Source: Dehalococcoidia bacterium
Lineage (GTDB): Bacteria; Chloroflexota; Dehalococcoidia; Bin125
NCBI GenBank assembly: GCA_965217625.1
Contig: OZ244557.1
Coordinates: 208,082 to 272,081 of the forward strand
Direction: 5' to 3'
Length of the DNA: 64,000 bases
Shown: one piece after another, positions 1 to 64,000 of the stretch
How positions within the stretch are numbered: the stretch's first letter is position 1
How the letters are laid out: every line of letters starts with the position of its first letter
Position numbers and translations under genes: made by a program
Notes under the pieces: model-generated
What the model was told of the DNA's origin: nothing
The model's input: the letters and a program-made list of their open reading frames with translations, nothing else
The model's database searches: none

Positions 1-522
1 CAGCTCGACGGCGCGATCCCGGCCGAGTTGGGCGCGCTGGGCGCCCTGGAGTCGCTGTCGCTGAGCGACAACCAACTCACGGGCCCGATCCCGGCGTCGC
101 TGGGCGAGTTGCGCGCGCTGACGCTCCTGGCGTTGAGCGACAACCAACTGAGCGGCGCGATCCCGGCGTCGCTGGGCGGGCTGGTCGAGCTGACGCTGCT
201 GTCGCTGCGGGACAACCAGCTGACCGGCGCCATCCCGGCGGCCTTGGGCGGGCTGCCCAACGTGATCGGCCTCTACCTGAACGGCAACGAGTTGACCGGC
301 CCCATCCCGCCGGCGCTCGGCGACATGGGCGGCCTGCAGTACCTCTCCCTCAACGACAACCAACTCAGCGGCCCCATCCCCGCCGAACTGGCGATGCTGG
401 CCGGGCTGCAGTCCCTGCGACTGAGCGGCAACCCCGGCCTCAGCGGCTGCGTCCCCGCGTCGCTCCGGGCCGTCGCGACGAACGACCTCGCCGAGATCCC
501 CCTACCCGACTGTTCGCCGTAG
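1..522 (+). CDS. C-terminal fragment of a leucine-rich-repeat protein, 5' end cut by the window edge. It has 24-residue plant-specific-type repeats (LxxLxLxxNxLTGxIPxxLGxLxx) and ends in a Cys-containing cap (SGNPGLSGCVPASLRAV..LPDCSP).
   Basis: The ORF-track translation shows perfect 24-aa periodicity (72-bp DNA periodicity). The C-terminal cap is shared with the two LRR genes at 5834-9835. The reading frame is open from base 1. Confidence 0.7.
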   Translation, partial: QLDGAIPAELGALGALESLSLSDNQLTGPIPASLGELRALTLLALSDNQLSGAIPASLGGLVELTLLSLRDNQLTGAIPAALGGLPNVIGLYLNGNELTGPIPPALGDMGGLQYLSLNDNQLSGPIPAELAMLAGLQSLRLSGNPGLSGCVPASLRAVATNDLAEIPLPDCSP

Positions 523-628
523 CCCGGGCAGCGGGACGTCCGGGATCGCCCGCGTGTAGGATGACCGCGACGGTGTGTGCTATTTTCGCACACACGGACT
601 TGAGGGGCTGGAACCCAAGGACACTGCC

Positions 629-1750
629 ATGACTCCCGGAACCCTTTCGGACTGGCCCGCCGTCGGCGCTCGTGTGACGCAAGCACGCCGCGCGCTGAGT
701 CTGACGCAGGAGCAGCTGGGGGCCACGGTCGGGCTGGGCCGCACCGTGATCGCCAAGATCGAAGGCGGGAATCGGACGTTGAGCGCGCTGGAACTCGCGC
801 AGTTGGCGCAGGCGACCGACCTCCCGATCGATTGGTTCGTGACCGAGTCCCCACCCGTCGTCGCCAGTCATCGCTCCGCCGACCCGTCGATGACGCACCT
901 GGTCGATCTGCGAGTCGAAGCGCTCACTCGCGAAGTCATGCAACTGCTTGAAGCGGACCTGTTGAAGCCGGCGGAGGGCGGGATCCGCCTCGCGCTGCCC
1001 CGGGACGTCGCGGAGGCGGAACGGGCGGCGATGGCGGTGCGGGAACATCTCGGCCTCGACGAGGAGGCCGTCATCGATCTCGGCGCCGCGGCCGAGAAGC
1101 TGAGTCTCTTCGCCTACTCGCTCGCGCTGCCCGGAAGTCAGGCCGACGGGGCCTACGTCGCCGCCGGCGAACGGGCCGGCGTGGCCCTGATCAACGGTGT
1201 GCATCCATCGGGACGGCGTCGCTTCACGCTGGCGCACGAGATCGGGCATCACGTCTTCCAGGACGAATACGCGATCGACCAGGACTTGGACACCGACACC
1301 GAGCGCCTGATCAACGCCTTCGCGATCCACCTGCTGCTGCCTCGGGCCGGGCTGCTGCGGCGGTGGGACGCGCTCAGCGGGCCGGACGACCACCGGCACG
1401 CGGCCATCGTCATCGCGGCGGAGAGTCGCGTGAGTTGGACCGCCCTGTGCGGGCACCTGGTCAATTTCGGCCTGCTGGGCCAACACGCGGGTGAGGTTCT
1501 GGGGGAGGCGCCGCCGAGCGCGCGGGAATACGCCGCGCTCGGCATCTCCATCGCCGAGGAGTTGGTCGCCCCCGCGATCCCTCAATCGATCCGGCGAGCC
1601 GTGTTTCGCGGCTACCGGCGGCATCGGCTCGGAACGGGCAGGGCACTGGAGCTTCTGCACGGCGCCGTGACGGAAGACGATCTGCCCGAACAAGACCAGA
1701 TCCCGCTTGAAGCCTTGGCGGGTGAGTTGCGGAGCCGGTCGCCAGCGTGA
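629..1750 (+). CDS. Fusion of an XRE-family HTH regulator with an ImmA/IrrE-type (M78, COG2856-like) zinc metallopeptidase
   Basis: The N-terminus has an HTH_XRE signature (LSLTQEQLGATVGLGRTVIAKIEGGNRTLSALELAQLAQATDLPIDWF). The centre has the HEXXH motif in RFTLAHEIGHHVFQDEY. The ATG at 629 is the first Met after upstream low-complexity sequence. Confidence 0.75.
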   Translation: MTPGTLSDWPAVGARVTQARRALSLTQEQLGATVGLGRTVIAKIEGGNRTLSALELAQLAQATDLPIDWFVTESPPVVASHRSADPSMTHLVDLRVEALTREVMQLLEADLLKPAEGGIRLALPRDVAEAERAAMAVREHLGLDEEAVIDLGAAAEKLSLFAYSLALPGSQADGAYVAAGERAGVALINGVHPSGRRRFTLAHEIGHHVFQDEYAIDQDLDTDTERLINAFAIHLLLPRAGLLRRWDALSGPDDHRHAAIVIAAESRVSWTALCGHLVNFGLLGQHAGEVLGEAPPSAREYAALGISIAEELVAPAIPQSIRRAVFRGYRRHRLGTGRALELLHGAVTEDDLPEQDQIPLEALAGELRSRSPA

Positions 1751-2292
1751 CGCCGGCCGCCGTCTTTGTCTTCGATGCGGGACCGCTGAGCTACTTCGCT
1801 CGCGCCGGCCGGATGGATGTGCTCCACGACGTCTGCGGCGATGCCCGCTGCGTCGTCACCGATGAGGTGGCCCGGGAGCTGGAACAGGGCGCCTCTGCCT
1901 ATCCGGCATTGCGCGCCGCTCTCGATGCAGAGTGGCTCAAGCGCGTCCGCCTCGCGAGCCTCGACGAACTCGGAGTCTTCGCGGAGTACGCCCGGGTTCT
2001 CGGTTCATCCAGGGAACGGGATCGCGGCGAAGCGGCGACGCTGGCGTGGGCCGAACTCCACGCAGCAACGGCCATCGTGGACGATCGGGCCGGCGTGAAC
2101 ACCGGGCGGGCCAGGGGAGTTCCGGTCCATGGGACGCTGTGGCTCGTGATCCAGGGGTTGCGGCGTGGACGGCTGACGGAGCCGGATGCAACGGCCCTCG
2201 TTGCAGCGTTCCTGGAAGCAGGCCAATGGCTCCCGTTCGAGGGTGCTGAGGAGTTCATACCCTGGGCACGCCGAGAGTTCCTGCTCGACTAG
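1747..2292 (+). CDS. PIN-like nucleic-acid-binding protein (DUF3368/COG2405-like). Its GTG start overlaps the stop of the ImmA-like gene.
   Basis: The N-terminus VFVFDAGPLSYFARAGRMDVLHDV...VVTDEVARELEQG resembles PIN-like DUF3368 proteins. There is a 4-nt GTGA start/stop overlap with the upstream gene, which suggests translational coupling. Confidence 0.5.
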   Translation: MTPAAVFVFDAGPLSYFARAGRMDVLHDVCGDARCVVTDEVARELEQGASAYPALRAALDAEWLKRVRLASLDELGVFAEYARVLGSSRERDRGEAATLAWAELHAATAIVDDRAGVNTGRARGVPVHGTLWLVIQGLRRGRLTEPDATALVAAFLEAGQWLPFEGAEEFIPWARREFLLD

Positions 2293-2327
2293 CGGAGGAG
2301 CCCAGTCGCGCCGCAAATCTCGCAGTC

Positions 2328-2540
2328 TTACGTGTGCGGCGCGGGGGAGAGGCGGATCACCGCGGGGCGAGGCATACCCTCGTCGAAGTAGCAATCGACG
2401 GCCTCGCGGACGTTGGCGCGCACCTCGTCGATGGTCTCGCCCTGGGTGTGGATGCCGTAGCCCAAGGCGCTGGCGGAGTAGCCGCCATCGACCTCGTCCT
2501 CGCTGACCTCGAAGATGATCTCGGTGATGGGGGATGTCAC
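2328..2540 (-). CDS. HicB-like/UPF0150-family antitoxin-fold small protein (no HicA partner seen)
   Basis: Core sequence ITEIIFEVSEDEVDGGYSASALGYGIHTQGETIDEVRANVREAVDCYF matches the HicB/UPF0150 fold family. The likely start is the GTG at 2540. The upstream part of the 101-aa ORF is Arg-rich low-complexity. Confidence 0.55.
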   Translation of the reverse strand: MTSPITEIIFEVSEDEVDGGYSASALGYGIHTQGETIDEVRANVREAVDCYFDEGMPRPAVIRLSPAPHT

Positions 2541-2636
2541 GGCGTCTCCTCTCGCAGGGGGGCGCGCGGCGCGTGCTCGCCGTTCGCCGCGCCCAGGGTA
2601 TCGCCCCGGGAGGGAGTGCGTCCGCGACGCCACCCA

Positions 2637-4433
<1,797 letters not shown>

Positions 4434-4600
4434 GCCCTCACCTCATCTATTGCTCGGCCGTGTGGCCGGCCGATTGGGCGTCGCGACTGACCCGCGACGC
4501 CGGCTCACTGTGCCACGGCGCCCGATCGCGATCAACGCGCGGCGCGGCGGACGCGAGCGCGGGCGGCGTCGCGGATACACTGGCGACCTACACTGGGCGT

Positions 4601-5827
4601 GTGAGCACCCGCATCGATCCGACGACCGCGTCCGCTGCGACCGCCCCGCCCGCGCCGGTCAGCGTGTACGTGCACGTGCCGTTCTGCACGGTCAAGTGCG
4701 CCTACTGCGACTTTAACTCGTACGCCGGCATGGAGGACGCGATCCCGGCCTGGGAGTCGGCGCTGCTGACGGAGCTGCGCGCCTGGGCGCCGGTCGTGGC
4801 GGGCCGGCCCGTGCCGACGGTGTTCATCGGCGGGGGCACGCCCAGTCTGCTGGAGGGCGCGTCGATCGCGCGCATCCTCGACGCCATCCGCGCGGGCTGC
4901 GCGCTCGACGACGGCGCCGAGATCACGCTGGAGGCGAACCCGGAGTCGGTGCAGCCGGAGCGGCTGGCGGCGTACCGGGCGGCGGGCGTGAACCGCCTGT
5001 CGATGGGGGTGCAATCGCTCGACCCGGGCGAACTGGCGTTCCTCGACCGCCTGCACGACGCCGAGCGCGCGCGCTGGGCCTTCGACACGGCGCGCGCGGC
5101 GGGCTTCGACAACATCAACTGCGACCTCATCTTCGGGCTGCCGGGGCAGTCGCCCGCGGCGTGGCGGCGCAGCCTCGACGGGGTCGTGTCGTGGGGCCCC
5201 GACCACCTGTCGTGCTACGGGCTGACGGTCGAGGACGGGACGCCGCTGGCGCAGCGCGTCGCGGAGGGGCGGGTGACCGAGGCGGACCCCGACGTGGTGG
5301 CGGAGATGTCGGAGTGGACCGAGGCGCGGCTGGCGACGCTGGGCTATCGCCAGTACGAGATCAGCAACTGGGCGCGGCCGGCGGCCGGCGGGGCGAGCCG
5401 GGCCTGCCGGCACAATCTCGTCTACTGGCGGCAGGGCGAGTACGTGGGTGTGGGGCCGGGCGCGCACGGCTTCGTCGACGGCGTGCGCTACGCCGTCGAG
5501 CGCAGCCCGGCGCGCTACGTCGCGGCGCTCACCGGGCCAGGCGGCGAGGACGCCCGCTGGGCGGCGGTCGTCTCGCAGGAGGCGGTCGACCCGGCCACGG
5601 CGGCCGTCGATGCGGCCGTGCTGGGCCTGCGCCTCAACGCCGGCATCGACGAGCCAGCCCTGCGCTCCCGTTACGGCGACGCCTGGACCGTCGTCGAGCC
5701 GGGCCTCCGCTGGGGCCTGGAGTCGGGCCTGCTGGAGCGGTCGGAGGGCTCGCTGCGTCTGACGCACCGCGGCCGTCGCCTGGCCAACGAGGTCTTCGTG
5801 CGCGTCGTCGCGCCGGAGGTCGTGTGA
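4601..5827 (+). CDS. hemW: Radical-SAM heme chaperone HemW (HemN-like, oxygen-independent coproporphyrinogen oxidase family)
   Basis: Radical-SAM CxxxCxxC motif (VPFCTVKCAYCDFNSY) and a HemN C-terminal domain. The GTG at 4601 gives about 408 aa. The longer 4460 start adds Arg-rich junk. Confidence 0.85.
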   Translation: MSTRIDPTTASAATAPPAPVSVYVHVPFCTVKCAYCDFNSYAGMEDAIPAWESALLTELRAWAPVVAGRPVPTVFIGGGTPSLLEGASIARILDAIRAGCALDDGAEITLEANPESVQPERLAAYRAAGVNRLSMGVQSLDPGELAFLDRLHDAERARWAFDTARAAGFDNINCDLIFGLPGQSPAAWRRSLDGVVSWGPDHLSCYGLTVEDGTPLAQRVAEGRVTEADPDVVAEMSEWTEARLATLGYRQYEISNWARPAAGGASRACRHNLVYWRQGEYVGVGPGAHGFVDGVRYAVERSPARYVAALTGPGGEDARWAAVVSQEAVDPATAAVDAAVLGLRLNAGIDEPALRSRYGDAWTVVEPGLRWGLESGLLERSEGSLRLTHRGRRLANEVFVRVVAPEVV

Positions 5828-5833
5828 GGGGGG

Positions 5834-8740
5834 TTAGGGGTCGCAGTCGGGGAGGGGGAGTTGGTCGAGGTCGTGGCTGTGGAGGTCGCGGAGGGCGGGG
5901 GGGATGCAGCCGGTCAGACCAGGGTTGCCGCTCAGATGGAGATGCAATAGGTCGTCCAACTCCGCGAACGCCAGGGGGATTGGTCCACTCAGTTGGTTGT
6001 TGTGGAGCAAGAGGGATTCCAGGTGGCGCAGCGACCCCAGTTCCGCCGGAATCGGGCCCGTCAGTTGATTGTCGTTCATAATCAGAATTCCCAACTCCGG
6101 CATTGAGCCCAGCGTCGCCGGGATCGGACCGCTGAGTTGGTTATCGGGCAGATCCAGCCGGTATAGACGCGGCAGGGATCCAAGCTGTGCGGGGATTGGT
6201 CCCGTGAGTTGGTTGCCGCCCAAGTTCAAGTACTCGAGATGCCGCAGCGCCGCTAGTTCGACGGGAATCGGCCCACTCAGTTGGTTGTGAGCAAGATCCA
6301 ACTGCCGCAAGTTGGGCAAGGATCCCAACTCCGAGGGGATCCCGCCCGTCAACTGGTTGCCGGCCAAACGCAGGGTCTTCAGGGTACCCAGGGAGCCGAG
6401 CGCCGCCGGGATCGCACCGCTGAGCAGGTTGTTCTGCAGACGCAGGAACTCCAGGGTGCCCAGGGATCCGAGCGCCGCCGGGATCGCGCCGCTGAGCAGG
6501 TTATCGTTGAGCGACAAGATCTGCAGCCTGGGTAGGGACGCGAGTTCGGCGGGGATCGCTCCGCTCAACTGGTTGTCGCTTAGGTCCAGAACCGAGAGTT
6601 TGGGCAGCGATCCGAGTTGGGCGGGAATCACCCCGGTCAGTCGATTGCGGCCTAGGTACAAGATTTCCAGTGAGTCAAGCGAACTCAACTCTGCCGGGAT
6701 CCCGCCCGTTAACTGGTTGCCGCTCAGGCTGAGGTGCGAAAGTTGGCTAAGGGATCCGAGCCATGCTGGGATCGCGCCGCTCAGCTGATTGCCGTTGAGC
6801 CCCAGGAGTCGCAGATCGCGCAGTGAGCGCAGCGCTGCCGGAATCGGGCCGCGCAGTTGGTTGTGGCTCAGACGCAGGTACTCCAACTCGTGCAGGGATC
6901 CCAGCGCTGCGGGGATCGGGCCAGTCAGCCGGTTGATCCCAAGCGACAGTGTCGTGAGATTGTGCAGGGTGCCCAGCGCCGCCGGGATGGGGCCGCCCAG
7001 TTGGTTGTCACTAAGGCCTAGGGAGGTGAGGTTGCGCAGAAATCCCAACTCCGCCGGGATTCCGCCTGTCAACCGGTTGTGCCCTAGGTACAGGGTCTCC
7101 AGGTCGCGCAGCGATGCCAGTTGCACGGGGATCGGCCCGGTCAGTTCGTTCGCGTCTAACTTCAGTGACCGCAGGGTTCTCATGGACCCCAGCCAGTCCG
7201 GGATCGGGCCCCTGAGATGGTTCCTGCGTAGGCTCAGATTCTCTAGCTTGCGCAGAGAGGCGAGTTCCGCCGGGATGGCGCCACTCAACTGGTTGAAGCC
7301 CAGCGACAGCTGGGTCAGATTGCGCAGAGCCCCCAGCGCCGCCGGGATCGGGCCGCTGAGGTCGTTGCTGTCCAGATCCAGATACCGCAGCTTGCGCAGA
7401 GAGGCGAGCTCCGCCGGAATGGTCCCACTCAACTGGTTGTAGTCCAGCGACAGTTCGGTCAGGTTGCGCAGCGCGCCAAGTGCTACGGGGATCGTCCCCG
7501 TCAGCTGGTTGCCGCGGAGCGACAGGGATTCGAGGTCGTGCAGCGCTCCGAGGTCCGGCGGGAGCAATCCCGTCAGTTCGTTGCGGCTGAGCCGCAAGAC
7601 CCTCAGGCCCGTCAGGCCAGCCAGTTGCGGTGGAATTCGGCCCGTGAGACCACGCAAGTGCAAGTCCAGTCCGGAGACGCGTAGCGGCGTGCCCCCGACG
7701 ATGAGCCCACCCCACTCCGCGATGGGAATGGCGGGATCCCAATTGAGGGGGGCGTCCCCTCGGAGCGTGTCCCGCGCGGCGAGCAGGGCGGCGCAATCCG
7801 AGACGAGGCCGGGGTTGTCGGCGGGGCTGGGCACGGCGACGCCGTTCTCGCAGGGCGGCGGGGGCGGCGGCGGCGGGCAGTCGGGCAGGGGCAGGTCGTC
7901 GAGGTCGTTGGAGGGGACGTCACGTAGCGCAAGCGGGACGCAGCCGCTAAGGCCGGGGTTGCGACTCAACTCCAGGTAGACCAAGTCTCCCAACTCCGCC
8001 AGCGCGGGCGGGATCGGACCGCTGAGGTCGTTGCTGCGCAGATAGAGCGTGGTCAGGAAGCGCAGGGATGCGAGTTCGGCCGGAATCGGGCCGCTGAGTT
8101 GGTTGTGGGACAGGGCCAGATTCCGGAGCGCGGACAGCGCCCCCAGTTCGGACGGGATCGAGCCGCTCAACTCGTTGCTCTGCAGCCACAGCGATTGCAG
8201 TTCCGGCAGGGAGCCCAGGGACGCGGGGATCGCGCCGCTGAGGCCGTTGTTGCTCAGCGCCAGGGACCGCAGCTTGCCCAGCGATCCCAGCGTCGCGGGG
8301 ATCGGACCGCCCAGTTGGTTGTGGTGCAGCCAGAGGTACCACAGGCCGCGCATGTCCCCCAGCGCCGCGGGGATCGGGCCCGACAGTTGGTTGAAGGACA
8401 GATCGAGGCGCCAGAGCGCGTCCAGGCCCGCCAGTCGGGCTGGGATCTGACCCGTGAGACCGTGGCGTGCCAGATCGAGCGTTCGCACGCGCGGCGGCTC
8501 GCCGGAGACGCCGACGCCGTCCCATTCGCGAATCGGCACGGACGCGTCCCAGTTGAGAACAGCGTCGCCGGCGAGGGCGTCCTTCGCGGCCAGCAGGATG
8601 TTGCAGTCGGCTACGAGAGCGGGGTTGAGGACGGCCGTACCGTCCTCGCAGGTGGGGGGCGCGGCCTGGGCCGGGCCGGACGCGAGGCCGGCCAGCAGCA
8701 GCGCGGCGAACAAGAAGAAGGAGAGGGCGCACTTCCGCAC
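5834..8740 (-). CDS. Secreted leucine-rich-repeat protein (968 aa) with two tandem modules. Each module has an N-terminal Cys-cap domain (PTCEDGTAV..DC..LLAAKDAL..LNW), many 24-aa plant-specific-type LRRs, and a C-terminal cap (SGNPGL[ST]GC[IV]P..LPDC). A poly-Pro linker joins the modules.
   Basis: Signal peptide MRKCALSFFLFAALLLAGLASGPAQA. Repeats LxxLxxLxLxxNxLSGxIPxxLGx are visible along the whole protein. The internal duplication is separated by PPPPPPPP. Confidence 0.8.
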   Translation of the reverse strand: MRKCALSFFLFAALLLAGLASGPAQAAPPTCEDGTAVLNPALVADCNILLAAKDALAGDAVLNWDASVPIREWDGVGVSGEPPRVRTLDLARHGLTGQIPARLAGLDALWRLDLSFNQLSGPIPAALGDMRGLWYLWLHHNQLGGPIPATLGSLGKLRSLALSNNGLSGAIPASLGSLPELQSLWLQSNELSGSIPSELGALSALRNLALSHNQLSGPIPAELASLRFLTTLYLRSNDLSGPIPPALAELGDLVYLELSRNPGLSGCVPLALRDVPSNDLDDLPLPDCPPPPPPPPCENGVAVPSPADNPGLVSDCAALLAARDTLRGDAPLNWDPAIPIAEWGGLIVGGTPLRVSGLDLHLRGLTGRIPPQLAGLTGLRVLRLSRNELTGLLPPDLGALHDLESLSLRGNQLTGTIPVALGALRNLTELSLDYNQLSGTIPAELASLRKLRYLDLDSNDLSGPIPAALGALRNLTQLSLGFNQLSGAIPAELASLRKLENLSLRRNHLRGPIPDWLGSMRTLRSLKLDANELTGPIPVQLASLRDLETLYLGHNRLTGGIPAELGFLRNLTSLGLSDNQLGGPIPAALGTLHNLTTLSLGINRLTGPIPAALGSLHELEYLRLSHNQLRGPIPAALRSLRDLRLLGLNGNQLSGAIPAWLGSLSQLSHLSLSGNQLTGGIPAELSSLDSLEILYLGRNRLTGVIPAQLGSLPKLSVLDLSDNQLSGAIPAELASLPRLQILSLNDNLLSGAIPAALGSLGTLEFLRLQNNLLSGAIPAALGSLGTLKTLRLAGNQLTGGIPSELGSLPNLRQLDLAHNQLSGPIPVELAALRHLEYLNLGGNQLTGPIPAQLGSLPRLYRLDLPDNQLSGPIPATLGSMPELGILIMNDNQLTGPIPAELGSLRHLESLLLHNNQLSGPIPLAFAELDDLLHLHLSGNPGLTGCIPPALRDLHSHDLDQLPLPDCDP

Positions 8741-8810
8741 GGATCACCTCGGTCCGTACACGTCGCCCCTGCCCAGGGACACCGTACCGCATCGGGGGCA
8801 GGATGGCACG

Positions 8811-9835
8811 CTAGGGCGGACAGTCCGGCAGACCGACCTCCCCCAGGTCATGGCGACGGACGTCGCGGAGCGACGGGGGGATGCAGCCGGTCAGGCCGGC
8901 GTTGCCGCTCAGCCGCAGCGACGTCAGGTCGGCGAGGGAGGCCAGCCCCGCGGGGATCGGGCCCGTGAGTTGGTTGCCGTCGAGGTGCAGGCGCTTGAGG
9001 CTGTGCAGGCCCGCGAACGAGGCGGGGATCGCGCCGCGCAGCTGGTTCCGCTCGAGCAACAGGTCGAGCACCTCGCTCAGCGACCCGAGCGCTGCCGGGA
9101 TGAGCCCGCTCAGCTGGTTGTCGTGCAGCGAGAGGAGTCGCAGGACGTCCAGCGACCCCAACTCGGCCGGGATGCGGCCCGTCAGCTGGTTCTCGTGCAG
9201 CAGCAGGGAAACCAAGCCGGAGAGCGATCCCAGCGCCGGCGGGATCGCGCCCGTCAGTTGGTTGTCGAAGAGCCACAGGCGCTTGAGGGCGGGCAACGCC
9301 CCCAGTTCCGCCGGGATGCGGCCCGTGAGTTGGTTGTCGTGCAGCCAGATCTCGCGCAGGCTGCGCAGCGACCCCAGCGCGGGCGGGATCGACCCGCTGA
9401 GCTGGTTGGCGTCGAGCCACAGCCGCTCCAGATGGCGCAGCGAGCCCAGCTCGGGCGGGATCGGCCCGGTGAGCCGGTTGTGGTGGAGGCCCAGCTCGCG
9501 AAACTCCCGGACGTTGCGAAGTGCGGCGCGATGCGGCCCGTGAGGCCGCGCGACCGCAGGTGCAGCTTCCACACGCGGGGCGGGTCGCCGCCCAGGCTGA
9601 CGCCGTCCCACTCGGCGATGGGCGTGTCGCCGCCCCAGTTGAGCGGCGTGCGGGCGCTGAACTGCGTCTTGGCGGCGAGCAGGTTGGCGCAGTCGATGAC
9701 GAGGCCGCGGTTGGCATCGGGGTCGGCGACGACGATGCCGTTCTCGCAGGTGGGGGGTGCGGCGTGGGTCGGGCCGGCCGCCAGGCCGGCGAACAGCAGC
9801 GTGGCGAACAAGAAGGAGAAGGCGCACTTGCGCAT
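8811..9835 (-). pseudogene. Third LRR paralog, disrupted by a single-base deletion (-1 frameshift) near 9527-9531, which splits it into ORFs 9254..9835 and 8811..9959
   Basis: The N-terminal ORF encodes the signal peptide MRKCAFSFLFATLLFAGLAAGPTHA and the same N-cap domain. It then runs out of frame after ...GLTGRI. The LRR and C-cap (SGNAGLTGCIPPSLRDV...LPDCPP) continue in another frame. Reconstructing GRIPAALRNV needs one inserted base. Confidence 0.6.
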
Positions 9836-10021
9836 GGATCACCTCGGTCCCGACGCCTCGCCCCTGCCCCGACAGCCTACCCCCAATCCGACGCCGCGCC
9901 GGGCGCGTACTCTCCTCATGAGTGCCCGCCCCCACGGCGACCACTTCCCCCACCGGCACGAGATGCGGTGATAACCTGCCCCCGACGACGGCGGACGGGG
10001 CCTACGAACGAGTGAGGATCG

Positions 10022-11854
10022 ATGCGCGCCTTGTTGACCCACCCGACCACCCGAACTACCCGGACCACCGTGGCCGTCGCCCGCTGGGGCGCCGTCCCGC
10101 TGCTGATCCTGCTGCTGACCCTCACCGCGGCGCTTGCGGCGGCGGCCTGCGGCGGCGGCGATGACGACGCCGACAGCACCGCCCGCGCGACCTCGGCCAC
10201 GCGCGAAGATCGCGACGCCGACGCCGCGGCGGGCGCCCAGGCGGACGACGGCGATGCCGACGCCCAGAGTCAGAGCGAGGACCAGGACCAGAGCCAGCCC
10301 CAGGCCCAGGCCGAGCCGCAGGAGCGCGCGACTCCGGCCAGCGCCGGCCCCGCCGGCAACGACCTGCGCCTCGCCTTCTCCTCGCCGCTCACCCTCGACC
10401 CGGCGCTCACCACCAGCGTCTCCTCGGCCCGCTTCGTGGTCGAGATCTTCGGCGGCCTGCTCAGCCTCAGCCCGGACTTGCAGCTGATCCCCGACCTCGC
10501 CGAGGCGCTGCCCGAGTTCACGCAGAACGACGACGGCACCGTCACCTACACCTTCAACCTGCGCCGCGACGCCCTCTTCCACAACGGCCGCCGCGTCCAG
10601 GCCGACGACGTCAAGTGGAGCATCGAGCGCCACGCCGCGCCCGAGACCTTCTCCCCCGTCGCGCCCGACTTCCTCAACGACATCATCGGCGCCGTCGACT
10701 ACATGCGCGGCCGCGCCGACGAGATCAGCGGCATCGAGGTGATCGACGACACCACCATCCAGATCACGATCGACTCGCCCAAGCCGTACTTCCTCTTCAA
10801 GCTCACCTACCCCACCGCCTTCGTCGTCGACCGCCAGCAGGTCGAGAACGACCCCCGCAACTGGGCCTCCAGCCCCAACGGCACCGGCCCCTTCGAGCTG
10901 GCCGAGTGGAACCTGGGCGAGGGGCTGATCCTCGAGCGCTGGGACCGCTACCACCTCGAGCCCGCGCTGGTCGACCGCGTGATCGTGCGCTTCGCCGGCG
11001 GCGGCCTCACCCAGTACGAGAACAACGAGGTCGATATCGCCGACATCGGCACCAACGACATCGAGCGCGCCCGCGACCCCAGCTCGGACCTCAACGCCGA
11101 GTTCGTCAGCCGCAACGAGCTGTCCGTCTTCTACATCGGCTTCAACACCCAGCAGCCGCCGTTCGACGACCGCGACGTGCGCCGCGCCCTGGCCATGGCG
11201 ATCGACAAGCAGACCATCGCCGAGGTCGTGCTGCAGTCCATCGCGCCCGTCGCGCACGGCATCATCCCGCCCGGGCTGGCCGCCTTCGACGAGAACTTCG
11301 GCGGCCTGCCCTTCGACCCCGAACGCGCCAAGGAGCTGCTCGACGCCTCCTCGTACGCCGGCACGCCCTTCCTCGACAACATCCGCATCACCGTCCCCGG
11401 CGCCGGCGCGACGCCCGGCAACGTCATCGTCGCCATCCAGGACATGTGGAGCACGAACCTGGGCCTGCAGGTCGAGATCCAGCAGGTCGAGGCGGCCAAC
11501 TTCTTCTCCGAACTCGACCAGGGGCTCTACCAGGCCTTCAGCCTGGGCTGGATCCTCGACTACCCGGACCCGGAGAACATCGTCGACCTGCTCTTCCACT
11601 CCGCCTCGCTGCAGAACAACCCCGCCTACCAGAGCGATGAACTGGACGCCCTCGTCGAGGAGGCGCGCGGCGAACTCGACGCCGACCGCCGCATCGAGCT
11701 CTACCGCGAGGCCGAGCGCGTGATCATCGAGGACGCGCCCTGGGCGCCGCTGTTCTTCGGCACCGCCAACCAGGTCATCAAGCCCTATGTGACCGGCTAC
11801 GTGCCGCCGCGCTCGATCATTCCGCACCTGCGCTACATCGGTCTCGAGCAGTAG
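10022..11854 (+). CDS. ABC transporter substrate-binding lipoprotein, family 5 (peptide/nickel/opine type)
   Basis: Lipoprotein signal with Cys (LLTLTAALAAAACGGG), followed by an acidic low-complexity linker and an SBP_bac_5-like body. Confidence 0.85.
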   Translation: MRALLTHPTTRTTRTTVAVARWGAVPLLILLLTLTAALAAAACGGGDDDADSTARATSATREDRDADAAAGAQADDGDADAQSQSEDQDQSQPQAQAEPQERATPASAGPAGNDLRLAFSSPLTLDPALTTSVSSARFVVEIFGGLLSLSPDLQLIPDLAEALPEFTQNDDGTVTYTFNLRRDALFHNGRRVQADDVKWSIERHAAPETFSPVAPDFLNDIIGAVDYMRGRADEISGIEVIDDTTIQITIDSPKPYFLFKLTYPTAFVVDRQQVENDPRNWASSPNGTGPFELAEWNLGEGLILERWDRYHLEPALVDRVIVRFAGGGLTQYENNEVDIADIGTNDIERARDPSSDLNAEFVSRNELSVFYIGFNTQQPPFDDRDVRRALAMAIDKQTIAEVVLQSIAPVAHGIIPPGLAAFDENFGGLPFDPERAKELLDASSYAGTPFLDNIRITVPGAGATPGNVIVAIQDMWSTNLGLQVEIQQVEAANFFSELDQGLYQAFSLGWILDYPDPENIVDLLFHSASLQNNPAYQSDELDALVEEARGELDADRRIELYREAERVIIEDAPWAPLFFGTANQVIKPYVTGYVPPRSIIPHLRYIGLEQ

Positions 11855-11922
11855 CGCCGCCGTCCGGCGGGCGCCCCGCGCGCCCGCCGGGCCCACCACG
11901 CGGCCGGGGGAGGGGACGGCGC

Positions 11923-12906
11923 ATGAGTTCCAGCCTCTGGGTCTTCATCGCCCGCCGCATCGCCATCGCCCCCATCACGCTCTTCGCAGTGCTGCTCGTC
12001 ACCTTCGCGCTGACGCAGGTCGCCCCCGGCGACCCCGTCCGCATCATCACCGGCCAGCGCACCCCCGACCCCGAGCGCGCCGAGCTGATCCGCGAGGAGT
12101 TCGGGCTCAACGGCTCCTTCGCGGAGCGCTTCGGCAACTACGTGGTGGGCTTCGTGCAGGGCGACCTGGGCCTCTCGTACTTCAACCGCAGCCCCCAGCG
12201 CACCGTCCAGGAGCTGCTGGGTGAGCGCATCTGGGTCTCCGCCCAGCTCGGCCTGATCTCCCTGGCGCTCACCTATCTCTTGGGCATCCCCATGGGCGTC
12301 TTCGCCGCCCTGCACCGCGGCGACTGGAAGGACCCCGGCCTGATCGGCGGGCTGATGGTGTTCAGCGCCATCCCCTCGCTCGTCTTCCTGCCGCTCTTCG
12401 CCTGGCTGCTGGTCTTCCAGCTCGACGCCGTCTTCCTCCTATTCGGCTTCGACATCCCCGCCGTCTGGGTGCCCGGCGACCCCGCCTCCTACCTGATCCC
12501 GGTGGTCGTGCTCACCCTGCCCGGCCTGGCGGGCATGGCCCGCTTCGTGCGCGTCAGCGTGCTCACCGTGATCGATGAGGACTACGTGCGCACCGCCCGC
12601 GCCAAGGGGCTGGGCCAGCGCGCCGTCGTCTACGGGCACGTGCTGCGCAACGCCCTGCTGCCGCTCTCGACCGTGATGGGGCTCAGCATCGTCGGCGTCG
12701 TCGGCGGCGCGATCATCGTCGAGACGCTCTACGGCGTGCCCGGCATCGGCGCCTTCATCTTCCAGTCGGTGCTGCAGCGCGATTTCAACGTCCTGCTCGG
12801 CTTCACGATGCTCGTCGCCACGCTGCTGATCGCCTCCAACCTCATCGTCGACATCTGCTACGTCTTCATCGACCCCCGCATCCGCTACACCCGGCGATCC
12901 GCATGA
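11923..12906 (+). CDS. ABC transporter permease (DppB/OppB-like)
   Basis: Six-TM BPD_transp_1 permease. It begins MSSSLWVFIARRIAIAPITLFAVLLVTFALTQVAPGDP, typical of DppB. Confidence 0.85.
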   Translation: MSSSLWVFIARRIAIAPITLFAVLLVTFALTQVAPGDPVRIITGQRTPDPERAELIREEFGLNGSFAERFGNYVVGFVQGDLGLSYFNRSPQRTVQELLGERIWVSAQLGLISLALTYLLGIPMGVFAALHRGDWKDPGLIGGLMVFSAIPSLVFLPLFAWLLVFQLDAVFLLFGFDIPAVWVPGDPASYLIPVVVLTLPGLAGMARFVRVSVLTVIDEDYVRTARAKGLGQRAVVYGHVLRNALLPLSTVMGLSIVGVVGGAIIVETLYGVPGIGAFIFQSVLQRDFNVLLGFTMLVATLLIASNLIVDICYVFIDPRIRYTRRSA

Positions 12907-14078
12907 GCGCCCGCGAGACGACCTCCCGCTCGCGCCGCAGCGGCGCCCAGGCCGGCCTCGACCGCGTCCGCTCCGAGTCGCCCTGGCGTCGCGCCCTGCG
13001 CTCGCTGTTCAAGAAGCGCGTCGCCGTCGTCGCGCTGCTGGCCATCGTCGTCATCTATGGCGCCGGCACCTACACCTTCCTCGACGCCTTCGGCGCCCCC
13101 ACCGGGCTCCAGGATCCCACCAAGACCAACCTCACCCTGCGACGCCCCATCCGCGAGGGCGAACTGCTGGGCGACTTCGTCGCCCGCTACGGCGTCTCCG
13201 TCGAGACCGCCGCCCGGCTCAACCCCGAGCTCGCCGACGAGGCCGGCCCCTTCACCGAGGCCACGCTCCTGCCCGACGGCACCCAGATCGTCCTCCAGCT
13301 CGACGCCGCCCTCCAGCCCCCCTCCGCCGAGCATTGGTTCGGCACCGATCGCACCGGCCGCGACCTGTTCAGTCAGGCCCTCTTCTCGGCCCGCACCACG
13401 ATCGTCATGACGATCATCGTCTTCCTGCTCGGCAGCCTCTTCATGGGCCTCGGCCTGGGCCTGCTGGCCGGCTACGCCGGCGGCTGGATCGACCAGCTGA
13501 TCATGCGCATCGGCGACGTCATCCTGGGCATCCCCGGCCTGCTCGTGCTGATCGTCGTCAGCTCCGCCTTCCGCGAGCGCTGGACGGAGGCCTTCACCGA
13601 CATCGACACCTTCTTCGGCGGCAGCTTCTTCATCGAGCAGGGCGTCGACCACATCACCTTGCTCGTCGTCGCGCTTACCTTCTTCGGCTGGGTCGACACC
13701 GCCCGCTTCGTCCGCGCCCAGACGCTCTCCCTGCGTGAGGCCGACTTCATCCTCGCCGCCGAGTCCATCGGCGCGCGCACGCCGCGCATCCTCGTGCGTC
13801 ACCTCTTCCCGGGCATCCTGCCCTGGATCATCGTGGGGCTCTCCGCGACCTTCGCCGGCGTGGCCGGCGCCGAGGTCGTGCTGACCTTCCTCGGCATCGG
13901 CATCCAGCCGCCGACGGCCTCCTTCGGTGCGATGATCGCCGACGCCGGCGGCATCCGCACCTTCAGCCTGCACCCCCACCTCTTGCTCGTGCCCGGCGTC
14001 ACCGTCGCCGTGATCATCTTCTCCTTCAACCTGCTCGGCGACGCCGTCAACGACGTCGTCAACCCCCGCGGCCGCTGA
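12903..14078 (+). CDS. ABC transporter permease (DppC/OppC-like) with a LysM-like segment in its N-terminal periplasmic region
   Basis: OppC-like membrane core. Residues near 75-125 (REGELLGDFVARYGVSVETAARLNPEL...LLPDGTQIVL) resemble a LysM motif. Start overlaps the previous permease's stop. Confidence 0.8.
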   Translation: MSARETTSRSRRSGAQAGLDRVRSESPWRRALRSLFKKRVAVVALLAIVVIYGAGTYTFLDAFGAPTGLQDPTKTNLTLRRPIREGELLGDFVARYGVSVETAARLNPELADEAGPFTEATLLPDGTQIVLQLDAALQPPSAEHWFGTDRTGRDLFSQALFSARTTIVMTIIVFLLGSLFMGLGLGLLAGYAGGWIDQLIMRIGDVILGIPGLLVLIVVSSAFRERWTEAFTDIDTFFGGSFFIEQGVDHITLLVVALTFFGWVDTARFVRAQTLSLREADFILAAESIGARTPRILVRHLFPGILPWIIVGLSATFAGVAGAEVVLTFLGIGIQPPTASFGAMIADAGGIRTFSLHPHLLLVPGVTVAVIIFSFNLLGDAVNDVVNPRGR

Positions 14079-14238
14079 GGCACCCGTGGTCTCTGACGTT
14101 CGGCCTACGCACGCCGCCCTGGGCCGGGCCCGAGCCCTTGATATACTGACCCGCACTGCTCGCCACTGAAGCTCGAACAACGCCAGCCGAACAACGCCCG
14201 CCGAACGAAGCAAGCCAACAACACATGTCTCACGCCGC

Positions 14239-15681
14239 ATGAAAGTCACCAGCGAACGCATCCCCGAGTCCCAGATCGTCCTCGAGATCGAGCTCGACGA
14301 TGAGCGCGTGACCAAGTCGCTCAATCAGGCCGCGCGGCGGCTGGCGCAGCGCTACCGCATCCCCGGCTTCCGCAAGGGCAAGGCCCCCCGCGTCGTCATC
14401 GAGCAGACGCTCGGCGCCGACGCCGTCTTCGAAGAGGCCATCGACCGCATGATCCCCGAGGCCTACGAGTGGGCCGTCAAGGACCAGGGCATCGCGCCCA
14501 TCGGCCCGCCCGAGGTCGAATCCATCGACCGCGACCCCGTCCGCATCCGCGCGCGGGTGCCCATGCCCCCCGAGATCGACCTCGGCCCCTACCGGGAGAT
14601 CGCGCTGGTCGAGGAGCCCGTCAGCGTCACCGAGGAGGACGTCGAGAACGCCATCCTCGAAGTGCGCCGCCAGCACGCCATCATCGAGCCCGTCGACCGC
14701 CCCGCCGAACTCAACGACCGCATCAAGGCCGACATTCACGCCACGATCGACGGGCAGCAGGTCCTCGACCAGAGCGACGCCGAGTTCCACCTGCGCGAGG
14801 GCATGGTGATCGGCATCCCCGGCGTCGTCGATGAGATGGTCGGCCTGCCCGTCGGCGAGCACCGCTTTAGCGTGGACGCCGCCGACGACTGGGACGACGA
14901 GGACGTCGCCGGCCGCACCACCGTCTTCACCGTCAATATCAAGGAGATCAAGCAGGAGATCCTGCCCGACGCCGACGACGCCCTCGCCAGCGAGGCGGGC
15001 GACTTCGAGACCTTCGCCGGCCTGCGCTACCGCCTGGAGGAAGATCTGCGCAACGGCGCGGAAAAGCGCACGCGCGCGGCGCACCACGCCGCGCTGATGG
15101 AGGCCGTCATCGGCGGCGCCTCCATCGAGTTCCCACCCCTGCTCGTCCAGCACCAGATGAATCTCATGCTGCAGGAGATCGCCCAGAGCACCGGCCAGGA
15201 TCCGCAGGAGTTTCTGCGCGCCCAGGACGAGCGCGCCCAGCAGATGCGCGAGCACCTGCGCGACGAGGCCGGCGATCGCGTGCGCAGCAGCCTCGTCCTG
15301 GAGCACCTTGCCGAGGCCGAGTCGATCGAGGTCACCGACGCCGACGTCGACGCCGAGATCGCCCGCGTCGCCGGCGACGGCCCCCAGGCCGAGCAGGTCC
15401 GCGAGATGCTCGACACCCCCGACGGCCGCGCCGTGATGCGCCGCAATCTGACCAACACCCGCCTCATGGACCGCCTCAGCGAGATCGCGCGCGACAACGT
15501 CGTCGCCCCGGAGGCGGACGCCGAAGACGCCGAAGCCACCGAGGACGTTGCAGCCGCCGACGAGGTTGAAGCCGCGGAATCGGCCGAAGCCACCGAAGAG
15601 GCCGACGCCGCCGAATCCACCGAAGACCCCGCCTCTGCGACGCAGGCCGCAGAAGCGCCCACTAGCGCCAGCGCCGAGTAA
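14239..15681 (+). CDS. tig: Trigger factor, with an acidic Ala/Glu-rich C-terminal tail
   Basis: MKVTSERIPESQIVLEIELDDERV...GFRKGKAP is a canonical trigger factor N-terminus. Length is 480 aa. Confidence 0.95.
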   Translation: MKVTSERIPESQIVLEIELDDERVTKSLNQAARRLAQRYRIPGFRKGKAPRVVIEQTLGADAVFEEAIDRMIPEAYEWAVKDQGIAPIGPPEVESIDRDPVRIRARVPMPPEIDLGPYREIALVEEPVSVTEEDVENAILEVRRQHAIIEPVDRPAELNDRIKADIHATIDGQQVLDQSDAEFHLREGMVIGIPGVVDEMVGLPVGEHRFSVDAADDWDDEDVAGRTTVFTVNIKEIKQEILPDADDALASEAGDFETFAGLRYRLEEDLRNGAEKRTRAAHHAALMEAVIGGASIEFPPLLVQHQMNLMLQEIAQSTGQDPQEFLRAQDERAQQMREHLRDEAGDRVRSSLVLEHLAEAESIEVTDADVDAEIARVAGDGPQAEQVREMLDTPDGRAVMRRNLTNTRLMDRLSEIARDNVVAPEADAEDAEATEDVAAADEVEAAESAEATEEADAAESTEDPASATQAAEAPTSASAE

Positions 15682-15698
15682 GCTGACCGGTGCGCGTT

Positions 15699-15720
15699 GC
15701 CCGGGCGTTTCCGCCCGGCT
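15699..15720 (+). terminator. GC hairpin downstream of tig (CCGGGCG-tttc-CGCCCGG), a possible intrinsic terminator or attenuator
   Basis: Perfect 7-bp inverted repeat 15701-15718. No strong T tract. Confidence 0.3.
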
Positions 15721-15799
15721 GGCGCCGCCCGGTAGGCTCTGTCCGATAAGCTGAAGACACCCCGCCGCCCCGCAGCGTGGCCGGCGGCAAGGAGGCCCG

Positions 15800-16435
15800 A
15801 TGTCCCTGGTTAACCCCGCCGCGATCGTCCCCATGGTCGTCGAGACCACCAACCGCGGCGAACGCGCCTACGACATCTACTCGCTGCTGCTGCGCGAGCG
15901 GATCATCTTCCTCGGCACCCCCATCGACGACCAGGTCGCCAACGTCATCGTCGCGCAACTGCTCTACCTCGACCGCGAGGACGCCGATCGCGACATCCAG
16001 CTGTACATCCACTCCCCCGGCGGCTCGATCACCGCCGGCCTCGCCATTTACGACACCATTCAGATCATCTCCGCCAACGTGTCCACCATCTGCGTGGGCA
16101 TGGCGGCCTCGTTCGGCACGGTCGTGCTGTCGTCCGGGGCGCCCGGCAAGCGCTACGCCCTGCCCAACGCCACGGTGCACATGCACCAGGCCCTGGGCGG
16201 CGCCCGCGGGCAGGCCTCCGACATCGAGATCGCGGCCCGCGAGATCCTGCGCGAGAACGAGATCATCCGCAACATCCTGGCCAAGCACACCGGCCAGCCG
16301 CTCGACATCATCAAGCGGGACACCGACCGCGACTTCTATCTGGATGCCGAGCAGGCCAAGGAGTACGGCCTGATCGACGAGATCCTCGGCGGGCCCGCGG
16401 CCGAAGCGGCCGCCGCCGCCGCCGCCGCCTCCTGA
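15800..16435 (+). CDS. clpP: ATP-dependent Clp protease proteolytic subunit
   Basis: Ser-His-Asp protease family sequence ([14 protein letters not shown]...HMHQALGG). It has a poly-Ala C-terminal tail. Confidence 0.95.
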
Positions 16436-16520
16436 GCGGCCGCAATCCACGCGGCGGGCCCCCGCCCCCGCCGCCCCCGCCGGCCGAGACAGGCCGGCGG
16501 CGACACGGGAGGAGCGCGCA

Positions 16521-17879
<1,359 letters not shown>

Positions 17880-17914
17880 CCCCCCGCCGCTCGCGCACCC
17901 GCTAGCCTGTTCCC

Positions 17915-18664
17915 GTGCCGCCCGGGCAACAACCGCTCGACCAACTGCTCGTCGCGCGCGGCCTCGCCGCCGACCGCGTGCAGGCCCGCGCCCTGATCAT
18001 GGCCGGCCGCGTCAGCGGTCGCGACCGCCGCTACACCAAGCCCGGCCTGCGCCTCCCGCCCGCCACCGACCTGCGCGTGCGCGCCGCCGCCCCCTACGTC
18101 TCGCGCGGCGGGGAGAAGCTCGCCGCCGCCCTCGACGCTTGGCCGATCGATGTCGCCGGCCGCGTCTGCCTCGACGTCGGGGCGAGCGCCGGCGGCTTCA
18201 GCGACTGCCTGCGCCGGCGCGGCGCGGCCCGCGTCTACGCCGTCGACGTCGGATACGGCCAACTCGCCGCCCCTCTCCGCGGCGACCCCGGCATCGTCGT
18301 CATGGAGCGCACCCACGTCCGCGACCTCCCGCCCCTCGACCCGGCCCCCAGCCTGATCGCCGTCGACGTCTCCTTTATCTCCGCCCGCGCCGCGCTGGCA
18401 GCCGCCGCCGATCGCGCCGCGCCCGGCGCCCACGCCGTCGTGCTCGTCAAGCCGCAGTTCGAGCTGCCCCGCGACGACGTCGACGAGCGCGGCGTCGTCG
18501 GCGACCCCGCCCGGCACGCCGCCGCCGTCGGCCTGCTGCTGGCCTGGGCCCGCGAGCGCGGCTGGCGTCGCGGCGGCGTCGTCGCATCGCCGCTGCGCGG
18601 CCCGGCCGGCAATCGCGAGTTTCTCTGCTGGCTGCGCGCGCCCCGTCGGGAGGGCGCGCCATGA
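17915..18664 (+). CDS. tlyA: TlyA-family rRNA (cytidine-2'-O)-methyltransferase/hemolysin-like protein
   Basis: S4-like N-terminus plus an FtsJ-like methyltransferase ([14 protein letters not shown]). Confidence 0.85.
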
Positions 18665-19593
18665 CCGACGCCAAACCCCCGGCCGGGTCGGGCCCCGAAC
18701 TGCGCAAGGTGGGCATCTACCACCACCCCCAGCTCGACGCCGCGCGCGACTTCGCCGTCGAGTTGCGCGACCGCTTCCGCCCCCACGTCGCCGACGTCTG
18801 GCTCTCCTCCGCCTGGGACCCCGAGGGCTCCACCCGCGACCTGCCCGGCACCGACCTGCTGATCAGCGTCGGCGGCGACGGCACGGTGCTGCGCGCCGCC
18901 CGCGCCGTCGTGCCCAACCCCACGCGCATCCTCGGCGTCGATATGGGCCGCCTCGCCTTCCTCACCGAGGTCACGCCCCAGGGCCTGCGCGACCGCTTCG
19001 ACGCCCTGCTCGCCGGCGCCTACCGCGTCGAGGAGCGCACCATGCTCGACGTCACGTTCCACAACGCCCCCGAGGCCGAGGCCAACGCCCCGCGCCACGC
19101 CCTCAACGACGTCATCCTGGGGCGCACCGGGCTGGGCCGGCCCGTCTACCTCAACGTCGAGGTGAACGGCGCGCTGATCGGCGTCATCCGCGCCGACGCC
19201 GTCGTCGTCGCCACCGCCACGGGCAGCACCGGCTACTCGCTCTCCGCCGGCGGCCCCATCCTCGACCCTGCGGCCACCAGCATCGTCGTCACGCCCGTCG
19301 CGCCCCACCTCGCCGCCGCCGCGCCGCTCGTCGTGCCGCACGACTCCGTCGTCGTGCTCAGCCCCGGCGCGGGCGGGGGCGTCGCGTTCAGCGTCGATGG
19401 CCAGGGCCAGTTCGACGCCCAGCCCGGCAGCCGCGTGGAGGTCCGCCGCAGCCGCCACGTCGCCCGCCTCATCCGCTTCGACGAGCAGCCCTTCTTCGCC
19501 CAGCTGGGCCGTCGCCTGACCTGGCTCGACGAGCGGCGGCTCGCCGGCGTCGCCGACCCGGGGTCCGGCGGCGGCGCCCCGTCGCAGCGATAA
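18661..19593 (+). CDS. nadK: NAD kinase
   Basis: GGDGT motif ([16 protein letters not shown]) and NAD-kinase C-terminal domain. The ATG at 18661 overlaps the tlyA stop (ATGA). Confidence 0.85.
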
Positions 19594-19723
19594 CCCAGTC
19601 ATCATCGCGATTTCACGGTCGACCGCTACGACTGAGCCCCCCGCTGCGGTACGATAGAGGTTCCCTCCCGCCCGGCGTCCCGGAGCCAAGTTGGCGCCGG
19701 CGTCGTATTCTGATCGAGGGAGC

Positions 19724-20299
19724 ATGACGACGACGCAGCCGCCACCCCTGCCCCGCGGCCCCGACGCCCCGCCCCCGCCCGCCCTCCGGGTCGAGCCCGC
19801 GCGCCTCGCAGACGCCCCCGCCATCCAGCGCCTCATCCAGTACTGGGCCGACGAGACCGGCGACGTGCTGCCCCGCAGCGAGGGCGAGATCTACGGCACC
19901 CTGCGCGACTTCGTCGTCGTCCGCGACGGCGACCGCGTCGTGGCGGCCGGCGCGCTGCACATCGAGTGGAAGGACCTGGCCGAGGTCAAGTCGCTCGTCG
20001 TCGGCCCGGGGCAGCAGGGCCGCGGCCTCGGCCGCATCGTCGTCGAGGCGCTGCTGCAGGAGGCGCGCGGCCTGGGCCTGCGCACGGTCTTCGCCCTCAC
20101 CACCACGCCCGCCTTCTTCGAGCGCGTCGGCTTCCGGCAGGCCGCCGTCACGTCGTTCCCGCGCAAGGTCTGGAACGAGTGCTTCCGCTGCCCCAAGTAC
20201 GCCAACTGCGACGAGGTCGCGCTCTCCATCGACCTGGGCCCGCTGGCCACCGCGCCGGTCACCGCGCCGGCCACCACGACGGAGCGGGCCCCCGCGTGA
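19724..20299 (+). CDS. GNAT-family N-acetyltransferase (ArgA C-terminal-like / amino-acid N-acetyltransferase-like)
   Basis: Acetyl-CoA binding motif VGPGQQGRGLGRIVVEAL. Overall similarity to the N-acetylglutamate synthase GNAT domain. Confidence 0.7.
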   Translation: MTTTQPPPLPRGPDAPPPPALRVEPARLADAPAIQRLIQYWADETGDVLPRSEGEIYGTLRDFVVVRDGDRVVAAGALHIEWKDLAEVKSLVVGPGQQGRGLGRIVVEALLQEARGLGLRTVFALTTTPAFFERVGFRQAAVTSFPRKVWNECFRCPKYANCDEVALSIDLGPLATAPVTAPATTTERAPA

Positions 20300-20898
20300 G
20301 CGACCCGCTCCCGTCCGGCTTCGCCCCTCTCCACGAGGAGACCATCGCCAGCGAGCGCCTCTACGAGGGCCGCATCCTCAGCGTGCGCCGCGACACCCAG
20401 CGCCTCGCCGACGGCCGCCACGCCACCCGCGAGGTCGTCGAGCACGCCGCGGCCGTGGTCATCCTGGCCTTCGACGACGAGGGCCGCATCGCCTTCGTGC
20501 GGCAGTGGCGCTCCCCCGCCGGGGGGCCGCTGCTGGAGTTGCCCGCCGGCGGCGTCGAGCCGGGCGAGGCCCCCGAGGTCTGCGCCGCCCGCGAACTCCA
20601 GGAGGAGGCCGGGCTCAAGCCGGGCTCGCTCGAGCCGCTGCCGCGCTTCTACGTCGCGCCCGGCTGGGCCACCGAGTACCTGCACGGCTTCCTCGCCCGC
20701 GACTGCACGCCGTCGCGCCTGCCCGCCGACGCCGACGAACGCCTGCTCGTCGAGTACTACACCCTGGGCGAGGCCATGGACCTCGTCGCCGCCGGCGAGA
20801 TCGAGGACGCCAAGAGCATCGTCTGCCTGCAGGCCGTCGCGCTGCGGGCCGTCGGCGCCCTGGGCGTGAAGGTCATCCGCTTCTACGCGGGGGAGTAG
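20296..20898 (+). CDS. NUDIX hydrolase (ADP-ribose pyrophosphatase-like)
   Basis: Nudix box GGVEPGEAPEVCAARELQEEAGL. The GTG start overlaps the GNAT stop (GTGA). Confidence 0.8.
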   Translation: MSDPLPSGFAPLHEETIASERLYEGRILSVRRDTQRLADGRHATREVVEHAAAVVILAFDDEGRIAFVRQWRSPAGGPLLELPAGGVEPGEAPEVCAARELQEEAGLKPGSLEPLPRFYVAPGWATEYLHGFLARDCTPSRLPADADERLLVEYYTLGEAMDLVAAGEIEDAKSIVCLQAVALRAVGALGVKVIRFYAGE

Positions 20899-20935
20899 CG
20901 GTCGGCGGTCGCCGACCGCAAGGTATGATCGACGC

Positions 20936-21295
20936 ATGACCACACGCGCGAACTCCCACACGGATACTGCGAGCGAGTTCCTAACCAAGGCCCGCGCCCA
21001 CCTCGCCGAGGGAGATCTGCTGCAGGCCTCGGAGAAGGGATGGGGCGCAGCCTCGCAACTGGTCAAGGCCGTTGCTGAAACGCGCGGCTGGCGGCACTCC
21101 ACCCACGGCGACCTGTACCGCACGGTCGACCGCTTGGCGGACGAATTGCCCGGCCAGCGGCTGCGGCTTCTCTTCCGCTCGGCCAGCGCGTTGCACCAGA
21201 ACTTCTACGAGGGCGACATGCCCGAGAAGACCGTCGCCGACGGACTCGACGATATGGACGAGATCGTCGGCCGGCTGCAGGCGGTCATCGACTGA
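20936..21295 (+). CDS. HEPN-like / PaREP1-family small helical protein
   Basis: AEGDLLQASEKGWGAASQLVKAVAETRGWRHSTHG resembles the PaREP1 (HEPN-superfamily) signature. It sits inside a 29-bp direct-repeat-flanked cassette. Confidence 0.4.
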   Translation: MTTRANSHTDTASEFLTKARAHLAEGDLLQASEKGWGAASQLVKAVAETRGWRHSTHGDLYRTVDRLADELPGQRLRLLFRSASALHQNFYEGDMPEKTVADGLDDMDEIVGRLQAVID

Positions 21296-21437
21296 GCCGT
21301 CTTCGGGGCTCCGGTCCGCGTTCGGCCGTCGCGCTGCGGGCCGTCGGCGCCCCGCGCCACCACACCGTCTTGCTTGGCGCGGCTCGGCAGATCGTGAGTA
21401 TCGCCGGGTGGCGATAGGCGAGAGTGAGTGTCGGCTG

Positions 21438-21752
21438 ATGAAGTATCCGGCAATCATCGATGGTGAGAGGGGCGCCTACGGCGTCGTCATCCCCGACATG
21501 CCCGGAGCTTGCTGCGCGATGGGCAGCACAGTGGATGAGGCCCTGGCCGACGCAGAAGCGATGTTCCCCGAGTATGTCGCGGTGCTGGAGGAGAAGGGAG
21601 TGGCGATCCCTCCGCCCAGCGCCATGGCGGACATCGAGCTGGCAGCCGGCGAAATGCTGGCCTACGTGACACTGAAGATCCCCGCCCCCACGGCAGCTCC
21701 CTTCCGGTCCCCCCTCTCCATCGCTTCAGATGGAGAGGGGGTTAGGGGGTGA
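21438..21752 (+). CDS. HicB-family antitoxin-like protein (UPF0150/HicB_lk_antitox)
   Basis: MKYPAIIDGERGAYGVVIPDMPGACCAMGSTVDEALADAEAMFPEYV matches the HicB N-terminal signature (KYPAxIxxxxxGYxVxFPDLPGCxTxGxTxEEAL). Confidence 0.6.
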   Translation: MKYPAIIDGERGAYGVVIPDMPGACCAMGSTVDEALADAEAMFPEYVAVLEEKGVAIPPPSAMADIELAAGEMLAYVTLKIPAPTAAPFRSPLSIASDGEGVRG

Positions 21753-21874
21753 GGTTCCCCCCACGATCGCCCCCAGATAGCCAGCAAATTGAACGCCCCA
21801 GAGCCCCGGTGTACGATCGCCCCTGCCCACGCCCGGCCCGCCGCGGTCGGGCCCTTGCGACGGGAGAGGTCTGA

Positions 21875-23605
21875 GTGCTCCAACACGACGTCTTGATCGT
21901 CGGCTCCGGCCTCGCCGGCATGCGCGCCGCGCTCGCAGTCTCCGAGGACCCCGGCATCGACGTCGCCATCCTCACCAAGGTGCACCCGCTGCGATCCCAC
22001 TCCGGCGCGGCCCAGGGCGGCATCGCCGCCTCGCTCGGCAACTCCTCCGACGACGACTCGTGGGAGCTGCATATGTACGACACCGTCAAGGGCGGTGACT
22101 TCCTCGTCGACCAGAACGCCGCCGAGATCCTCGGCCGCGAGGCGCCCGAGAACATCTTCGAACTCGAGCACATGGGCTGCGCCTTCTCCCGCATGGACGA
22201 TGGCCGCATCGCGCAGCGCCGCTTCGGCGGCCACACCGCCCCGCGCGCCGTCTACGCCGCCGACCGCACCGGCCACGCCCTGCTCACCGTCCTCTTCGAG
22301 CAGCTGCTCAAGCGCGGCGTCAAGGTCTACAGCGAGTGGTACGTCCTCGACCTCGTCATCCGCGACAACACCTGCCAGGGCCTCGTCGCCTACGACATCC
22401 TCAGCGGGCAGATCGAGGCCATCCAGGCCAAGGCCGTCATGTTCGCCACCGGCGGCTACGGCCGCACCTTCCGCATCACGACCAACGCCTTCGCGTCCAC
22501 CGGCGACGGCGTCGTCATGGCCTACCGCGCCGGCATCCCCTTGCAGGACATGGAGTTCGTCCAGTTCCACCCCACCGGCCTGCAGGGTTCCGGCATCCTG
22601 CTCAGCGAGGCCGCCCGCGGCGAGGGCGCGCACCTCGTCAACGCCGAGGGCAAGCGCTTCATGGAGGACTACGCCCCCGGCCGCATGGAGCTCGCCCCGC
22701 GCGACATCGTCGCCCGCGCCGAGCAGTCCGAGATCGACGCCGGCCGCGGCGTCACCGACAAGGGCGACTCCGTCTTCATGGACCTGCGCCCCATCGGCGA
22801 GGAGCGCATCCGCTACGCCCTGCCCTCGGTGATGCACCTGGCCCGCGACTTCGTCGGCCTCGACCCCATCCAGGCCCCCATCCCCATCCAGCCCACCGCC
22901 CACTACTCGATGGGCGGCATCCCCTGCGACATCGGCGGCCAAGTGCGCCTCAAGGACCAGGACGACACGCCCATCACCGGCTTCTACGCCGCCGGCGAGT
23001 GCTCCTGCGTCTCCGTCCACGGGGCGAACCGGCTGGGCACCAACTCGCTGCTCGAGGCCGTCGTCTTCGGCCGCCGCACGGGCCGCGCCATCCGCGACCA
23101 GGTCCGCGACATCGCCCCCACGCGCATCACGGAGGGCGAGATGCAGCCCGCCATCGCCGAGGTCGCCCGCTTCATCCAGGGCGACGGCACCGAGAACGTC
23201 GGCGCCATCCGCGCCGAGCTGCGCGACGTGATGATGGACAAGTGCGGCGTCTTCCGCGAGGCCGGCCAGCTCGGGGAGTGCCTCAGCGACGTCAAGGATC
23301 TCCAGGCCCGCTTCGCCGCCGCCCGCATCGACGACCGCAACAGCACGTTCAACACCGACCTGCTCGACGCCATCGAGGTCGGCCACATGCTCGAATACTC
23401 CGAAGTGATCATCAGCGGCGCGATCAACCGCACCGAGAGCCGCGGCGGCCACGCCCGTCGCGACTTCCCCGCCCGCGACGACGAGCACTGGTTCAAGCAC
23501 ACGCTCGCCTATCGCACCGGCGACGGCCCCCGGCTCACCTACAGCGACGTCAACATGGCCCCGCGTCATCGCGAGGCCTACCCACCCGAGGAGCGCAAGT
23601 ACTGA
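21875..23605 (+). CDS. sdhA: Succinate dehydrogenase / fumarate reductase flavoprotein subunit
   Basis: FAD-binding [11 protein letters not shown]. Active-site HPTGL. 576 aa. Confidence 0.95.
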
Positions 23606-23640
23606 CCGCCGCGGCCGCGCCGGCGCACAGGAGGACGACG

Positions 23641-24675
23641 ATGCCCACTCAGCGCTTCCTCATCGACCGCTACGACCCGGTCGAGGATCGCGCCTACCAG
23701 CAGGAATTCAGCGTCGACTACGAGCCCGGCCAGACCGTGCTCGACTGCCTCAACATCATCCGCTGGGACCAGGACGGCACGCTCTCCCTGCGCATGTCCT
23801 GCCGCCACGCCATCTGCGGCTCCTGCGCCGTCAAGATCAACGGCCGCTCCGGCCTCGCCTGCCAGACGCAGGTGCCCGCCGCCGTCACCCGCGGCGACCC
23901 CATCCGCATCGGCCCGCAGGGCAACCAGACCGTCATCAAGGACCTGGTCGTCGACGGCGACAAGTTCATGCAGCAGTTCCAGCGCGCCGAGACCTGGCTC
24001 CAGCCCCACGAGGATCAGGAGCCGCCCGACCGCGAGTACCGCCAGGAGAAGGACGAGTTCGACCACTGGCAGCACGCCTCGACCTGCATCCACTGCGGCG
24101 CCTGCTACTCCGACTGCACCGTCGCCGCCGTCGACCCGAAGTTCCTCGGCCCCGCCGCGCTCGCCAAGGCCTACCGCTTCGTCATGGACAGCCGCGACTC
24201 GCAGAAGCAGGAGCGGCTCGAGAAGCTCTCGCGCATGCACGGCGGCATCTGGGACTGCACCCGCTGCTTCATGTGCGTCGAGGCCTGCCCGAAGGACGTG
24301 CTGCCCATGGACGCGATCATGGAGCTGCGCACCGAGGCGATTAAGGCCGGCGTGACCAACAACCACGGCAGCCGCCACTCCAAGGCCTTCGCCGGCGGCG
24401 TCGCCAAGCGCGGCCGCCTCGACGAGGCCACGCTGCCCATCCTCTCGGCGGGCTTCGGCCCCAGCGCCATCCCCGAGATGCTCGGCTACACCCCCGGCGC
24501 GATCCGGCTGCTCAAGTCGCGCAAGCTCATCGCCGCCGCCCGCCGCCACGGCGCCAGCAAGGACGGCCGCCGTGAGATCAAGCGCCTCTTCGACGAGGTC
24601 GCCGACGAGAAGCACCACCACGACGTCAACCGCGAGGCGTTCAGCACCCAGTACGCCGAAGCGCTGCGCACCTAG
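23641..24675 (+). CDS. sdhB: Succinate dehydrogenase iron-sulfur subunit, type-E-like. The second cluster motif carries an extra Cys (CTRCFMCVEACP) and there is a C-terminal extension of about 100 aa.
   Basis: 2Fe-2S motif CRHAICGSCAVKINGRSGLAC. 4Fe-4S motif CIHCGACYSDC. The second motif is CxxCxxCxxxCP rather than the classical 3Fe-4S motif. Confidence 0.9.
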   Translation: MPTQRFLIDRYDPVEDRAYQQEFSVDYEPGQTVLDCLNIIRWDQDGTLSLRMSCRHAICGSCAVKINGRSGLACQTQVPAAVTRGDPIRIGPQGNQTVIKDLVVDGDKFMQQFQRAETWLQPHEDQEPPDREYRQEKDEFDHWQHASTCIHCGACYSDCTVAAVDPKFLGPAALAKAYRFVMDSRDSQKQERLEKLSRMHGGIWDCTRCFMCVEACPKDVLPMDAIMELRTEAIKAGVTNNHGSRHSKAFAGGVAKRGRLDEATLPILSAGFGPSAIPEMLGYTPGAIRLLKSRKLIAAARRHGASKDGRREIKRLFDEVADEKHHHDVNREAFSTQYAEALRT

Positions 24676-24707
24676 CCCACGACCACAAACGACGAGGAAC
24701 ACACCCC

Positions 24708-25583
24708 GTGAAGTACGCCTTCTGGCCCGGCTGCGTCTCCCGCGGCGCCGCCCCCGAGCTCTACAAGTCCACCCTCGCCGTCGCCGAGCACATCGGCATC
24801 GAGCTGGTCGAGCTGGAAGCCGCCGCCTGCACCGGCGCCGGCATCATCTCCGACGGCGACCCCTACCTGCAGGACACGCTCAACGCCCGCACCCTCGCCA
24901 TGGCCGAGCAGCTCGACCTCCCCCTGATGGACATCTGCTCGACCTGCATCGGCGTCCACAGCCTGGCCCGCGAGAAGCTCGGCAACGACGACTACCGCGC
25001 CCGCATCAACGAGCGCCTCGCCCCCGAGGGCCTCTCCTACAGCGGCGCCGTCGAGCCCCGCCACCTGCTCTGGATCCTGCTCGAGGACCTGGAGCGCGGC
25101 GCGCTCAACCACCTCATCACCACCCCGCTCACCGAGCTCAACCTCGGCCCCTTCTACGGCTGCTACATCCTGCGCCCCGAGCGCGTCCTCGGCTTCGACG
25201 AGAACCCCCACCGCCGCAACAGCCTCGAAGCCGCCATCGAACTCGTCGGCGCGACCAGCGTCACCTACGACGGCATGACCAAGTGCTGCGGCTTCCCCAT
25301 CCTCACCACCAACAAGACCAACTCCCTCACGATGGCCGGCACGCACCTCGGCGAGGCGCAGGACAAGGGCGCCGACGCCCTCGTCACGCCGTGTCCCCTC
25401 TGCCACCTCAACCTCGACGCCCAGCAGGCCGACGCCGCCCGCGTCATCCGCCGCAAGCTCGACCTGCCCATCCTGCACATCCCCCAGCTTATCGGCCTCG
25501 CCATGGGCCTCGCGCCCGAGAAGCTCGGCCTCAACCGCCACGTCGTCGATACGAAGCCGTTGCTCGCCAAGGCGGGGCTCTGA
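24708..25583 (+). CDS. sdhE: HdrB-like (Cys-rich CCG domain) subunit of a type-E succinate:quinone oxidoreductase (SdhE/SdhC-type)
   Basis: Two CCG-type Cys clusters (CTGAG...CSTC; CCGFP...CPLCHLNLD). Good RBS gaggaa before the GTG at 24708. Confidence 0.8.
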   Translation: MKYAFWPGCVSRGAAPELYKSTLAVAEHIGIELVELEAAACTGAGIISDGDPYLQDTLNARTLAMAEQLDLPLMDICSTCIGVHSLAREKLGNDDYRARINERLAPEGLSYSGAVEPRHLLWILLEDLERGALNHLITTPLTELNLGPFYGCYILRPERVLGFDENPHRRNSLEAAIELVGATSVTYDGMTKCCGFPILTTNKTNSLTMAGTHLGEAQDKGADALVTPCPLCHLNLDAQQADAARVIRRKLDLPILHIPQLIGLAMGLAPEKLGLNRHVVDTKPLLAKAGL

Positions 25584-25590
25584 TCGCTCT

Positions 25591-25640
25591 CCCTATTATC
25601 GGTTCAGGCATGAATCGATAATAAGGGTCTCTCTTATTTT
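25591..25640 (+). terminator. AT-rich hairpin plus T tract after sdhE, a probable intrinsic terminator of the sdhABE operon
   Basis: CCCTATTATCG-(14 nt)-CGATAATAAGGG inverted repeat, followed by TCTCTCTTATTTTCG. Confidence 0.45.
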
Positions 25641-25707
25641 CGCTTCGGAGAAGAAGAGCCGCGCCCGCGACGGATCTATCACGTCATCCCCGGTGGTCTG
25701 TGACCGA

Positions 25708-25736
25708 TTGACGCCCCCACTAGTTTTCGATAGACT
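25708..25736 (+). promoter_or_regulatory. Sigma70-like promoter candidate (TTGACG-N17-TAGACT) inside an AT-rich palindrome-rich control region upstream of fic
   Basis: Hexamers read directly. The surrounding 25700-25770 holds the direct repeat CTAGTTTTCG twice and a TCGCTAATAGCGA palindrome. Confidence 0.3.
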
Positions 25737-25771
25737 GACTTATCGCTAATAGCGACCGCGCTAGTTTTCGT

Positions 25772-26947
25772 TTGCGCGAATGGGGAAGTCCCGTGATCGC
25801 CACGACCGCCCTGGAGCGACGCCCCCATGGCCGCCGGGTCGCGTGCCCGGAGGGGTACCGCGCCTACGTCCCCGCCCCGCTCCCCCCGCCCCTCGCCTGG
25901 GACGGGGGGCTCATCGCCGCGCTGTCCGACGCCGACCGCACGGTCGGCGCCCTCGCCGGCGAGGGCCGCCGCCTGCCCAACCCCCACCTCCTGATCCGTC
26001 CCTTCGTGCGCCAGGAGGCGGTCCTGTCGAGTCGGATCGAGGGGACGCAGGCGACGCTCGGGGAGTTGCTGATCGCCGAGGCGGCCGCGCCGTATCACGC
26101 CGGGCCCGACGACGTCCATGAAGTCGCCAACTACGTGACCGCCCTGGAGTACGGCCTCCACCGCCTCGAGGCGCTGCCCCTGTCGCTGCGCCTCGTGCGC
26201 GAGCTGCACGACCGCCTCATGCGCGGCGTCCGTGGCGATGTCGCCGCGCCCGGGGAGTTCCGTCGCAGCCAGAACTGGATCGGGCGTCCCGGCTGCACGC
26301 TGAACGATGCGTCCTTCGTCCCGCCGCCGCCGGTGGAGCTGATGCCCTGCCTCGGCGCCTGGGAGCGCTACCTGCACGACGACGCGCTGCCGCCGCTGGT
26401 GCACGCGGGGCTGACCCACGCCCAGTTCGAGGCCATCCACCCTTTCCTCGACGGCAACGGCCGCGTGGGGCGTCTGCTGATCACGCTGCTGCTCGTCGAG
26501 CGGGACGTTCTCCCGTCGCCGCTGCTCTACCTCAGCGCCTACTTCGAGGCCACGCGCGACGAGTACTACGCGCGCCTCCTTGGCGTCACCGAGCGCGGCG
26601 AGTGGGAGGAGTGGCTGACCTACTTCCTGCGCGGCGTCGCGCTGCAGGCGCAGGACGCGCTGGACCGCATCCGCCGCATCGACGACCTGCTCGCCGGATG
26701 GAAGCAAGAGCTGCCCCCCGGCCGCTCCCGCGTCCCCCACCGCGCCCTCGACCTCTTCGCCGAGAACCCCTTCTGGACCGTGGCCGGCCTGGCCGGGCGT
26801 CTCGGCGTCGCTTTCACCACCGCCCAGCGCGCCATCGACCGCCTGGAGGCGGCGGGCGTCGTCGCCCGCGTCGGCGAGGCGCGTCGCAACCGTCTCTACT
26901 GCGCCGGCACCCTCCTCCGCGCGCTGGAGGAGCCGGTCGCCGGGTGA
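25772..26947 (+). CDS. fic: Fic-family protein, class II. It has an N-terminal Fic_N with the inhibitory motif SxxxEG, the HPFxDGNGRxGR active site and a C-terminal winged helix.
   Basis: HPFLDGNGRVGRLL is the Fic motif. VLSSRIEGT is the cis inhibitory helix. The annotated start is TTG at 25772; a GTG at 25793 is an alternative. Confidence 0.85.
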   Translation: MREWGSPVIATTALERRPHGRRVACPEGYRAYVPAPLPPPLAWDGGLIAALSDADRTVGALAGEGRRLPNPHLLIRPFVRQEAVLSSRIEGTQATLGELLIAEAAAPYHAGPDDVHEVANYVTALEYGLHRLEALPLSLRLVRELHDRLMRGVRGDVAAPGEFRRSQNWIGRPGCTLNDASFVPPPPVELMPCLGAWERYLHDDALPPLVHAGLTHAQFEAIHPFLDGNGRVGRLLITLLLVERDVLPSPLLYLSAYFEATRDEYYARLLGVTERGEWEEWLTYFLRGVALQAQDALDRIRRIDDLLAGWKQELPPGRSRVPHRALDLFAENPFWTVAGLAGRLGVAFTTAQRAIDRLEAAGVVARVGEARRNRLYCAGTLLRALEEPVAG

Positions 26948-26966
26948 GCGCCCCCCTCAAACCAAA

Positions 26967-26997
26967 ACGAGCCGCTCTCGACGGGAGAGCGGCTCGT
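26967..26997 (+). terminator. Perfect 13-bp hairpin (ACGAGCCGCTCTC-gacgg-GAGAGCGGCTCGT) 20 nt after the fic stop
   Basis: Inverted repeat read directly. No T tract, so it may be a factor-dependent or bidirectional terminator, or a protein-binding site. Confidence 0.4.
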
Positions 26998-27177
26998 AAT
27001 GGTCAGGAGGGCGGCGGGACCGGTCGGCGTTCCCGCGGCGCGGGGCCGCGGGGTGGCGGGCGGGGTGACGGTACTGCCCGGTCCCGTCTGCGATGGCCCT
27101 CCTGCGAGGCGAAACGCCATCCCCCGGCGCGCGGTTCCCCTCGCCCCGACGCCCCAGGTACAAAGCGACATAACATG

Positions 27178-27585
27178 TCACACAGGCGTGGCCGGCGGCG
27201 TGATCACCTCGCAGGCCGGGCCGTTGGAGCGGCTGAGCCGTCGGTCCAGCGTCAGCAGCGGGCAATCGAGCGCCTCGGCCAGCGCCACGTACCAGGCGTC
27301 GTAGATCGTCAGGGCGCCACGCAGGGCCCATACCCGCTCGGCGTAGGGGGTGAACGGAAACAGCGTCAGCGGCAGTTGCATCAGCTCGCGCTGCGCGCGC
27401 GTGGCCTCGCTGGGCGTGATCTGCCGGGCCAACTCCATGCGGCGCAGGGTGTTGCTCGCCTCGGCCAGCGCCAACTCCGGGCCCGCGATCCTGTCCATGG
27501 CGATCCGTGATCGCGCCCACCGGCCATCGCGCCCGGAATCGACCAGGGTGGCGATCAGCAGCGACGCGTCGGCCACCACTCTCAC
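27178..27585 (-). CDS. vapC: VapC-family PIN-domain toxin
   Basis: MRVVADASLLIATLVD... matches the PIN acidic-residue pattern. It overlaps the upstream antitoxin gene by 4 nt. Confidence 0.8.
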   Translation of the reverse strand: MRVVADASLLIATLVDSGRDGRWARSRIAMDRIAGPELALAEASNTLRRMELARQITPSEATRAQRELMQLPLTLFPFTPYAERVWALRGALTIYDAWYVALAEALDCPLLTLDRRLSRSNGPACEVITPPATPV

Positions 27586-27818
27586 ATGCGGTCCGCCTCA
27601 ATCGCGCGCAGGATCACCGACGCTGGCACCTCCCGCGGCGCCTCCGCCAAGCGCGCCCGGACTGTCTCAATCCACTCCTCGATGGAGGGCTGGTTGGCGG
27701 TCCGCTCCAATTCAGCGCGCAGGTACGCCTGCCTCGACAGACGCTGCAGCTCGGCGCGCTCGGCCTCCCGTTCGCTCACCTCTTCGGGCACGCCCCGGGT
27801 CGTGATCTGCTCTGCCAT
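27582..27818 (-). CDS. vapB: VapB-like antitoxin (small, helical)
   Basis: 78-aa protein MAEQITTRGVPEEVSEREAERAELQRL... It sits immediately upstream of vapC and overlaps it. The ORF-track version was over-extended at its 5' end. Confidence 0.6.
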   Translation of the reverse strand: MAEQITTRGVPEEVSEREAERAELQRLSRQAYLRAELERTANQPSIEEWIETVRARLAEAPREVPASVILRAIEADRM

Positions 27819-28018
27819 GCATGCAGAATCGCAGCAATGACATCGATCCGCAAGCGCGACCCCCCTCGCCGGCCGAGGCGGTCGGGACGGCGGCCGCCCG
27901 AACGTGCCATAATCACCGCACGCGTCGGCGGCGTACGACTCCCCGGCATCCGCGACCGACTGGCCGCGGGCCCCCACCCGGGGGCGCAGCGACCGCCGCC
28001 CGGAGAGGTGGGCGACAG

Positions 28019-29539
28019 ATGTCCTCCGTACTGCGTGGCCTGACTGGATCGACACTCCTGCTGCTCCTCATCGCCGGCGCGATGCTCCTGACCACCGCCC
28101 AGGGCGCCGCGCAGGACCTCGACGAAGACGACGAGCCCGCCCCGCCGCCGATCCCCATCACCGGCGACGAACTCCGCAACCTCAGCTACCCCAACGAGTG
28201 GCCGGCCGACGGCGTCGCCCCCCTGACCGATGGCGTCTACACCGAGCCCATCCCCGATTCCGTCGCCCAGGTGCGCGTCGAGTTCCGGCGCGCCGCCTTC
28301 GGCGAGATCGACGGGCGGGCCGCGGCCGCCGTCGTCCTCGCGAGCAGCGGCGGCGGCACCGGGACCTTCTACGAGCTGCACGCCGTCACCCGCGATGAGG
28401 ACGGCGACCCCCGGTCCGTCGCGCGCCACCTCCTCGGCGACCGCATCGGCCTGCAGGGCCTCACCTTCGACGGCGATGTGGTCCGTGTCGACTTCATCGG
28501 CTTCGCCCCCGGCGACGGGGCCTGCTGCCCCACCCTCGCCGTGACCCAAGACTTCGGCCTCCGCGACGGCGAGTTGGTGTTCCTGCACGGGGCCGAATCG
28601 CCGGTCTGGCTGCCCCTCGCCCAGGGCTCCAGCTTCGTCTCCTGGTTCCGCGGGCCCACGACCTCGCGCGCCATCCTGGCCTCGGCCGGGTTGCTCGACC
28701 GCGTCTGGGTGCTCGACTCCAGCGACGGCAGATGGGTCCTCGACGCCCGCCATCCCGCCCCTGGCGCGGGCGCCCCGATCCTGGTCGAGCAGGGCAGCCA
28801 CCTCGTCCTCGTGGCCCGCGCCGCGACGAACGTGCCCGTGCTGCTGCTCCGCGCGCCCGACGCCTGCCCGCTCAACCCCGGGCCCCCCAACCCCGTCGAC
28901 CCCTCGATGATCGTCTACGGCCCGGGCAACGGTGAGACCTTCGCCGGCTCGGTGGCCGTCTCGGGCCTGGCCCGCGCCTTCGAGGCCAACGTCCGCCTGC
29001 GCGTCCTCGACGCCGGCGGCGCCGTCCTCGCCGACACCCACACCACCGCCGAGGTCGGCGGGCCCTACTTCGGCGCGTTCTCCGCCGACATCCCCGTCGA
29101 CGTCGCCGAGGAGACCGAGGCCTGCGTCCAGATCTTCGAGCAGTCCGCCCGCGACGGCCTCGACGTCAACGTCGTCCAGATCGGCGTCACCCTGCTGCCC
29201 GCCCTGCCCGCCGACTTCCCCGCCGCGCTGCTCTACCCCGGCGCCACGGTCGTCTCCGACAGCCGCTCCAGCAACGACGAGGGCGAGACCTTCGTCACCG
29301 CCCACCTGGCCGTCGACGCCGGCGCCGCCGACATCCTCGCGTTCTACGAGAGCGCCTTCGCCGCCCTCGACGCCCCCGGCCAGGTTTTCGATGGCTATAC
29401 GGGGCCCAACGACACCCCCGTCGTCTACCTCGCCCTGCAGGATGTCTCCTACGCCGCCCAAGCCATCATCCGCGAAGGCGCCGCCCCCGGCGGCGCCACC
29501 CTCGTCGAGGTGACGATCAACCTGGATCCGCCGGGCTAG
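28019..29539 (+). CDS. Secreted hypothetical protein with a C-terminal Gmad2-like Ig-like domain
   Basis: Signal peptide MSSVLRGLTGSTLLLLLIAGAMLLTTAQGAAQD. The C-terminal segment IVYGPGNGETFAGSVAVSGLARAFEANVRLRVLDAGGAVLADTHTTAEVGGPYFGAFSADIPV resembles the Gmad2 immunoglobulin-like domain. Confidence 0.5.
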   Translation: MSSVLRGLTGSTLLLLLIAGAMLLTTAQGAAQDLDEDDEPAPPPIPITGDELRNLSYPNEWPADGVAPLTDGVYTEPIPDSVAQVRVEFRRAAFGEIDGRAAAAVVLASSGGGTGTFYELHAVTRDEDGDPRSVARHLLGDRIGLQGLTFDGDVVRVDFIGFAPGDGACCPTLAVTQDFGLRDGELVFLHGAESPVWLPLAQGSSFVSWFRGPTTSRAILASAGLLDRVWVLDSSDGRWVLDARHPAPGAGAPILVEQGSHLVLVARAATNVPVLLLRAPDACPLNPGPPNPVDPSMIVYGPGNGETFAGSVAVSGLARAFEANVRLRVLDAGGAVLADTHTTAEVGGPYFGAFSADIPVDVAEETEACVQIFEQSARDGLDVNVVQIGVTLLPALPADFPAALLYPGATVVSDSRSSNDEGETFVTAHLAVDAGAADILAFYESAFAALDAPGQVFDGYTGPNDTPVVYLALQDVSYAAQAIIREGAAPGGATLVEVTINLDPPG

Positions 29540-29553
29540 CCCCGGCGTCGGTG

Positions 29554-29643
29554 TGGCGGAGGGGGAGGGATTCGAACCCCCGAGACGCTTGCGCGCCTAG
29601 CGGTTTTCAAGACCGCCGCCTTCAACCACTCGGCCACCCCTCC
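29554..29643 (-). tRNA. tRNA-Ser (anticodon TGA), 90 nt with a long variable arm
   Basis: The reverse complement gives GGAGGGGTGGCCGAGTGGTTGAAGGCGGCGGTCTTGAAAACCGC...GGGGGTTCGAATCCCTCCCCCTCCGCCA. The anticodon loop is CT-TGA-AA, the acceptor stem is 7 bp with a G discriminator, the T-loop is TTCGAAT and a CCA end is encoded. Confidence 0.9.
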
Positions 29644-29682
29644 GCGACCGTCGTTGCCGGCCCCCTCAGCCTACCCCGGCCG
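29624..29682. repeat. Left copy of a 59-bp imperfect direct repeat (54/59 identical to 33273-33331). It covers the first 20 nt of the tRNA-Ser 5' end plus upstream flank.
   Basis: AACCACTCGGCCACCCCTCCGCGACCGTCG(T/C)TG(CC/TT)GGCCCC(CT/AC)CAGCCTACCCCGGCCG read at both sites. Confidence 0.8.
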
Positions 29683-32600
29683 CGCCAAGATTCCCTGCCA
29701 ATCGGCGCTCTTATGAACGACCTCCTGTCTACGGAGGTCGATATGCTGGTCTTCGTGGGCGACCAAATCGAATGACGCCCGTTCCCACCGAATCACTGCG
29801 GGGGATGTGGGCAGGACACGGCGCTGCGACGGAGGCAAGCCATCTTCGACCGGCTTCATGGGGCCATCGAGCGAGCCATTCAAGAACCGCTGAACGGGCG
29901 GCTGTTCGAGCGGTGCGCGGTGGATCTCTTGCGCCAGAACTACTACCCGAAGCTGCGTCCCACCCCGGACGGATACGACACCGGCATAGATGGGATCGCT
30001 GGCCCGGATGCGGATCCGGAGTTCGTCCTGGTGGCCACGGTCGCGCAGGATCCCGCGCGCAATCTGAGGGGGAGCGTCAAGCGCCACGTAGATGCCGGTG
30101 GCCCGGGCCGGACCGTCGTATTCGCCACGTCGCAAGCGATCACCGTCGCGCGGCGGCGGCGGCTGGAAGAGGAGTTGAAGGACAAATTCGGGGCTCGGCT
30201 CCTCGCAGTGCATGACTGCGGTGACTTCGTCTGGATGCTCTACGACCACCCCCAGTGGCGGAAGGATCTGCTCGGTGTCGCGGGCGCAGCAAAGGCGCTT
30301 AGTCGATTCCCCGCCAACTCGCGGCCGACGCCTGCGGTCCCCTTGATCGGGCGCGATGCAGATCTCGAGCGACTGCAAGCCGTGACCGGCGATCTCCTAG
30401 TGGTGGGTAAGCCCGGCGTCGGCAAGACGTTCCTGCTGGAACAACTGGCGTCCGAGGGCTGGGGTCTCTTCGATGCGGGATGGGCCATCGACAAGCTTGA
30501 GGACGCCGTCCGGGAGATGAAGCCGCGGCGGGTCGTGGTCGACGACGCACATTTGAAGGGGGAGGACCGCATCCCCCAAGTCGTGAGGCTGCGTCGGGAG
30601 ATGAACGTCGACTTCGACATCGTGGGCGTCTCGTGGCCGGGCCAAGCTGACACCGTGTCGGGGCAGTTGCCCGAGGCGACGCGCTTCGACGTTGAAGAGC
30701 TGGAGCGTGACCAGATCGTCGAAGTGATTGAGCAAGCGGGCATTGGGGGCCCGCCGGAATTGCAGCGCACCATCGTCGATCAGGCCCGCGGCTGCGTGGG
30801 GCTGGCGGTCACACTCGCCCGCGCCTGCGTCGCGGGCAGGGTCCATGAAGTTGCGACGGGCGAAGCGCTCGTCGACGATCTCGTCCGATGGTATGAGCGA
30901 AGGCTGGGTTCAGAGAGTCGTCACATGCTCGGAGTGCTGGCGCTCGCGGGTGACGGCGGCGTGACCCTTGGGCAGGCTCGCGAGATCCTGGGCCTCACCG
31001 TACCTCAGAGCAGCAGCCTCATCCGCGGTCTGGCTTCGGGCGGCACCATTGATGAGGTTCCGTACCGCGCGCCGCGGATGCGGGTGCAGCCCGAAGCACT
31101 GCGCTATGCGCTGGTGCGAGACGTGTTCTTCGGCGGGCTCGGATCGCTGGATGCTGCCAGTGCCATCGATGGCCTCGACCCTCCTTCGGTTGCTGCGATC
31201 CCGCTCATCGGGGCGTCGCATCGTGGCGCGGATGTTGACCGCGGGCTGTTGCAGTCGATTGTTGATTGGAGCGATAAGAGAACTGCCGTGGAATACGCAT
31301 GTCTCGGCCCGGGTGAGTTCCAGACGGCGCTTGAGCAAGCGCCGACGCACCGCACGCCAGTCGCCGAGGCCGCGCTCAAGTTTGGAATCGATACCCGACG
31401 CGCGCTCCAGGTTCTCATGGGACAGGCTGTGGGTGATGATCGCTCCGAGCACAACACGCCCGAACACCCTCTCCGCATCGTCGGTGACCACCTCGCACGG
31501 AGAGAGACGCCATTCGAGGCGAGAAGGCTCGCCGTGGAGGTTGCGGACTCGTGGTTCAAGGAGGGAGGCGACGGCGAGGTCGGGGTCCGCGTGCTGATGC
31601 ACGCCGTGCGGTTGGAGCTGCACGGTGCGGTGCAGGATCCGGGGGTCGGGGACACACTCCGGATATACCGGGGGATGGTGCCCAAGCCGTGGATCGACGA
31701 GCTCTCGCGCCTCTGGGATTCGATCCTCGACATCTTCGATCGCGAGCCCAACCTGCTTCCCGCCCCTCTCCTGGACGCATTGCATCCTTGGGTTCAACCA
31801 AACACGGTTGTCCTCGGACGGGGGCTGGACGACGAGGCTTTCGTTGAGATCCGAAGAATCGCCGCCCGCGTAGTAGCGCGGCTGGCGGAGATATTCGGAG
31901 ATCGCCCAGGTGTGCTGCGCTCCCTGAATGAGCATGTGGAGCGTGGGAATATCCCGGTCCCGATCGAGTTGCCGGACTACTTCACAGTGCTTTTCCCGAA
32001 ACGCTGGGACGGTTCTGACGACGACGACGGGCTAGACGGGTGGCAGCGTCGGGCCGACGCGGGGGTGCGGCGCTTAGCGGAACAACTGCGCAAAGAGTCT
32101 ACCGACGACATCGCGGCGTTCATCGTAGGCGCAGACTCTCAGGCCGCCACGGCCGGAATCACGTACCCGCGTCACACGCCTCATCTCGCCAGAAGGCTCG
32201 CCGCAGACTCGGACTCGCCCGAAGCGTTGCTCGCCGCCCTGGAAGCGAGCACGGCGGCCCCTGACATCCTCCTGCCGCTCCTCGACCGCGTTGCTGAACT
32301 CCAGCGTCCGGGTTGGGAAGCAACCCTCGAACGTCTGCTCGCTGAGGATCGGGCGGCTTGGGTGCCTATCCAGGTCGCACTGACCCGCCCCTGCGACAAC
32401 CGGCTCAAACAGCTGGCGATCAAGCAGACTGGACCCTGGCTCAGTCTCATTGACAACCTCGTGATCATGGACCAGATCGAGCACGCGACGCTCGCGCTCC
32501 TCTTCGACGCGCCTGACGCCAGCGTTCGGAAACAAGCAGCGACGACGATAGGAAGCGTGGATTCTGGGTGCCGGCTCGAGAGCCTGTCTCCCTCCATGCT

Positions 32601-33272
32601 CTCGCGCTGGCGACAGATCATCGTGGACAGTCCCGCAGGCGACTACTGGTTCTCCGAAATCCTCAAGCACGACGATGAACTCTGCGCCGACTGGCTCCGG
32701 GCCTGGTTCAAGCGGTACGCCCAGGGCGAGTACGCATTCCTCCCGCGAGAAGTCAGCGCGGTGATCGCCAGCTTGCCCGCGGACGTCCGGGTCACGCTCA
32801 TCGGAGACGTGCCCGCCGACGCGCCACTGTCGCTGCTGCAGGACGCAGTCCGGAGTCTCGTGTCCCATGACCTTGACGTGATGATGGCTCTCTTTGACCG
32901 ACCCGAACTTGAGTGGCTGCATAGCGTCGCATTGCGGGGTGGGCCCAGCGAGGTCTGGATGGACCGCGCGCTAGCAGCTCTGGATCGCGGGTGGGAACCA
33001 GAGCGGATCGTCTCGGCAACGGAGTTCTCCGAAGCAGCATGGTTCGGTGAGGAGAGCCAGCATTGGCAGGGAAAGATTGACTCCTTCGCAGGTTTTCGTC
33101 AGAAGATGGGGGAGCCCCTCGATGCGCGGCAGGAGCGGATCATCGCGGCGGGAGTCGCCTACTTCGAGCGACACCGCGACGAAGCCGCTAAGCGTGAACA
33201 CCGCGAGCGTGTGTTCGGTCGGGGATCGTAGCAAGCAACGATGTCGAGGCCGGACTACTACCTAGCGTCCCC
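29644..33272. mobile_element. Roughly 3.6-kb low-GC genomic island inserted next to tRNA-Ser. It is bounded by att-like direct repeats and carries one giant ORF. No integrase is present.
   Basis: GC falls to about 60% against about 72% around it. The direct repeats duplicate the tRNA 5' end and the 3' end of the neighbouring phosphohexomutase gene. Confidence 0.5.
29920..33231 (+). CDS. Large island-encoded protein (at least 1103 aa) with an N-terminal Mrr-like (PD-(D/E)xK) restriction-endonuclease-like domain, a P-loop NTPase and a helical C-terminal region of about 800 aa. It is a candidate Avs/STAND-like defence protein. The true start is probably upstream, since the frame is open from 29776.
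   Basis: Mrr_cat-like FERCAVDLLRQNYYPKL...DTGIDGI. Walker A LLVVGKPGVGKTFLLEQLA. Walker B RRVVVDDAHL. The open frame continues upstream through ...AIFDRLHGAIERAIQEPLNGRL before reaching a TGA at 29773-29775. Confidence 0.6.
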   Translation: MDLLRQNYYPKLRPTPDGYDTGIDGIAGPDADPEFVLVATVAQDPARNLRGSVKRHVDAGGPGRTVVFATSQAITVARRRRLEEELKDKFGARLLAVHDCGDFVWMLYDHPQWRKDLLGVAGAAKALSRFPANSRPTPAVPLIGRDADLERLQAVTGDLLVVGKPGVGKTFLLEQLASEGWGLFDAGWAIDKLEDAVREMKPRRVVVDDAHLKGEDRIPQVVRLRREMNVDFDIVGVSWPGQADTVSGQLPEATRFDVEELERDQIVEVIEQAGIGGPPELQRTIVDQARGCVGLAVTLARACVAGRVHEVATGEALVDDLVRWYERRLGSESRHMLGVLALAGDGGVTLGQAREILGLTVPQSSSLIRGLASGGTIDEVPYRAPRMRVQPEALRYALVRDVFFGGLGSLDAASAIDGLDPPSVAAIPLIGASHRGADVDRGLLQSIVDWSDKRTAVEYACLGPGEFQTALEQAPTHRTPVAEAALKFGIDTRRALQVLMGQAVGDDRSEHNTPEHPLRIVGDHLARRETPFEARRLAVEVADSWFKEGGDGEVGVRVLMHAVRLELHGAVQDPGVGDTLRIYRGMVPKPWIDELSRLWDSILDIFDREPNLLPAPLLDALHPWVQPNTVVLGRGLDDEAFVEIRRIAARVVARLAEIFGDRPGVLRSLNEHVERGNIPVPIELPDYFTVLFPKRWDGSDDDDGLDGWQRRADAGVRRLAEQLRKESTDDIAAFIVGADSQAATAGITYPRHTPHLARRLAADSDSPEALLAALEASTAAPDILLPLLDRVAELQRPGWEATLERLLAEDRAAWVPIQVALTRPCDNRLKQLAIKQTGPWLSLIDNLVIMDQIEHATLALLFDAPDASVRKQAATTIGSVDSGCRLESLSPSMLSRWRQIIVDSPAGDYWFSEILKHDDELCADWLRAWFKRYAQGEYAFLPREVSAVIASLPADVRVTLIGDVPADAPLSLLQDAVRSLVSHDLDVMMALFDRPELEWLHSVALRGGPSEVWMDRALAALDRGWEPERIVSATEFSEAAWFGEESQHWQGKIDSFAGFRQKMGEPLDARQERIIAAGVAYFERHRDEAAKREHRERVFGRGS

Positions 33273-33331
33273 AACCACTCGGCCACCCCTCCGCGACCGT
33301 CGCTGTTGGCCCCACCAGCCTACCCCGGCCG
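33273..33331. repeat. Right copy of the 59-bp direct repeat (attR-like). It overlaps the last 4 codons and the stop of the phosphohexomutase gene (33320-33331).
   Basis: See 29624-29682. Confidence 0.8.
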
Positions 33332-34732
33332 ACGCAGATCCGGCGGCAGCGACGCCACGCCCGACGCTCGCAGGGCCTCCGAGACCCGTTCGGCGATGAC
33401 CTTGTACGCCTCGCGGCTCTCGGCCTCCAGGCGGAGGCTGAGCACGGGCTCGGTGTTCGATGCGCGCACCAGCGCCCAGCCGCCGTCGAACTCGATGCGC
33501 GCCCCGTCGATCTCCAGCACCGGCTGCGACGCCCGGAAGCGCGCCGCGCACTCCTCGGCGATGCGGAACTTCGCGGCGTCGTCGCAGGGGATGCGCAGCT
33601 CCGGCGACGTCACGAGCGCCGGCCCCGGCCCCCCCGCCCCGGCCATCAGCGCCGACAGCGGTCGCCCCCGCGCCGACACCAGCTGCGCGATGAGGCAGGC
33701 CCCGAAGATCGCATCGTCGAAGCCGAAGTAGTCCTCGCGGAAGTAGAAGTGCGACGAGGCCTCGCCGCCCAGCAGGATGCCGGCCTCGCGCATCAGCCGC
33801 TTCGCCGGCGAGTGCCCCGTGGGGCCGAACACCGGCCGCCCGCCGTGCGCCTCAATGGCCCGGATGGTCGCCAGCGACACCTTCACGTCGACCAGCACGC
33901 GCGCCCCCGGATGGCGCGACAGCAGGTCCCAGGCCAGCAGCGACAGGATGGCGTCGGGGTCGTGGCGGCGGCCCGTTTCATCGACGACCCCCAGGCGGTC
34001 GCCGTCGCCGTCCCACGCGACGCCCATGTCGGCCCTCTGCGCGACCACCGCCGCGCGCATCCCCTCCATCGACGCCGGCAGTTGCGGGTCGGCGGGCGCG
34101 TCCGACCCCCCGGCGTCCGGCTCCAGGCGGAGCCCCACGACGTCGCAGCCCGCCCGCTCGAGCGCGGCCGGGCCGGCGATCGCCGTCACGCCGTGGCCCG
34201 CGTCGGCCACGACCCGCAGCGGCCGTCGCAGCGCGAAGCGCTCGCCCAGATAAGCGACGTACTCGGGCAGCGCGTCCCGCTCCTCGAACGCCCCCGCCCC
34301 CTGCTCGAAGTCGTCCGCCTCGATCAGTGCCCGCAGCCCCTGGATCGCCGACGCCGACAGCGGGATGCCCTCCGACTCGAGCAGCTTCAGCCCGTTGACC
34401 TCGGGCCCGCCGTGGCTGCCGGTCACGTTGCAGCCCCCGGCCATCCCCCAGCGCGCCGCCGCGAAGTACAGCAGCGGCGACGGCGACAGCCCGATCCCCA
34501 CCACGTCCACGCCCGACGCGCGCGCCCCCTCGACGAACCCCCGCAGCAGCTCCTCCGACGACGGCCGGTTGTCGCGCCCCACGACGATCGTCGCCGCCCC
34601 GCCGGCGCGCCGCAGGTGCGTCGCGTACGCCCGGCCGATCAGCCGCGCCGCGTCGGGCGTCAGCTCCGTGTCCGCGCGGCCGCGGATGTCGTAGGCGCGG
34701 AAGATGCGGGGCTCCACGGTCGTGCCGCTCAT
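33320..34732 (-). CDS. Phosphomannomutase/phosphoglucomutase (alpha-D-phosphohexomutase family)
   Basis: Active-site TGSHGGPEVNGLKL and a four-domain PGM/PMM architecture. 470 aa. Confidence 0.9.
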   Translation of the reverse strand: MSGTTVEPRIFRAYDIRGRADTELTPDAARLIGRAYATHLRRAGGAATIVVGRDNRPSSEELLRGFVEGARASGVDVVGIGLSPSPLLYFAAARWGMAGGCNVTGSHGGPEVNGLKLLESEGIPLSASAIQGLRALIEADDFEQGAGAFEERDALPEYVAYLGERFALRRPLRVVADAGHGVTAIAGPAALERAGCDVVGLRLEPDAGGSDAPADPQLPASMEGMRAAVVAQRADMGVAWDGDGDRLGVVDETGRRHDPDAILSLLAWDLLSRHPGARVLVDVKVSLATIRAIEAHGGRPVFGPTGHSPAKRLMREAGILLGGEASSHFYFREDYFGFDDAIFGACLIAQLVSARGRPLSALMAGAGGPGPALVTSPELRIPCDDAAKFRIAEECAARFRASQPVLEIDGARIEFDGGWALVRASNTEPVLSLRLEAESREAYKVIAERVSEALRASGVASLPPDLRRPG

Positions 34733-34791
34733 CTCGCCGGGCCCTCTCTAGTACACTGGGGCGGGCCAACCGATACGAAGGAGGCGTCGCC

Positions 34792-34989
34792 ATGGTGCAA
34801 GACCCGAGCGCTGCGCAGACCGAGCACGACGCCACTCCCGATCCGGTCACCCGCCGCCTCATGGCTGACGATAGCGTCCGGCGCGCTCTGGAGACCGCCA
34901 CCGCCGATGTGCTTGCGGGAGTCCGCGGCATCTCGTGGGAGGAGTTCCGGCGGCAGCACCCGGAGATGCCCGACCCGTATGCGGGCTAG
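34792..34989 (+). CDS. Small hypothetical protein (65 aa)
   Basis: The ORF lies in a genuine intergenic gap and its composition looks coding. No recognisable family. Confidence 0.25.
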   Translation: MVQDPSAAQTEHDATPDPVTRRLMADDSVRRALETATADVLAGVRGISWEEFRRQHPEMPDPYAG

Positions 34990-35211
34990 TGTCACCCTGC
35001 TCCCGACTGTCCCTCCCACGCCCATCACCTTCTACCGTAAGTACGCGCAGGGCATGCACATCCTCTATCGCATTCCGGACATGAACAGCGTCCCGGTCGA
35101 GGTCCAGATTGCCTGGTTCGTCGACGCCTAGCCGGAGAGAACTCCCTCCCGGGCGAGGCGATTCTGCGTATTGGGCTACTCGACGACGGCGAGACTGTGG
35201 TAGTCGTGGGC

Positions 35212-35463
35212 CTAGGTGAGCTTCGCGACTGCGACGGCGACGGCGGCGACGGCGACGGCGAAGCCGGCGAGCCGGAACAGGGCCGCGTAGATGTCGGCTC
35301 GCAGCGCCGCGATGTCCTCCCGCAGCGCTGCGACGTCGTCGCGCCCGGGCGCGACCGCTTCCCCGATCACTGCCGCGATCGTCTCGGCCGCGGCCGGCGG
35401 CTGATCCGCCTCGTCGCGGAGACGTTGGGCCGCCCTGAGGGTGTCGAACGCCATCGTACGCAC
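35212..35463 (-). CDS. DUF1640-family small coiled-coil protein with a C-terminal transmembrane helix
   Basis: MRTMAFDTLRAAQRLRDEADQPPAAAETIAAV... follows the DUF1640 pattern (xFDTLxxxxxLxxAG). C-terminal hydrophobic tail AGFAVAVAAVAVAVAKLT. Paralog of 50796-51287. Confidence 0.6.
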   Translation of the reverse strand: MRTMAFDTLRAAQRLRDEADQPPAAAETIAAVIGEAVAPGRDDVAALREDIAALRADIYAALFRLAGFAVAVAAVAVAVAKLT

Positions 35464-35498
35464 AGCCTACGCCACGCGCCTGACGCCCGCCTCCGCGA

Positions 35499-36929
35499 CT
35501 ACGCGCCGGCGCGGAACAGCGCGTTGGCCGACTCGGCCAGGGCCATGCGGTCGGTGACGGGCGGGCCCGCGACGGGCGGGTCCGCGTCGGGCCAGTAGCC
35601 CTCGGGCACGGTCCAGAAGCGCAGGACGCGCAGCCGTGGGTCGCCGGTCTCCGTGAGCCGCCGCCCGGCCTCGATGATCGCCTCGCCGAGCACCGTCTGC
35701 TTGAAGATCCAGTCGTTCAGCGCCCGGTGCGACGGCGCCTGCCCCGTCGCCAGCGCGCCCGGCTGCGCGACCACCGCCTCCTGGTAGTACGAGCGCAGGT
35801 CCTGCGCGACGTGGCGCAGCAGGTACGGCATCGGGTGGCCCCAGGCGACGCCGGCGCCCGCGTCGGGCACGCGGTCCAGCGCCGCGCCCTCGGCGACGGC
35901 GGCCAGCACCGCGGCCAGGGTCTCGGCGTGCGCCGGCACGTCGTCGCCGGCGACCGGGCCGCTGCCGCCCACGACGCTGCGGCCGCGGGCGCGGTGCGTC
36001 TCGCGCCACCAGGGCGCCAGGCCCTGGACCTCGGCCCGCAGCCGGCCGGCCAGCGTGTCGCTCTCGGGCGGCGCGAACGCGACGGGGCAGGCCCACGTAT
36101 CGGAGAACGACGCCGCCGGCGCGTCGATGGGGTAGTCGACGATGCCGTGCTCGCTCAGCGTCGGCAGCAGGTCGAGCGCCGCCCGCAGCACGTCGCGCTG
36201 GAAGCCGGGGTCGTCCGGCACGCCGAACGGGCGGCCCAGGTAGAACGACACCCACAGCGCCCGCGGCGGGTTCATCACCTCGCTGTGCTCGCGGATAAGC
36301 GAGATGCTGGTCGTCGCGACGCCCTCCCGCTCGATGAAGTGCGCCAGCGCACCCACGGTGCGCGTGCAGGCCGGTCAAACGGGCGCCAGCACCACGGCGT
36401 CGACGCCGTCCCGCTTGAGCAGCCGGCCCACCTCGCGCGCCGCCGGCTCGAGCCGCTCGGGCCGTGGCACGCCGCCCATGAACGAGTAGTGCCAGCGCGC
36501 CACCGCGCCGATCTCGCCCGCCGCGGCCAGCTCGCGCAGCCGCTCCAGCGGCAGCACGACGTTGGCGTCCTGCTCGAGCGCCGAGCGGTCCCAGTTCACG
36601 CTCACGTGCGAGCTGACCAGGTCGGCGAGGTCGACATCGCCGGGGATCAGGCGGTAGTCGATCGCGCCGGCGGCGAAGCGCGCGTCGTCGCGGCGGTGCA
36701 GCCCCGCCGTCGTGATCAGCGCGATGGTCGACTCGGCCAGCGGCTTGGGCGTGATCCAGTCGCCGGGCGCAATGCGGGTGGGCGGCATATCGCGCATGTG
36801 CTCGGCCTCTTCGGGGTGCAGATCGGACAGGCGGACCATGTGTGCTCCTCGCTGCCGCGGGCGCTCGGCCCGCGGCCGGTCCAGCATCGCACGCCCGGGC
36901 GGCCGGTTGTCAACCCGACCGCGTACCAT
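35499..36929 (-). CDS. Selenoprotein B homolog (glycine/sarcosine/betaine/D-proline reductase GrdB/PrdB family) with an in-frame TGA codon at 36375-36377. Predicted selenocysteine in the motif VVLAPV-U-PACTRT.
   Basis: Track ORFs 36375..36929 and 35499..36356 are in the same frame, separated only by TGA plus 6 codons. The joined sequence ...RLRELAAAGEIGAVARWHYSFMGG...GVDAVVLAPV[U]PACTRTVGALAHFIEREG aligns to the PrdB/GrdB Sec region (..GVDAVILTAG-U-GTCHR/CTRC..). A hairpin GCGCAC-cgugg-GUGCGC begins 12 nt after the UGA. Confidence 0.65.
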
Positions 36930-37088
36930 GCGTCCTCATGGGGATGAACGCCAGGCTCACTTCCGCCGCCGAGGCCTACTTCGAGGAACTTCGCCGCGTG
37001 CGCGCGTCGGGCGGCGCGACGGCGGAACGCTCCCGCTACCACAGTCGTGGAGTTCCTCACAGCCACAGTTCCGGCGGGCGAGAGAGCG

Positions 37089-37304
37089 CTAGTCCTCCTC
37101 GATCTCCCATGCGCCGAATGCAGCCACCTCGACCGAGCCCGTAGCGTCGAGACGGAAGACGTCGTCTTCGTCGGAGGAGAGGGCCCGGGCAGCCTCAATG
37201 CGCTCCTCGTCTGTGGCGTAGGGGCCGTGCAGTTCGGGCTCGACGCTTCCCCAGACATACAGTAGGTAGCGTTGCGTAACCTCGCCGTTCGCCTCTGTGG
37301 CCAT
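37089..37304 (-). CDS. Small acidic hypothetical protein (71 aa)
   Basis: Strong RBS (AAGGAG) 10 nt upstream of the ATG at 37304. Sits in a low-GC region immediately downstream of the 37322-38209 gene. The upstream extension of the track ORF is junk. Confidence 0.4.
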   Translation of the reverse strand: MATEANGEVTQRYLLYVWGSVEPELHGPYATDEERIEAARALSSDEDDVFRLDATGSVEVAAFGAWEIEED

Positions 37305-37321
37305 CCTGCTCTCCTTCCTCT

Positions 37322-38209
37322 TTACGCCGGAATCCGCTGATGCCAGCGGAACACGTCTGCGTTGGTCATGAAGCCGCACAGCTTGTCGAGGCCGCTCGCC
37401 TGGAACGTCGGACGACGGAGATTCCTCGCGAACACGCTGCGCCTCATCTCGTCGGCCACGATGGTGAACCTTGGCGGCTCTGTGAGGGACAGATGGACGT
37501 CGTTCATCCGCAACAGCCCAGAGTAGATTGGCGTCGAGTGTTCGACCTCGTACAGGCTGACTGGAGTGTTGGCGCCCCGCGCCATCCACACTACGTCGAT
37601 CTCACGCACCACGGAGTCGAGGCCCGGCGGCATCGTTGTCCGGAACGGAAACCGTGGCACAAGACTCCAGTCCATCTTCTGGCGATCGTTCGGTGGAACC
37701 CACACGTCGAGGCCCCGGGCATCGCCGATCGCACCCAGTAGCGTCTGCACTTGTGAGTGATCGAGAGCCGGCGCCTCGTCTCGGGCGTCTGCCAGTGCGC
37801 CGAGCAGCGCCTCCCAGCCGAAGTACGCCTCGACATTGTGACGTCCGGCTCGCGCGATGTAGAACTCGGTGGGTTGGCTGTCGTGGATGTAGACCTGCGC
37901 CTTGACTTGGCCGTCGGCAGCCGGTCCAGCTTCGTCGAAGAGCTCGCCGAAGTGAGCCAGCGGGAGCAGCAACGGCTCAACCTGTCCGTCCCACAGCAGC
38001 GCGATAAACGCCGTCCGCCCATCGAGTTCTCGCAAGTCCTGCTCGCGGAGACCATAGAAGGTGTTGCCCTTTTCGTAGACGCGTGAGTAGCGCACGTACA
38101 CGAGCGTCTGCCCGTCGCCGAGTTCGAACAGCGATCGACTGTTACCCAGTCGCTTCAGCTGCCCCGCTCGTTCGGAGAGCTCCCGCAGAAACGCTTCGCG
38201 TGGCTTCAT
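37322..38209 (-). CDS. Hypothetical protein (295 aa), a possible PD-(D/E)xK-type nuclease (motifs LDVWVP / EIDVVW...YEVEHS)
   Basis: Low-GC (about 60%) gene. The start is placed at MKPREAF. No confident family assignment; the nuclease-like motif is weak. Confidence 0.4.
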   Translation of the reverse strand: MKPREAFLRELSERAGQLKRLGNSRSLFELGDGQTLVYVRYSRVYEKGNTFYGLREQDLRELDGRTAFIALLWDGQVEPLLLPLAHFGELFDEAGPAADGQVKAQVYIHDSQPTEFYIARAGRHNVEAYFGWEALLGALADARDEAPALDHSQVQTLLGAIGDARGLDVWVPPNDRQKMDWSLVPRFPFRTTMPPGLDSVVREIDVVWMARGANTPVSLYEVEHSTPIYSGLLRMNDVHLSLTEPPRFTIVADEMRRSVFARNLRRPTFQASGLDKLCGFMTNADVFRWHQRIPA

Positions 38210-38536
38210 GCTCCTGACGATACCGCGAACCTGCTGCCCAGCGCACGGTCGGCAGCGCGCCGAGATTCTTGTCGACGCGGGTATCGTCAAGATTGCTGAT
38301 CAGTGCAGGCCATGCTCGAAGTGCGAGACGATTCGGTTGCGCATCTTCGGCCCCCGCTCACGGAACACCGGAAAGAGGCTCGACCGCCCCCGACCCCGCC
38401 CCGCTCCCGCGCCACCGCCCGACGCCCGTCGCATCGCGGCGATCGTCGGGCTGGTGGCGTCGGGCTGACCCCCGCCCCGGCTCCGTCGTCGCTCCCACCC
38501 CCGGGCGCGCGATAGACTTGACGAGCGGAGGACGGA

Positions 38537-38842
38537 ATGGCCGAGCAGGCTCTCAGCAGCAGCGACACGCTGGCCCTCCTACGGGCGCACAAGCCGGTGC
38601 TGGCCGAGCGTTTCGGCGTGTCCGGCCTCGCGCTGTTCGGCTCCACCGTCCGCGACGAGGCGGGGCCGGACAGCGACATCGACATCCTCGTGAGCTTCAC
38701 GCGGCCTCTCGGGTCGAAGCGGTACTTCGGCGCCTGGCACTACATCGAGGACCTGCTCGGCCGCCCGATCGACTTCGTCACGGACAGGGAATTGCGCCCG
38801 GAGCTACGGCCCTACGTTGAAGCTGAGGCGGTGCATGTCTGA
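38537..38842 (+). CDS. Minimal nucleotidyltransferase (MNT-type, antitoxin half of HEPN/MNT pairs), apparently orphaned
   Basis: GSTVRDEAGPDSDIDILV is the nucleotidyltransferase GS...D.D motif. Only a 38-codon ORF (38835-38951) overlaps its stop, and it is not convincingly HEPN. Confidence 0.75.
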   Translation: MAEQALSSSDTLALLRAHKPVLAERFGVSGLALFGSTVRDEAGPDSDIDILVSFTRPLGSKRYFGAWHYIEDLLGRPIDFVTDRELRPELRPYVEAEAVHV

Positions 38843-38928
38843 GCCGCGCTGGGATCTGTACGTGCGCGACGCCACCCTGAGCTCCGAAGGAGTGATAGAC
38901 TTAGCAACCAGCGAACGGGAAGGGTGCG

Positions 38929-39204
38929 ATGGTAGCCATGACGACGACTGACCTCAGCGCTCGCGTGACAGTCCTCAGCGATCACGTGACAGTCCTCAGC
39001 GATCACCTGACAGTCCTCAGTGATCGCGTGACAGGCCTCAGCGATCGCGTAACGCACGTTGAAGCATCGATCAGGCATCTCGCGACCAAGACCGACCTCG
39101 CCCAGGCGGAAACGCGGCTCACCCGCTGGACGGTCGCGACCATGCTTGCCGGCATGGCCGCCGCCGCGGCGATCGCCGCGGCCGTCGCCGCCCTCGCCGG
39201 CTAG
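38929..39204 (+). CDS. Small heptad-repeat protein (VTVLSDH x5) with a C-terminal TM helix. DUF1640-like C-terminus (LATKTDLAQAETRLTRW...).
   Basis: It is encoded across a 21-bp tandem DNA repeat. The C-terminus resembles the DUF1640 paralogs in this window. Confidence 0.35.
   Translation: MVAMTTTDLSARVTVLSDHVTVLSDHLTVLSDRVTGLSDRVTHVEASIRHLATKTDLAQAETRLTRWTVATMLAGMAAAAAIAAAVAALAG
38952..39060. repeat. About five tandem copies of a 21-bp unit (GTGACAGTCCTCAGCGATCAC and variants)
   Basis: Read directly. The copies differ by 1-2 nt each. Confidence 0.8.
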
Positions 39205-39239
39205 GACGCCGACACGCCCCAGCGCGCCCGGCCCCGCCC

Positions 39240-40958
39240 CTACGAATCCGCGGCGACCCCCGGCACGACCTCCACTTCGATGTCGTCCAGGAACGCCTCC
39301 GCCGGGTCGTCGCCGCCGTCCGACTCCGCCTCCGTCGGCACCCCGAACGCCTCCCCGAACTGCCGAAGCAACACGAACTGGTCGCCGTACTTGATGGCCC
39401 CCGCCGTGTTCTGCGCCGAGGCCAGCAGCAGCGTGTCCCGCATCGGCGAACTCGTGCGCCGGTAGTCCTGCAGGATGCACAGCCCGATCTCCTGGTTGTG
39501 CGGGTCGTTGCCGTGCTTCGCCGCCGCCACGGCCAGCGTCTGCACGAGCCGGTCGCGGTCGTGGTCCCCGTCCAGGTAGGCCTGCGTCCAGTCGATGCTC
39601 TCGTCGAGCTCCGTGGCCAGCAGCGCCGCCTCGAGCCGGCGCAGGATCTGCGGCCCCGAGAGCCGGTCCGACCCCTTCGGCGGCATCGCCTGCCGCGGGC
39701 CGTTCGGCACCCCGTCCATGACGACCATGGCGTCCGTCGAGCGGATGTGCCGCGCCGCCTGATTGATGAAGTTGGCCGCCACGAAGAGCAGCTTCGTGCG
39801 GTGCGGATGGTCGAAGCGGTCGTAGAACCAGTTGACCATGTTGCAGTATTCCATCGTGTGATGCGGCATCGAGAAGGCGTGCGGCGCCCGGGTCTCCAGC
39901 AGCACCCGCGCCGACGCGATCTGGATCGCGTCCATGATCGTGCGCGGCGACCGCCCGGCTCGCAGCAGCCCCACCAGCGGCTCGATGAAGTGCGCCTCGT
40001 CGCCGCGCAGGATCGCGTGGATCAGCGCCTCCGCCTCCGGCTGCGAGACCGGCGTCGTGTTGGCGAACAGGCGGCGGTCGGTGCCGGTCGCCACCGTGGC
40101 GGCCAGCGTCGACTCCGGCGCCTCCTCCTCCAGCTCGTTCAGCATGATCTGGCAGGCCGCCTCGAAGCTCGAATACCAGCGCGGGCCCACCGCCAGGTCG
40201 GGCACCGCCGCGTAGATCACGTGGTGCGCGTGCTCCCAGCCGATCGCCCGCCCCAGCTCGATCAACGACCGCTGGCGGTACGCCTTGTGCCCCGTCGTGT
40301 ACGACCGGTTCCAGATCATCCGGTCCTGCACGTCCATCAGCCCGGTGAACATCGTGTGCGCCAGCAACTCCTCGCGCCGGCCCCACAACTCCCACAGCCC
40401 CAGCCACAGCCGGTACGCCTCGTCCACCCGGCCCCACTCGACCAGCCGCTGCCAGCGCTCCACTTCCTCCTCGAAGCTGCCCTCCAGCGCCGCCGGCTCC
40501 TGGTCCTCCCAATGCACGACCGGCATCGCCGGGCCGTCGGGGTGCGCCGATGGGTCGTACGTGCGGCGCGCGTAGTGCCCCGGCATCTTGCCCAGCAGCT
40601 GGTTCCAGATGTCGAGCGAGCTGGGCACGTACCACGCGGTCTGCGCCAGCGGCAGGTGCCGCAGCGACTCCGGCATGAAGTCCTGCAACGACAGCGTCGC
40701 CCGCGCACTCAGCAGCGCGTGGTCGTTGTTGACGAAGCGCACGAAGCCGCCATCCATGCGCTGGTGGTAGGGCACATGCGTGTAGGGCGCGTGGATGCGC
40801 ACTGTCTCGCTGAGGATCTCCGTCGTCGGCCGGCCGTCCTGGATGAGGTCGAACGTGACCGCGCTCGCCCCCGCCGAGTCGCGCTCCAGCACGTGCTCCC
40901 GCAACTGCTCGTACTTGCCCGCGGTCTCACGGTCGGTGATCGATGGGGAGAGCGCCAT
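39240..40958 (-). CDS. Conserved-looking hypothetical protein (572 aa), His-rich with a possible metal-binding role. No family recognised.
   Basis: Long clean ORF with genome-typical codon usage. Contains HAPYTHVPYH, WEHAHHV, MPHHTMEY and FDHPHRTK motifs. Lies directly upstream, same strand, of the alcohol dehydrogenase gene. Confidence 0.5.
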   Translation of the reverse strand: MALSPSITDRETAGKYEQLREHVLERDSAGASAVTFDLIQDGRPTTEILSETVRIHAPYTHVPYHQRMDGGFVRFVNNDHALLSARATLSLQDFMPESLRHLPLAQTAWYVPSSLDIWNQLLGKMPGHYARRTYDPSAHPDGPAMPVVHWEDQEPAALEGSFEEEVERWQRLVEWGRVDEAYRLWLGLWELWGRREELLAHTMFTGLMDVQDRMIWNRSYTTGHKAYRQRSLIELGRAIGWEHAHHVIYAAVPDLAVGPRWYSSFEAACQIMLNELEEEAPESTLAATVATGTDRRLFANTTPVSQPEAEALIHAILRGDEAHFIEPLVGLLRAGRSPRTIMDAIQIASARVLLETRAPHAFSMPHHTMEYCNMVNWFYDRFDHPHRTKLLFVAANFINQAARHIRSTDAMVVMDGVPNGPRQAMPPKGSDRLSGPQILRRLEAALLATELDESIDWTQAYLDGDHDRDRLVQTLAVAAAKHGNDPHNQEIGLCILQDYRRTSSPMRDTLLLASAQNTAGAIKYGDQFVLLRQFGEAFGVPTEAESDGGDDPAEAFLDDIEVEVVPGVAADS

Positions 40959-41005
40959 GGTCGATGTCCTTCCCGCCCGCCTGGGGCGCCGGGGCGGCGC
41001 CGGGC

Positions 41006-42097
41006 TCAGAACTCCAGGATCGCGCGCCCGCTGATCCGGCCCGCCGCGAGCGCCTGCGTCGCCTCGCTGATCTCGTCGATACCGTAGCGAGCGGTCACCA
41101 GGGTATCAAGGTCCAGCTTGCCCTCCCGGTGCCAGGCCAGGAAGCGGGGGAAGTCCCGCTCCGGCACGCCCGACCCGCCCAGGCTGCCGATGAACCGCTT
41201 CTCGCCCCCCAGCAGCGGGAGCGGGCTGAGCGTCATGTCCGTCATCGGCACGCCCACCAGCACCGCCGTGCCGCCCCGCGTCACCCCGAAGTGCCCGCCC
41301 CGCACGGCCGGCACGATCTGCTCCATCGTCTGCCGCACGCCGATGCAGTCGAAGGCGAAGTCCGCCCCGCTCACCGGCTGCCCGGACACCCCGAACTCGC
41401 CCGGGCGCGGCGTCAGCGCGTGGACGGCCGCCACCGCGTCCTCCCGCGAGGCGTTGATGGTGTGTGTGGCCCCGAAGCGCCGCGCGAAGTCCAGCTTCGC
41501 GTCGTCGAGATCGACCGCGATGATCGGATCCGCGCCCACCACCGCCGCCCCAGCCACGGCCGACAGCCCCACGCCCCCCACGCCGAAGATCGCCACGCTC
41601 TGGCCCGCCTGCACGTCCGCAGAGGTCACGACCGCGCCCGCGCCCGTGATCACCGCGCAACCGATGATCGCCGTCACGTCGCGCGGCGTGTCCGGATCCA
41701 CCTTCACGACGTAACGGCCGTCGCAGATCGTGTGGTCGCCCCACGTGCTGGGCTGCATCAACCTCGCCGCGCCTTCGCCGACCGGGACGCGCGGCCGGGA
41801 GGGGGGCTCGGCCGCCGCCGCGGTGGTGCGCGGGACCCACGTCAGCAGCACCATGTCCCCCTCCGCCACGTGGCTCACCTCCGCGCCCGCCTGGAGCACC
41901 ACCCCCGTGCCCTCGTGCCCCAGCACCCGCGGTACCGGCTCCGGCATGTGCAGCTCGTGCAACTGCGAATGGCAGATGCCCGAGGCGAACTGCTTCACCA
42001 CCACCTGCGTGGGACCGGGGTCCGGCAGCGTGACGTCCTCCACCTGCAGTGTGTTCGTCCCGCCCGGCACCACCACTACTCGTGCGCGCGTTCCCAT
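41006..42097 (-). CDS. Zinc-dependent alcohol dehydrogenase (MDR superfamily)
   Basis: GHEGTGVV catalytic zinc motif and GxGxxG Rossmann motif (AIFGVGGVGLSAV). Start at MGTRARVVVV with RBS GGAAGGAG. Confidence 0.85.
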   Translation of the reverse strand: MGTRARVVVVPGGTNTLQVEDVTLPDPGPTQVVVKQFASGICHSQLHELHMPEPVPRVLGHEGTGVVLQAGAEVSHVAEGDMVLLTWVPRTTAAAAEPPSRPRVPVGEGAARLMQPSTWGDHTICDGRYVVKVDPDTPRDVTAIIGCAVITGAGAVVTSADVQAGQSVAIFGVGGVGLSAVAGAAVVGADPIIAVDLDDAKLDFARRFGATHTINASREDAVAAVHALTPRPGEFGVSGQPVSGADFAFDCIGVRQTMEQIVPAVRGGHFGVTRGGTAVLVGVPMTDMTLSPLPLLGGEKRFIGSLGGSGVPERDFPRFLAWHREGKLDLDTLVTARYGIDEISEATQALAAGRISGRAILEF

Positions 42098-42234
42098 GTC
42101 GGCTCCTTCCGTCGCGTGCGTCCGTGTTTCGCGGATGTTAGCGCCCCGTCCCCCCGTCGCGCGATACTGGGGTCGGGGCTTCCACCGGTCCCGGGTCGAG
42201 GCGGAGCGCGAATCTCCCGGAAGGGTGCGATGAG

Positions 42235-42582
42235 ATGGTGGTCCCGGTTTACGAACTTCTGCAGGGCGGAGCGCTCGTGACCCGCGAGGGCGCGACAAGG
42301 CTCGCGCCCCATCTGGCGGACGCCGTCGAGTCCTGCGACGGGACGCCCTGCTTGACCCTCGATCTTGCCGGCACCGTCGCGCTCGCCCCCGGCTTCTTCG
42401 ACGAACTCCTCGGCATCCTCACCGAACTCTCGGAGGGCCGCGTCCGCATCATCACGATCACCAACCCGCCCCGGCCTCTCGCCAAGAAGGACAGGACTGT
42501 CGCCCGACGTCGCGGCGCCGAGATCACGGAGGTCGGCGAGGCCGAGTGGGAGATCCGTCTCCCCGCCCCCGCGCCCGCCTAA
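42235..42582 (+). CDS. STAS-like small protein (DUF4325-like)
   Basis: LTLDLAGTVALAPGFFDELLGILTEL matches the DUF4325 pattern (..vvlDFegV..issSFldEl.g.l..). Confidence 0.4.
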   Translation: MVVPVYELLQGGALVTREGATRLAPHLADAVESCDGTPCLTLDLAGTVALAPGFFDELLGILTELSEGRVRIITITNPPRPLAKKDRTVARRRGAEITEVGEAEWEIRLPAPAPA

Positions 42583-42615
42583 CTCCCTCGCCCTACGGGC
42601 CCGGCCCCTTCGGGC

Positions 42616-43608
42616 TCAAGCGTCCCCCGTGCGACCGTAGTGCTCGCGGTCCGTGTCGGTCACTCCGTATCCGACACCCAACTCGATCCTCGATGCCACC
42701 GACAACTGCCGAACAGCATCGAGATCCTCGGTGGGAGTGTCACGTGTTTCCCCATACCAGCCCTCGTATAAGTCGCCGATCTCTGCGTTGAGCACCCGAC
42801 TAAGCGCCAGAAAGACCGTAGGGGCGTCATTCGCTATTTCCCGCACCCGGGTGCCCACGGCGCTCGACAGTTCGCCCAACTCGGGCTCCTGGTCAACACG
42901 ACTGACGAACGAATCGAACGTGCGCCAGCCCTCGTTCTGATCCGTTACGGCATGGCGCGCGAGTGCGCCCTGCAAGGAGCCGGTGACTCCGAGACCCCAG
43001 GGCTGCGGCAACAGCTTCCACACTTGGTCTTCGCGTTCGTGCGAGGAGAGCACGATGCCCGGTACGAGTTCGCTTGATCGGAGCGGGTTAGAGCGGCTCC
43101 GCACGGAGTCGAACAACACAGTGTAGCGACAGATATCGTAGAACGCCTCGACTTCACGTTCGGCGAGGAATGAGATCAACTCCTGGGTCGGTTCCACTTG
43201 CGCAATGACGTCGCCGATCGTGCGCAACGTCGCTCCGAGGTCTCCGCAGACGGCGGCCAGTGGAGCGAGGTATGCCGGCACGTATCGGTCAAGGCGGTCT
43301 CTGAACGCCATTGTGATCTTGAACGCTTGCTCTCTTCTCAGCCGCTCAGCCTTGTATGCGTGGTGGAGGCTCGTTCCGACGATCGAGAGCAGCGGCGTGA
43401 GCACACCCGTGACGACCACTGCCTTTGCCGTTTCATGACCCTGGTCTGGGAACAAGAGATCCCATGTGGCGAGGAAGAGAATCGCTACCACGAGCGATGC
43501 CAGCACCGAAAGCGTGATCGGTGCTGCATACGCACTCAGAGTGGAGCGGATTCTCCTCACCGTGTCTCCGGAAGTCCTGCCACTGTTGGGTTGGTGGCCC
43601 CCGACCAA
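42616..43608 (-). CDS. Hypothetical membrane protein (two N-terminal TM helices plus a cytoplasmic domain), low-GC
   Basis: Hydrophobic segments ITLSVLASLVVAILFLATW and AVVVTGVLTPLLSIVGTSL. No family recognised. GC is about 58%. Confidence 0.4.
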   Translation of the reverse strand: MVGGHQPNSGRTSGDTVRRIRSTLSAYAAPITLSVLASLVVAILFLATWDLLFPDQGHETAKAVVVTGVLTPLLSIVGTSLHHAYKAERLRREQAFKITMAFRDRLDRYVPAYLAPLAAVCGDLGATLRTIGDVIAQVEPTQELISFLAEREVEAFYDICRYTVLFDSVRSRSNPLRSSELVPGIVLSSHEREDQVWKLLPQPWGLGVTGSLQGALARHAVTDQNEGWRTFDSFVSRVDQEPELGELSSAVGTRVREIANDAPTVFLALSRVLNAEIGDLYEGWYGETRDTPTEDLDAVRQLSVASRIELGVGYGVTDTDREHYGRTGDA

Positions 43609-44130
43609 GTTCTGGCGCGAGAAGCGCTCGCCAGCTCTGAAGTGTCGGGCCTTACTGACGTGGTTGCCGGAGCGATGGTTGGGGAGGCGGCGTTCGGCGC
43701 GGTGGCGGAGCGGCTGGCGTCCGGGGTACAGGCCGCGGGGCCGGTGGCGGTACCCCTCGTGTGTAGGGGATGGGCCTCGGGGCCGGCGGAGGCGGCGGAT
43801 TCTCGGCCGATGGTGCTTGCACTGTCACTCCGACCCCCTTCTCTTTCCAGCGTCCTTGCCACTCGGACTGCCCGATTTCGGGACCGGGCGGGGCGGCGGC
43901 GGTGGCGCGCTGTCCCCGAGCCGTGTGGGCTTGGCGTCCCCGCCTTTGTTCGCCATCATCCCACTTTACTTCTTCGGAGGAGGCGGAGGAGGTTCTTGCG
44001 GTTTCGGGATCGGTCGCGGACTAGAGGGGTGAAGGGACCTCTCTTCGATCTCCAGCTCGGGTCTTGGATTCGGCATGATCGCAGGGTAGACCAGAGCGAC
44101 GCGACGGCGGCCTCGTTCTGTCACGACCCC

Positions 44131-45519
44131 CTACGGGCCCGTCATCTGCTCCGGCTGCACCCAGGCGTCGAACTGCTCTGGGGTGAGCAGGCCCAACTCG
44201 ACGCCCGTCTCCTTGAGCGTGGCGCCCCGCTCGTGCGCGGTCTTCGCGATCTTCGCGGCGTTGTCGTAGCCGATGTGCGGGTTGAGCGCCGTGACCAGCA
44301 TCAGCGACCGGCGCATCAGCTCGTCGATCCGCTCCCGGTTCGGCTCGATGCCGCGCACGCAGTTCTCCGTGAACGACGTCGCCGCGTCGCCCAGCAGGCG
44401 GATGCTCTGCAGGTTGTTGTAGGCCATCACCGGCTTGAACACGTTCAACTCGAAGTGGCCCGTCGCGCCGCCCACCGCGACCGTCTGGCCGTTGCCGATG
44501 ACCTGCGCGCAGACCATCGTCAGCGCCTCCGACTGCGTGGGGTTGACCTTGCCCGGCATGATGCTCGACCCCGGCTCGTTGGCCGGCAGCATCAGCTCCC
44601 CGATGCCCGCCCGCGGCCCCGAGCCCAGCAGCCGCACGTCGTTGGCGATCTTCATCAGCGACGCCGCCACCGTCGTCAGCTGGCCGGCCAGCTCGACCTG
44701 CGCGTCGTGCGCCGCCAGCGCCTCGAACTTGTTCGGCGCGGTCACGAACGGCAGCCCCGTCAGCGCCGCGATCTCCGCCGCCACCCGCTGGCCGTACTCG
44801 GGGTGCGAGTTGAGGCCCGTGCCCACCGCCGTGCCGCCCAGCGCCAGCTCGTAGAGCCGCGGCAGCGTGCCCTCGACCCGCGCGATGCCGTACGTCACCT
44901 GCTGCACGTAGCCCGAGAACTCCTGTCCCAGCGTCAGCGGCACGGCGTCCATCAGGTGCGTCCGCCCGATCTTCACGATCTCATCGAACGCCGACGCCTT
45001 CTCCTGCAGCGCGTCGCGCAGCGTGGTCAGCGACGGCGCCAGGTGGTTCACGACCTGCTCCGCCGTCGCCACAGACATCGCCCCGGGGAAGACGTCGTTC
45101 GACGACTGCGACATGTTGACGTGGTCGTTGGGGTGCACCGGCGTCTTCGAGCCGCGCTCGCCGCCCAGCAGCTCGATCGCCCGGTTCGAGATCGCCTCGT
45201 TGCCGTTCATGTTGCTCTGCGTGCCCGAGCCGGTCTGCCAGACGACCAGCGGGAAGTGGTCGTCGAGCGTGCCCGCGATCACCTCCTCGGCCGCCTGCCG
45301 GATGGCCGCCGCGCGCTCGGCGTCGAGCTTGCCCAGCGACTCGTTGGCGCTGGCCGAGGCGTGCTTGACGATGCCCAGCCCGCGGATGATCGGCCGCGGC
45401 ATGCGCTCGCCGCCGATCTTGAAGTTCTCCAGCGAGCGCTGCGTCTGCGCCCCCCAGTAGCGGTCGGCCGGCACCGCGATCTCGCCCATCGTGTCCGATT
45501 CGATTCGCACGTCGCTCAT
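44131..45519 (-). CDS. fumC: Fumarate hydratase class II
   Basis: GSSxMPxKxN signature ([11 protein letters not shown]). 462 aa. Confidence 0.95.
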
Positions 45520-45598
45520 CTCGGCTCCTGACTGCGACGCCCCGGGGAGACCGGGGCGCCGTGCTCGTTCCTGCTTCGGGGCCCGGCGCCCGGCCGCC

Positions 45599-48887
<3,289 letters not shown>

Positions 48888-49072
48888 CGCTGCTCCTCGC
48901 CGCACGCCGCCGCGCCTGCGACCCGGCGGGACGCCCTCCGGCGGGGCCCTTCAGCTACGAAGGCAGCGACCGGGCGTCATTCTATCAACCGTGCGCCTGC
49001 GCGATGCATCGCGGCACACAGCGGTCGCGTCGCCCCGTCGATGGGAGGCCGGCCGATCAGAGCGCTGGCCTA

Positions 49073-50656
<1,584 letters not shown>

Positions 50657-50795
50657 CCCGGCCGCCGGCCCTCGCCGGGTGGCGTGCCGGACCGTCGGGC
50701 ATCCCCGCCCTCGGGGAAACCGGGCGGACCTTACTATAGCCGCTGCGCGCTGGTGCGCCGTCGCGGCGGCGTGGGCGCACTACACGGGTGCGGGC

Positions 50796-51287
50796 CTAGG
50801 TGAGCTTCACGATGGCGACGGCGACGGTGGCGACCGCGACGGCGACGGCGACGACGAAGCCGGCGAACCGCAACTGGAGCGCGTACATCTCCGCGCGCAG
50901 GGCCTGCAGGCCCTCCCGCAGTTCGCCGCGCAGCGCCGCCGCGTCTTCGCGCAGTTCCCCCCGCAGCGCCGCCGACTCTGCGCGCAGTTCCCCCCGCAGC
51001 GCGGACATGTCCTCGCGCAGCGCTGCCGTCTCTGCGCGCAACTCCCCCCGCAGCGCGGACATGTCCTCGCGCAGGCCCGCGATGTCTGCGCGGAGCGCCC
51101 CCGTCTCTTCGCGCAGTTCGCCGCGCAACTCTCCCACGTCGTTGCGCAGCGCGTCCACGTCGTCACGGCCCGGCGCGAACGCGTCCCCGATCACGGCCGC
51201 GATCGTCTCGGCCGCGGCCGGCGGCTGGTCCGCCTCGTCGCGGAGCCGTTGGGCTGCCCGGAGGGTGTCGAACGTCACGATGTGCAC
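50796..51287 (-). CDS. DUF1640-family coiled-coil/TM protein with an internal tandem expansion of ALRGELR(A/E)xxAALRED repeats
   Basis: The N-terminal 45 aa are near-identical to 35212-35463. The middle holds ALRGELRAETAALREDMS-type 11-aa repeats. It ends in the same hydrophobic tail. The DNA-level tandem repeat is at about 50927-51107. Confidence 0.6.
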   Translation of the reverse strand: MHIVTFDTLRAAQRLRDEADQPPAAAETIAAVIGDAFAPGRDDVDALRNDVGELRGELREETGALRADIAGLREDMSALRGELRAETAALREDMSALRGELRAESAALRGELREDAAALRGELREGLQALRAEMYALQLRFAGFVVAVAVAVATVAVAIVKLT

Positions 51288-51338
51288 AGCCTACACGACC
51301 CCGTCCGCCGCGGTCGCCGCCGAGGAGGCCGGGGGCGT

Positions 51339-51971
51339 CTAGCCGGGCGGCTCCGTGCGCCCCTCCTCCTCCTCCTCCTCCTCCTCCTCCGGCGGCGGCG
51401 GGATGATGATGATCTGCCCCACCTGCAGGTGGCCGGCCTCGAACTCGGTCAGGCCGTTGTACGACTGTAGGTCGAGGTAGTTGAGCCCCCGCGCCGCCGC
51501 GATGTCGCTCAGCGTGTCGCCCGACTGCACGATGTACTCCTCGCCCGGCGGCCGGCGGGGCCCCGCCGGCTCGGCGTCGCCGCCGTTCGTGGTCACCTGG
51601 ATGCGCTCGCCCCGCACGGGGATGCGCAGTTCGTCCCCCACCGACAGCACGCTGGGATCCGCGATCCCGTTCAGCCGTTGCAACTCCTCCGTCGTCACCC
51701 CCGCCGACTCCGCGATCAGCGCCAGCGTGTCGCCGGGCTGCACGATGTAGATCTCCTCCTGCAGCTCCTCCTGCTGCTCCTCGCCGAACAGTTCGTCGCC
51801 GCGGAAGATGTACGGCTCCGGCAGGACATCGGGGACCGCCTCGATCGGGATCGTCTCCGGGTCGGGGTTGGCCGTCACCGCCTCGGGCGGCGTCGTCGGC
51901 TCCTCGTCGCCCGAGCAGGCGACGCCCAGCAGCGCGACGATCGCCAGCGACCAGATCAGCGCAACCCGCAC
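51339..51971 (-). CDS. Secreted/lipoprotein with two LysM domains and a poly-Glu C-terminal tail
   Basis: LysM motifs IYIVQPGDTLALIAESAGVTTEELQRLNGI and YIVQSGDTLSDIAAARGLNYLDLQSYNGL. The signal with lipobox LLGVACSG favours a GTG start at 51971. The upstream GTG at 52076 is an alternative. Confidence 0.65.
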   Translation of the reverse strand: MRVALIWSLAIVALLGVACSGDEEPTTPPEAVTANPDPETIPIEAVPDVLPEPYIFRGDELFGEEQQEELQEEIYIVQPGDTLALIAESAGVTTEELQRLNGIADPSVLSVGDELRIPVRGERIQVTTNGGDAEPAGPRRPPGEEYIVQSGDTLSDIAAARGLNYLDLQSYNGLTEFEAGHLQVGQIIIIPPPPEEEEEEEEEGRTEPPG

Positions 51972-52072
51972 AGCCCCGGCTCCCGTCTTCTGCTGCCGCC
52001 TGCCCGGCGCGATCACCCCACCCCGCCCGGCCCCCGGCCCGGGATCCAGTCTACTCCCGATGGCCCCGGCCC

Positions 52073-53686
52073 TCACTCCGTCCCCACGACACAGGCCTCG
52101 GCGAGGGCCGGCTCGAGCGACGCGATCAGGCAGCCCAGCAGCCCGTGCGCCAGCCGCCCCACCGACGCCAGCCGCTCGGGCTCCACCGCCTCGAAGCGAT
52201 CCGCCGGCACGTGAATGGGGCCGCCCAGCACCGTGGGGAAGATGACCGGCACGCCGGCCTGCGCGAAGTTGAGGTGGTCCGATCCGATGCCCGGCGGCAG
52301 CGCCCCGGCGGCCAAGTCGATCTCCAGCGCCGCGCCCACCTCCTCCGCCAGCCCCACCAGCGGCTCGACGCCCACCAGCAGCAGCGCCGACCCCACGCCG
52401 GCCACGTCGAGGTTCAGCATCGCCGTCACGTCCTCGATCGCGCCCGAGTCGACCAGGCGCTGCACGAAGACCTTGGAGCCCAGGATGCCCGGGCTGCCGC
52501 CCACCGACTCCTCGGCCCCGAACGCCACGAAGCAGATCAGCCGGCCGCCGGCACTGTCCGCGTAGGCCCGCGCCATCTCCACGACCAGCGCCGTGCCGCT
52601 GGCGTTGTCGTTCGCCCCCATCACGCCGGGCACGGAGTCGTAGTGGCCGCCCACCCAGATCCGGCAGGCCCCGTCGGTGCGCCGGGCCACCACGTTCTGC
52701 GACTCCCCCGACAGCGGGTCGTAGCGGATCAGGACCTCCACCGTCACCTCCGTATCGGTCGCATCCGTCGTCTCCCCCGCCTGCGCGGCCTGCGCCGCCC
52801 GCTCCGCCCGGGTCACCAGCGTCTTCAGCGCCCCTGCCTGCGCCTGGCTGATCGACACCGCCGGAATCGCCGACGTCTCCCCCAGCGTGCCCGAGAACGG
52901 CCCCGGCTCGTTGTTGTAGATCATCACGCCGATCGCCCCCGCCGCGGCGGCGTTCGCGACCTTTTGCCGGAAGAACACCTGCCCCCGCTCGACCAGCGCG
53001 ACCGCCCCCTCGACGTCGACCGCGGCGAAGTCCTCGGCCGCGCCCATGCCCGGCACGACGACCAGCGGCGCGCTGAGGTCGCCCCCCGCCGAGCCGTGCA
53101 GCACCTCCGCGACGACCGGCCGCCCGTTCACCAGCACGCGGAACTCGTCGACGCGCAGGCTCTCGAGCGGCACCGACTGCAGCTCGACCGCGTACCCGAG
53201 CGACTCGAACTCCGCCGCCAGGAACGCCGCCGCAGCGCGCTCGCCGTCGGTCGCCTGCACCCGCCCGCCGATCGTCACTGACAGCATTTCCAGCACCCGC
53301 AGCGCGTTGTCGTTGTCGTAGGGCAGCGGCGCGACCGACAGTGCGACGGCCGCCGGTTCCTCCTCCGTGGGCGTGTCCTCTGGGTCGCCCGCGCCGGCCT
53401 CGTCGGTCTCCGCCTCGGCTGGCTCGGCGCGGGCCGGTTCCTCGTCCGCGGCGTCCTCGTCGCGCGCCTGCGCGGCGTCGTCGGCGTCGTCATCGGCATC
53501 GGCGTCGTCGGCCGCCTCCGCGTCGTCGCCCGCCTCGACCTCCGACGCGGCCCCGCCGGTCGCGTCCGCGTCGGGCCCTGCCCCGTCAGATGATGTGCCG
53601 GCGTCGCCCGGCGCGTCCGACCCCGAGCAGGCCGCGACCAGCCCGGCCGCCACGATGAGCGCCATCGCGGCCAGCAGCAGCCGCAT
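52073..53686 (-). CDS. M28-family aminopeptidase lipoprotein with a PA domain and an acidic N-terminal linker
   Basis: Lipoprotein signal MRLLLAAMALIVAAGLVAACSG. M28 zinc-ligand region HYDSV...NDNASG...EE. The remainder of the 1148-aa track ORF above 53686 is an artefact. Confidence 0.8.
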   Translation of the reverse strand: MRLLLAAMALIVAAGLVAACSGSDAPGDAGTSSDGAGPDADATGGAASEVEAGDDAEAADDADADDDADDAAQARDEDAADEEPARAEPAEAETDEAGAGDPEDTPTEEEPAAVALSVAPLPYDNDNALRVLEMLSVTIGGRVQATDGERAAAAFLAAEFESLGYAVELQSVPLESLRVDEFRVLVNGRPVVAEVLHGSAGGDLSAPLVVVPGMGAAEDFAAVDVEGAVALVERGQVFFRQKVANAAAAGAIGVMIYNNEPGPFSGTLGETSAIPAVSISQAQAGALKTLVTRAERAAQAAQAGETTDATDTEVTVEVLIRYDPLSGESQNVVARRTDGACRIWVGGHYDSVPGVMGANDNASGTALVVEMARAYADSAGGRLICFVAFGAEESVGGSPGILGSKVFVQRLVDSGAIEDVTAMLNLDVAGVGSALLLVGVEPLVGLAEEVGAALEIDLAAGALPPGIGSDHLNFAQAGVPVIFPTVLGGPIHVPADRFEAVEPERLASVGRLAHGLLGCLIASLEPALAEACVVGTE

Positions 53687-53742
53687 CCGCGCCGTGCGCG
53701 ACGCGCGACGGCCAGCGCCAAGAACGCGATAGCGGTGGGGGA

Positions 53743-54159
53743 TTAGTGTCGCCAACGCCGGAACCAGCCGCGCACCCCGCCCGGCCGTGGTTCGTCGTAC
53801 TCGATATAGCGGTCGCGCCAGAAGCCGCCGCGACCTTCGTGCGGCGCGCGCGACCTCGGCCCGCGCATGCTCCAGCCCAGCCCCAGCAGGAACAGGACGA
53901 GGCCCGCCAGCACCAGCCAGGCACCCGGGCCGCGCGCGCGCAAGACCAGTCCGGCGGCCAGCAGCAGGAAGCCCACCAGCATCAGATGCCCCGACGTGAA
54001 TCGCACGAACATGGATCCCAGCCCGTCGCTCACTTGGCGCATCAGCGCGTCCCAGCCGCGCCGCGCCCGGCTCGGCCCCCGCCGCTGACGGCGGTGCCAC
54101 TCGAAGTCCTCGATGTTTTCGAGGACGTCCTCGATGTCGCGTTCCAGTCGGTCTGCCAT
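53743..54159 (-). CDS. Small membrane protein (PspC-like topology), hypothetical
   Basis: Central hydrophobic helices LMLVGFLLLAAGLVL and WLVLAGLVLFLLGLGW. Confidence 0.4.
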   Translation of the reverse strand: MADRLERDIEDVLENIEDFEWHRRQRRGPSRARRGWDALMRQVSDGLGSMFVRFTSGHLMLVGFLLLAAGLVLRARGPGAWLVLAGLVLFLLGLGWSMRGPRSRAPHEGRGGFWRDRYIEYDEPRPGGVRGWFRRWRH

Positions 54160-54180
54160 GGCAGCGCTCCTGCTCCCAGT

Positions 54181-55776
54181 CTAACCCCAGCCGCCGCCTC
54201 CTGGCGTCTCCATGCAGATGATATCCCCCGCTTCGACGGTGAACGTCGTTTTGCCCGGCAGCGCCCGATCGGGCCGGCCCGCCCGCTCGAGCCGATTCCG
54301 GCCCGGCGTCCCGTCGGCCCCGCCCGCCGCGCCCCACGGTCCCCGCCGCCGCCGCTCGCCGATCAGCGTCACAGTTGCCGGCCCGAGGAACTGCGTCCGT
54401 CGCACCAGCCCGTCGCCGCCGCGATGCCGGCCCGCGCCGCCGCTGCCCCGTCGCACGCTGTTCTCCAGCACCCGCAGCGGGTAGGCGATCTCCAGCGCCT
54501 CCGCCGGCGTGTTGAGCGTGTTCGTCATGTGGCTCTGCACGGCCTCGATCCCCGGCCCGAGCGGACCCCCGCCCAGCCCGCCGCCGCTCGTCTCGTAGTA
54601 CGCCCAGGACTCGCCCGAGCGCGGGTCGATGCCGCCCGCCGCGACGTTGTTCATCGTCCCCGCCGACGCGGCCGGCATCCGATCGGGCAGCGCCTGCGCG
54701 ATCGCCCCCCAGACCACGTCGACGATGCGCTGGCTCGTCTCGACGTTGCCCGCCGCGACCGCCGCCGGCGGCGCCGCGTTGACCACCGAGCGCGCCGGCA
54801 GCGTGAAGCGCAGCGGCCGGAACAGCCCCGCGTTGGTCGGCGCCTGCGGCGGCAGCAGGCAGCGCAGCACGTAGTAGCTCGCCGACCGCGTGACCGCCGC
54901 CACCGCGTTGATCGACCCCGGCCGCTGCCCCGCCGAGCCCGTGAAGTCGAGATCCCAGCCCGCCGCCGAGGTCGTCAGGCGCAGCCGGATGGGCACCGGC
55001 TCGTCGCTGGCGCCGTCGTCGTCCAGCGCGTCCTCGAAGGCGTACGTGCCGGGCGGGATCGCGGCCATCCCGGCCAGCGCCGCCCGCTCGCCCGCGTCGA
55101 GCAGCGCCGCCGACGCCCGCCGGAACCCCGCCGCGCCGAAGCGCTCCGCCAGCGCCGCCAGCCGTCGCTCGCCCACTCGCTGCGCCGCCACCTGCGCGTC
55201 GACGTCGCCCTGCCGCTCGACGGGCGTGCGCACGTTGCGCAGGAACAGCGCCAGCGTCTCGGGGACGAGCGCCCCCGCCCGGTAGAGCCGCACCGGCGGG
55301 ATGATGAAGCCCTCCTGCACCAGCTCCTGCGCGACCGGCATCGACCCCGGCGCCATGCCGCCGATGTCGGCCTGGTGTGCCCGGCTCGCGACGTACCCCA
55401 CCAGCGACCCCCGCCCCTCGCGCCCCGGCCGGAAGACCGGCGAGACCATCGTCACGTCGGGCAGGTGCGTGCCGCCGCGGAACGGGTCGTTGAGGATCGC
55501 GATGTCGCCCGGCGACCACGGCGCGAGCTCGCGCACCGCCCCCACCGACTCCGGCATCGCGCCCAGGTGCACCGGGATGTGCGCCGCCTGCGCCAGCAGC
55601 CGCCCCCCGGCGTCGAACACGGCGCAGCTGTAGTCGGCGCGCTCCTTGATATTGGGCGACAGCGCGGTGTGCCGCAGCGTCGCCCCCATCTCCTCCGCGA
55701 TCGACGTCGCCAGCGACTCGAACACCGCCAGCCGCGCCGGGTCGATCGCGCCACTCGTGTTCGAGCGCTTAGCCAT
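54181..55776 (-). CDS. hyuB: Hydantoinase B / oxoprolinase-family protein
   Basis: Strong HyuB family similarity (ILNDPFRGGTHLPD...). The start is taken at MAKRSNTSG (ATG at 55776). Confidence 0.85.
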   Translation of the reverse strand: MAKRSNTSGAIDPARLAVFESLATSIAEEMGATLRHTALSPNIKERADYSCAVFDAGGRLLAQAAHIPVHLGAMPESVGAVRELAPWSPGDIAILNDPFRGGTHLPDVTMVSPVFRPGREGRGSLVGYVASRAHQADIGGMAPGSMPVAQELVQEGFIIPPVRLYRAGALVPETLALFLRNVRTPVERQGDVDAQVAAQRVGERRLAALAERFGAAGFRRASAALLDAGERAALAGMAAIPPGTYAFEDALDDDGASDEPVPIRLRLTTSAAGWDLDFTGSAGQRPGSINAVAAVTRSASYYVLRCLLPPQAPTNAGLFRPLRFTLPARSVVNAAPPAAVAAGNVETSQRIVDVVWGAIAQALPDRMPAASAGTMNNVAAGGIDPRSGESWAYYETSGGGLGGGPLGPGIEAVQSHMTNTLNTPAEALEIAYPLRVLENSVRRGSGGAGRHRGGDGLVRRTQFLGPATVTLIGERRRRGPWGAAGGADGTPGRNRLERAGRPDRALPGKTTFTVEAGDIICMETPGGGGWG

Positions 55777-56209
55777 CGGACGGCCGCCCTTCCGGCAGCG
55801 CCGCCCAGACCGCCGCCGCGACCGACTCCGGCGTCGCGCCCGCCGGCAGCGCAACGTCGACGTCGCCTCCCGCATCGACCCCCACCCCCACCGACAGCGC
55901 GCTGACGCCCGGGATCATGCGCACCAGCCGCAGCAGGTCGTCGCCGGCGCCGCCGTCGCGCAGCGCCTCCCCGTACACGACGACGTGGTAGCCCGCCTTG
56001 ACGTAGCCCGACGTCAGCAGCTTCAGCTGTCGCGACGCCACGACGGCGTCCTCCTCGCCGCCCCGCGGCGTCGCGATCCACTCCCCCGACAGCGCCCCGA
56101 AGGGCACGACGACGCTGGGCCCCGGCAGCCGCGCCGCGATCGCCCTGCCGATCGTTCCGGCGCCGGCCGCTCCCCCGTCCGCTGCGTGCAGCGTGATCAC
56201 CGCGCTCAT
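55769..56209 (-). CDS. Small hypothetical protein (146 aa) between hyuA and hyuB. Both junctions overlap, so it may be a third subunit or an accessory protein.
   Basis: The ORF fills the gap exactly with 4- to 8-nt overlaps on both sides. No family recognised. Confidence 0.35.
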   Translation of the reverse strand: MSAVITLHAADGGAAGAGTIGRAIAARLPGPSVVVPFGALSGEWIATPRGGEEDAVVASRQLKLLTSGYVKAGYHVVVYGEALRDGGAGDDLLRLVRMIPGVSALSVGVGVDAGGDVDVALPAGATPESVAAAVWAALPEGRPSDG

Positions 56210-58236
56210 CGCCGGCCCTCCCGTCGCCGGCCCTCGCGCGCGATGCGCAGGCTGCCCGAGGCGAGCGGATGCGCCCGCCAGCCCGGCGGCACGAGGATCG
56301 TCGTGTCGGGCTGTGTGAGGATGGCGGGCCCCGATATCGGCCGTCGCAGCGCGGCCCGCTCGATGATGCGCGTGCGTCGCGGGCGCTCCCAGACAACCGT
56401 CGCAGTCTCTGGCGGCCGATGCACCGCGTCCGCCCCGGACGGCGCGGGCGGTCCCGCGTCGGGCGGCGCGGCGCTGCGGGCGATCGCCTTGACGCGCGCC
56501 ACGACCACCTCCAGCGGCCGCCGCCGGTCGGCGTGGCCGAAGCGCGACATGTGGGCCTCCGCCAGCGCCGAGCGGATCGCCGCCCGTGTCGTCGAGCGCA
56601 GCGGCACGGCGATCTCGTGCGACTGCCCGGCGTAGCGCAGGTCGGCCGACCGCTCGACCCGGCAGCGCCCGTAGCCGTCCGCTCGCAGCGCCGCCCGCGA
56701 CTGCGCCTCCAGGCGCTCGAAGGTCGCCTCCAGCGTGGCCTCGCGCCCCGTCGCGCCGGGCTCGATGCGCAGCACCAGCCCCTGCTCGGCGTCCTTCACG
56801 ACCGGCGCCTGCAGCATCCCCGCCGCCGACAGCACGCCCGGCGCCAGCGGGATCAGCACCTGCGGGATGCCCAGCTCCGCCGCCAGGTCGCAGGCGTGCA
56901 GCGGCCCCGCCCCGCCGAACGCGACCAGCGCGAAGTCCGCCGGGTCAAAGCCGCGCTCCACCGAGATCACGCGCAGGGCCCGCGCCATGTTCGCGTTCGC
57001 CACCTCGACGATCGCCTGTGCCGTGCGCCGCGCCGATCCCCCGAAGCCCGCCGACAGTGTCGCCACGGCCCGCTCGGCCGCCGCCGCGTCGAGCGTCATC
57101 GCGCCGCCCAGGAAGCGATCCGGCCGCAGCCGCCCCAGCACGACGTGGGCGTCGGTCAGCGTCGGCGCGTCGCCGCGCCCGTAGGCGGCCGGCCCCGGCT
57201 CCGCGCCGGCGCTCTGCGGCCCCACCCGCAGCGCGCCGCCCGCGTCCAGCGACGCGATCGAGCCGCCGCCCGCGCCCACCGTGTGCACGTCGACCGCCGG
57301 CGTCCGGATCGGCAGCCCGCCCACGGCGAAGTCGGTGCGCTCCAGCACCCGCCCCGGCAGCAGGCTGACGTCGGTCGACGTGCCCCCCATGTCGAAGCTG
57401 ATCAGCCGCTCGACGTCGGCTGCCGCCGCCGCCGCCCGCGCCCCCACCACCCCGCCCGCCGGCCCCGAGAGCACCGTGCGCACGGCGTCCCGCGACGCCT
57501 CCGCGACGCTCATGCTGCCGCCGTTTGAGCGCATCACCCGCAGCCGCGCCGCGCCCCCGCCCGTCCGCAGCCCCGCCTCCAGCCGCGACAGATAGCGCTC
57601 CATCGCCGGCGCGACGTAGGCGTTCGCCACGGTCGTGCTCATGCGCTCGAACTCCCGGTGCTCGGGCAGCACCTCGCACGACGCCGACACCGCCATGCCC
57701 CGCGCCCGCGCCATCGCCGCGATGCGCCCCTCGTGCGCCGGGTTCACGAACGAGAACAGCAGGCAGACCGCCAGCGCCTCCGCGCCGCTCTCCTCGACCC
57801 GGTCCAGCACGGCCGAGACCTCGTCGTCGTCCAGCGCCCGCAGCACGCCGCCGTCGGCCGCGACCCGCTCGTCGACCTCGAAGCGGCGCTCGTCGGGGAT
57901 CGGCGGCGCCGGTCGCGTGGGGTGCAGCGCGTACAACTCCGGCCGCGCCTGCCGCCCGATGACCAGCGTGTCGCGAAAGCCCCGCGTCGTGATCAGCGCG
58001 CAGCGGGCCCCGCTCCGCGTCAGCAGCGTGTTCGTCGACACCGTCGATCCGTGCACCACCTCATCAGGCCGCCAGCCCAGCGCCGACAGCCCCTCCAGGA
58101 CCGCCCGGCCCGGGTCGTCCGGCGTCGAGGGGCGCTTGTGCAGCCGCAGCGCCGCCCCGTCCCAGTAGAGGAAGTCGGTGAACGTGCCGCCCACGTCGAC
58201 GCCCAGCAGTCGCCGGCTGCCGCGCTGTCCGGCCAC
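56206..58236 (-). CDS. hyuA: Hydantoinase A / oxoprolinase-family protein
   Basis: LGVDVGGTFTDF N-terminus. 676 aa. Confidence 0.9.
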   Translation of the reverse strand: MAGQRGSRRLLGVDVGGTFTDFLYWDGAALRLHKRPSTPDDPGRAVLEGLSALGWRPDEVVHGSTVSTNTLLTRSGARCALITTRGFRDTLVIGRQARPELYALHPTRPAPPIPDERRFEVDERVAADGGVLRALDDDEVSAVLDRVEESGAEALAVCLLFSFVNPAHEGRIAAMARARGMAVSASCEVLPEHREFERMSTTVANAYVAPAMERYLSRLEAGLRTGGGAARLRVMRSNGGSMSVAEASRDAVRTVLSGPAGGVVGARAAAAAADVERLISFDMGGTSTDVSLLPGRVLERTDFAVGGLPIRTPAVDVHTVGAGGGSIASLDAGGALRVGPQSAGAEPGPAAYGRGDAPTLTDAHVVLGRLRPDRFLGGAMTLDAAAAERAVATLSAGFGGSARRTAQAIVEVANANMARALRVISVERGFDPADFALVAFGGAGPLHACDLAAELGIPQVLIPLAPGVLSAAGMLQAPVVKDAEQGLVLRIEPGATGREATLEATFERLEAQSRAALRADGYGRCRVERSADLRYAGQSHEIAVPLRSTTRAAIRSALAEAHMSRFGHADRRRPLEVVVARVKAIARSAAPPDAGPPAPSGADAVHRPPETATVVWERPRRTRIIERAALRRPISGPAILTQPDTTILVPPGWRAHPLASGSLRIAREGRRREGRR

Positions 58237-58239
58237 GGC

Positions 58240-59061
58240 TTACGGCGCGGCTTCCCGCGGTCGCGGCAGGTAGCCGCCGCCGTCGAGTGTGAAGCTGGCC
58301 CCCGTCACGTAGTCCGACGCCTCGCTCGCCAGGAACACGGCCAGCGGCGCGACGTCCTCCTCCTCGCCCACCCGCCCGATCGCGATCGAATCTCCCACCG
58401 ACGCCCGCCGCGCCGCCGTCCAGTACGACCCGTGCGCCTGCTCGCGCGTCACGATCCGCCCCGGCGCGATGCAGTTCACGCAGATCCCGTGGTGCCCCAG
58501 TTCGTGCGCCAGCGTCCGCGTCAACTGCTCCAGCGCCGAGTTGCTGGCGCCGTAGGCCGAGAAGCCGTCCGTCGCGTGGCGCCCCGCCGCTCCCGTCACG
58601 TTGATGATCTTGCCGCCGCTCAGCGCGATCATCTGGTGCGCCACCAGCCCGATCATCGCCGCCGCCGCGTCGAGATTCACCGCCGTCACCTGCGACCACT
58701 CGTCCGGCGACAGGCTCAGGAAGTCGCGGCCCGACGGCGCCGCGGCGGGATCCTCGCCGGGCCAGCCCACCCCGGCCGCGTTGACCAGGATGTCGACCTG
58801 ATTGCAGCGGTCGAGCGCCGTGCGCAGCACCTCCTCACGGTCGGCGGCGCGCGTGATGTCGGCCGGCACCGGAATGCAGCGATGGCCGTGCCGCTCGACG
58901 TGCCGCGCCGTCGCCCGCAGTTGCGACTCCGTCCGCCCCACGATCACCGTCTCCGCCCCCACCTCGGCCAGCGCGTCGGTGATCGCCCGCCCCAGCCCGC
59001 GACCGCCGCCCGTGATCAGCGCCACCTTGCCCGACAGCCGGAAGCGGTCGAGCAGCGTCAC
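58240..59061 (-). CDS. Short-chain dehydrogenase/reductase (SDR)
   Basis: TGGGRGLG cofactor motif and YxxxK active site (SAYGASNSA). The GTG start at 59061 overlaps the upstream gene's stop (GTGA). Confidence 0.85.
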   Translation of the reverse strand: MTLLDRFRLSGKVALITGGGRGLGRAITDALAEVGAETVIVGRTESQLRATARHVERHGHRCIPVPADITRAADREEVLRTALDRCNQVDILVNAAGVGWPGEDPAAAPSGRDFLSLSPDEWSQVTAVNLDAAAAMIGLVAHQMIALSGGKIINVTGAAGRHATDGFSAYGASNSALEQLTRTLAHELGHHGICVNCIAPGRIVTREQAHGSYWTAARRASVGDSIAIGRVGEEEDVAPLAVFLASEASDYVTGASFTLDGGGYLPRPREAAP

Positions 59062-59918
59062 GACGCCGCCCCGCCGCGCCCCAGCGGGTTCAGCGACCCC
59101 GTGCGGTACCCGCCCAGGTCCAGCGTCACGAAGCGGAAGCCCAGCCCGCGCAGCCGCCGCTCGATCGTTTCCCGCTCGCGCGCCACGATGTCCATCCCGG
59201 CCGCGTCCGTCTCGATCCGCGCGATCTCTCCGTGGTGCCGCACGCGCACCTGTCGCAGGCCCAGCCCGCGCAGCACCGCCTCCGCTGCCTCGATCTCGCC
59301 CAGCACCGGCGCCGACACCGGCGTCCCCACGGGTACCCGGCTGGCCAGGCAGGCCGCCGCCGGCTTGTCCCACGCCGCCAGCCCCAGGCAGCGCGCCAGC
59401 GCCCGCACGTCGGCCTTGCCGCAACCCGCCTCGACCAGCGGGCTGCGCACGCCGCCCTCCGACGCCGCCCGCAGCCCCGGCCGGTAGTCGCCCAGGTCGT
59501 CGCGGTTTGTCCCGTTGCAGACCACCGCGCCGGTCTCCGCCGCGATCGGCGTCAGGTGGCTGTAGAGCTCGCTCTTGCAGTGGAAGCAGCGGTCGCCCGC
59601 GTTCGCGACGTACGCCGGCCGCGCCAGCTCGTCGGTCCGCACCACCCGATGCCGGATGCCGATCGCCGCCGCCATCTCGACGGCCGCCGCCAGCTCCGTC
59701 CCCGGCAGCGACGGCGACTGCGCCGTCACCGCCAGCGCGTCGTCGCCCAACTGCTCCGCCGCGATCGCCGCCACCAGCGCGCTATCGACCCCGCCGCTGA
59801 ACGCCACCACGGCTCGCTCGTACCCCCGCACGATCGCGCGCAGGGCCGTCAGTCGCTGCGCCTGCGCGCGCGGCAGATCGGTGCCGGAAGCACCGTCGGA
59901 GGTCCACTCATCATTCAT
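59058..59918 (-). CDS. PP-loop ATP pyrophosphatase of the LarE-like (TIGR00268) family
   Basis: SGGVDS PP-loop motif and a conserved Cys (RCFHCK). Confidence 0.75.
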   Translation of the reverse strand: MNDEWTSDGASGTDLPRAQAQRLTALRAIVRGYERAVVAFSGGVDSALVAAIAAEQLGDDALAVTAQSPSLPGTELAAAVEMAAAIGIRHRVVRTDELARPAYVANAGDRCFHCKSELYSHLTPIAAETGAVVCNGTNRDDLGDYRPGLRAASEGGVRSPLVEAGCGKADVRALARCLGLAAWDKPAAACLASRVPVGTPVSAPVLGEIEAAEAVLRGLGLRQVRVRHHGEIARIETDAAGMDIVARERETIERRLRGLGFRFVTLDLGGYRTGSLNPLGRGGAAS

Positions 59919-60012
59919 TGCGTCGATGATACGACAGGGCGCCGGTCGGGCGACGGTCTCGTCTGCGATCGTGAGCGTTCAGCGCCCCGCGCCGCCGGGC
60001 CGAGGGGACGCC

Positions 60013-60480
60013 TCAGACGGAGCCTTCGTCGTCGGGGAGATACTCCAGATACACGGCCGGGGCAGACCTGGGCTCCAGGACCAGGCGGAACAGTTGCAGC
60101 AGATCGCGCCCGAGCAGGGACGGCATGTCCCAGTTCTCCTCGCTGGGTTCGGCGAGGTAGACCGCGCCGTCCACCCAGACGTGTCGGGGATACTGATCGG
60201 TTTCCGTACGAAAGATGGCCCGCGCCGTGAGAGGTGTGATGCGCATGCTGCCGCCGACGCCACTGATCGGCGCACCGCCGCTGAAGTCGATCTCTCGCAC
60301 GGCGATCCCAAGTCGCGACGCATCGAATGGGTGCAGGATCGATCGATCCGCGCCCGTGTCGACCAAGAACGGGATGGTGTCCGGCTTCAAGCCTTGCCCA
60401 GCCAGCGTGACCTCGATAAAGGGGAGTGGTGGTACCCCAGCCAGCGCCGCGGGCACCATGTGGCCCGGGATACGGATCAT
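60013..60480 (-). CDS. Retropepsin-like (clan AA) aspartic protease, small cytosolic type
   Basis: FLVDTGADRSIL carries the DTGA catalytic motif. Confidence 0.7.
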   Translation of the reverse strand: MIRIPGHMVPAALAGVPPLPFIEVTLAGQGLKPDTIPFLVDTGADRSILHPFDASRLGIAVREIDFSGGAPISGVGGSMRITPLTARAIFRTETDQYPRHVWVDGAVYLAEPSEENWDMPSLLGRDLLQLFRLVLEPRSAPAVYLEYLPDDEGSV

Positions 60481-60743
60481 AGGATCAGTGCGCGATCACG
60501 CCTGCTCACGCGCGCAAGAGCCGCCGTCGGAACCTCCTCTTGGGGGATCCGATCCAGCAAGTCCTGGGGGTCCGCACCAAACTCCAACCGTCGGCCATGG
60601 TCATAGCAGACGACGAACTTCCCGAGATGCGTCCCCACGAAGTCCGGCCAGCGTTCGTAAAGGACTACGTGGTTCCGCTCGGCCTTCTCGAAGTCGGGGA
60701 CTTCAACCCCGTCGGGGAGTCCATAATGCAGCTTCGGTTCCAT
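60477..60743 (-). CDS. Small hypothetical protein (88 aa), translationally coupled upstream of the aspartic protease. Paralog of 60971-61231.
   Basis: YGLPDGVEVPDFEKAERNH...RDRALIL matches YGLPEGIEFPDPDKFHRNH...RDQILIL on the opposite strand. Confidence 0.4.
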   Translation of the reverse strand: MEPKLHYGLPDGVEVPDFEKAERNHVVLYERWPDFVGTHLGKFVVCYDHGRRLEFGADPQDLLDRIPQEEVPTAALARVSRRDRALIL

Positions 60744-60970
60744 TGCGCCCTCCCTGCCCCGAAGTCTAGCAGTCGCGACAGGCTCCTTGCCCCCGCTCCC
60801 GGCCGCCGCCGCTGCGATCGTCTTATCGCGCTAGCACGAGCGGAGGGGGTACCGACGCCACGTCTCCGCGGGATGCCTCCCGTGGTCGCCAGCCTGGCCG
60901 TCGTCGCTCGATGGTCAGACAGGGCATCGGTCGCCCCCGCCGCGCTACACTGAGGCGCAAGGAGCGCGCG

Positions 60971-61231
60971 ATGGAGTTGTACTACGGTCTCCCCGAGGGC
61001 ATCGAGTTCCCGGATCCGGACAAGTTCCACAGGAACCACATGGCCGTCAGTGCCCGCATGGCGGAGCTCATCGACACGCATGTAGGTCAGTTCGTCGCCT
61101 GCTTCGGCGACGACCAGCAGTTCGTGTTCGGCGATGATCCCTGGGAGCTGATCGCACGGATCCCCGAGGAAGAAGTCTCCACGGCGCATGTCCAGCGCGT
61201 GCCCCCGCGAGATCAGATATTGATTCTGTGA
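60971..61231 (+). CDS. Small hypothetical protein (86 aa), divergent paralog of 60477-60743
   Basis: See the paralog. The start is taken at MELYYGLPEG. Confidence 0.4.
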   Translation: MELYYGLPEGIEFPDPDKFHRNHMAVSARMAELIDTHVGQFVACFGDDQQFVFGDDPWELIARIPEEEVSTAHVQRVPPRDQILIL

Positions 61232-61357
61232 CCCGCATCCCCGGCTATCTGGCGCCGGTCCCCATCCCCGTCGCCCCGCCCGGCCCGATGGCCGCCGCGC
61301 CCCCCGGCCCCTTGCTCCGACCCCAGACCCCCGATACCGTCGCCACCGGAGATCTCC

Positions 61358-62026
61358 ATGCCCGACGACATCACCCTGCAGCTCGACCAACGCAGCGTCA
61401 CCGGCAAGCAGGTGCGCTACCTGCGACGCGACGGCATCATCCCCGGCAACGTCTACGGACGCGGCCTCGCCTCCGTCGCCGTCCAGGCCCCGCTGCGGGA
61501 GCTGCGGCGCGTCTTCCGCGGCCACGACCGCAACCAGGTCGTGAACGCGCAGATCGCCGGCGAGCCCGGCATCCGCCCCGTCGTTCTGCGCGACGTGCAG
61601 CGCCACCCGGTCACGCAGGACGTCGAGCACGTGGATCTCTACCACATCGACATCACGCGGCCCATCCACTCCAGCGCGACAGTGCACATCGTCGGCGAGG
61701 AGATCTGCCCGGCGATCATCCTCGGCGGCGTGCTCGTGCTCGGCCTCGGCTCGGTGATGCTCGAGGCCCTGCCCATGGACATGCCCTCCGACTTCACCAT
61801 CGACATCTCCCACCTCGAACACTTCGGCCAGAGCGTGCACGTCTCCGACCTCGACCTGCCCGCCGGAGTCCGCGCCCTTGCCGAGCCCACCGCGCAGCTC
61901 GCGACGATCATCGCGCCGCGCGTCGCGGAGGAGGACGAAGTCGAAGAGGAAGGCCTCGAGGAGGGCGTCGAGGGCGAGGAGGCCCCCGCCGATGCAGACG
62001 CCGCCGAGTCCGAAGCGAGCGCCTAA
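61358..62026 (+). CDS. rplY: Ribosomal protein L25 / general stress protein Ctc
   Basis: LQLDQRSVTGKQVRYLRRDGIIPGNVYGRG is the L25 N-terminus. The acidic C-terminal tail is typical of the Ctc form. Confidence 0.85.
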   Translation: MPDDITLQLDQRSVTGKQVRYLRRDGIIPGNVYGRGLASVAVQAPLRELRRVFRGHDRNQVVNAQIAGEPGIRPVVLRDVQRHPVTQDVEHVDLYHIDITRPIHSSATVHIVGEEICPAIILGGVLVLGLGSVMLEALPMDMPSDFTIDISHLEHFGQSVHVSDLDLPAGVRALAEPTAQLATIIAPRVAEEDEVEEEGLEEGVEGEEAPADADAAESEASA

Positions 62027-62250
62027 GGCACGGCCACGGGGCGCTCACCCGGCGCGAGCGCGCTCGGCACGGGGATCGGCTCGCCGTCGTCGATGCGCCC
62101 GGCGATCGCTTCCTCGAGGGCGTCGCGCGCTTCCGTGAGCGCCTCCGTTTCGTCGGCGCCGGACGTCAGGCACTCCGGCAGGTCGCGGAACGACACGACG
62201 ACCTCGGTGGGTCCCGTCTGATCCAGCCTGGCGGGGTAGACAAATCGCAT
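62023..62250 (-). CDS. HicB-family antitoxin-like protein (N-domain only)
   Basis: MRFVYPARLDQTGPTEVVVSFRDLPECLTSGADETEALTEARDALEEAI matches the HicB signature. Confidence 0.65.
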   Translation of the reverse strand: MRFVYPARLDQTGPTEVVVSFRDLPECLTSGADETEALTEARDALEEAIAGRIDDGEPIPVPSALAPGERPVAVP

Positions 62251-62352
62251 TTGGCGGTCCCCTTGGTTCGGCGCATGGGCTACCGGGTCACAGCGAGCCG
62301 AATGTCTCGTTGCCGGCTCGACTTGTCGCAGCCAGCGGCTGCCGCGCGCCGT

Positions 62353-62727
62353 TCAGGGACGACTCGTCGCGACGTCGTCTACCGCCACATCGAGCAGCCT
62401 GGCAAGCGTGCTGAGCGTGTTCATCGATCCTGTCCGCTGGCCCCGCTCGATCTGGGAGAGGTAGACCGGGTTGATTCCGGCCGCGGCCGCCAGCTCCCGC
62501 TGCGTCATCCCGCGATACCTGCGATACACCCGGATGGGGGATTCCCCGGCCAGGATCCGGTCGGCCACGTCGATGGGGAAGGATTCGCCTCCCTCGCGGG
62601 CGGCGCGATCGTAGAGCTCCTCGTCGCTCAGCGCTGCGTCCCCGACCAAGTGCTCGTAGTCCCGCCAGGGGAGCACGGCGTACGCCGGGTTGCCGGCAGC
62701 GTCGACGATCACCTGCGGTCCGTTCAC
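62353..62727 (-). CDS. higA: HigA-like antitoxin with an XRE-type HTH
   Basis: HTH RGMTQRELAAAAGINPVYLSQIERGQRTGS. Located downstream of, and overlapping, a RelE/ParE-type toxin gene. Confidence 0.65.
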   Translation of the reverse strand: MNGPQVIVDAAGNPAYAVLPWRDYEHLVGDAALSDEELYDRAAREGGESFPIDVADRILAGESPIRVYRRYRGMTQRELAAAAGINPVYLSQIERGQRTGSMNTLSTLARLLDVAVDDVATSRP

Positions 62728-63038
62728 GGCGCCCTCCCGTACGCTTGCCCGCGTGGGGCGATACGCATGATGTCGATGGTACGAGCGTCGTCGTCGCGCT
62801 CGTAGATGATCCGCATCGCGCCAACGCGAAGGCGATAGCCGGACCGCCCCTGCAGGGCGGTGATATCGACATCGCGCCGGTCAGGATTCTCCACCAGCTT
62901 GTCCAACTCGTGGCGGATGCGGGTCGCTTGGTTGCGGGGCATCCGCTGCAAGGCCCTGACGGCTTGCCGCTTGATCGTCAGTCGGTAGCGAGCATCCGTC
63001 ACGGGCGCACTATAGCGTTGTGCTTCAATCGAGGTCAA
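62724..63038 (-). CDS. higB: RelE/ParE-superfamily toxin (HigB-like, toxin-first arrangement)
   Basis: YRLRVGAMRIIYERDDDARTIDIMRIAPRGQAY is the RelE/ParE C-terminal signature. Confidence 0.7.
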   Translation of the reverse strand: MTSIEAQRYSAPVTDARYRLTIKRQAVRALQRMPRNQATRIRHELDKLVENPDRRDVDITALQGRSGYRLRVGAMRIIYERDDDARTIDIMRIAPRGQAYGRAP

Positions 63039-63086
63039 TCTCTTGGCTGTAGTGCGCGCGGATCCCGCCGCCGCCGCACCGACCGC

Positions 63087-64000
63087 CTAGCCCGCCCGGT
63101 CGCCGCGCAGCTGACCGCAGGCGGCGGCGATGTCGCGGCCCTTCTCGGCGCGCACGGTCGCCGCGACGCCCGCCGACGTGAGCCGCGCCTCGAAGCGCAG
63201 CACCGCCGATTGGCTGGGCCGCTCCCCGATCACGCCCGGCGACGGGTTGATCGGGATCAGGTTGACGTGACAGTTGAGCCCCCGCAGCAGCCGCGCCAGC
63301 TGCGCCGCCTGCGCCGCCGAGTCGTTGACCCCCGCCAGCAGCACGTACTCGACCGACACGCGGCGCCCTGTCGTAGCGACGTGCGCCCGCGCCGCCTCGA
63401 CGATCGCCCCCAGCGACGCCGACGGCACCGGCACGAGCTCCCGCCGCAGCGCCTCGTCGGGCGCGTGCAGGCTGACGGCCAGGTTGACGCGCGGATGGTC
63501 GGCCGCGAGCCGCCGGATGCCCGGCGTCAGCCCCACCGTCGAGACGGTGATCCGGCGCGGACTCATGCCAAAGCCGTCGGCGTCCGTCAGCCGCGACAGC
63601 GCCGCGTGCGTCGCGGCGTAGTTCGCCAGCGGCTCGCCCATGCCCATGAAGACGACGTTGGTCAGGCCCGCACCCGCCTCGCCCCCGGCGTCCGCCGCCG
63701 CGATGCGCCCGATGGTCAGCACCTGCGCCAGGATCTCCCCCGCCGACAGCTGACGCCGGAAGCCCTGCGCGCCCGTCGCGCAGAAGGTGCAGCCCATCGC
63801 GCAGCCGGCCTGCGTCGAGACGCAGACCGTCCGTCGCGCCCGCCGCTTCCCGAACGGGTCGTAGCGCATCAGCACGGTCTCGATCAGCTCGCCGTCGTCC
63901 ATGCGCAGCAGCAGCTTCGTCGTGCTGCCGTCGGCGCTCGTCTGCTCCCCCACCGACGTCGCCGCGCCCACCCGCAGCTGCTGCGACAGCCGCGACCGCA
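63087..64000 (-). CDS. rlmN: 23S rRNA (adenine2503-C2)-methyltransferase RlmN (radical SAM). The 5' end lies beyond the window.
   Basis: CAMGCTFCATG radical-SAM motif and the C-terminal conserved Cys region. The frame is open to the window end. Confidence 0.85.
   Translation of the reverse strand, partial: RSRLSQQLRVGAATSVGEQTSADGSTTKLLLRMDDGELIETVLMRYDPFGKRRARRTVCVSTQAGCAMGCTFCATGAQGFRRQLSAGEILAQVLTIGRIAAADAGGEAGAGLTNVVFMGMGEPLANYAATHAALSRLTDADGFGMSPRRITVSTVGLTPGIRRLAADHPRVNLAVSLHAPDEALRRELVPVPSASLGAIVEAARAHVATTGRRVSVEYVLLAGVNDSAAQAAQLARLLRGLNCHVNLIPINPSPGVIGERPSQSAVLRFEARLTSAGVAATVRAEKGRDIAAACGQLRGDRAG

Follow-up and report, generated by a model that had tools for sequence, protein, structure and literature searches.

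Three paralogous genes, here called A, B and C, lie within positions 1-9959 of the 64-kb stretch of DNA that was analysed (the window) and encode chains of leucine-rich repeats (LRRs) of the plant-specific class, closed at their ends by distinctive cysteine caps. They are part of the core chromosome of a bacterium from the class Dehalococcoidia (Chloroflexota); 10 of 10 genome matches are to Chloroflexota, and tblastn found no LRR copies beyond A, B and C in the 64 kb. The three genes are members of a bacterial family of capped LRR cassettes that is very large and unnamed, and on balance we consider it probable that these old paralogs encode extracellular proteins of adhesion or recognition, with host or matrix components as their most likely targets.

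The paralogy and positions of the three genes had been reported in an initial annotation, which also placed the repeats in the plant-specific LRR class; both assignments hold. All 39 full units, by our own count, are exactly 24 residues long, where 23-25 residues was the length test for the class, and they follow the consensus L-x-x-L-x-L-x-x-N-Q-L-(T/S)-G-x-I-P-A-x-L-G-S-L-x-x, compared with LxxLxLxxNxL(t/s)GxIPxxLGxLxx for plant-specific LRRs (PMC2946307). L11, G13 and P16 occur in all 39 units, L4, L6, N9, I15 and L19 in 38, L1 and L22 in 35, T/S12 in 34 and G20 in 29. Pfam recognizes LRR_1 and LRR_8 in both B (1.3e-102 and 7.3e-89) and A (1.3e-23 and 3.1e-23). The best 40 PDB sequence matches are plant LRR-RK/RLP ectodomains (from GSO1 at 1e-155 down to 5e-58), whereas bacterial chains do no better than 5e-43 (Leptospira LIC11098); the best 50 Foldseek matches are likewise all from plants, being LRR ectodomains, PGIP or similar proteins. 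The AF2 model of the first cassette of B (pLDDT 95.7, with block means of 87-98 in the C-cap) has an N-cap helix at model residues 13-30, and DSSP assigns to each repeat a strand, a second strand and a short helix. The common bacterial LRR class is thus set aside by the consensus fit and by the matches in the PDB and Foldseek.

Table 1. Features of the LRR locus and its immediate surroundings (positions in the window)
Feature	Position	Strand	Description
Gene A	1-522	+	3' end of gene with stop codon, truncated by window edge
A LRRs	46-405	+	five full LRRs, preceded by a partial LRR
A C-cap	406-519	+	SGNPGLSGCVPASLRAVATNDLAEIPLPDCSP
XRE-HTH + Peptidase_M78 gene	575-1750	+	context, outside the LRR family; low GC3 (0.82)
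DUF3368/PIN-like gene	1747-2292	+	sub-threshold in Pfam (E 3.6e-4); low GC3 (0.76)
Gene B	5834-8740	-	968 aa
B cassette 2 C-cap	5837-5950	-	C945, C966; SGNPGLTGCIPPALRDLHSHDLDQLPLPDCDP
B cassette 2 LRRs	5951-7678	-	24 full LRRs
B cassette 2 N-cap	7679-7852	-	C297-x18-C316; PPCENG..DCAALLAARDTL..LNW
P8 linker between B cassettes	7853-7876	-	P289-P296
B cassette 1 C-cap	7877-7984	-	last LRR merged with GC267VP..LRDV..NDL..LPDC288; SRNPGLSGCVPLALRDVPSNDLDDLPLPDCPP
B cassette 1 LRRs	7985-8488	-	seven full 24-residue plant-specific-class LRRs
B cassette 1 N-cap	8489-8662	-	C31-x14-C46, helix (LLAAKDAL), then LNW..P..EW.GV; PTCEDG..DCNILLAAKDAL..LNW
B signal peptide	8663-8740	-	MRKCALSFFLFAALLLAGLASGPAQA/AP; read from sequence, not from a predictor
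Leader of B	8741-8755	-	GGACCGAGGTGATCC with Shine-Dalgarno GAGGTGA, immediately before the GTG start
Gene C	8811-9835	-	one reading-frame break
C C-cap	8814-8927	-	SGNAGLTGCIPPSLRDVRRHDLGEVGLPDCPP
C N-cap		-	PTCENG..DCANLLAAKTQF..LNW
Frameshift site in C	9514-9515	-	A2 run versus A3 in orthologs
C signal peptide	9761-9835	-	
Leader of C	9836-9850	-	identical second copy of the B leader, before the ATG start

The cysteine motifs first noted at both ends of the cassettes are present with only slight deviations (SRN in the first cassette of B, NAGL in C and LRDL in the second cassette of B). Every cassette has exactly four Cys and none inside the repeats; apart from its signal peptide, B contains only the eight cap cysteines (31, 46, 267, 288, 297, 316, 945 and 966). 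The caps are conserved across the family, and each of them probably carries one disulfide. The C-cap, with the motif GC[IV]P..LR.V..(N/H)DL...LPDC, has no model in Pfam or NCBIfam. For the N-cap, the initial suggestion that it is LRRNT_2-like stands as a likeness between profiles but not as membership: 27 N-caps (the window's three and those of relatives) align by hhalign with a small template of five LRRNT_2-type caps (probability 90.3%, E 1.5e-6, 36 columns), yet the window's caps gave no Pfam match to LRRNT_2 (PF08263) at E<=10, and only three of 28 scanned caps, again the window's three plus those of relatives, matched it, with a best E of 0.02. The CxWxGVxC pair of LRRNT_2 is missing, the segments that follow the helix in the window (EWDGVGV, EWGGLIV and EWDGVSL) being free of Cys, and a C-x14-18-C pair is found upstream of the helix instead.

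Gene B encodes a signal peptide and two complete cassettes, of 8 and 25 LRRs, the second unusually long for a family in which most cassettes hold 3-9. The cassettes are joined by eight prolines, as had been described, and the linker is exact between Cys288 and Cys297. Gene C has a signal peptide and a single cassette of nine LRRs. An identical leader precedes both genes (two matches versus none expected). Secretion, likewise proposed at the outset, is supported by the Sec signal peptides with AXA sites that can be read from the sequences of B and C; in that of B, an n-region (RK) is followed by a hydrophobic core of 16 residues and a signal peptidase I site, A-Q-A, and no lipobox was seen on the same reading. 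B terminates two residues past its last Cys with no anchor motif, and neither B nor C has, as read from sequence, anything after the C-cap or a membrane domain that could serve as an anchor; an LPXTG motif or an Ig-like inter-repeat domain was not found in the window's proteins. B and C are accordingly predicted to be extracellular.

The class had been thought rare in bacteria, a view that is contradicted by the size of the family. Of only 8,000 candidates scored in a first search, 1,511 matched at E<1e-10, most of them from metagenomes, and a profile of the cap junction found 7,777 protein clusters (50% identity), of which 4,008 reach E<=1e-10. Proteins with several cassettes are the norm: many clusters hold 10 or more, cap junctions reach 17-28 per protein, and loci hold between 3 and 17 cassettes, with eight in L004, nine in L003, and 17 N-caps together with 135 LRR units within 18 kb in L002. 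The cap-junction pattern was not found on viral contigs, and hence there is no phage link. Close homologs are widespread in related genomes, and by the criterion that the initial annotation had set for its own refutation the cassettes form a conserved family. In two syntenic GTDB Dehalococcoidia MAGs (L005 and L007), nucleotide identity is 83-90% over hemW and gene C, and also over aspS in L005; the locus is inverted relative to both. The ortholog of gene A in L007 (7276-7794) is 83% identical at the amino-acid level.

A recent expansion of the paralogs, as originally proposed, is at odds with their protein identity of about 49-57% and with the intact orthologs of C in L001, L005 and L007, the closest relatives of the window; the paralogs are old. 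Nor is B a recent internal tandem duplication, since the identity between its two N-caps is 61% whereas the second shares 80% with its counterpart in L001, and since a multi-cassette layout is usual in the family. As for the neighbourhood, the LRR genes do surround the XRE-ImmA/PIN islet and lie beside a peptide ABC-transporter locus (the SBP_bac_5 gene), together with aspS and hemW, but the linkage to the transporter is not conserved: in L005 the SBP gene adjoins aspS. The islet at 575-2292, with PADLOC matches to RmrA (6.5e-20) and PDC-S70 (3.3e-14), is a toxin-antitoxin or defence-like pair.

Each cassette forms a self-contained solenoid consisting of an N-terminal helical cap, 3-25 plant-class 24-residue LRRs and a C-terminal cap, and proline-rich linkers string such cassettes together. 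We propose that B and C would be exported by Sec, cleaved by signal peptidase I and, having no anchor, either be set free or stay at the cell surface through non-covalent contacts; the concave beta-sheet faces may bind protein or peptide ligands, several cassettes would provide several binding sites, and the proteins would act in adhesion or recognition. Host or matrix components are named as the most likely targets because LRR proteins have been reported in sponge symbionts, being enriched in sponge MAGs (PMC8163846) and present in sponge SAR202 and Caldilineae (PMC6306507), and because one family-bearing MAG is from a sponge: L003 corresponds to COS3_bin_15 from Coscinoderma matthewsi, classified as c__Dehalococcoidia;o__bin125 (PMC8163846, supplementary file 9). 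It is important to point out that this MAG, the only documented sponge-derived one to carry the family, is more distant from the window, and that order bin125 also contains Ca. Umbricyclopia, a lineage whose description did not come from sponge studies. A function in host interaction is possible for the window's proteins, but plant-class repeats are unlike typical animal LRRs, which leaves host mimicry without specific support. An arms-race recognition role might be expected to leave diversifying selection on the concave face, of which there is no sign (pN/pS 0.30), and this counts against such a role.

Purifying selection on the concave face would fit a conserved endogenous ligand, and the cassettes could instead be scaffolds of the envelope or between cells, devoid of any host role, that bind polymers on the surface of the bacterium itself, or adjacent cells, as in aggregation or in organising an S-layer or exopolysaccharide. 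In the relative P0123 the LRRs are fused to a Wzy_C membrane domain, and its gene lies among those for a flippase, an asparagine synthase and a glycosyltransferase; an LRR protein next to P0280, with a faint Wzy_C match, precedes a glycosyltransferase gene. The spread of the family over Dehalococcoidia with GC contents from 54% to 76%, and the other phyla named among the sequence matches, also suit a scaffold. B and C, however, carry signal peptides that are cleavable and lack a membrane domain, polysaccharide genes are absent among the annotated neighbours of the window's LRR genes, and arrays of dozens of cassettes resemble a binding repertoire more than a housekeeping scaffold. We regard this alternative as serious although distinctly less than likely; the Wzy_C domains also count for the adhesion or recognition reading, as a sign of surface location in relatives. 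A decaying locus, in which the LRR genes would be pseudogenes remaining from an earlier array, is decidedly improbable. C is frameshifted, many database relatives finish in frameshifted tails, and dN/dS is higher in the first cassette of B (0.55) and in A (0.63). Yet the decay seen in the initial annotation amounts to one indel, as A is simply truncated at the window edge and is not a decayed gene. The lesion in C is the only one in 1,025 nt, a 1-nt deletion in the A-run at about 9514 (gcaacgtcc, where the intact ortholog of 342 aa at L001:8901-9929 reads gcaaacgtcc); with one A put back, an ORF of 341 aa results, and the deletion may be an assembly error. L001 does have several LRR frameshifts, but it has another in the essential aspS, which speaks for an error of assembly in that contig (14x). 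All 968 codons of B are intact behind a good Shine-Dalgarno sequence, and the C orthologs are under purifying selection (dN/dS 0.22-0.35, or about 0.3, compared with 0.05-0.33 for neighbouring housekeeping genes), which argues that the LRR genes are functional and not junk.

A recent horizontal transfer from a plant or alga, with the proteins mimicking plant receptor ectodomains, has been largely refuted and seems to us extremely improbable. In its favour, the best structural alignments give the repeats 33-39% identity to plant LRR-RK ectodomains, plant proteins occur among the sequence matches, and the GC3 of B (0.77-0.88, falling to 0.77-0.79 in the distal two thirds of cassette 2) is atypical for a core genome at 0.96. 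But codon usage is native in both A and C (GC3 0.96 in A and 0.94-0.98 in C), the caps differ from those of plants at both ends, the closest relatives, which number thousands, are bacterial proteins, with plants first appearing at rank 58 of the first search, and syntenic orthologs exist in several Dehalococcoidia species. The odd composition of B appears to be better explained by exchange among bacterial relatives, because L002 is the best match to its 3' part (77%). In a bolder reading, the capped cassette would be a mobile block and recombination within and between arrays would add, delete and swap units or cassettes, generating lineage-specific repertoires of multivalent secreted or membrane-tethered binders that engage an animal host. 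It draws on the GC3 drop along B, on the break in identity between the window and L001 (94% up to the eighth LRR of cassette 2 of B, unrelated beyond), on two adjacent units of B at 6368-6502 whose 90% DNA identity indicates a recent unit duplication, on the inversion relative to L005 and L007, and on the varying number of cassettes per locus. We consider it unlikely as a whole; were it true, bacteria would have in this family an equivalent of combinatorial LRR recognition systems.

Bacterial proteins with plant-class LRRs and LRR-containing eukaryotic-like proteins in sponge symbionts are already known, and what is added here is that a very large family lacking a Pfam or NCBIfam model is precisely defined, by an LRRNT_2-like helix with a predicted disulfide shifted upstream, a distinctive C-cap and whole cassettes linked by proline-rich segments. 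The sponge-symbiont proteins share with those of the window a eukaryote-typical repeat class in Chloroflexota, but the reports are counts at the level of Pfam, and the literature searched yielded no description of a cap-bounded cassette architecture; in PMC6306507 and PMC8163846, the phagocytosis-modulation experiments cited concern ankyrin proteins, not LRRs. A cap-specific HMM would separate the capped-cassette family from generic LRR counts in sponge-microbiome studies, and family-specific counts could test whether it tracks host association, while the high-confidence cassette model offers a construct ready for binding experiments.

Among bacterial LRR proteins, comparison is invited by Xanthomonas XopAC/AvrAC and XopAE, the Leptospira LIC proteins and the Listeria internalins. 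The highest NCBIfam scores are those to XopAC (267.7) and XopAE (225.1), but they stay far below the cut-offs of 450 and 600, and the window's proteins have Sec rather than type III signals, so that an identity as type III effectors was rejected. LIC_11051 scores 223 against a cut-off of 1000. Internalins were rejected as well (InlA, 139 versus 1600 bits), as they have 22-residue SDS22-like repeats in place of 24-residue plant-specific ones and the window's chain ends two residues past the C-cap Cys.

The closest likeness is to plant LRR-RK/RLP ectodomains and PGIP, which have the same 24-residue consensus LxxLxLxxNxL(T/S)GxIPxxLGxLxx, the same solenoid, each repeat of which has a second strand and a short helix, an N-terminal helix followed by W...W.GV, Cys caps at both ends and an extracellular location, which for the window's proteins is a prediction; they also supply the best sequence and fold matches. 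In contrast with plant receptors, the window's proteins have no transmembrane or kinase part, their cassettes are concatenated and their host is a bacterium; the CxWxGVxC pair of plant LRRNT_2 is replaced by the upstream C-x14-18-C pair, and the C-cap differs from the plant motif GN..LCG.PL..C. The caps may also be relevant to a long-standing question, the relationship between the plant-specific LRRs of plants and those of bacteria. In architecture, finally, the animal guidance protein Slit offers an analogy, with four tandem LRR domains that each have Cys-rich N- and C-caps: in Slit as in the window, a secreted polypeptide carries several complete, individually capped LRR domains, although the LRR class and the cap folds are different and the sequences are unrelated.

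Leucine-rich repeat (LRR) proteins are encoded by three genes at the start of the window, A, B and C, and the initial annotation was accurate in its description of the genes and their anatomy. No further LRR copies occur in the 64-kb window. Five non-LRR genes separate A from B, and a peptide ABC-transporter locus lies downstream of C, with tig, clpP, clpX and genes of central metabolism beyond it; these neighbours place the LRR cluster in the core chromosome. A functional tie to the ABC transporter was considered and rejected, since L005, a syntenic Dehalococcoidia MAG locus, does not preserve this adjacency. Long antisense ORFs over the LRR genes (e.g. 8454-9971 on the + strand, 505 aa, which covers two genes and the intergenic region) were dismissed as high-GC artefacts. 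Scans for promoters and terminators performed no better than on shuffles, and exact-sequence look-ups of B and AspS returned no match.

Features of the LRR locus and of other regions of the window
Feature	Position	Strand	Remarks
Gene A	1-522	+	3′ end of LRR gene running past window edge
XRE-HTH/Peptidase_M78 gene	575-1750		PADLOC RmrA models, E 6.5e-20; GC3 0.82
DUF3368/PIN-like gene	1747-2292		Overlaps XRE-HTH/Peptidase_M78 gene; defence candidate PDC-S70, E 3.3e-14; GC3 0.76
Small ORF	2328-2633	-	101 aa, GC3 0.87; between PIN-like gene and aspS
aspS	2637-4433	-	
hemW	4460-5827	+	NCBIfam 266.8 bits, cut-off 205.4
Gene B	5834-8740	-	968 aa
Leader of B	8741-8755	-	GGACCGAGGTGATCC
Gene C	8811-9835	-	Same strand as B, 70 nt upstream of B
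Leader of C	9836-9850	-	Identical to leader of B
Fic/DOC family protein	25739-26947	+	Fic_N 5.3e-26, Fic 2.3e-20
Gmad2 immunoglobulin-like domain protein	27806-29539	+	After Fic/DOC gene
tRNA gene	29557-29643	-	Followed by low-GC stretch (0.655)
P-loop protein	29920-33231	+	1,103 aa, in low-GC stretch; weak matches only (AAA_16, PADLOC mad8)
GRDB-like ORF	35499-36935	-	PF07355 E 4.5e-12; single in-frame TGA at 36375-36377

Several of the other features deserve mention in their own right. The low-GC3 XRE/PIN-like pair (575-2292) probably forms a toxin-antitoxin or defence cassette, and the DNA of window 1-1790, which takes in the XRE gene and the beginning of the PIN-like gene, is shared with the metagenome contig L001 at 81% nucleotide identity. 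The product of the adjoining small ORF matches nothing in Pfam or NCBIfam and by eye resembles a small HicB-like antitoxin. Further along, the region 29557-33231 has the appearance of an island integrated at a tRNA gene, and its P-loop protein may be a defence-type NTPase. The TGA of the GRDB-like ORF, in the context VLAPV-TGA-PACT (U-x-x-C), may be the selenocysteine codon of a glycine/betaine-reductase-B-like selenoprotein; folding of the sequence after it for a SECIS-like hairpin was no better than that of shuffles (z 0.70).

Each of the 39 complete repeat units of A, B and C has 24 residues and follows the consensus LxxLxLxxNQL(T/S)GxIPAxLGSLxx, most defining positions being occupied in 35-39 units and G20 in 29; this is the published consensus of the plant-specific class (PMC2946307). 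Pfam returns very strong LRR_1, LRR_8, LRR_4 and LRR_14 matches, and in a PDB sequence search the best 40 matches are plant LRR receptor ectodomains (GSO1 at 1e-155, FLS2 at 1e-131, MIK2, PEPR1, BRI1 and others), with bacterial LRR proteins, from Leptospira, at 5e-43 and weaker. The AlphaFold2 model of the first cassette of B (pLDDT 95.7, pTM 0.92), uncertain only in its first ten residues, builds each repeat from two successive strands and a short helix, and Foldseek against the PDB ranks plant proteins, among them MIK2, GSO1, FLS2, PSKR, HAESA and PGIP, in all of the first 50 places. Consensus, sequence and fold therefore agree that the proposed plant-specific class assignment is correct.

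The order of elements in B is a signal peptide (MRK, a 16-residue hydrophobic core and AQA|A), an N-cap, eight LRRs, a C-cap, a P8 linker, a second N-cap, 25 LRRs and a C-cap, and the protein terminates two residues past its last cysteine. C follows the plan of B's cassettes with nine LRRs; it is interrupted at ~9514, where an A3 run is short by one A, and addition of the base yields a 341-aa ORF, the ortholog in L001 being intact at this position. The identical 15-nt leaders of B and C directly abut the start codons, contain the Shine-Dalgarno sequence GAGGTGA and are preceded by ~35 nt of similar sequence; the 15-mer recurs in L001 and L005 ahead of the orthologs of B and C, respectively.

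The caps are the distinctive part of the cassette. The N-cap motif, C-x(12-18)-C-x2-LL-x2-(K/R)-x-L-x-G-x3-LNW-x5-P-x3-W-x-GV, and the C-cap motif, L-x-L-x-G-N-x-L-T-G-C-(I/V)-P-x2-L-R-x-V-x2-N-D-(L/F)-x3-(G)LP-x-C, are each found in many relatives, and neither Pfam nor NCBIfam holds a model of the C-cap. The initial annotation had likened the N-cap to LRRNT_2, a likeness that stands at the profile level only: in a profile-profile comparison (probability 90%, E 1.5e-6, 36 columns) the N-cap helix and W...W.GV core align with LRRNT_2-type caps, and a phmmer search of the PDB aligned the N-cap segment to the GSO1 N-cap. Single-sequence Pfam scans are essentially negative, with LRRNT_2 matching three of 28 caps (the window's three and those of relatives) at E 0.02 or worse and none of the window's. 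As the latter also lack the CxWxGVxC pair, membership of Pfam LRRNT_2 was rejected. A literature search on LRRNT_2 in bacteria gave no lead. Other bacterial plant-specific-type LRR proteins among the matches (P0103, P0118) retain the classical C.W.GV.C, and the capped-cassette family, judged by sequence, thus looks like a variant with the disulfide shifted upstream of the N-cap helix.

The history of the locus can be read from syntenic relatives, namely L001 (94% identity over the flanking genes) and the GTDB Dehalococcoidia MAG loci L005 and L007 (83-90%). Since A, B and C are only ~49-57% identical, their expansion is old, and not recent as had been suggested. The gene after C in L005 and L007 is hemW, encoded on the opposite strand, and L007 has an A-like LRR gene directly before C; relative to these loci (L005:6999-11167, L007:7276-12339) the block from C through hemW to aspS is inverted in the window (2637-9835) and L001, where alone B lies between hemW and C. 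The window diverges completely from L001 past the eighth LRR of B cassette 2, beyond which L001 has a further three cassettes. A and C have native GC3 values (0.94-0.98), in B the value declines from 0.88 to 0.77 along the gene, and two neighbouring units of B are 90% identical in DNA. Together with the low GC3 of the XRE/PIN-like pair, these features point to recombination at the level of units and segments, together with some acquisition of sequence from a relative of lower GC.

Wholesale decay of the LRR locus, also proposed initially, is poorly supported: A merely runs past the window edge, and C, which lacks one base, has intact orthologs in L001, L005 and L007 with dN/dS of 0.22-0.35 (0.05-0.33 for aspS, hemW, the SBP gene and the permeases). 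Constraint is weaker in B cassette 1 (0.55) and A (0.63). Frameshifts in many database relatives are probably, at least in part, assembly errors; in L001 the aspS ortholog (15940-17746 of the 14x contig) is itself frameshifted at ~codon 323, so that those in its LRR genes are probably not real decay. A test for diversifying selection at the concave face was negative, pN/pS by repeat position being 0.30 at variable concave-face positions, 0.16 in the scaffold and 0.58 elsewhere. Recent transfer from plants, the source of the best structural matches, is likewise poorly supported; in the first homolog search (1,511 mostly metagenomic proteins at E<1e-10 among 8,000 scored candidates) plants first appear at rank 58, and the few named matches belong to Chloroflexota, Caldilineales, Gemmatimonadota, Acidobacteriota and Gammaproteobacteria.

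The predicted secretion is borne out by signal peptides read in B and C, which would direct Sec export followed by signal peptidase I cleavage. The cysteines of B comprise two per cap and one in the signal peptide; the four in each cassette would form two disulfides, which fits an extracellular life. The concave sheet of an LRR solenoid is the usual ligand-binding face, and proline-rich linkers would space the cassettes as independent binding units. From these properties A, B and C are very probably secreted or surface-associated multivalent binding proteins. That they bind components of an animal host or of its matrix is a tentative proposal with somewhat less than even chances, and the two statements combined are moderately likely. 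Sponge MAGs are reported to be enriched in LRR repeat proteins, and one relative locus, L003, belongs to the MAG COS3_bin_15 (c__Dehalococcoidia;o__bin125, 73.3% GC) from the sponge Coscinoderma matthewsi (PMC8163846 and its supplement); such proteins are also reported from sponge SAR202 and Caldilineae (PMC6306507). The main rival, participation in envelope or cell-cell organisation independent of any host, is suggested by relatives linked to Wzy_C, an O-antigen ligase/polymerase-like membrane domain. The family member P0123 (L013:3001-9249, on a circular 1.8-Mb contig) is fused to it, at a locus with flippase, asparagine synthase and glycosyltransferase genes, and an LRR protein adjoining the relative P0280 (L014:10258-12684, on a circular 5.4-Mb contig) has a faint Wzy_C match and precedes a glycosyltransferase gene.

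The supposed rarity of such proteins in bacteria does not hold. A profile of the C-cap/linker/N-cap junction, run against 1.84 billion cluster representatives, matched 7,777 proteins at E<=1e-3, 4,008 at <=1e-10 and 588 at <=1e-30; the best matches measure 2,000-3,250 aa and contain up to 17-28 matched junctions. At least two N-caps are present in 124 of 147 top relatives, a layout that argues against an internal tandem duplication peculiar to B; their cassettes mostly hold 3-9 LRRs, and the 25-LRR cassette of B lies at the long extreme. Across GTDB species genomes a scan with one narrow pattern (LNWD...), which under-samples taxonomic spread, found 10 loci, all in Chloroflexota and nine titled Dehalococcoidia; a scan of viral contigs found no relative. 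Arrays can be extensive, with 17 N-caps and 135 LRR units in 18 kb at locus L002, and nine, eight and six cassettes at L003, L004 and L005, respectively. The capped-cassette LRR family is worth defining, though no surprise: A, B and C belong to a large, unnamed family, structurally a variant of the known bacterial plant-type LRR proteins.

What the first reader, a model, noticed from the sequence alone, without database searches (positions are those of the whole stretch)
575..2633. XRE-HTH::ImmA/IrrE metallopeptidase fusion translationally coupled to a PIN-like gene, with a convergent orphan HicB-like gene
ImmA/IrrE (COG2856) peptidases normally cleave a separate XRE repressor. Here the HTH and HEIGHH protease are one polypeptide. 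Its stop overlaps the GTG start of a DUF3368/PIN-like protein (GTGA), which is the organisation of a toxin-antitoxin or abortive-infection pair. That PIN family usually pairs with UPF0175 antitoxins, not ImmA. A HicB-fold gene with no HicA sits convergently 36 bp away. This is a possible three-component defence or addiction module wedged between the LRR genes and aspS.
Basis: partly seen in the sequence, partly recalled or inferred. Interest (0 to 1): 0.55.

Follow-up and report, generated by a model that had tools for sequence, protein, structure and literature searches.

The report
HTH-protease antitoxin with PIN toxin
This is a two-gene toxin-antitoxin-type module of an already catalogued kind (a DNA-binding zinc-protease regulator followed by a PIN-fold nuclease), and the neighbouring HicB-like gene is the leftover antitoxin of a separate hicBA pair that lost its toxin, not a third component.

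Summary
The sequence features are real. ORF1 (ATG 629-1750, not GTG 575) is an XRE-HTH plus M78/ImmA-IrrE zinc peptidase with an intact HEIGHH motif. Its TGA stop overlaps the GTG start of ORF2 (1747-2292). ORF2 has a confidently modelled PIN fold and conserved D10/E44/E95/D112. The pair recurs, adjacent and in the same order, in every other locus that carries an ORF2 homologue (18, 16 distinct) from at least four phyla and one plasmid. A conserved palindrome, GTGC-N7-GCAC, lies upstream and encloses an extended -10 box. This looks like the autorepression site.

HTH-COG2856 fusions and their pairing with COG2405/DUF3368 PIN genes are already described (Makarova 2009; Matelska 2017; Ernits 2023). 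PADLOC models call ORF1 RmrA (the Rosmer antitoxin) and ORF2 PDC-S70.

The HicB-like gene (2328-2540) is not part of the module. Its family has HicA directly downstream in 73 of 80 loci. Four sister contigs of this same locus carry hicB-hicA and no PIN gene, and there the ORF1 orthologue carries independent frameshifts. The window's hicB lost hicA and its conserved C-terminal tail.

Verdict: a new member of a known kind. Toxicity, neutralisation and the protease's role remain untested.

The parts
573..595 (+). Putative operator and promoter. It is a perfect palindrome, GTGTGTGC-TATTTTC-GCACACAC, whose left arm and spacer read TGcTATTTT, an extended -10 box. The likely binding partner is the ORF1 HTH dimer, giving autorepression.
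   Evidence: The inverted repeat has 8-nt arms that are 100% complementary. The core GTGCTNNNNTCGCAC occurs exactly once, on the + strand just upstream of the ORF1 homologue, in 11 of the first 16 loci fetched. L012 carries a still-palindromic variant, GTTC..GAAC. The Tsukamurella plasmid has CATGTGTG-N7-CACACATG. DNA binding itself is inferred.
629..1750 (+). ORF1, 373 aa: XRE HTH (residues 13-72), a helical linker, an M78/ImmA-IrrE zinc peptidase (residues about 130-271, HEIGHH at nt 1235-1252) and a family-specific all-helical C-terminal region (residues about 250-373). Predicted to be the autorepressor and antitoxin.
1747..2292 (+). ORF2, 181 aa: a PIN-fold protein of the COG2405/DUF3368 group (PADLOC PDC-S70). 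Predicted to be the nuclease toxin. Its GTG start overlaps the ORF1 stop (GTGA).
1744..2349 (.). Lineage-specific 606-bp segment: the last ORF1 codons, ORF2, the spacer and the altered 3' end of hicB. In four sister contigs, 307 bp carrying hicA and the native hicB tail lie in its place.
   Evidence: blastn: window 1-1743 and 2350-5870 align at 91-95% identity to L019-L022, and the segment between does not. Junction sequences were read directly.
2328..2540 (-). ORF3, 70 aa: a short HicB-family antitoxin gene that has lost its cognate hicA and its conserved C-terminal tail (family ...IRLHFVRDEVLAL, here ...IRLSPAPHT). It lies downstream of aspS on the same strand and is not part of the ORF1-ORF2 module.
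   Evidence: Homologues form more than 1500 clusters, some named HicB family antitoxin by NCBI. The tail comparison comes from alignment A3. HicA lies directly downstream in 73 of 80 loci. Sister contigs have hicB (74 aa) plus hicA (80 aa, Pfam HicA_toxin 1.6e-10). Direct Pfam and PDB hits are weak: HicB_lk_antitox E=0.049 and 6g1c E=0.25.

Best explanation
ORF1 and ORF2 form a bicistronic, mobile toxin-antitoxin or abortive-infection type module of the Xre-COG2856 (RosmerTA-like) class with a PIN effector.

Shown here: the two genes are always adjacent and translationally coupled. ORF2 has a PIN fold with a conserved acidic site. ORF1 has an HTH and an M78 peptidase with conserved zinc-site residues. 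A conserved palindrome overlaps an extended -10 element upstream. ORF1 decays where ORF2 is absent.

Inferred mechanism: a dimer of ORF1 binds the GTGC-N7-GCAC operator through its HTH and represses the operon. ORF1 also holds the PIN nuclease inactive, most likely through its family-specific helical C-terminal region. A trigger such as phage infection or DNA damage, by analogy with ImmA, IrrE and CapP, activates the peptidase or destabilises ORF1. That derepresses the operon and frees the PIN RNase, which arrests growth by cutting RNA.

ORF3 is a separate matter. It is the surviving antitoxin of an independent hicBA pair that sat convergent to this module, and its toxin was deleted in this lineage.
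For: Domains and folds.

Conserved residues: D10, E44, E95 and D112 in ORF2, and HExxH plus E225 in ORF1.

Synteny: the ORF1 homologue lies directly upstream of the ORF2 homologue in L001-L016, L023 and L104. These come from Chloroflexota, Acidobacteriota, Myxococcota and Actinomycetota MAGs and an Actinomycetota plasmid, in unrelated neighbourhoods that often hold defence or mobile genes such as AbiEii, Type ISP RM, GmrSD, transposases and a recombinase next to smpB. Identities of the two proteins fall in step, from 69/68% down to 36/38%.

Operator.

Natural knockout: four sister contigs that lack ORF2 carry different 1-nt frameshifts in ORF1 (7 in total), while the adjacent 1.8-kb aspS has no indel in any of them.

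Literature: COG2856-Xre fusions linked to PIN and RelE (PMC2701414); COG2405 PIN with HTH and DUF955 (PMC5499597); ImmA-domain RmrA confirmed as an antitoxin and linked to PIN-like domains (PMC10440598); ΔrmrA could not be transformed; the same HTH-ImmA architecture acts as an antitoxin in pneumococcal RipAB.
Against: There is no experimental evidence for this subfamily. Toxicity of ORF2, neutralisation by ORF1, DNA binding and proteolysis are all inferred.

ORF2 matches no RmrT model, only PDC-S70, which is an unvalidated defence candidate.

The fourth canonical PIN acidic position could not be mapped. The family instead has an invariant H128-G129 followed by T or S, so catalytic competence is likely but not proven.

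The window's neighbours (LRR genes, aspS, a HemN-like gene) are not a defence island.

The frameshifts in the sister contigs come from low-coverage (6-22x) metagenome assemblies and could partly be assembly errors, although aspS is clean in the same contigs.
Confidence: 0.75

Rival explanations
1. Three-component module: HicB acts together with the HTH-M78 protein and the PIN protein, for example as a second antitoxin or regulator.
For: The gene lies 35 nt from ORF2 and is convergent with it. The same trio is also seen in L023.
Against: No HicB homologue accompanies the pair in the 12 loci searched for one, and none is called or annotated beside it in the other unrelated contexts. It recurs only at this same aspS locus. 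The HicB family pairs with HicA in 73 of 80 loci. Sister contigs keep hicB-hicA at this locus without PIN. The window's hicB has lost its conserved tail. It lies on the aspS strand.
Confidence: 0.03
2. ORF1 is an ImmR/ImmA-like or IrrE/DdrO-like stress or mobile-element regulator that controls other genes. ORF2 is then an accessory RNA-processing enzyme, not a toxin.
For: The protease part resembles IrrE/PprI and CapP. Makarova 2009 raised generic regulator roles for Xre-COG2856.
Against: ORF1 is strictly linked to ORF2 across phyla in unrelated contexts. The operator core matches exactly at only one other site in the 64-kb window, on the opposite strand and far from the operon. ORF1 accumulates frameshifts once ORF2 is gone, which argues against an independent regulon. 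No integrase or ICE genes flank it in the window.
Confidence: 0.1
3. Reversed roles: the zinc peptidase is the toxic or effector activity (Makarova's original 'T - predicted Zn-dependent protease'), and the PIN-fold protein is a non-catalytic partner or antitoxin.
For: Some literature treats COG2856 proteins as toxins (PMC10538038). The fourth canonical PIN acidic residue could not be confirmed.
Against: ImmA-domain proteins were confirmed as antitoxins in Rosmer systems and in RipAB. Three canonical acidic positions plus E95 in ORF2 are under strong conservation. In the sister contigs it is ORF1 that decays after loss of ORF2, the pattern expected of an orphan antitoxin.
Confidence: 0.07
4. 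The locus is a decaying remnant with no current function in this genome.
For: The adjacent hicBA is already broken. Sister strains have lost PIN and are losing ORF1.
Against: In the window and in L023 both ORFs are full length. All conserved catalytic residues, the coupling overlap and the operator are intact. ORF1 is 94% and ORF2 87% identical in nucleotides with no indels between the two.
Confidence: 0.05

Closest known systems
Xre-COG2856 (HTH-ImmA/IrrE fusion) with a PIN toxin, as predicted by Makarova et al. 2009 and, for COG2405/DUF3368 specifically, by Matelska et al. 2017
   Same: The domain architecture, gene order and coupling are identical: a fused HTH plus DUF955/M78 protein upstream of a COG2405-type PIN gene.
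   Different: Those reports are computational catalogues. The ORF2 clade here is a divergent edge of DUF3368 (below the Pfam cut-off). The conserved operator and the natural PIN-loss and ORF1-decay series are reported here, not there.
RosmerTA (RmrT/RmrA) anti-phage toxin-antitoxin systems (Millman 2022; Ernits 2023)
   Same: ORF1 matches 14 PADLOC RmrA models (best 5.5e-20) over the HTH and peptidase. It is a two-gene operon with an HTH-Zn-peptidase antitoxin.
   Different: ORF2 matches no RmrT model. Characterised RmrT toxins are of unknown fold or depolarise membranes, whereas this effector is a PIN nuclease. The last third of ORF1 is not covered by the RmrA models. The gene order is antitoxin first.
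VapBC (PIN toxin with a small DNA-binding antitoxin)
   Different: The antitoxin is 373 aa with an embedded, apparently active metallopeptidase, instead of a roughly 80-aa RHH, AbrB or Phd protein. ORF2 has an extra C-terminal helical extension (181 aa against about 130) and no sequence-level similarity to VapC.
CapH/CapP and ImmR/ImmA, IrrE/DdrO (an M78 protease cleaving a separate XRE repressor)
   Different: Here the two domains are in one polypeptide, and the controlled gene is a single adjacent PIN toxin, not CBASS, an ICE or a DNA-repair regulon. The cleavage substrate is unknown.
HicBA (for ORF3)
   Same: The ORF3 family is followed by a HicA_toxin gene with a 4-nt overlap in 73 of 80 loci, and in sister contigs of this locus.
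   Different: The window copy lacks hicA and the conserved C-terminal 10 residues. This short (about 73 aa) HicB lacks the DNA-binding domain of the classical HicB. Pfam and PDB similarity is only marginal.

Membership tests
Xre-COG2856 fused antitoxin/regulator (RmrA-like) | N-terminal XRE-type HTH domain | tested here: met
Xre-COG2856 fused antitoxin/regulator (RmrA-like) | M78/COG2856 zinc peptidase domain with HExxH and a downstream Glu ligand | tested here: met
   Peptidase_M78 3e-11, above the cut-off. HEIGHH is present. H203, E204, H207, H208 and E225 are conserved in 56 homologues. CapP and PprI fold matches.
Xre-COG2856 fused antitoxin/regulator (RmrA-like) | Match to curated RmrA profiles | tested here: met
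   14 PADLOC RmrA models match, best 5.5e-20, covering residues 12-245. The NCBIfam spr1629 repressor/antitoxin equivalog scores only 28.8 bits against a 335-bit cut-off, so ORF1 is not that equivalog.
RosmerTA system | Adjacent RmrT toxin recognised by RmrT models | tested here: not met
   ORF2 hits only PDC-S70 models in PADLOC, and no RmrT. RmrT is heterogeneous, so this lowers the claim 'is a Rosmer system' but not the claim 'works like one'.
RosmerTA system | Toxicity neutralised by RmrA; anti-phage protection | not testable with these tools
   Requires expression and phage assays.
PIN domain nuclease (VapC-like superfamily) | PIN alpha/beta/alpha fold | tested here: met
PIN domain nuclease (VapC-like superfamily) | Conserved acidic active-site residues (three strictly conserved, a fourth less so) | tested here: inconclusive
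   D10 (end of beta1), E44 (helix) and D112 (after beta3) sit where the canonical residues are expected and are 90-100% conserved, as is E95. The fourth canonical position could not be mapped, and no residue-level structural alignment was available.
COG2405 / Pfam DUF3368 (PADLOC PDC-S70) | Match to the family profile at the curated threshold | tested here: inconclusive
COG2405 / Pfam DUF3368 (PADLOC PDC-S70) | Usual partner is a UPF0175 antitoxin | tested here: not met
   The partner is HTH-M78 in every locus examined. This alternative partner is itself documented.
Type II toxin-antitoxin module (generic) | Conserved adjacent gene pair, overlapping ORFs, patchy distribution in varied or mobile contexts | tested here: met
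   GTGA overlap. 16 distinct other loci from at least four phyla and one plasmid, in neighbourhoods with transposases, recombinases and defence genes.
Type II toxin-antitoxin module (generic) | Autoregulation through an operator at the promoter | tested here: inconclusive
   A conserved palindrome overlaps an extended -10-like TGnTAnnnT. Binding was not tested.
HicBA (ORF3) | HicB-fold antitoxin recognised by profile | tested here: inconclusive
   HicB_lk_antitox E=0.049, 14.2 bits, below the cut-off. PDB HicB E=0.25. NCBI names some homologues HicB family antitoxin.
HicBA (ORF3) | Adjacent HicA toxin gene | tested here: not met
   Absent in the window and L023. Present in 73 of 80 family loci and in sister contigs L019-L022. 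ORF3 is therefore an orphan remnant of a hicBA pair.

The most novel reading that the evidence does not exclude
The fused HTH-M78 protein could be a single-polypeptide sensor, repressor and antitoxin. On a phage or damage cue it would cleave itself, or its dimer partner, in the manner of LexA. That would both derepress the operon and release a PIN RNase. This would be the first mechanistic account of how COG2856-fused antitoxins control nuclease toxins, and it would validate PDC-S70 as one half of a two-gene defence system, not a single-gene one.
Probability: 0.3. Interest if true: 0.6.

Novelty: new member of a known kind. Interest (0 to 1): 0.3.

Why it matters
The class, an HTH-COG2856 fusion with a PIN toxin, has been predicted since 2009, is now placed near RosmerTA defence systems, and has no experimentally characterised PIN-bearing member in the literature searched here.

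This locus offers three things for such work:
- A clean, compact example with an identifiable operator.
- Evidence that PADLOC's 'single-gene' candidate PDC-S70 is, at least in this clade, the effector of a two-gene module.
- A natural comparison in which loss of the PIN gene is followed by decay of the HTH-protease gene. That is the genetic signature expected if ORF1 exists only to control ORF2.

It does not change any established view.

Tried and rejected
- Sequence searches of ORF2 against PDB chains, as a single sequence and as a 67-sequence profile, gave nothing significant. Only fold comparison showed the PIN relationship.
The fourth active-site position therefore stays unmapped.
- The search for related loci with the diverse alignment A2 failed for lack of a conserved stretch. 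A1 returned only 8 genome loci.
- The exact-sequence look-up of P0001 found no contig, so the source genome was not retrieved. Relatives are Chloroflexota MAGs (Tepidiformaceae, Dehalococcoidia), some with isolate names suggesting sponge metagenomes.
- The sigma-70 and terminator scan found nothing in 480-2700. It requires a -35 hexamer, whereas the conserved element looks like an extended -10.
- No phage record encodes an ORF2 relative. One plasmid does.
- I considered that the frameshifts in the sister contigs are assembly errors. This cannot be excluded without reads, but aspS (1.8 kb in each of 4 contigs) has none, against 7 in ORF1 (1.1 kb in each of 4).
- I considered whether PIN and hicA were swapped as a cassette or lost by two independent deletions. 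Family consensus favours an ancestor with both pairs complete, but aspS and ORF1 identities give conflicting groupings, so the direction is unresolved.
- A second near-match to the operator lies inside ORF1 (672-686, one mismatch). I judged it a likely by-product of the coding sequence.
Full report
**Anatomy**

The region lies between an LRR-repeat gene (28-522, +) and aspS (2637-4433, -) in DNA of about 70% G+C.

ORF1 is open from GTG 575. That codon lies inside a perfect palindrome, GTGTGTGC-TATTTTC-GCACACAC (573-595). ATG 629, preceded by AAGGA, gives a 373-aa product that matches the 364-395 aa of its homologues.

ORF1 carries three recognisable parts:
- An XRE HTH at residues 13-72.
- Peptidase_M78 at residues 172-271, with HEIGHH at nt 1235-1252.
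- An all-helical C-terminal region.

Its TGA stop (1748-1750) overlaps the GTG start (1747) of ORF2 (181 aa, ending at 2292).

ORF3 lies on the minus strand, 35 nt beyond ORF2. GTG 2540, preceded by AGGAGA, gives a 70-aa protein, which is the length of its homologues.

**What the proteins are**

H203, E204, H207, H208 and E225 are invariant or nearly so. The peptidase site is therefore under selection.

**The pair is a conserved unit**

Beyond the window, every locus that carries an ORF2 homologue has the HTH-M78 gene directly upstream on the same strand. These loci were reached in three ways:
- From ORF2 relatives (L001-L012, L023).
- From ORF1 relatives only 42-45% identical (L013-L016).
- From a Tsukamurella plasmid at 27% identity (L104).

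Hosts include Chloroflexota, Acidobacteriota, Myxococcota and Actinomycetota. The neighbourhoods are unrelated and often hold mobile or defence genes, such as a recombinase beside smpB, transposases, AbiEii, Type ISP restriction, GmrSD and ParE-like genes. Identities of the two proteins fall together, from 69/68% to 36/38%.

**A conserved operator**

The core GTGCTNNNNTCGCAC occurs exactly once, on the + strand and 5-50 nt before the start codon, in 11 of the first 16 loci fetched. The spacer reads TAnnnT (TATTTT, TAATAT, TAAAAT, TATAAT and similar). With the TG of the left arm this gives TGnTAnnnT, an extended -10 element.

L012 has GTTC-N7-GAAC, in which both arms have changed and the sequence stays palindromic. 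The plasmid locus has CATGTGTG-N7-CACACATG. In several loci the start codon follows at once, which suggests leaderless transcripts.

I infer that an ORF1 dimer binds here and represses its own promoter. Binding was not tested.

**The HicB-like gene is a separate, broken module**

ORF3 belongs to a very conserved family of about 73 aa, with more than 1500 clusters at 70-96% identity. NCBI names some members 'HicB family antitoxin'. Direct profile evidence is marginal.

Context settles the question. In 80 metagenome loci with room downstream, 73 have a HicA homologue starting at the hicB stop.

Four sister contigs of this same locus (L019-L022) have HemN-like, aspS, hicB (74 aa), hicA (80 aa; Pfam HicA_toxin 1.6e-10) and then the convergent HTH-M78 gene, with no PIN gene. 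Window 1-1743 and 2350-5870 align to them at 91-95% identity. In place of the 606 bp between (ORF2, the spacer and the hicB 3' end), they have 307 bp holding hicA and the native hicB tail.

The family consensus tail is ...IRLHFVRDEVLAL. The window has ...IRLSPAPHT, a tail shared only with three close relatives, one of which lies on contig L023. L023 has the window's arrangement at 87-94% nucleotide identity.

The simplest history is an ancestor with both pairs complete and convergent, followed by loss of hicA in one lineage and of the PIN gene in the other. A cassette swap by recombination is not excluded, because aspS and ORF1 identities group the contigs differently.

**A natural test of dependency**

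In the four contigs without the PIN gene, the ORF1 orthologue carries 1-nt indels at different places:
- L019 at window position 1195.
- L020 at 761.
- L021 at 1458.
- L022 at 1162, 1209 and 1635.

Each breaks the frame. In the same contigs aspS (1.8 kb) has no indel, and all but one of the indels inside the HemN-like coding region are in frame, the exception being a 1-nt insertion in L022. ORF1 is also more diverged there (88.6-93.4% identity, against 95% for aspS).

Unless these are assembly errors confined to one gene, ORF1 is dispensable once ORF2 is gone. That fits an antitoxin or dedicated regulator and argues against an independent regulon.

**Comparison with what is known**

Makarova et al. 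2009 (PMC2701414) reported that COG2856 and Xre are fused in more than half of cases, and that many fusions sit in operons with PIN or RelE toxins. They proposed a protease-controlled TA circuit.

Matelska et al. 2017 (PMC5499597) list COG2405 (DUF3368) among PIN-like families co-transcribed with HTH and DUF955. They cite a Geobacillus HTH-DUF955 fusion upstream of a COG2405 gene.

Millman et al. 2022 defined RosmerTA as an antitoxin with a Zn-peptidase plus a toxin of unknown function, and could not delete rmrA.

Ernits et al. 2023 (PMC10440598) state that the ImmA domain is confirmed as an antitoxin in Rosmer systems, often has an N-terminal HTH, and is associated with PIN-like domains.

A 2025 preprint shows that the same HTH-ImmA architecture neutralises a toxin in pneumococcal RipAB.

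PDC-S70 is described as an unvalidated PIN-nuclease defence candidate.

I found no experimental study of an HTH-M78 with DUF3368-PIN pair.

**Verdict**

The mechanism is autorepression at the palindrome, neutralisation of a PIN RNase by ORF1, and release on a trigger that acts through the peptidase. It rests on homology, synteny and the decay pattern, and it remains to be tested.

Novelty: a new member of a known kind. Interest: 0.3.

Noticed in passing
window 28-522 (+) and 5834-8740 (-): These are large leucine-rich-repeat proteins. The 968-aa one has a signal-peptide-like N-terminus and dozens of 'NxLxGxIPxxLGxL' repeats of the plant-type LRR pattern. The repeats cross-hit each other in blastn. 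Relatives of the locus are Chloroflexota MAGs, some with isolate names that suggest sponge metagenomes, so these may be 'eukaryote-like' symbiont proteins.
   Followed up: no
L019-L022 compared with window 1744-2349: The locus has two alternative forms in closely related strains. One has the PIN gene and an orphan hicB. The other has hicA and a frameshifted HTH-M78 gene. Each form keeps only one of the two convergent toxins.
   Followed up: yes
L018 4219-4457; L057, L059, L065, L073, L086; L029, L064, L070, L091: In about 10 of 80 loci of this short hicB family, the downstream hicA is split over two or three frames or truncated in tblastn, and 6 further loci have no hicA hit. Toxin decay next to a highly conserved (70-96% identity) hicB seems frequent, which raises the question of what keeps the orphan antitoxin conserved.
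   Followed up: partly
L010, L013, L016, L104 (upstream of the ORF1 homologue): In these loci the start codon follows the operator/-10 palindrome within 1-6 nt, or overlaps its right arm in L104. This suggests leaderless mRNAs for the HTH-M78 gene in some lineages. The window has a 37-nt leader with an AAGGA ribosome-binding site.
   Followed up: no
window 672-686 (-): A one-mismatch copy of the operator core (GTGCTTGCGTCACAC) lies 44 nt inside ORF1. Across the whole window there are 7 matches at up to 1 mismatch, against 2.3 expected. It may be a coding by-product or a second weak site.
   Followed up: no
window 4434-4603, between aspS and the HemN-like gene: The sister contigs carry a 22-nt insertion at window position 4451, in the divergent intergenic region between aspS and the radical-SAM HemN-like gene.
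   Followed up: no
L104 3558-3746 (Tsukamurella plasmid NZ_LR134447): On this plasmid the HTH-protease and PIN pair is followed, with a 4-nt overlap, by a gene annotated 'antitoxin VbhA family protein'. This may be a further stacked module.
   Followed up: no

What the first reader, a model, noticed from the sequence alone, without database searches (positions are those of the whole stretch)
20832..21752. Perfect 29-bp direct repeat (20832-20860 and 21324-21352) brackets a cassette carrying a HEPN/PaREP1-like gene next to an orphan HicB-like gene
GGCCGTCGCGCTGCGGGCCGTCGGCGCCC occurs inside the 3' end of the NUDIX gene and again 492 bp downstream, after the PaREP1-like ORF. The duplicated target suggests a small insertion, or a site-specific or illegitimate recombination event, delivered a HEPN-like gene. 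It may have rebuilt the NUDIX C-terminus. It is followed by a HicB-fold gene, so this could be a non-canonical HEPN plus HicB-like pairing.
Basis: seen in the sequence. Interest (0 to 1): 0.5.

Follow-up and report, generated by a model that had tools for sequence, protein, structure and literature searches.

The report
Leftover duplicated gene end beside decayed toxin-antitoxin
The 29-base repeat is real: its second copy is a leftover piece of a duplicated end of the NUDIX gene, cut short by a deletion that also destroyed the hicA toxin gene, so this is ordinary genome scarring in a small variable gene island, not a new mobile element or a new toxin-antitoxin pair.

Summary
GGCCGTCGCGCTGCGGGCCGTCGGCGCCC occurs exactly twice in the window (20832-20860 and 21324-21352), with none expected by chance. 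It brackets a gene with a clear PaREP1/HEPN fold, and a HicB-like gene follows.

- Copy 1 is native NUDIX coding sequence. The C-terminus after it is the ancestral one, so it was not rebuilt.
- Copy 2 is the stump of a second copy of the NUDIX 3' end. That copy is 52 to about 91 nt long in close relatives (Dehalococcoidia assemblies).
- In the window the stump runs in frame into the last 21 codons of a hicA toxin gene. A deletion removed the hicA promoter and codons 1-40, which is why hicB looks orphan.

Relatives show every state of this roughly 870-bp island between NUDIX and sdhA:
- empty
- hicAB only
- PaREP1 only
- PaREP1 plus intact hicAB
- two tandem PaREP1 units bounded by three copies of the NUDIX end

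The repeat therefore marks a roughly 492-495-bp unit that varies in copy number. The unit most likely arose by illegitimate recombination and was reshuffled by unequal recombination. I found no transposase, integrase or terminal inverted repeats. PaREP1 and hicB each occur without the other, so a HEPN-HicB pairing is not supported. Interest is low to moderate.

The parts
20299..20898 (+). NUDIX hydrolase gene (ADP-ribose pyrophosphatase-like); the native host gene with its ancestral C-terminus
   Evidence: Pfam NUDIX E 1.2e-19. NCBIfam hits to the NudE/YffH/AdpP group lie below the curated cut-offs. The C-terminus ...LQAVALRAVGALGVKVIRFYAGE is conserved in all homologues examined.
20832..20860 (+). 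Repeat copy 1: native NUDIX coding sequence (codons for AVALRAVGA)
   Evidence: The same sequence, with 1-3 substitutions, sits at the same place in NUDIX in L001-L005, which have no second copy.
20899..20935 (+). Spacer upstream of the PaREP1 gene, holding a conserved TATGAT box (20924-20929) 6 nt before the ATG. This may be a -10 element for a leaderless mRNA (inferred).
   Evidence: The motif g[gc]tatgat[tc]ga.c. followed by ATG also precedes PaREP1 in L002 and the six-gene PaREP1 array in L092. The sigma-70 consensus scan found no full promoter.
20936..21295 (+). PaREP1-family HEPN-fold gene (119 aa), with motif R81-x5-H87
   Evidence: Pfam PaREP1 76.2 bits against a cut-off of 24.4. AlphaFold2 pLDDT 93. 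Foldseek best match 2q00 (TM 0.80), then HEPN structures 2hsb, 1ufb, 1o3u, 1wol. R81 is kept in 102 of 121 and H87 in 114 of 121 sequences (the window protein plus its 120 best homologues).
21296..21317 (+). 22-nt fragment homologous to the left flank of the hairpin element; it marks the end of the PaREP1 unit
   Evidence: In L002 the homologous sequence runs straight on into the hairpin. In the window it is cut off after ...ccggtcc.
21318..21323 (+). 6-nt filler (gcgttc) at the old duplication junction
   Evidence: Present at every displaced copy in the window, L081 (twice), L082, L083, L084 and L086, as g[ct]g[ct]tc. It matches neither parental flank.
21324..21352 (+). Repeat copy 2: truncated relic of a displaced second copy of the NUDIX 3' end
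   Evidence: The displaced copy shares the same left boundary but is 52 nt in L082 and about 91 nt (with stop codon and spacer) in L086 and L081.
21352..21417 (+). hicA toxin pseudogene: 3' remnant (codons 41-61 plus stop), in frame with copy 2
   Evidence: tblastn with the intact HicA of L082 gives residues 41-61, 76% identity, at 21352-21414. The intact relative is Pfam HicA_toxin, 31.7 bits against a cut-off of 27.
21438..21752 (+). hicB antitoxin-like gene (104 aa). About 86 aa are native. The tail (from 21695) is read from the hairpin region after a 198-bp deletion.
   Evidence: Pfam HicB_lk_antitox E 5.9e-10, profile positions 1-64 of 123. It is 88 aa in L082. The deletion junction at 21695 is defined against L001 7257-7454. 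dN/dS is about 0.05-0.2.
21711..21740 (+). Perfect 12-bp-stem hairpin CCCCTCTCCATC-gcttca-GATGGAGAGGGG at the right end of the island
   Evidence: It occurs once in every island-carrying locus and is absent from the empty-site loci. There is no T-run and no Rfam hit.
20899..21770 (.). The whole variable island between the NUDIX stop codon and the sdhA upstream region
   Evidence: L003, L004, L005 and L006 align up to window 20897/20898 and resume at window 21770-21772 (21806 for L006), with only about 20-70 nt of unaligned sequence in between. G+C dips to about 67%.
21875..23605 (+). sdhA/frdA flavoprotein gene; the conserved right-hand neighbour
   Evidence: Pfam FAD_binding_2 E 9e-111 and Succ_DH_flav_C E 2e-41.

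Best explanation
The 29-bp repeat is a structural scar, not a functional site.

**The island.** In this group of uncultured Dehalococcoidia, the gap between the NUDIX gene and sdhA holds a small variable island. It carries a PaREP1-family HEPN gene, a hicA-hicB toxin-antitoxin pair with a small membrane ORF, or both.

**The founding event (inferred).** One illegitimate recombination event joined the end of a PaREP1 block to a point 67 nt before the NUDIX stop codon. The join lies 22 nt into the flank of the hairpin and carries 6 filler bases. The product had the layout: NUDIX, PaREP1, a second copy of the NUDIX 3' end, then hicA, hicB, the small ORF, the hairpin and sdhA. The left boundary of the displaced copy is identical in all six assemblies that carry it, which indicates a single origin (shown).

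**Copy-number change (shown).** Once two direct copies of the NUDIX end flank PaREP1, unequal homologous recombination can add or remove the roughly 495-bp unit. One relative has two units and three copies of the NUDIX end.

**Later deletions (shown).** Separate deletions with short microhomology at the junctions then ate into the displaced copy from its right-hand side.
- In L082 the deletion stops before the hicA promoter.
- In L086 and L081 it runs from 19 nt past the copied stop codon into hicA.
- In the window, L083 and L084 it runs from base 28-29 of the copy into hicA codon 40-41.

**Result in the window.** That last deletion left the 29-mer fused in frame to the last 21 hicA codons and made hicB an orphan. 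A further 198-bp deletion removed the small ORF and gave the window's HicB a tail read from the hairpin.

**Function (inferred).** NUDIX is untouched. PaREP1 is probably expressed from its own conserved TATGAT box. hicB, stripped of the hicA promoter, can only be transcribed by read-through from PaREP1 or from a cryptic promoter. It survives as an orphan antitoxin, still under purifying selection.
For: - **Repeat is exact and unique:**
- **NUDIX C-terminus is ancestral:**, and the native copies.
- **Empty sites:** L003-L006.
- **hicAB only:** L001, with an intact 61-aa HicA.
- **PaREP1 only:** L002, with one 29-mer, and PaREP1 followed directly by the hairpin.
- **PaREP1 plus intact hicAB:** L082. 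It has a 52-nt second copy of the NUDIX end joined to the hicA promoter region.
- **About 91-nt displaced copy:** L086. The copy includes the stop codon and 19 nt of spacer and is joined to a hicA remnant.
- **Two PaREP1 genes:** L081. It has three NUDIX-end copies at 4537, 5032 and 5527, a period of 495 bp. The two PaREP1 copies differ at 19 nt, and copy 1 matches the L086 allele except at 2 synonymous sites. This points to unequal recombination between alleles.
- **The window's junction is not an assembly quirk:** L083 and L084, from other samples, share it and have since diverged.
- **hicA remnant in the window:** 21352-21414 encodes HicA residues 41-61.
- **No mobile-element genes:** within about 4 kb on either side the neighbours are clpP, clpX, ftsJ, NAD kinase, GNAT, sdhA and sdhB.
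- **hicB is still constrained:** dN/dS is 0.15-0.21 between loci that share the window's junction.
Against: - The founding event is inferred and was not observed. No assembly was found with the full predicted intermediate, that is, a complete displaced NUDIX end followed by the truncated small ORF and an intact hicA.
- A tandem duplication in a PaREP1-bearing ancestor followed by deletion, or Campbell-type integration of a small circle carrying the NUDIX end, would give the same product.
- The two deletions into hicA end only 3 nt apart. That is a striking coincidence if they are independent. I could not derive one junction from the other, but a shared history blurred by gene conversion is not excluded.
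- The window's copy 2 is identical to its own copy 1. The displaced copies in L082, L086 and L081 carry the variant GGGGCGC. This implies gene conversion or a different allelic origin.
- Breakpoints are ambiguous by 1-3 nt. In L083 and L084, position 29 of the copy is T.
- Expression of hicB and PaREP1 was not tested.
Confidence: 0.8

Rival explanations
1. A small mobile or site-specifically integrating cassette delivered the PaREP1 gene into the 3' end of NUDIX. In this reading the 29-mer is the duplicated target or att core.
For: - The unit is present or absent among close relatives, and empty sites exist.
- G+C is lower across the island.
- PaREP1 genes are multi-copy in these genomes and share a conserved 5' leader.
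Against: - The duplicated segment is 28-29, 52 or about 91 nt in different relatives. It includes the NUDIX stop codon and downstream spacer, so it is a duplicated gene end and not a fixed core.
- There is no integrase or transposase within about 4 kb on either side.
- No inverted repeat pairs the two ends of the unit.
- In L002 the same PaREP1 gene sits at this locus with no second copy of the 29-mer.
- The 24-nt core is not dispersed.
- The PaREP1 array in L092 shares only the short promoter-like leader, and its 3' flank is unrelated.
Confidence: 0.08
2. PaREP1 (a HEPN RNase-like toxin) and HicB have become a new functional toxin-antitoxin pair after the loss of hicA.
For: - Every locus with an orphan hicB has PaREP1 immediately upstream on the same strand (window, L083, L084, L086, L081).
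- No terminator is predicted between the two genes.
- hicB keeps an intact ORF with dN/dS below 1.
- PaREP1 keeps an R-x5-H motif.
Against: - PaREP1 occurs alone in L002 and as a six-gene array with no partner in L092, so it needs no adjacent antitoxin.
- hicB's own partner is visible as a remnant and is intact in L082, where PaREP1 is also present.
- The juxtaposition is explained by deletions whose left end lies in the displaced NUDIX copy, which exists only in PaREP1-bearing loci.
- From general knowledge of HicAB systems (not tested here), HicB neutralises HicA by direct binding, and I know of no case where it acts on a HEPN protein.
Confidence: 0.05
3. The 29 nt were copied afresh, as templated filler DNA, from the nearby NUDIX gene during repair of the break that deleted hicA.
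For: - The source sequence lies only 492 bp upstream.
- The copy is identical to the window's own copy 1, whereas the displaced copies in L082, L086 and L081 carry a variant.
Against: - The left boundary, including the 6-nt filler g[ct]g[ct]tc and the 22-nt hairpin-flank fragment, is identical to that of the longer displaced copies in L082, L086 and L081.
- The copy was therefore already there and was shortened. Independent filler synthesis would not reproduce the same left junction.
Confidence: 0.03
4. Assembly artefact: a chimeric join of strain variants at a shared 29-mer.
For: - The source is evidently an uncultured population with many co-existing alleles of this island.
Against: - The same junction type is present in two other independent assemblies from different samples (L083 from ERZ26167216, L084 from ERZ25069155).
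- Those assemblies carry their own substitutions in the copy and in the hicA remnant.
Confidence: 0.02

Closest known systems
Direct repeats that flank a segment and drive its duplication or loss by unequal homologous recombination
   Same: - Two direct copies of a host sequence flank a unit.
- Relatives carry 0, 1 or 2 units, and the two-unit locus has 3 repeat copies at a constant 495-bp period.
   Different: - The repeat is very short in the window (29 nt), because a later deletion trimmed it.
- At that length, further RecA-type exchange is unlikely.
- The two units in L081 are different alleles, so the exchange was between strains and not within one chromosome.
HicAB type II toxin-antitoxin system (Pfam PF07927 HicA_toxin, PF15919 HicB_lk_antitox) and its decay to an orphan antitoxin
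   Same: - hicA lies immediately upstream of hicB in the intact relatives.
- Both proteins hit the family models above the curated cut-offs.
- Loss of the toxin leaves an orphan antitoxin, a familiar outcome of toxin-antitoxin decay (general knowledge).
   Different: - The HicB here is short (88 aa in L082) and lacks the C-terminal DNA-binding domain. It matches only profile positions 1-64 of 123.
- Relatives add a third, overlapping 60-aa membrane ORF.
- In the window hicA is a 21-codon remnant.
[quoted passage not shown] 2013, PMC3710099; Makarova et al. 2009, PMC2701414)
   Same: - The sequence and the predicted fold both match the family.
- Members are multi-copy and form tandem arrays, as described for archaea (PMC3710099).
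- The genes are not in an operon with an MNT nucleotidyltransferase, as in Pyrobaculum (PMC2701414).
   Different: - This is a bacterial (Dehalococcoidia) subfamily, whereas the family was described as archaeal.
- The arginine of the Rx4-6H motif is reported as lacking in the family, but it is present here and mostly conserved (R81 in 102 of 121).
Integrative elements that duplicate the 3' end of their target gene (attL/attR)
   Same: - The 3' end of a gene is duplicated on either side of inserted DNA, and the host gene stays intact.
   Different: - There is no integrase.
- The insert is only about 460 bp.
- The duplicated length varies among relatives, and the copy includes post-stop spacer sequence.

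Membership tests
PaREP1 family / HEPN superfamily | Match to the Pfam PF05942 model above the gathering score | tested here: met
   76.2 bits against a cut-off of 24.4, E 2.5e-21, profile positions 3-115 of 115. The generic HEPN model PF05168 scores 17.1 bits, below its cut-off of 22.
PaREP1 family / HEPN superfamily | All-alpha up-down helical bundle of the HEPN fold | tested here: met
   The AlphaFold2 model has pLDDT 93.2 and five helices. Foldseek matches, in order: 2q00 (TM 0.80), 2hsb (TM 0.86), 1ufb, 1o3u, 1wol, the sacsin HEPN domain, and MntA-HepT.
PaREP1 family / HEPN superfamily | Rx4-6H catalytic motif | tested here: met
   The window protein has R81-SASAL-H87. Among the window protein plus its 120 best homologues, R is kept in 102 of 121, H in 114 of 121 and N89 in 121 of 121. 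Of the six array paralogues in L092, only the last keeps both R and H; two keep one of them and three keep neither.
PaREP1 family / HEPN superfamily | RNase activity or toxicity | not testable with these tools
   This needs an experiment.
HEPN-MNT toxin-antitoxin system | Adjacent minimal nucleotidyltransferase (MNT) partner gene | tested here: not met
   The neighbours are NUDIX and the hicA remnant plus hicB. No nucleotidyltransferase gene appears in any of the related loci.
HicAB type II toxin-antitoxin | Intact hicA toxin gene | tested here: not met
   Only codons 41-61 remain, at 21352-21417. Intact 61-aa genes are present in L001 and L082.
HicAB type II toxin-antitoxin | HicB N-terminal antitoxin domain | tested here: met
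   PF15919 scores 39.8 bits against a cut-off of 27, covering residues 3-66.
HicAB type II toxin-antitoxin | HicB C-terminal DNA-binding domain (RHH or HTH) | tested here: not met
   Only profile positions 1-64 of 123 are matched. The native protein is 88 aa in L082. The window's extra 17 residues come from the hairpin region after a deletion.
Transposable element with target-site duplication | Transposase, terminal inverted repeats, and a fixed-length duplication | tested here: not met
   No inverted repeat pairs the two ends of the unit. The flanking genes are housekeeping genes. The duplication length is 28-29, 52 or about 91 nt in different relatives.
Integrase-mediated integration at a gene 3' end | Tyrosine or serine recombinase gene and a constant att core at both ends | tested here: not met
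   No recombinase lies within about 4 kb. The extent of the repeat varies among relatives. L002 carries the PaREP1 gene with no second copy.

The most novel reading that the evidence does not exclude
The NUDIX-end repeats turn the PaREP1 gene into a copy-number-variable unit, and this locus catches the birth of a PaREP1 tandem array like the six-gene array found elsewhere in the same genomes. In addition, the repeated loss of hicA with retention of a constrained hicB just downstream of PaREP1 may reflect selection for an orphan antitoxin. That antitoxin could work as an anti-addiction module against other hicA copies, or as a new partner co-transcribed with the HEPN protein.
Probability: 0.1. 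Interest if true: 0.5.

Novelty: new member of a known kind. Interest (0 to 1): 0.25.

Why it matters
This is mainly a clean worked example. A perfect short repeat that looks like a target-site duplication turns out to be the trimmed remnant of a duplicated gene end. An apparently orphan antitoxin turns out to sit beside the stump of its own toxin gene. Annotators should not call a mobile element or a new HEPN-HicB system here.

The wider context has some modest interest:
- An 870-bp hotspot in an uncultured Dehalococcoidia population shows at least six structural alleles, built by illegitimate recombination, unequal exchange between alleles, and deletions with short microhomology.
- A bacterial PaREP1 subfamily keeps an R-x5-H motif and forms tandem arrays, as its archaeal relatives do.

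Tried and rejected
- **Exact-sequence look-ups of the window's proteins.** The window's NUDIX and PaREP1 proteins are not on record. Relatives were reached through homologues instead.
- **JGI metagenome scan with the 24-nt core.** It returned only 5 unrelated single hits. This is useful as a negative result (not a dispersed repeat) but it gave no new alleles.
- **Rfam and consensus scans of 20700-21950.** There was no Rfam hit, no sigma-70 promoter and no terminator. The hairpin is not a recognisable terminator or RNA family.
- **NCBIfam.** No model matched PaREP1, HicB, HicA or the small membrane ORF.
- **Deriving the window's junction from the L086/L081 junction.** I tried a second deletion between the two GTCGGCG heptamers (by eye, from the sequences). 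The predicted product differs from the observed sequence at 5 consecutive positions, so I treat the two junctions as separate events, with reservations.
Full report
**1. The observation**

The 29-mer GGCCGTCGCGCTGCGGGCCGTCGGCGCCC is present exactly twice in the window, at 20832-20860 and 21324-21352. No other match appears with up to 3 mismatches, and none appears in 100 dinucleotide-preserving shuffles. Beyond the 29 nt the flanks diverge at once, apart from a weak extension to 32 of 34 nt.

Pfam places the genes as follows:
- Copy 1 lies inside the 3' end of a NUDIX gene (20299-20898, E 1.2e-19).
- The bracketed ORF (20936-21295, 119 aa) is PaREP1 (E 2.5e-21, 76 bits against a cut-off of 24.4). 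It also hits HEPN weakly.
- The following ORF (21438-21752, 104 aa) is HicB_lk_antitox (E 5.9e-10), matching only profile positions 1-64 of 123.
- The right-hand neighbour (21875-23605) is an sdhA/frdA flavoprotein gene.

G+C drops from about 75% to about 67% over 20900-21800.

**2. Which copy is native**

All NUDIX homologues I examined end with ...LQA[VLI]AL[RQ]A[VL]G[AP]LGxKV[IV]RFYxG[ED]. This holds down to about 65% identity. It also holds in genomes where NUDIX is followed directly by sdhA. The window's C-terminus after copy 1 (LGVKVIRFYAGE) is therefore ancestral. Copy 2 is the ectopic one.

**3. What lies after copy 2**

The 66 nt that follow copy 2 (window 21352-21417) read in frame with it as ...AVGA-PRHHTVLLGAARQIVSIAGWR-stop. 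In the close relatives L001 and L082 the same position holds an intact 61-aa gene ending ...PRHRTVSIGVARQIASIAGWR. That protein is Pfam HicA_toxin (31.7 bits against a cut-off of 27, E 1.6e-7). tblastn with it finds residues 41-61 at window 21352-21414, at 76% identity.

So hicB in the window is orphan because the first 40 codons and the promoter of its own toxin gene were deleted. Copy 2 of the repeat sits exactly at that deletion junction. The microhomology there is only 1-2 nt (CC).

**4. The comparative series**

A scan of one genome per species with the NUDIX protein found five close Dehalococcoidia assemblies and one more distant relative. Exact-protein look-ups added five distinct metagenomic alleles. 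blastn and direct reading give these layouts between NUDIX and sdhA:

| Loci | Layout between NUDIX and sdhA |
|---|---|
| L003, L004, L005, L006 | Empty: about 20-70 nt, no hairpin |
| L001 | Truncated small ORF, hicA, hicB, 60-aa membrane ORF, hairpin. One 29-mer only. |
| L002 | Long spacer, PaREP1, hairpin. One 29-mer only. |
| L082 | PaREP1; second copy of the NUDIX 3' end (52 nt) joined to the hicA promoter region; intact hicA, hicB, small ORF, hairpin |
| L086 | PaREP1; second copy of about 91 nt (rest of the coding sequence, stop codon, 19 nt of spacer) joined to a hicA remnant; hicB, small ORF, hairpin |
| L081 (same contig as L085) | As L086, but with two PaREP1 genes and three copies of the NUDIX end at 4537, 5032 and 5527 (period 495 bp), and no small ORF |
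| Window, L083, L084 | PaREP1; a 28-29-nt copy joined to a hicA remnant; hicB fused to the hairpin region |

In all six assemblies with a displaced copy, the left boundary is the same. It consists of 22 nt of the hairpin's left flank, 6 filler bases (g[ct]g[ct]tc), and then GGCCGTC.... That junction arose once. The right ends differ, so they are later deletions.

**5. How the structure most likely arose**

- **Founding event (inferred).** One illegitimate recombination joined a PaREP1-plus-hairpin block, as in L002, to a point inside NUDIX of a hicAB-bearing chromosome, as in L001. This created direct repeats of the NUDIX end around PaREP1. A tandem duplication followed by deletion, or Campbell-type integration of a small circle carrying the NUDIX end, would give the same product. 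I cannot tell these apart.
- **Copy-number change (shown).** The repeats allow unequal exchange, and L081 has two units. Its two PaREP1 copies differ at 19 nt, and copy 1 matches the L086 allele except at 2 synonymous sites. The exchange was therefore between different alleles in the population.
- **Deletions into the displaced copy (shown).** There are three distinct junctions. The L086 type shows a CGCC microhomology, possibly extended by ACCGCA, and the L082 type shows TCCG (read by eye).
- **A further deletion in the window (shown).** 198 bp were lost at 21695 (L001 7257-7454). This removed the small ORF and gives the window's HicB a 17-residue tail read from the hairpin.
- **Mosaic alleles.** L084 has the L002-type long spacer upstream of PaREP1 and the window-type junction downstream. 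L081 and L086 share a junction but differ in the small ORF. Recombination among strains is frequent here.

**6. Alternatives**

- **Transposon or integrase-borne cassette.** This does not fit. The duplicated length varies and includes post-stop spacer. No inverted repeat pairs the two ends of the unit. Neighbours within about 4 kb are clpP, clpX, ftsJ, NAD kinase, GNAT, sdhA and sdhB. L002 has the gene with no second copy. The core is not a dispersed repeat.
- **Freshly templated filler.** The shared left junction contradicts it.
- **Assembly error.** Two independent assemblies carry the same junction with their own substitutions.
- **An evolved PaREP1-HicB pair.** PaREP1 stands alone in L002 and forms a partner-less six-gene array in L092. 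In addition, hicB's true partner is still visible in the window. What remains of the idea is this: every orphan hicB lies just downstream of PaREP1, no terminator is predicted between them, and hicB is still constrained. dN/dS is 0.15-0.21 among the loci that share the window's junction and 0.02-0.2 against loci with an intact hicA. Three comparisons involving L084, L081 and L086 rest on only 4-13 differences and give higher values, 0.39-0.98. I give this reading about 5%.

**7. The PaREP1 protein**

- **Fold.** The AlphaFold2 model is confident (pLDDT 93.2, five helices). Its best structural match is 2q00, which Anantharaman et al. list as the structure of the PaREP1/8 family (TM 0.80). HEPN domains follow: 2hsb, 1ufb, 1o3u, 1wol, sacsin and MntA-HepT. 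Sequence search of the PDB finds only 2jpu/2q00, at E 0.007.
- **Motif.** The protein has an R81-x5-H87 motif. Among the window protein plus its 120 best homologues, R is kept in 102 of 121 and H in 114 of 121.
- **Literature.** Anantharaman et al. 2013 describe the archaeal PaREP1/8 family as lacking the R, and as occurring in tandem gene repeats (PMC3710099). Makarova et al. 2009 note its expansion in Pyrobaculum without an MNT partner (PMC2701414).
- **Tandem arrays here.** The same habit is seen in these bacteria. L092 lies about 180 kb from the NUDIX locus in the L001 genome. It carries six overlapping PaREP1 genes that are 44-92% identical, and only the last keeps both R and H of the motif.

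**8. Verdict**

The repeat is real and non-random, but it is a scar. It is the trimmed remnant of a duplicated NUDIX 3' end that flanks a copy-number-variable PaREP1 unit, and it is fused to the stump of a deleted hicA gene. The components are new members of known kinds:
- a bacterial PaREP1/HEPN gene
- a decayed HicAB module
- duplication and deletion mediated by direct repeats

Interest is low to moderate (0.25). The most novel reading I cannot exclude has a probability of about 0.1. It is that this locus shows a PaREP1 array being born, and that the orphan hicB is retained for a function.

Noticed in passing
L092 1221-3360 (same contig as L001, about 180 kb from the NUDIX locus); L093 201-1629: A tandem array of six 119-aa PaREP1 genes lies between prmC and an IMPDH-like gene. 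The genes have 4-nt ATGA overlaps and are 44-92% identical to each other. Only the last copy keeps both R and H of the R-x5-H motif, and that copy is the closest paralogue of the window's gene (74%). L093 has the same array with one frameshifted copy.
   Followed up: partly
L001 7262-7444 and 6627-6758; L082 5593-5775; L086 3816-3998: A 60-aa predicted membrane ORF overlaps the hicB stop codon (ATGA) in relatives and has no Pfam or NCBIfam match. L001 also carries a truncated paralogue upstream of hicA. This may be a third component of this hicAB module. It is deleted from the window.
   Followed up: partly
window 21711-21740: A perfect 12-bp-stem hairpin, CCCCTCTCCATC-gcttca-GATGGAGAGGGG, is followed by GTTAGGGGGTGAGG. 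It occurs once in every island-carrying locus and in no empty-site locus. It has no T-run and no Rfam match. Its role is unknown; it could be the end of the island or a REP-like element.
   Followed up: partly
window 62023-62250 (-) and 62353-62727 (-): A second, 75-aa HicB-like ORF (37% identical to the first over 62 residues) lies next to a 124-aa ORF that looks like a helix-turn-helix protein, and abuts what looks like a ribosomal protein L25 gene. These last two identifications were made by eye and no family search was run. This may be another small toxin-antitoxin-like module.
   Followed up: no
window 20924-20929; L002 about 6688-6693; L092 about 1207-1212: A conserved TATGAT box lies 6 nt upstream of the PaREP1 ATG at three different loci. 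This suggests a -10 element driving a leaderless mRNA.
   Followed up: no
L081 4644-5003 and 5139-5498: The two tandem PaREP1 copies are different alleles (19 nt differences). Copy 1 matches the L086 allele except at 2 synonymous sites. The duplication therefore came from unequal exchange between strains, not from a recent slip within one chromosome.
   Followed up: yes
L084 201-760: L084 combines the L002-type long spacer upstream of PaREP1 (repeat spacing 558 bp; the gene is called as 131 aa) with the window-type junction downstream. The window's short spacer therefore looks like a derived deletion of about 66 nt, and the alleles are mosaic.
   Followed up: partly

Follow-up and report, generated by a model that had tools for sequence, protein, structure and literature searches.

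Integration at tRNA genes usually affects the 3′ part of the gene. Integration into the 5′-distal part of tRNA genes is known and infrequent (PMC6563490), and the class of elements that recombines with this part is attributed, as cited there, to Zhao and Williams 2002. Islands linked to tRNA genes, including islands at Ser-tga, have been described with partial tRNAs and with degenerate remnants that have no integrase (10.1101/2020.12.28.424599). Among bacterial immune proteins, Avs proteins oligomerise upon recognising a phage protein (PMC13601566). Here we describe a one-gene islet at a tRNA-Ser gene of a Dehalococcoidia bacterium that shares features with each of these systems.

Like elements and islands that target tRNA genes by means of a tyrosine integrase, the islet adjoins a tRNA gene, has a partial tRNA copy at its far end, leaves the tRNA intact, is foreign in composition and has empty counterparts in relatives. 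It differs from them in having no integrase or other mobility gene and only a single-gene cargo. Furthermore, the insert is upstream of the tRNA, whose 5′ rather than 3′ part is duplicated; the duplicated block consists of the tRNA 5′ end, the upstream spacer and the end of a neighbouring protein gene; and the limits of the repeat vary among genomes. An earlier note on this DNA had called duplication at the 5′ side uncommon, in line with the infrequency of the 5′ class in the literature (PMC6563490).

The islet also resembles CIMEs (cis-mobilisable elements) and the tycheposon-island remnants of Prochlorococcus (10.1101/2020.12.28.424599), which have att-like flanks without recombination or transfer genes between them. 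Further similarities are the tRNA-seeded hotspot (the tRNAs of tycheposon islands include tRNA-Ser(tga)) and the presence of several different small cargos at the same tRNA in different genomes. In contrast to those systems, no helper element with the same att site was found in the window (the whole 64-kb stretch of DNA that was analysed) or within 6–10 kb on either side of the islet in the related genomes L081, L083, L112 and L082. In addition, no tandem accretion was seen at the locus, the host is a high-GC member of the Dehalococcoidia, and it is the 5′ side of the tRNA that is occupied.

A duplicated junction around a single gene

One edge of the islet is formed by an intact tRNA-Ser(UGA) gene (29554–29643, minus strand), which the earlier note had placed there and which was found by both ARAGORN (tga) and Rfam (tRNA, 60.2 bits). 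Its 5′ end (29643) faces the islet, and its 90 nt are 100% identical to the tRNA of the related genomes L001–L004, L081 and L083. At the other edge is an intact phosphoglucomutase/phosphomannomutase gene (PGM/PMM, here PGM; 33320–34732, minus strand) with four Pfam domains, PGM_PMM_I to IV, which was the right-hand neighbour in the original junction. The left-hand neighbour, a Gmad2-domain gene (Pfam Gmad2; 27821–29539, plus strand), stops 14 nt from the tRNA 3′ end, and the site on the 3′ side of the tRNA is therefore empty in the window.

A repeat search of the window returned one outstanding direct repeat of 60 nt (29623–29682 and 33272–33331), with 55 of 60 positions identical and a start-to-start spacing of 3649 nt. 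This is the repeat reported earlier as 59 nt with 54 matches, now extended by one base. Its content is nt 1–21 of tRNA-Ser(UGA), a 26-nt spacer, one base and the 12-nt end of PGM. The left, tRNA-side copy contains tRNA nt 1–21 (29623–29643) and 39 nt upstream of it, made up of a variant of the 26-nt spacer (29644–29669) and the 13-nt CCTACCCCGGCCG (29670–29682), which is a copy of the one intergenic base and the PGM end. The right, PGM-side copy begins with an orphan 21-nt tRNA 5′ fragment (33272–33292), continues through the native spacer (33293–33318) and the one intergenic base (33319), and ends on the stop and last three codons of PGM (33320–33331), an overlap with the 3′ end of this gene that had been pointed out before. 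The junction (PGM stop, spacer and the first 21–27 nt of the tRNA) is doubled around the insert with both tRNA and PGM intact, the tRNA remaining so because the block of identity is long enough to rebuild the target.

Within the window, the repeat stands out from generic GC-rich similarity, a concern raised in the earlier note. Its exact 31-nt core, CAACCACTCGGCCACCCCTCCGCGACCGTCG, occurs at two sites only in the 64-kb window, even with 3 mismatches allowed, and 0 of 100 shuffles gave two matches. When the flanks were compared with each other by BLAST, the repeat scored E = 1e-17 and every other match had an E value of at least 5e-4. The two copies agree without exception (0 mismatches) over the 21-nt tRNA fragment and over the 13-nt PGM tail.

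The islet is about 3.59 kb long without the repeats and 3.71 kb with them. It holds a single gene, and the non-coding remainder amounts to just 159 nt on the left and 40 nt on the right. The 159 nt form the left end and the leader of the gene (29683–29841, plus strand), with a GGAGG (29830–29834) 7 nt ahead of ATC 29842 that is kept in all five tRNA-Ser-linked copies of the islet; this region is only ~76% identical to that of L081, compared with 90.5% for the gene. The 40 nt between the stop codon and the right repeat (33232–33271) are near-identical in L112 (CAAGCAACGATGTCGAGGCCGGACTACT[A/G]CCTAGCG) and partially deleted in L081, L083 and L082.

The islet is compositionally foreign. Its body (29683–33271) has 64.9% GC, compared with 72.7% and 74.2% in the flanks; no other 3.6-kb stretch of the window is as low in GC. 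The drop from about 72% to about 60% noticed earlier is real but less deep, reaching about 65%. The islet also stands out in its tetranucleotide distance from the window average (0.0306 versus a mean of 0.0184, sd 0.0052; about 2.3 sd above), and the GC3 of its gene is 0.76, compared with 0.92–0.97 for the neighbouring genes.

An Avs-like STAND NTPase as cargo

The cargo gene (29842–33231, plus strand) encodes an Avs-like STAND NTPase of 1129 aa if read from ATC 29842, or 1103 aa from GTG 29920. On the same strand, an N-terminal Mrr-like nuclease-fold domain (29842–30291) is followed by a Walker A motif, GKPGVGKT (30406–30429), a Walker B DD (30541–30546), a winged helix and C-terminal helical repeats. 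By fold, the protein is tripartite in one polypeptide, with an N-terminal effector, a central STAND NTPase and a C-terminal repeat sensor. Its best structural matches are Avs3 and Avs4, with Avs3 (8dgc) the best over the whole chain. The Walker A and B residues G189, G192, G194, K195, T196, D234 and D235 are invariant across 70 homologues. In the Mrr-like domain, E23, D46 and D50 are conserved, but strand beta-3 has the consensus LVATT, without conservation of the (D/E/Q)xK lysine that is canonical for the Mrr/PD-(D/E)xK site.

The cargo is like Avs proteins (Avs3, and Avs4 with its Mrr-like nuclease, STAND and repeat sensor) in its tripartite architecture, its conserved Walker A and B motifs and the occurrence of its homologues in defence-island and mobile-element neighbourhoods. 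It differs from them as follows: its C-terminal sensor is HEAT/ARM-like (importin and CAND1 matches) rather than clearly TPR, its nuclease motif does not conserve the canonical catalytic lysine, and no model in PADLOC, Pfam or NCBIfam, those of the described Avs families included, matches its sequence significantly. The best PADLOC matches had E values of 8e-5 (an REase N-terminal segment), 5e-4 (mad8) and 0.015; Pfam gave AAA_16 only, below its cut-off, and NCBIfam gave nothing. The cargo belongs to a large unnamed family. Homologues are found beside RES, SIR2, SNF2 and AAA_15 genes, a caspase-helicase, T4SS genes, IS elements and toxin–antitoxin pairs; those in other bacteria occupy unrelated genomic contexts, and none was found on phage, plasmid or viral contigs.

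Assigned by fold only, the cargo is probably a defence-like gene of anti-phage type. The defence nature proposed in the earlier note agrees with this resemblance to Avs3 and Avs4, but its description of the islet as degraded does not hold, as the gene is full length with Walker A and B intact. Were the protein to act as an Avs/NLR-type sensor, its C-terminal helical repeats would bind a phage protein and its STAND NTPase would then oligomerise, activating the N-terminal Mrr-like domain as effector.

Empty and occupied sites in relatives

Three related Dehalococcoidia genomes (L001, L002 and L003), spread over both host clades, have an empty site with a clean junction, in which the PGM stop lies about 30–50 nt from tRNA-Ser. 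The PGM orthologues in L001–L004 stand at 82–93% identity, and in L001–L003 tRNA-Ser follows directly. The right copy of the repeat matches the L001 empty site at 59 of 60 positions, including all five variable spacer positions, whereas the left copy differs from both at these clustered positions. Together with the uninterrupted junctions, this agreement bears out the earlier proposal that tRNA-Ser and PGM were originally adjacent.

Four other assemblies, which represent the two host clades and one more distant genome, have this single-gene islet at the same site. Relatives carrying this ORF at native GC content would have counted against the insertion proposed in the earlier note; the ORF is indeed present in them, which partly goes against that reading, but always at about 65% GC. 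L081 has a 49-nt repeat and L112 a 61-nt repeat at 90% that includes a 27-nt tRNA fragment, the repeat of L083 is eroded, and L082 has the same tRNA-Ser and the same gene with a PGM 3′ remnant of about 200 nt. The boundary of the repeat varies by genome, with tRNA fragments of 27, 21, 7 or 0 nt and PGM tails of 12–16 nt. In each genome, the PGM tail of the tRNA-side copy matches that genome's own PGM end (GGCCG in the window, CCGCGACC in L081).

Presence of the gene at one place in several relatives is what would be expected of a native gene, with no insertion and a repeat produced when the region of the tRNA leader and PGM terminator was duplicated locally. Such an origin is highly improbable and already contradicted by the clean empty junctions in three relatives across both host clades and by the composition of the gene (GC3 of 0.76 versus 0.92–0.97), and the unrelated contexts of homologues in other bacteria also argue against it. 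The opposite extreme, a fresh and private insertion, was rejected, given the four other carriers and an island divergence that roughly follows that of the hosts.

The islet is old in the host lineage. Identity of the island gene is 90.5% within clade A and 78.6% between clades A and B. Across clade A the islet alleles are 82.7–90.5% identical, and in the same genomes PGM is 91–95% and Gmad2 87.6–98% identical. Near relatives show turnover: L112, which is occupied, and L001, which is empty, share about 98% identity in Gmad2. The flank phylogenies are mosaic; relative to L001, L081 and L112, the window shows only 87–88% identity in Gmad2 but 94% in PGM.

Other inserts are found around the same tRNA. 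In L004, 0.9 kb of different DNA separates PGM from the tRNA at the 5′ site; this insert has a 309-aa ORF and lies between copies of a repeat of about 16 nt near the PGM stop (GTAGGCTGRRGGG). On the 3′ side, between the Gmad2 gene and the tRNA, L001, L002 and L004 have other DNA of 1.4, 8.4 and 1.8 kb, respectively, all integrase-less and of restriction type: L001 and L004 encode a type I REase-like 320-aa ORF, and L002 a type IIG R-M enzyme, a histidine kinase and a response regulator. Next to Gmad2, the tRNA 3′ end recurs in L001 in degenerate form. Different small defence-type inserts on both sides in relatives indicate that tRNA-Ser is a two-sided defence hotspot.

Proposed integration and turnover of the islet

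The reading we favour, and consider rather probable, is that of a one-gene, anti-phage-type islet with an Avs/NLR-type cargo that arose by a junction-duplicating insertion and has since been subject to integrase-less turnover. The duplication would be the scar of a Campbell-type insertion by circular DNA that carried its own, attP-like copy of the junction, with the crossover falling within the tRNA-proximal 31 nt. Integration would most likely have been catalysed by a tyrosine recombinase outside the present islet, which would since have persisted as an integrase-less cassette. This mechanism, akin to the attP-bearing mobile element suggested in the earlier note, is inferred from the anatomy of the site; no cognate integrase, excisionase, circular junction or free element with an attP was seen. 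One feature is not expected of a foreign attP, namely the own-PGM tail of each tRNA-side copy, unless the donor was very close or gene conversion homogenised the copies.

The own-PGM tails would fit an insertion that needed no recombinase, in which staggered breaks, microhomology or template switching leave long target-derived repeats of 50–70 bp at any entry site. Long direct repeats likewise bracket homologues in unrelated contexts in L110 (69 nt) and L085 (63 nt). However, most other homologue loci have no flanking repeat, among them a 3718-nt unit that is 99.9% identical between L096 and L097 in different contexts and has no duplication. Moreover, the five clustered mismatches of the window repeat are alleles present in other genomes, unlike random decay, and we know of no bacterial mechanism that gives target duplications of 60 bp. 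An origin of this kind seems very unlikely.

As the earlier note had observed, one large gene and no recombinase lie between the repeats: Pfam, PADLOC and NCBIfam revealed no recombinase domain in the one ORF. None was found among the low-GC3 ORFs of the 64-kb window either, an Xer-like integrase query had no tblastn match in the window, and no recombinase was found beside the islet in L081, L083, L112 or L082 (±6–10 kb). We also rejected a transposon or insertion sequence, as there is no transposase domain, no terminal inverted repeats occur among the top inverted repeats, and the 60-nt duplication varies in length among genomes rather than being short and fixed.

These searches bear on whether the islet is a hitchhiking, CIME-like or satellite-like cassette, with functional attL and attR, moved in trans by a tyrosine recombinase that uses the PGM/tRNA-Ser 5′ junction and whose gene lies at another place in the genome or on a co-resident element. 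Consistent with such movement, the att-like repeats are still 90–92% identical in three clade-A genomes, without mismatches in the tRNA fragment and PGM tail, although one partner of each constrained segment is non-functional; the minimal one-gene structure is common to five genomes; and L004 has a second, unrelated cargo at the same site. The greater divergence of clade-A islet alleles than of PGM suggests exchange, although the range for Gmad2 is similar. In L110, the 69-nt repeat brackets the homologue and a toxin–antitoxin pair and overlaps the 3′ end of an Xer-like tyrosine recombinase gene just outside the bracket, but this gene is frameshifted, has native-like GC, lies at a site other than PGM/tRNA-Ser and may simply be the target gene. 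With no tandem arrangement with an integrase-bearing element seen at the PGM/tRNA-Ser site, no recombinase in the window or adjoining the islet in the four other carriers, and repeat limits that differ among genomes, we regard movement in trans by such a recombinase as unlikely.

Because island divergence roughly tracks the host clades, a single ancient insertion that was repeatedly deleted thereafter and no longer moves also fits. A larger, integrase-bearing element would have entered the 5′ part of tRNA-Ser once in an ancestor and shed all but the immune gene, and the empty sites of relatives would be deletions between the repeats. Progressive erosion of the repeat in L081, L083 and L082 agrees with this, and degenerate integrase-less remnants with partial tRNAs have precedent in tRNA-linked islands (10.1101/2020.12.28.424599). 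By contrast, none of the five carriers retains a piece of an integrase or any further gene of such an element, which would have been reduced to one gene and 159 + 40 nt of non-coding DNA, and the unlike occupancy of L112 and L001 and the mosaic flanks also speak against it. The repeat in the window seems, moreover, to have arisen after clades A and B diverged, since its two copies are 92% identical and orthologous spacers of the two clades ~75%. We therefore consider a decayed and immobile remnant possible, but not the likelier account.

Under the favoured reading of integrase-less turnover, recombination between the two repeats would remove the islet and restore a perfect empty site, and homologous recombination through the conserved flanks would return it or swap it among relatives; alternatively, an excised circle could re-insert via its about 60 bp of homology. 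The varying repeat limits and the repeat of only ~16 nt in L004 weigh against the proposed mode of integration, as they are easier to reconcile with decay or with crossovers driven by homology than with a single site-specific crossover at a fixed point. Given the age of the islet in its lineage and the mosaic phylogenies of its flanks, it is probably gained and lost today through recombination, both between its repeats and via the flanks. The islet is thus real but a fairly ordinary gain-and-loss island, unusual mainly in its position on the 5′ side of the tRNA and in having no recombinase of its own.

Junctions of the islet with tRNA-Ser and the PGM/PMM gene

The islet lies between tRNA-Ser(tga) (29554-29643, minus strand; called by ARAGORN, with an Rfam score of 60.2 bits) and the PGM/PMM gene (33320-34732, minus strand), and is bracketed by a 60-nt direct repeat (29623-29682 and 33272-33331) whose copies are identical at 55 of 60 positions and start 3,649 nt apart. 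This pair was the only outstanding direct repeat in a search of 28.5-34.5 kb, and comparison of flank against flank with BLAST gave it an E value of 1e-17, compared with at least 5e-4 for all else. The exact 31-nt core, CAACCACTCGGCCACCCCTCCGCGACCGTCG, has no further site in the 64-kb window, not even one with up to three mismatches, and two matches occurred in 0 of 100 shuffles.

Read on the plus strand, each copy opens with the first 21 nt of the tRNA, CAACCACTCGGCCACCCCTCC, passes through a 26-nt spacer and ends in CCTACCCCGGCCG, which in the right copy consists of a single intergenic base and the end of the PGM/PMM gene (the stop codon with the three codons before it). All five mismatches are confined to 14 nt of the spacer. 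The block of identity starts inside the D-arm region, covers the tRNA 5' end and the spacer upstream of it, and reaches into the end of the adjacent gene; the tRNA retains its complete 5' end and upstream region, and PGM its stop codon. Compared with a classical tRNA-targeting island, this arrangement is a mirror image. There are documented, though infrequent, cases of recombination at the 5'-distal part of a tRNA gene (PMC6563490), which agrees with the earlier remark that duplication on this side is uncommon.

Two extensions of the repeat were considered and rejected. The next 70 nt on each side align no better than shuffles (P = 0.94 in the window and 0.59 in the related locus L081), and a longer PGM-side tRNA remnant, lacking the anticodon arm and proposed from a shared CCTAGCG 7-mer, was not significant (shuffle fraction at least 0.18). 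Scans of both junctions for sigma-70 promoters and intrinsic terminators found nothing, and in an Rfam scan of 28.5-34.5 kb the tRNA alone exceeded its family's gathering score.

A search with the PGM protein, taking one genome per species, returned four close relatives, all Dehalococcoidia or Chloroflexota metagenome-assembled genomes, with 93, 89, 85 and 82% protein identity. Three of their loci (L001, L002 and L003) have an empty site, with tRNA-Ser(tga) within about 30-50 nt of the PGM stop codon. The PGM-side copy in the window matches the L001 junction at 59 of 60 positions, including all five variable spacer positions, and the variant spacer alleles sit in the tRNA-side copy. These observations confirm that tRNA-Ser and PGM were adjacent before insertion, as had been proposed, and together the repeat and the empty sites bear out the claimed junction structure.

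Close homologues of the cargo protein (88, 79, 74 and 71% identity) led to occupied sites. Three loci, L081, L112 and L083, share the window's order of Gmad2 gene, tRNA-Ser, cargo gene and PGM; in the fourth, L082, tRNA-Ser and the cargo gene are followed by a PGM 3' remnant of about 200 nt and then by RES, SIR2, SNF2 and AAA_15 genes. The repeat is 61 nt (90% identical) in L112, 60 nt (92%) in the window and 49 nt (92%) in L081, with PGM-side tRNA fragments of 27, 21 and 7 nt, respectively. Neither L083 nor L082 has a significant repeat (P = 0.13 and 0.28) or any PGM-side tRNA fragment, and their repeats were treated as eroded.

Composition and cargo of the islet

Between the repeats (29683-33271), the islet has a GC content of 64.9%, against 72.7% and 74.2% in its flanks and 71.0% in the window, and is the window's lowest-GC 3.6-kb stretch. 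The contrast reported in the earlier note is therefore real, but its figure of about 60% was overstated. The tetranucleotide distance of the islet to the window average is 0.0306 (mean 0.0184, s.d. 0.0052), and GC3 is 0.76 in the islet gene and 0.92-0.97 in neighbouring genes.

Other parts of the window also stand out in composition. A second low-GC stretch (36900-38500; 62-65%) differs in length and content from L001 and contains a 322-aa ORF (37322-38290, minus strand) with a weak PADLOC match to a type II restriction enzyme (E = 1.5e-6) and no Pfam match; this may be another variable defence islet. Further ORFs of low GC3 (0.72-0.80) lie at 42616-43608 (minus strand), which has no family match, and at 60013-61231; the region from 60 kb includes a small protein with a retroviral-type aspartyl protease domain. 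The largest outlier in tetranucleotide usage is a 968-aa leucine-rich-repeat protein (5834-8740, minus strand), and such a protein also lies near the cargo homologue in L110, a locus of a more distant relative of the cargo. Left of Gmad2 (25772-27585) are a Fic/DOC gene (25772-26947) and an ORF for a PIN-type toxin (27178-27585, minus strand) with a small upstream partner; the Fic/DOC and PIN-type toxin genes are kept in L081, L083 and L112.

Apart from non-coding stretches of 159 nt and 40 nt, the islet consists of a single ORF. Its frame is open from 29776, and the family N-terminus is MPDxLxxAIE. At the aligned start column, all five tRNA-Ser-linked copies (window, L081, L112, L083 and L082) have ATC or ATT, whereas more distant homologues have ATG. 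GGAGG precedes the ATC or ATT in all five, with a 7-nt spacer in the window (29830-29844), and the next 25 codons keep the frame and are conserved in every copy but that of L082, which has a 1-nt insertion. On this sequence evidence, the gene most likely spans 29842-33231 and encodes 1,129 aa from a non-canonical start; the alternative is a GTG at 29920. The predicted start codon suggests that an immune gene is probably initiated at low efficiency.

Sequence comparison gave the protein little by way of a name, with just a weak AAA_16 P-loop match in Pfam and weak PADLOC matches, and matches from a PDB profile search were limited to the P-loop of Clp/Hsp100 proteins. A full-length AlphaFold model built from 70 homologues (pLDDT 88.3) had as its best PDB match Avs3 bound to phage terminase (8dgc; E = 2.4e-9), with further matches to the STAND protein PH0952, CED-4, AVAST5, SAMD9 and a plant resistosome, and its C-terminal half matched HEAT/ARM solenoids. 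Walker A and Walker B residues are invariant in the 70-homologue alignment. Nuclease activity is uncertain because the usual (D/E/Q)xK lysine of strand beta-3 is not conserved. Avs proteins oligomerize once a phage protein is bound (PMC13601566), and the fold and context of the cargo make phage sensing with an N-terminal effector its likely function.

The cargo belongs to a large, unnamed family with an Avs4-like STAND architecture, comprising at least 712 clusters at 50% identity (E ≤ 1e-30), nearly all of 1,100-1,150 aa. Homologues occur among defence genes, insertion sequence elements, type IV secretion system genes and toxin-antitoxin pairs, and others sit in housekeeping operons as insertions of one gene. 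No homologues were found in IMG/VR viral contigs, GenBank phages or PLSDB plasmids. Outside the clade, no tRNA lies close to the gene in any of 19 metagenome loci or in the homologue loci L084-L086 and L110.

Age and turnover at the tRNA-Ser locus

Host clades were defined by PGM and a second flanking gene. Clade A consists of the window, L001, L081 and L112 (about 94% identity) together with L002 (91%), and clade B of L003, L004 and L083 (92-93%), with 85-86% identity between the two. Both clades include islet carriers and empty genomes. Identity of the islet gene to that of the window is graded, at 90.5% in L081, 82.7% in L112, 78.6% in L083 and 76.5% in L082, and its GC content is about 65% in all four carriers measured (window, L081, L083 and L082). 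The earlier note held that relatives with the same ORF at native GC would count against an insertion; the same ORF is indeed present in L081, L112, L083 and L082, but at about 65% GC in the measured carriers rather than at a native value. The carriers in both clades, the graded identity and the common GC content show that the islet is old in the lineage and not a recent private acquisition.

Occupancy nevertheless differs between near neighbours: despite 98% identity in Gmad2, the site is filled in L112 and empty in L001. For Gmad2, identity between the window and L001, L081 or L112 is only 87-88%, with these three 95-98% identical among themselves, whereas for PGM the window is about 94% identical to each of them; L081 and L112 are 91.5% identical in PGM and 95% in Gmad2. 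The two flanks of the tRNA thus yield discordant trees among clade-A genomes, which points to homologous recombination breakpoints at the locus. Polymorphic spacer positions are also shuffled between both repeat copies and between genomes. The window's repeat has no mismatch in the unconstrained partner of either the tRNA fragment (21 nt) or the PGM tail (13 nt), and orthologous spacers are only about 75% identical between clades A and B, so this repeat looks to have been refreshed after the clade split, presumably via re-insertion or gene conversion.

The tRNA-Ser gene is a two-sided hotspot for inserts. At the PGM/tRNA-Ser 5' junction, L004 has a different insert of 0.9 kb (11414-12318), delimited by an approximately 16-nt repeat around the PGM stop codon, GTAGGCTGRRGGG, and encoding a 309-aa ORF with no match in Pfam, NCBIfam or PADLOC. 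On the 3' side, which is empty in the window (14 nt between the tRNA and the end of Gmad2), L001 (11531-12930) and L004 (12434-14253) carry a 320-aa ORF resembling the N-terminus of a type I restriction nuclease (PADLOC REase_I, E = 6e-8), and L002 (11528-19950) carries a type IIG restriction-modification enzyme, a histidine kinase and a response regulator. A degenerate copy of the tRNA 3' end adjoins Gmad2 in L001. None of these inserts on either side contains an integrase gene.

Origin and meaning of the islet

The islet, too, lacks an integrase, as the earlier note had stated. No recombinase domain was found in it with Pfam, PADLOC or NCBIfam, nor with Pfam among ten low-GC3 or unassigned ORFs elsewhere in the window. 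The only recombinase found near a cargo homologue (65% identity) is a frameshifted Xer-like tyrosine recombinase gene in L110, and a tblastn query with this integrase had no match in the window or other cargo-carrying loci. We propose that a Campbell-type insertion, probably by a tyrosine recombinase, originally made the repeats, and that the present islet, without a recombinase, would now be gained, lost and exchanged between alleles via the repeats and conserved flanks. Islands seeded at tRNAs, bearing partial tRNAs and degenerate remnants that lack an integrase, are well described, including at tRNA-Ser(tga) (10.1101/2020.12.28.424599). There are two main rival readings: the islet may be a hitchhiker that is still mobilizable by an integrase supplied in trans, or a fully immobile remnant.

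A recombinase-independent mechanism that duplicates its target is of low probability, although the tRNA-side copy of each genome carries its own PGM tail and long repeats also surround homologues elsewhere. In L110, the cargo homologue and a PhdYeFM/PIN toxin-antitoxin pair lie between the two copies of a 69-nt direct repeat (5413-5481 and 10709-10777, 78% identical; L113 9413-9481 and 14709-14777 are the same DNA). The left copy overlaps the 3' end of the Xer-like gene, which itself lies outside the bracket and may encode a helper or be no more than the target gene. An upstream search for tandem accretion found no third repeat copy within 10 kb, and there is no tRNA within 10 kb. In L085, a 63-nt direct repeat (73%, E = 9e-8; 5921-5983 and 11845-11907) surrounds a 5.9-kb segment with another homologue; a mini-ORF of 19 aa that ends in LSF* could be read from either copy. 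Against target duplication, many homologue loci have no repeats.

A more distant homologue (about 31% identical) lies in a 3,718-nt unit that is 99.9% identical between two contigs with unrelated flanks (L096 5688-9405 and L097 1057-4774) and extends from 313 nt before the gene to 69 nt after it. A single-gene cassette appears to have moved recently here, in a low-GC organism. The unit has no target duplication and no clear terminal repeats, and we set it aside as a guide to the ends of the islet at tRNA-Ser.

A broader and rather doubtful reading would place the Avs-like gene in a family of minimal cassettes that lack a recombinase of their own, transfer from one chromosomal site to another by a host or neighbouring tyrosine recombinase in trans or by an undescribed mechanism, and leave target-derived direct repeats of 50-70 bp (at tRNA-Ser/PGM, at the 3' end of the Xer-like gene in L110, and the 63-nt repeat in L085). 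If so, the 5'-tRNA site would exemplify a general system by which immune genes are captured as cassettes.

Returning to the insertion that we favour, the islet is an integrase-less, att-flanked defence islet in a tRNA hotspot, a kind already known. It is modestly unusual in lying on the 5' side of the tRNA, in being a one-gene cassette that persists across two host clades, and in its cargo, which belongs to an unnamed Avs4-like STAND family and apparently uses an ATC or ATT start codon. Current ideas are not overturned; the islet is valuable as a well-documented case and for pointing to a new STAND defence family, the Avs4-like architecture making the cargo a worthwhile candidate for anti-phage work. 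With the same junction available in occupied, empty and differently occupied alleles, the locus offers a clean comparative example of how single immune genes are maintained around a tRNA gene as cassettes that are gained and lost, in an uncultured Chloroflexota lineage of high GC content whose mobile DNA is poorly studied. Few integrations on the 5' side of a tRNA are known, and the islet is a further one; it also shows that persistence and turnover are possible without an integrase of its own.
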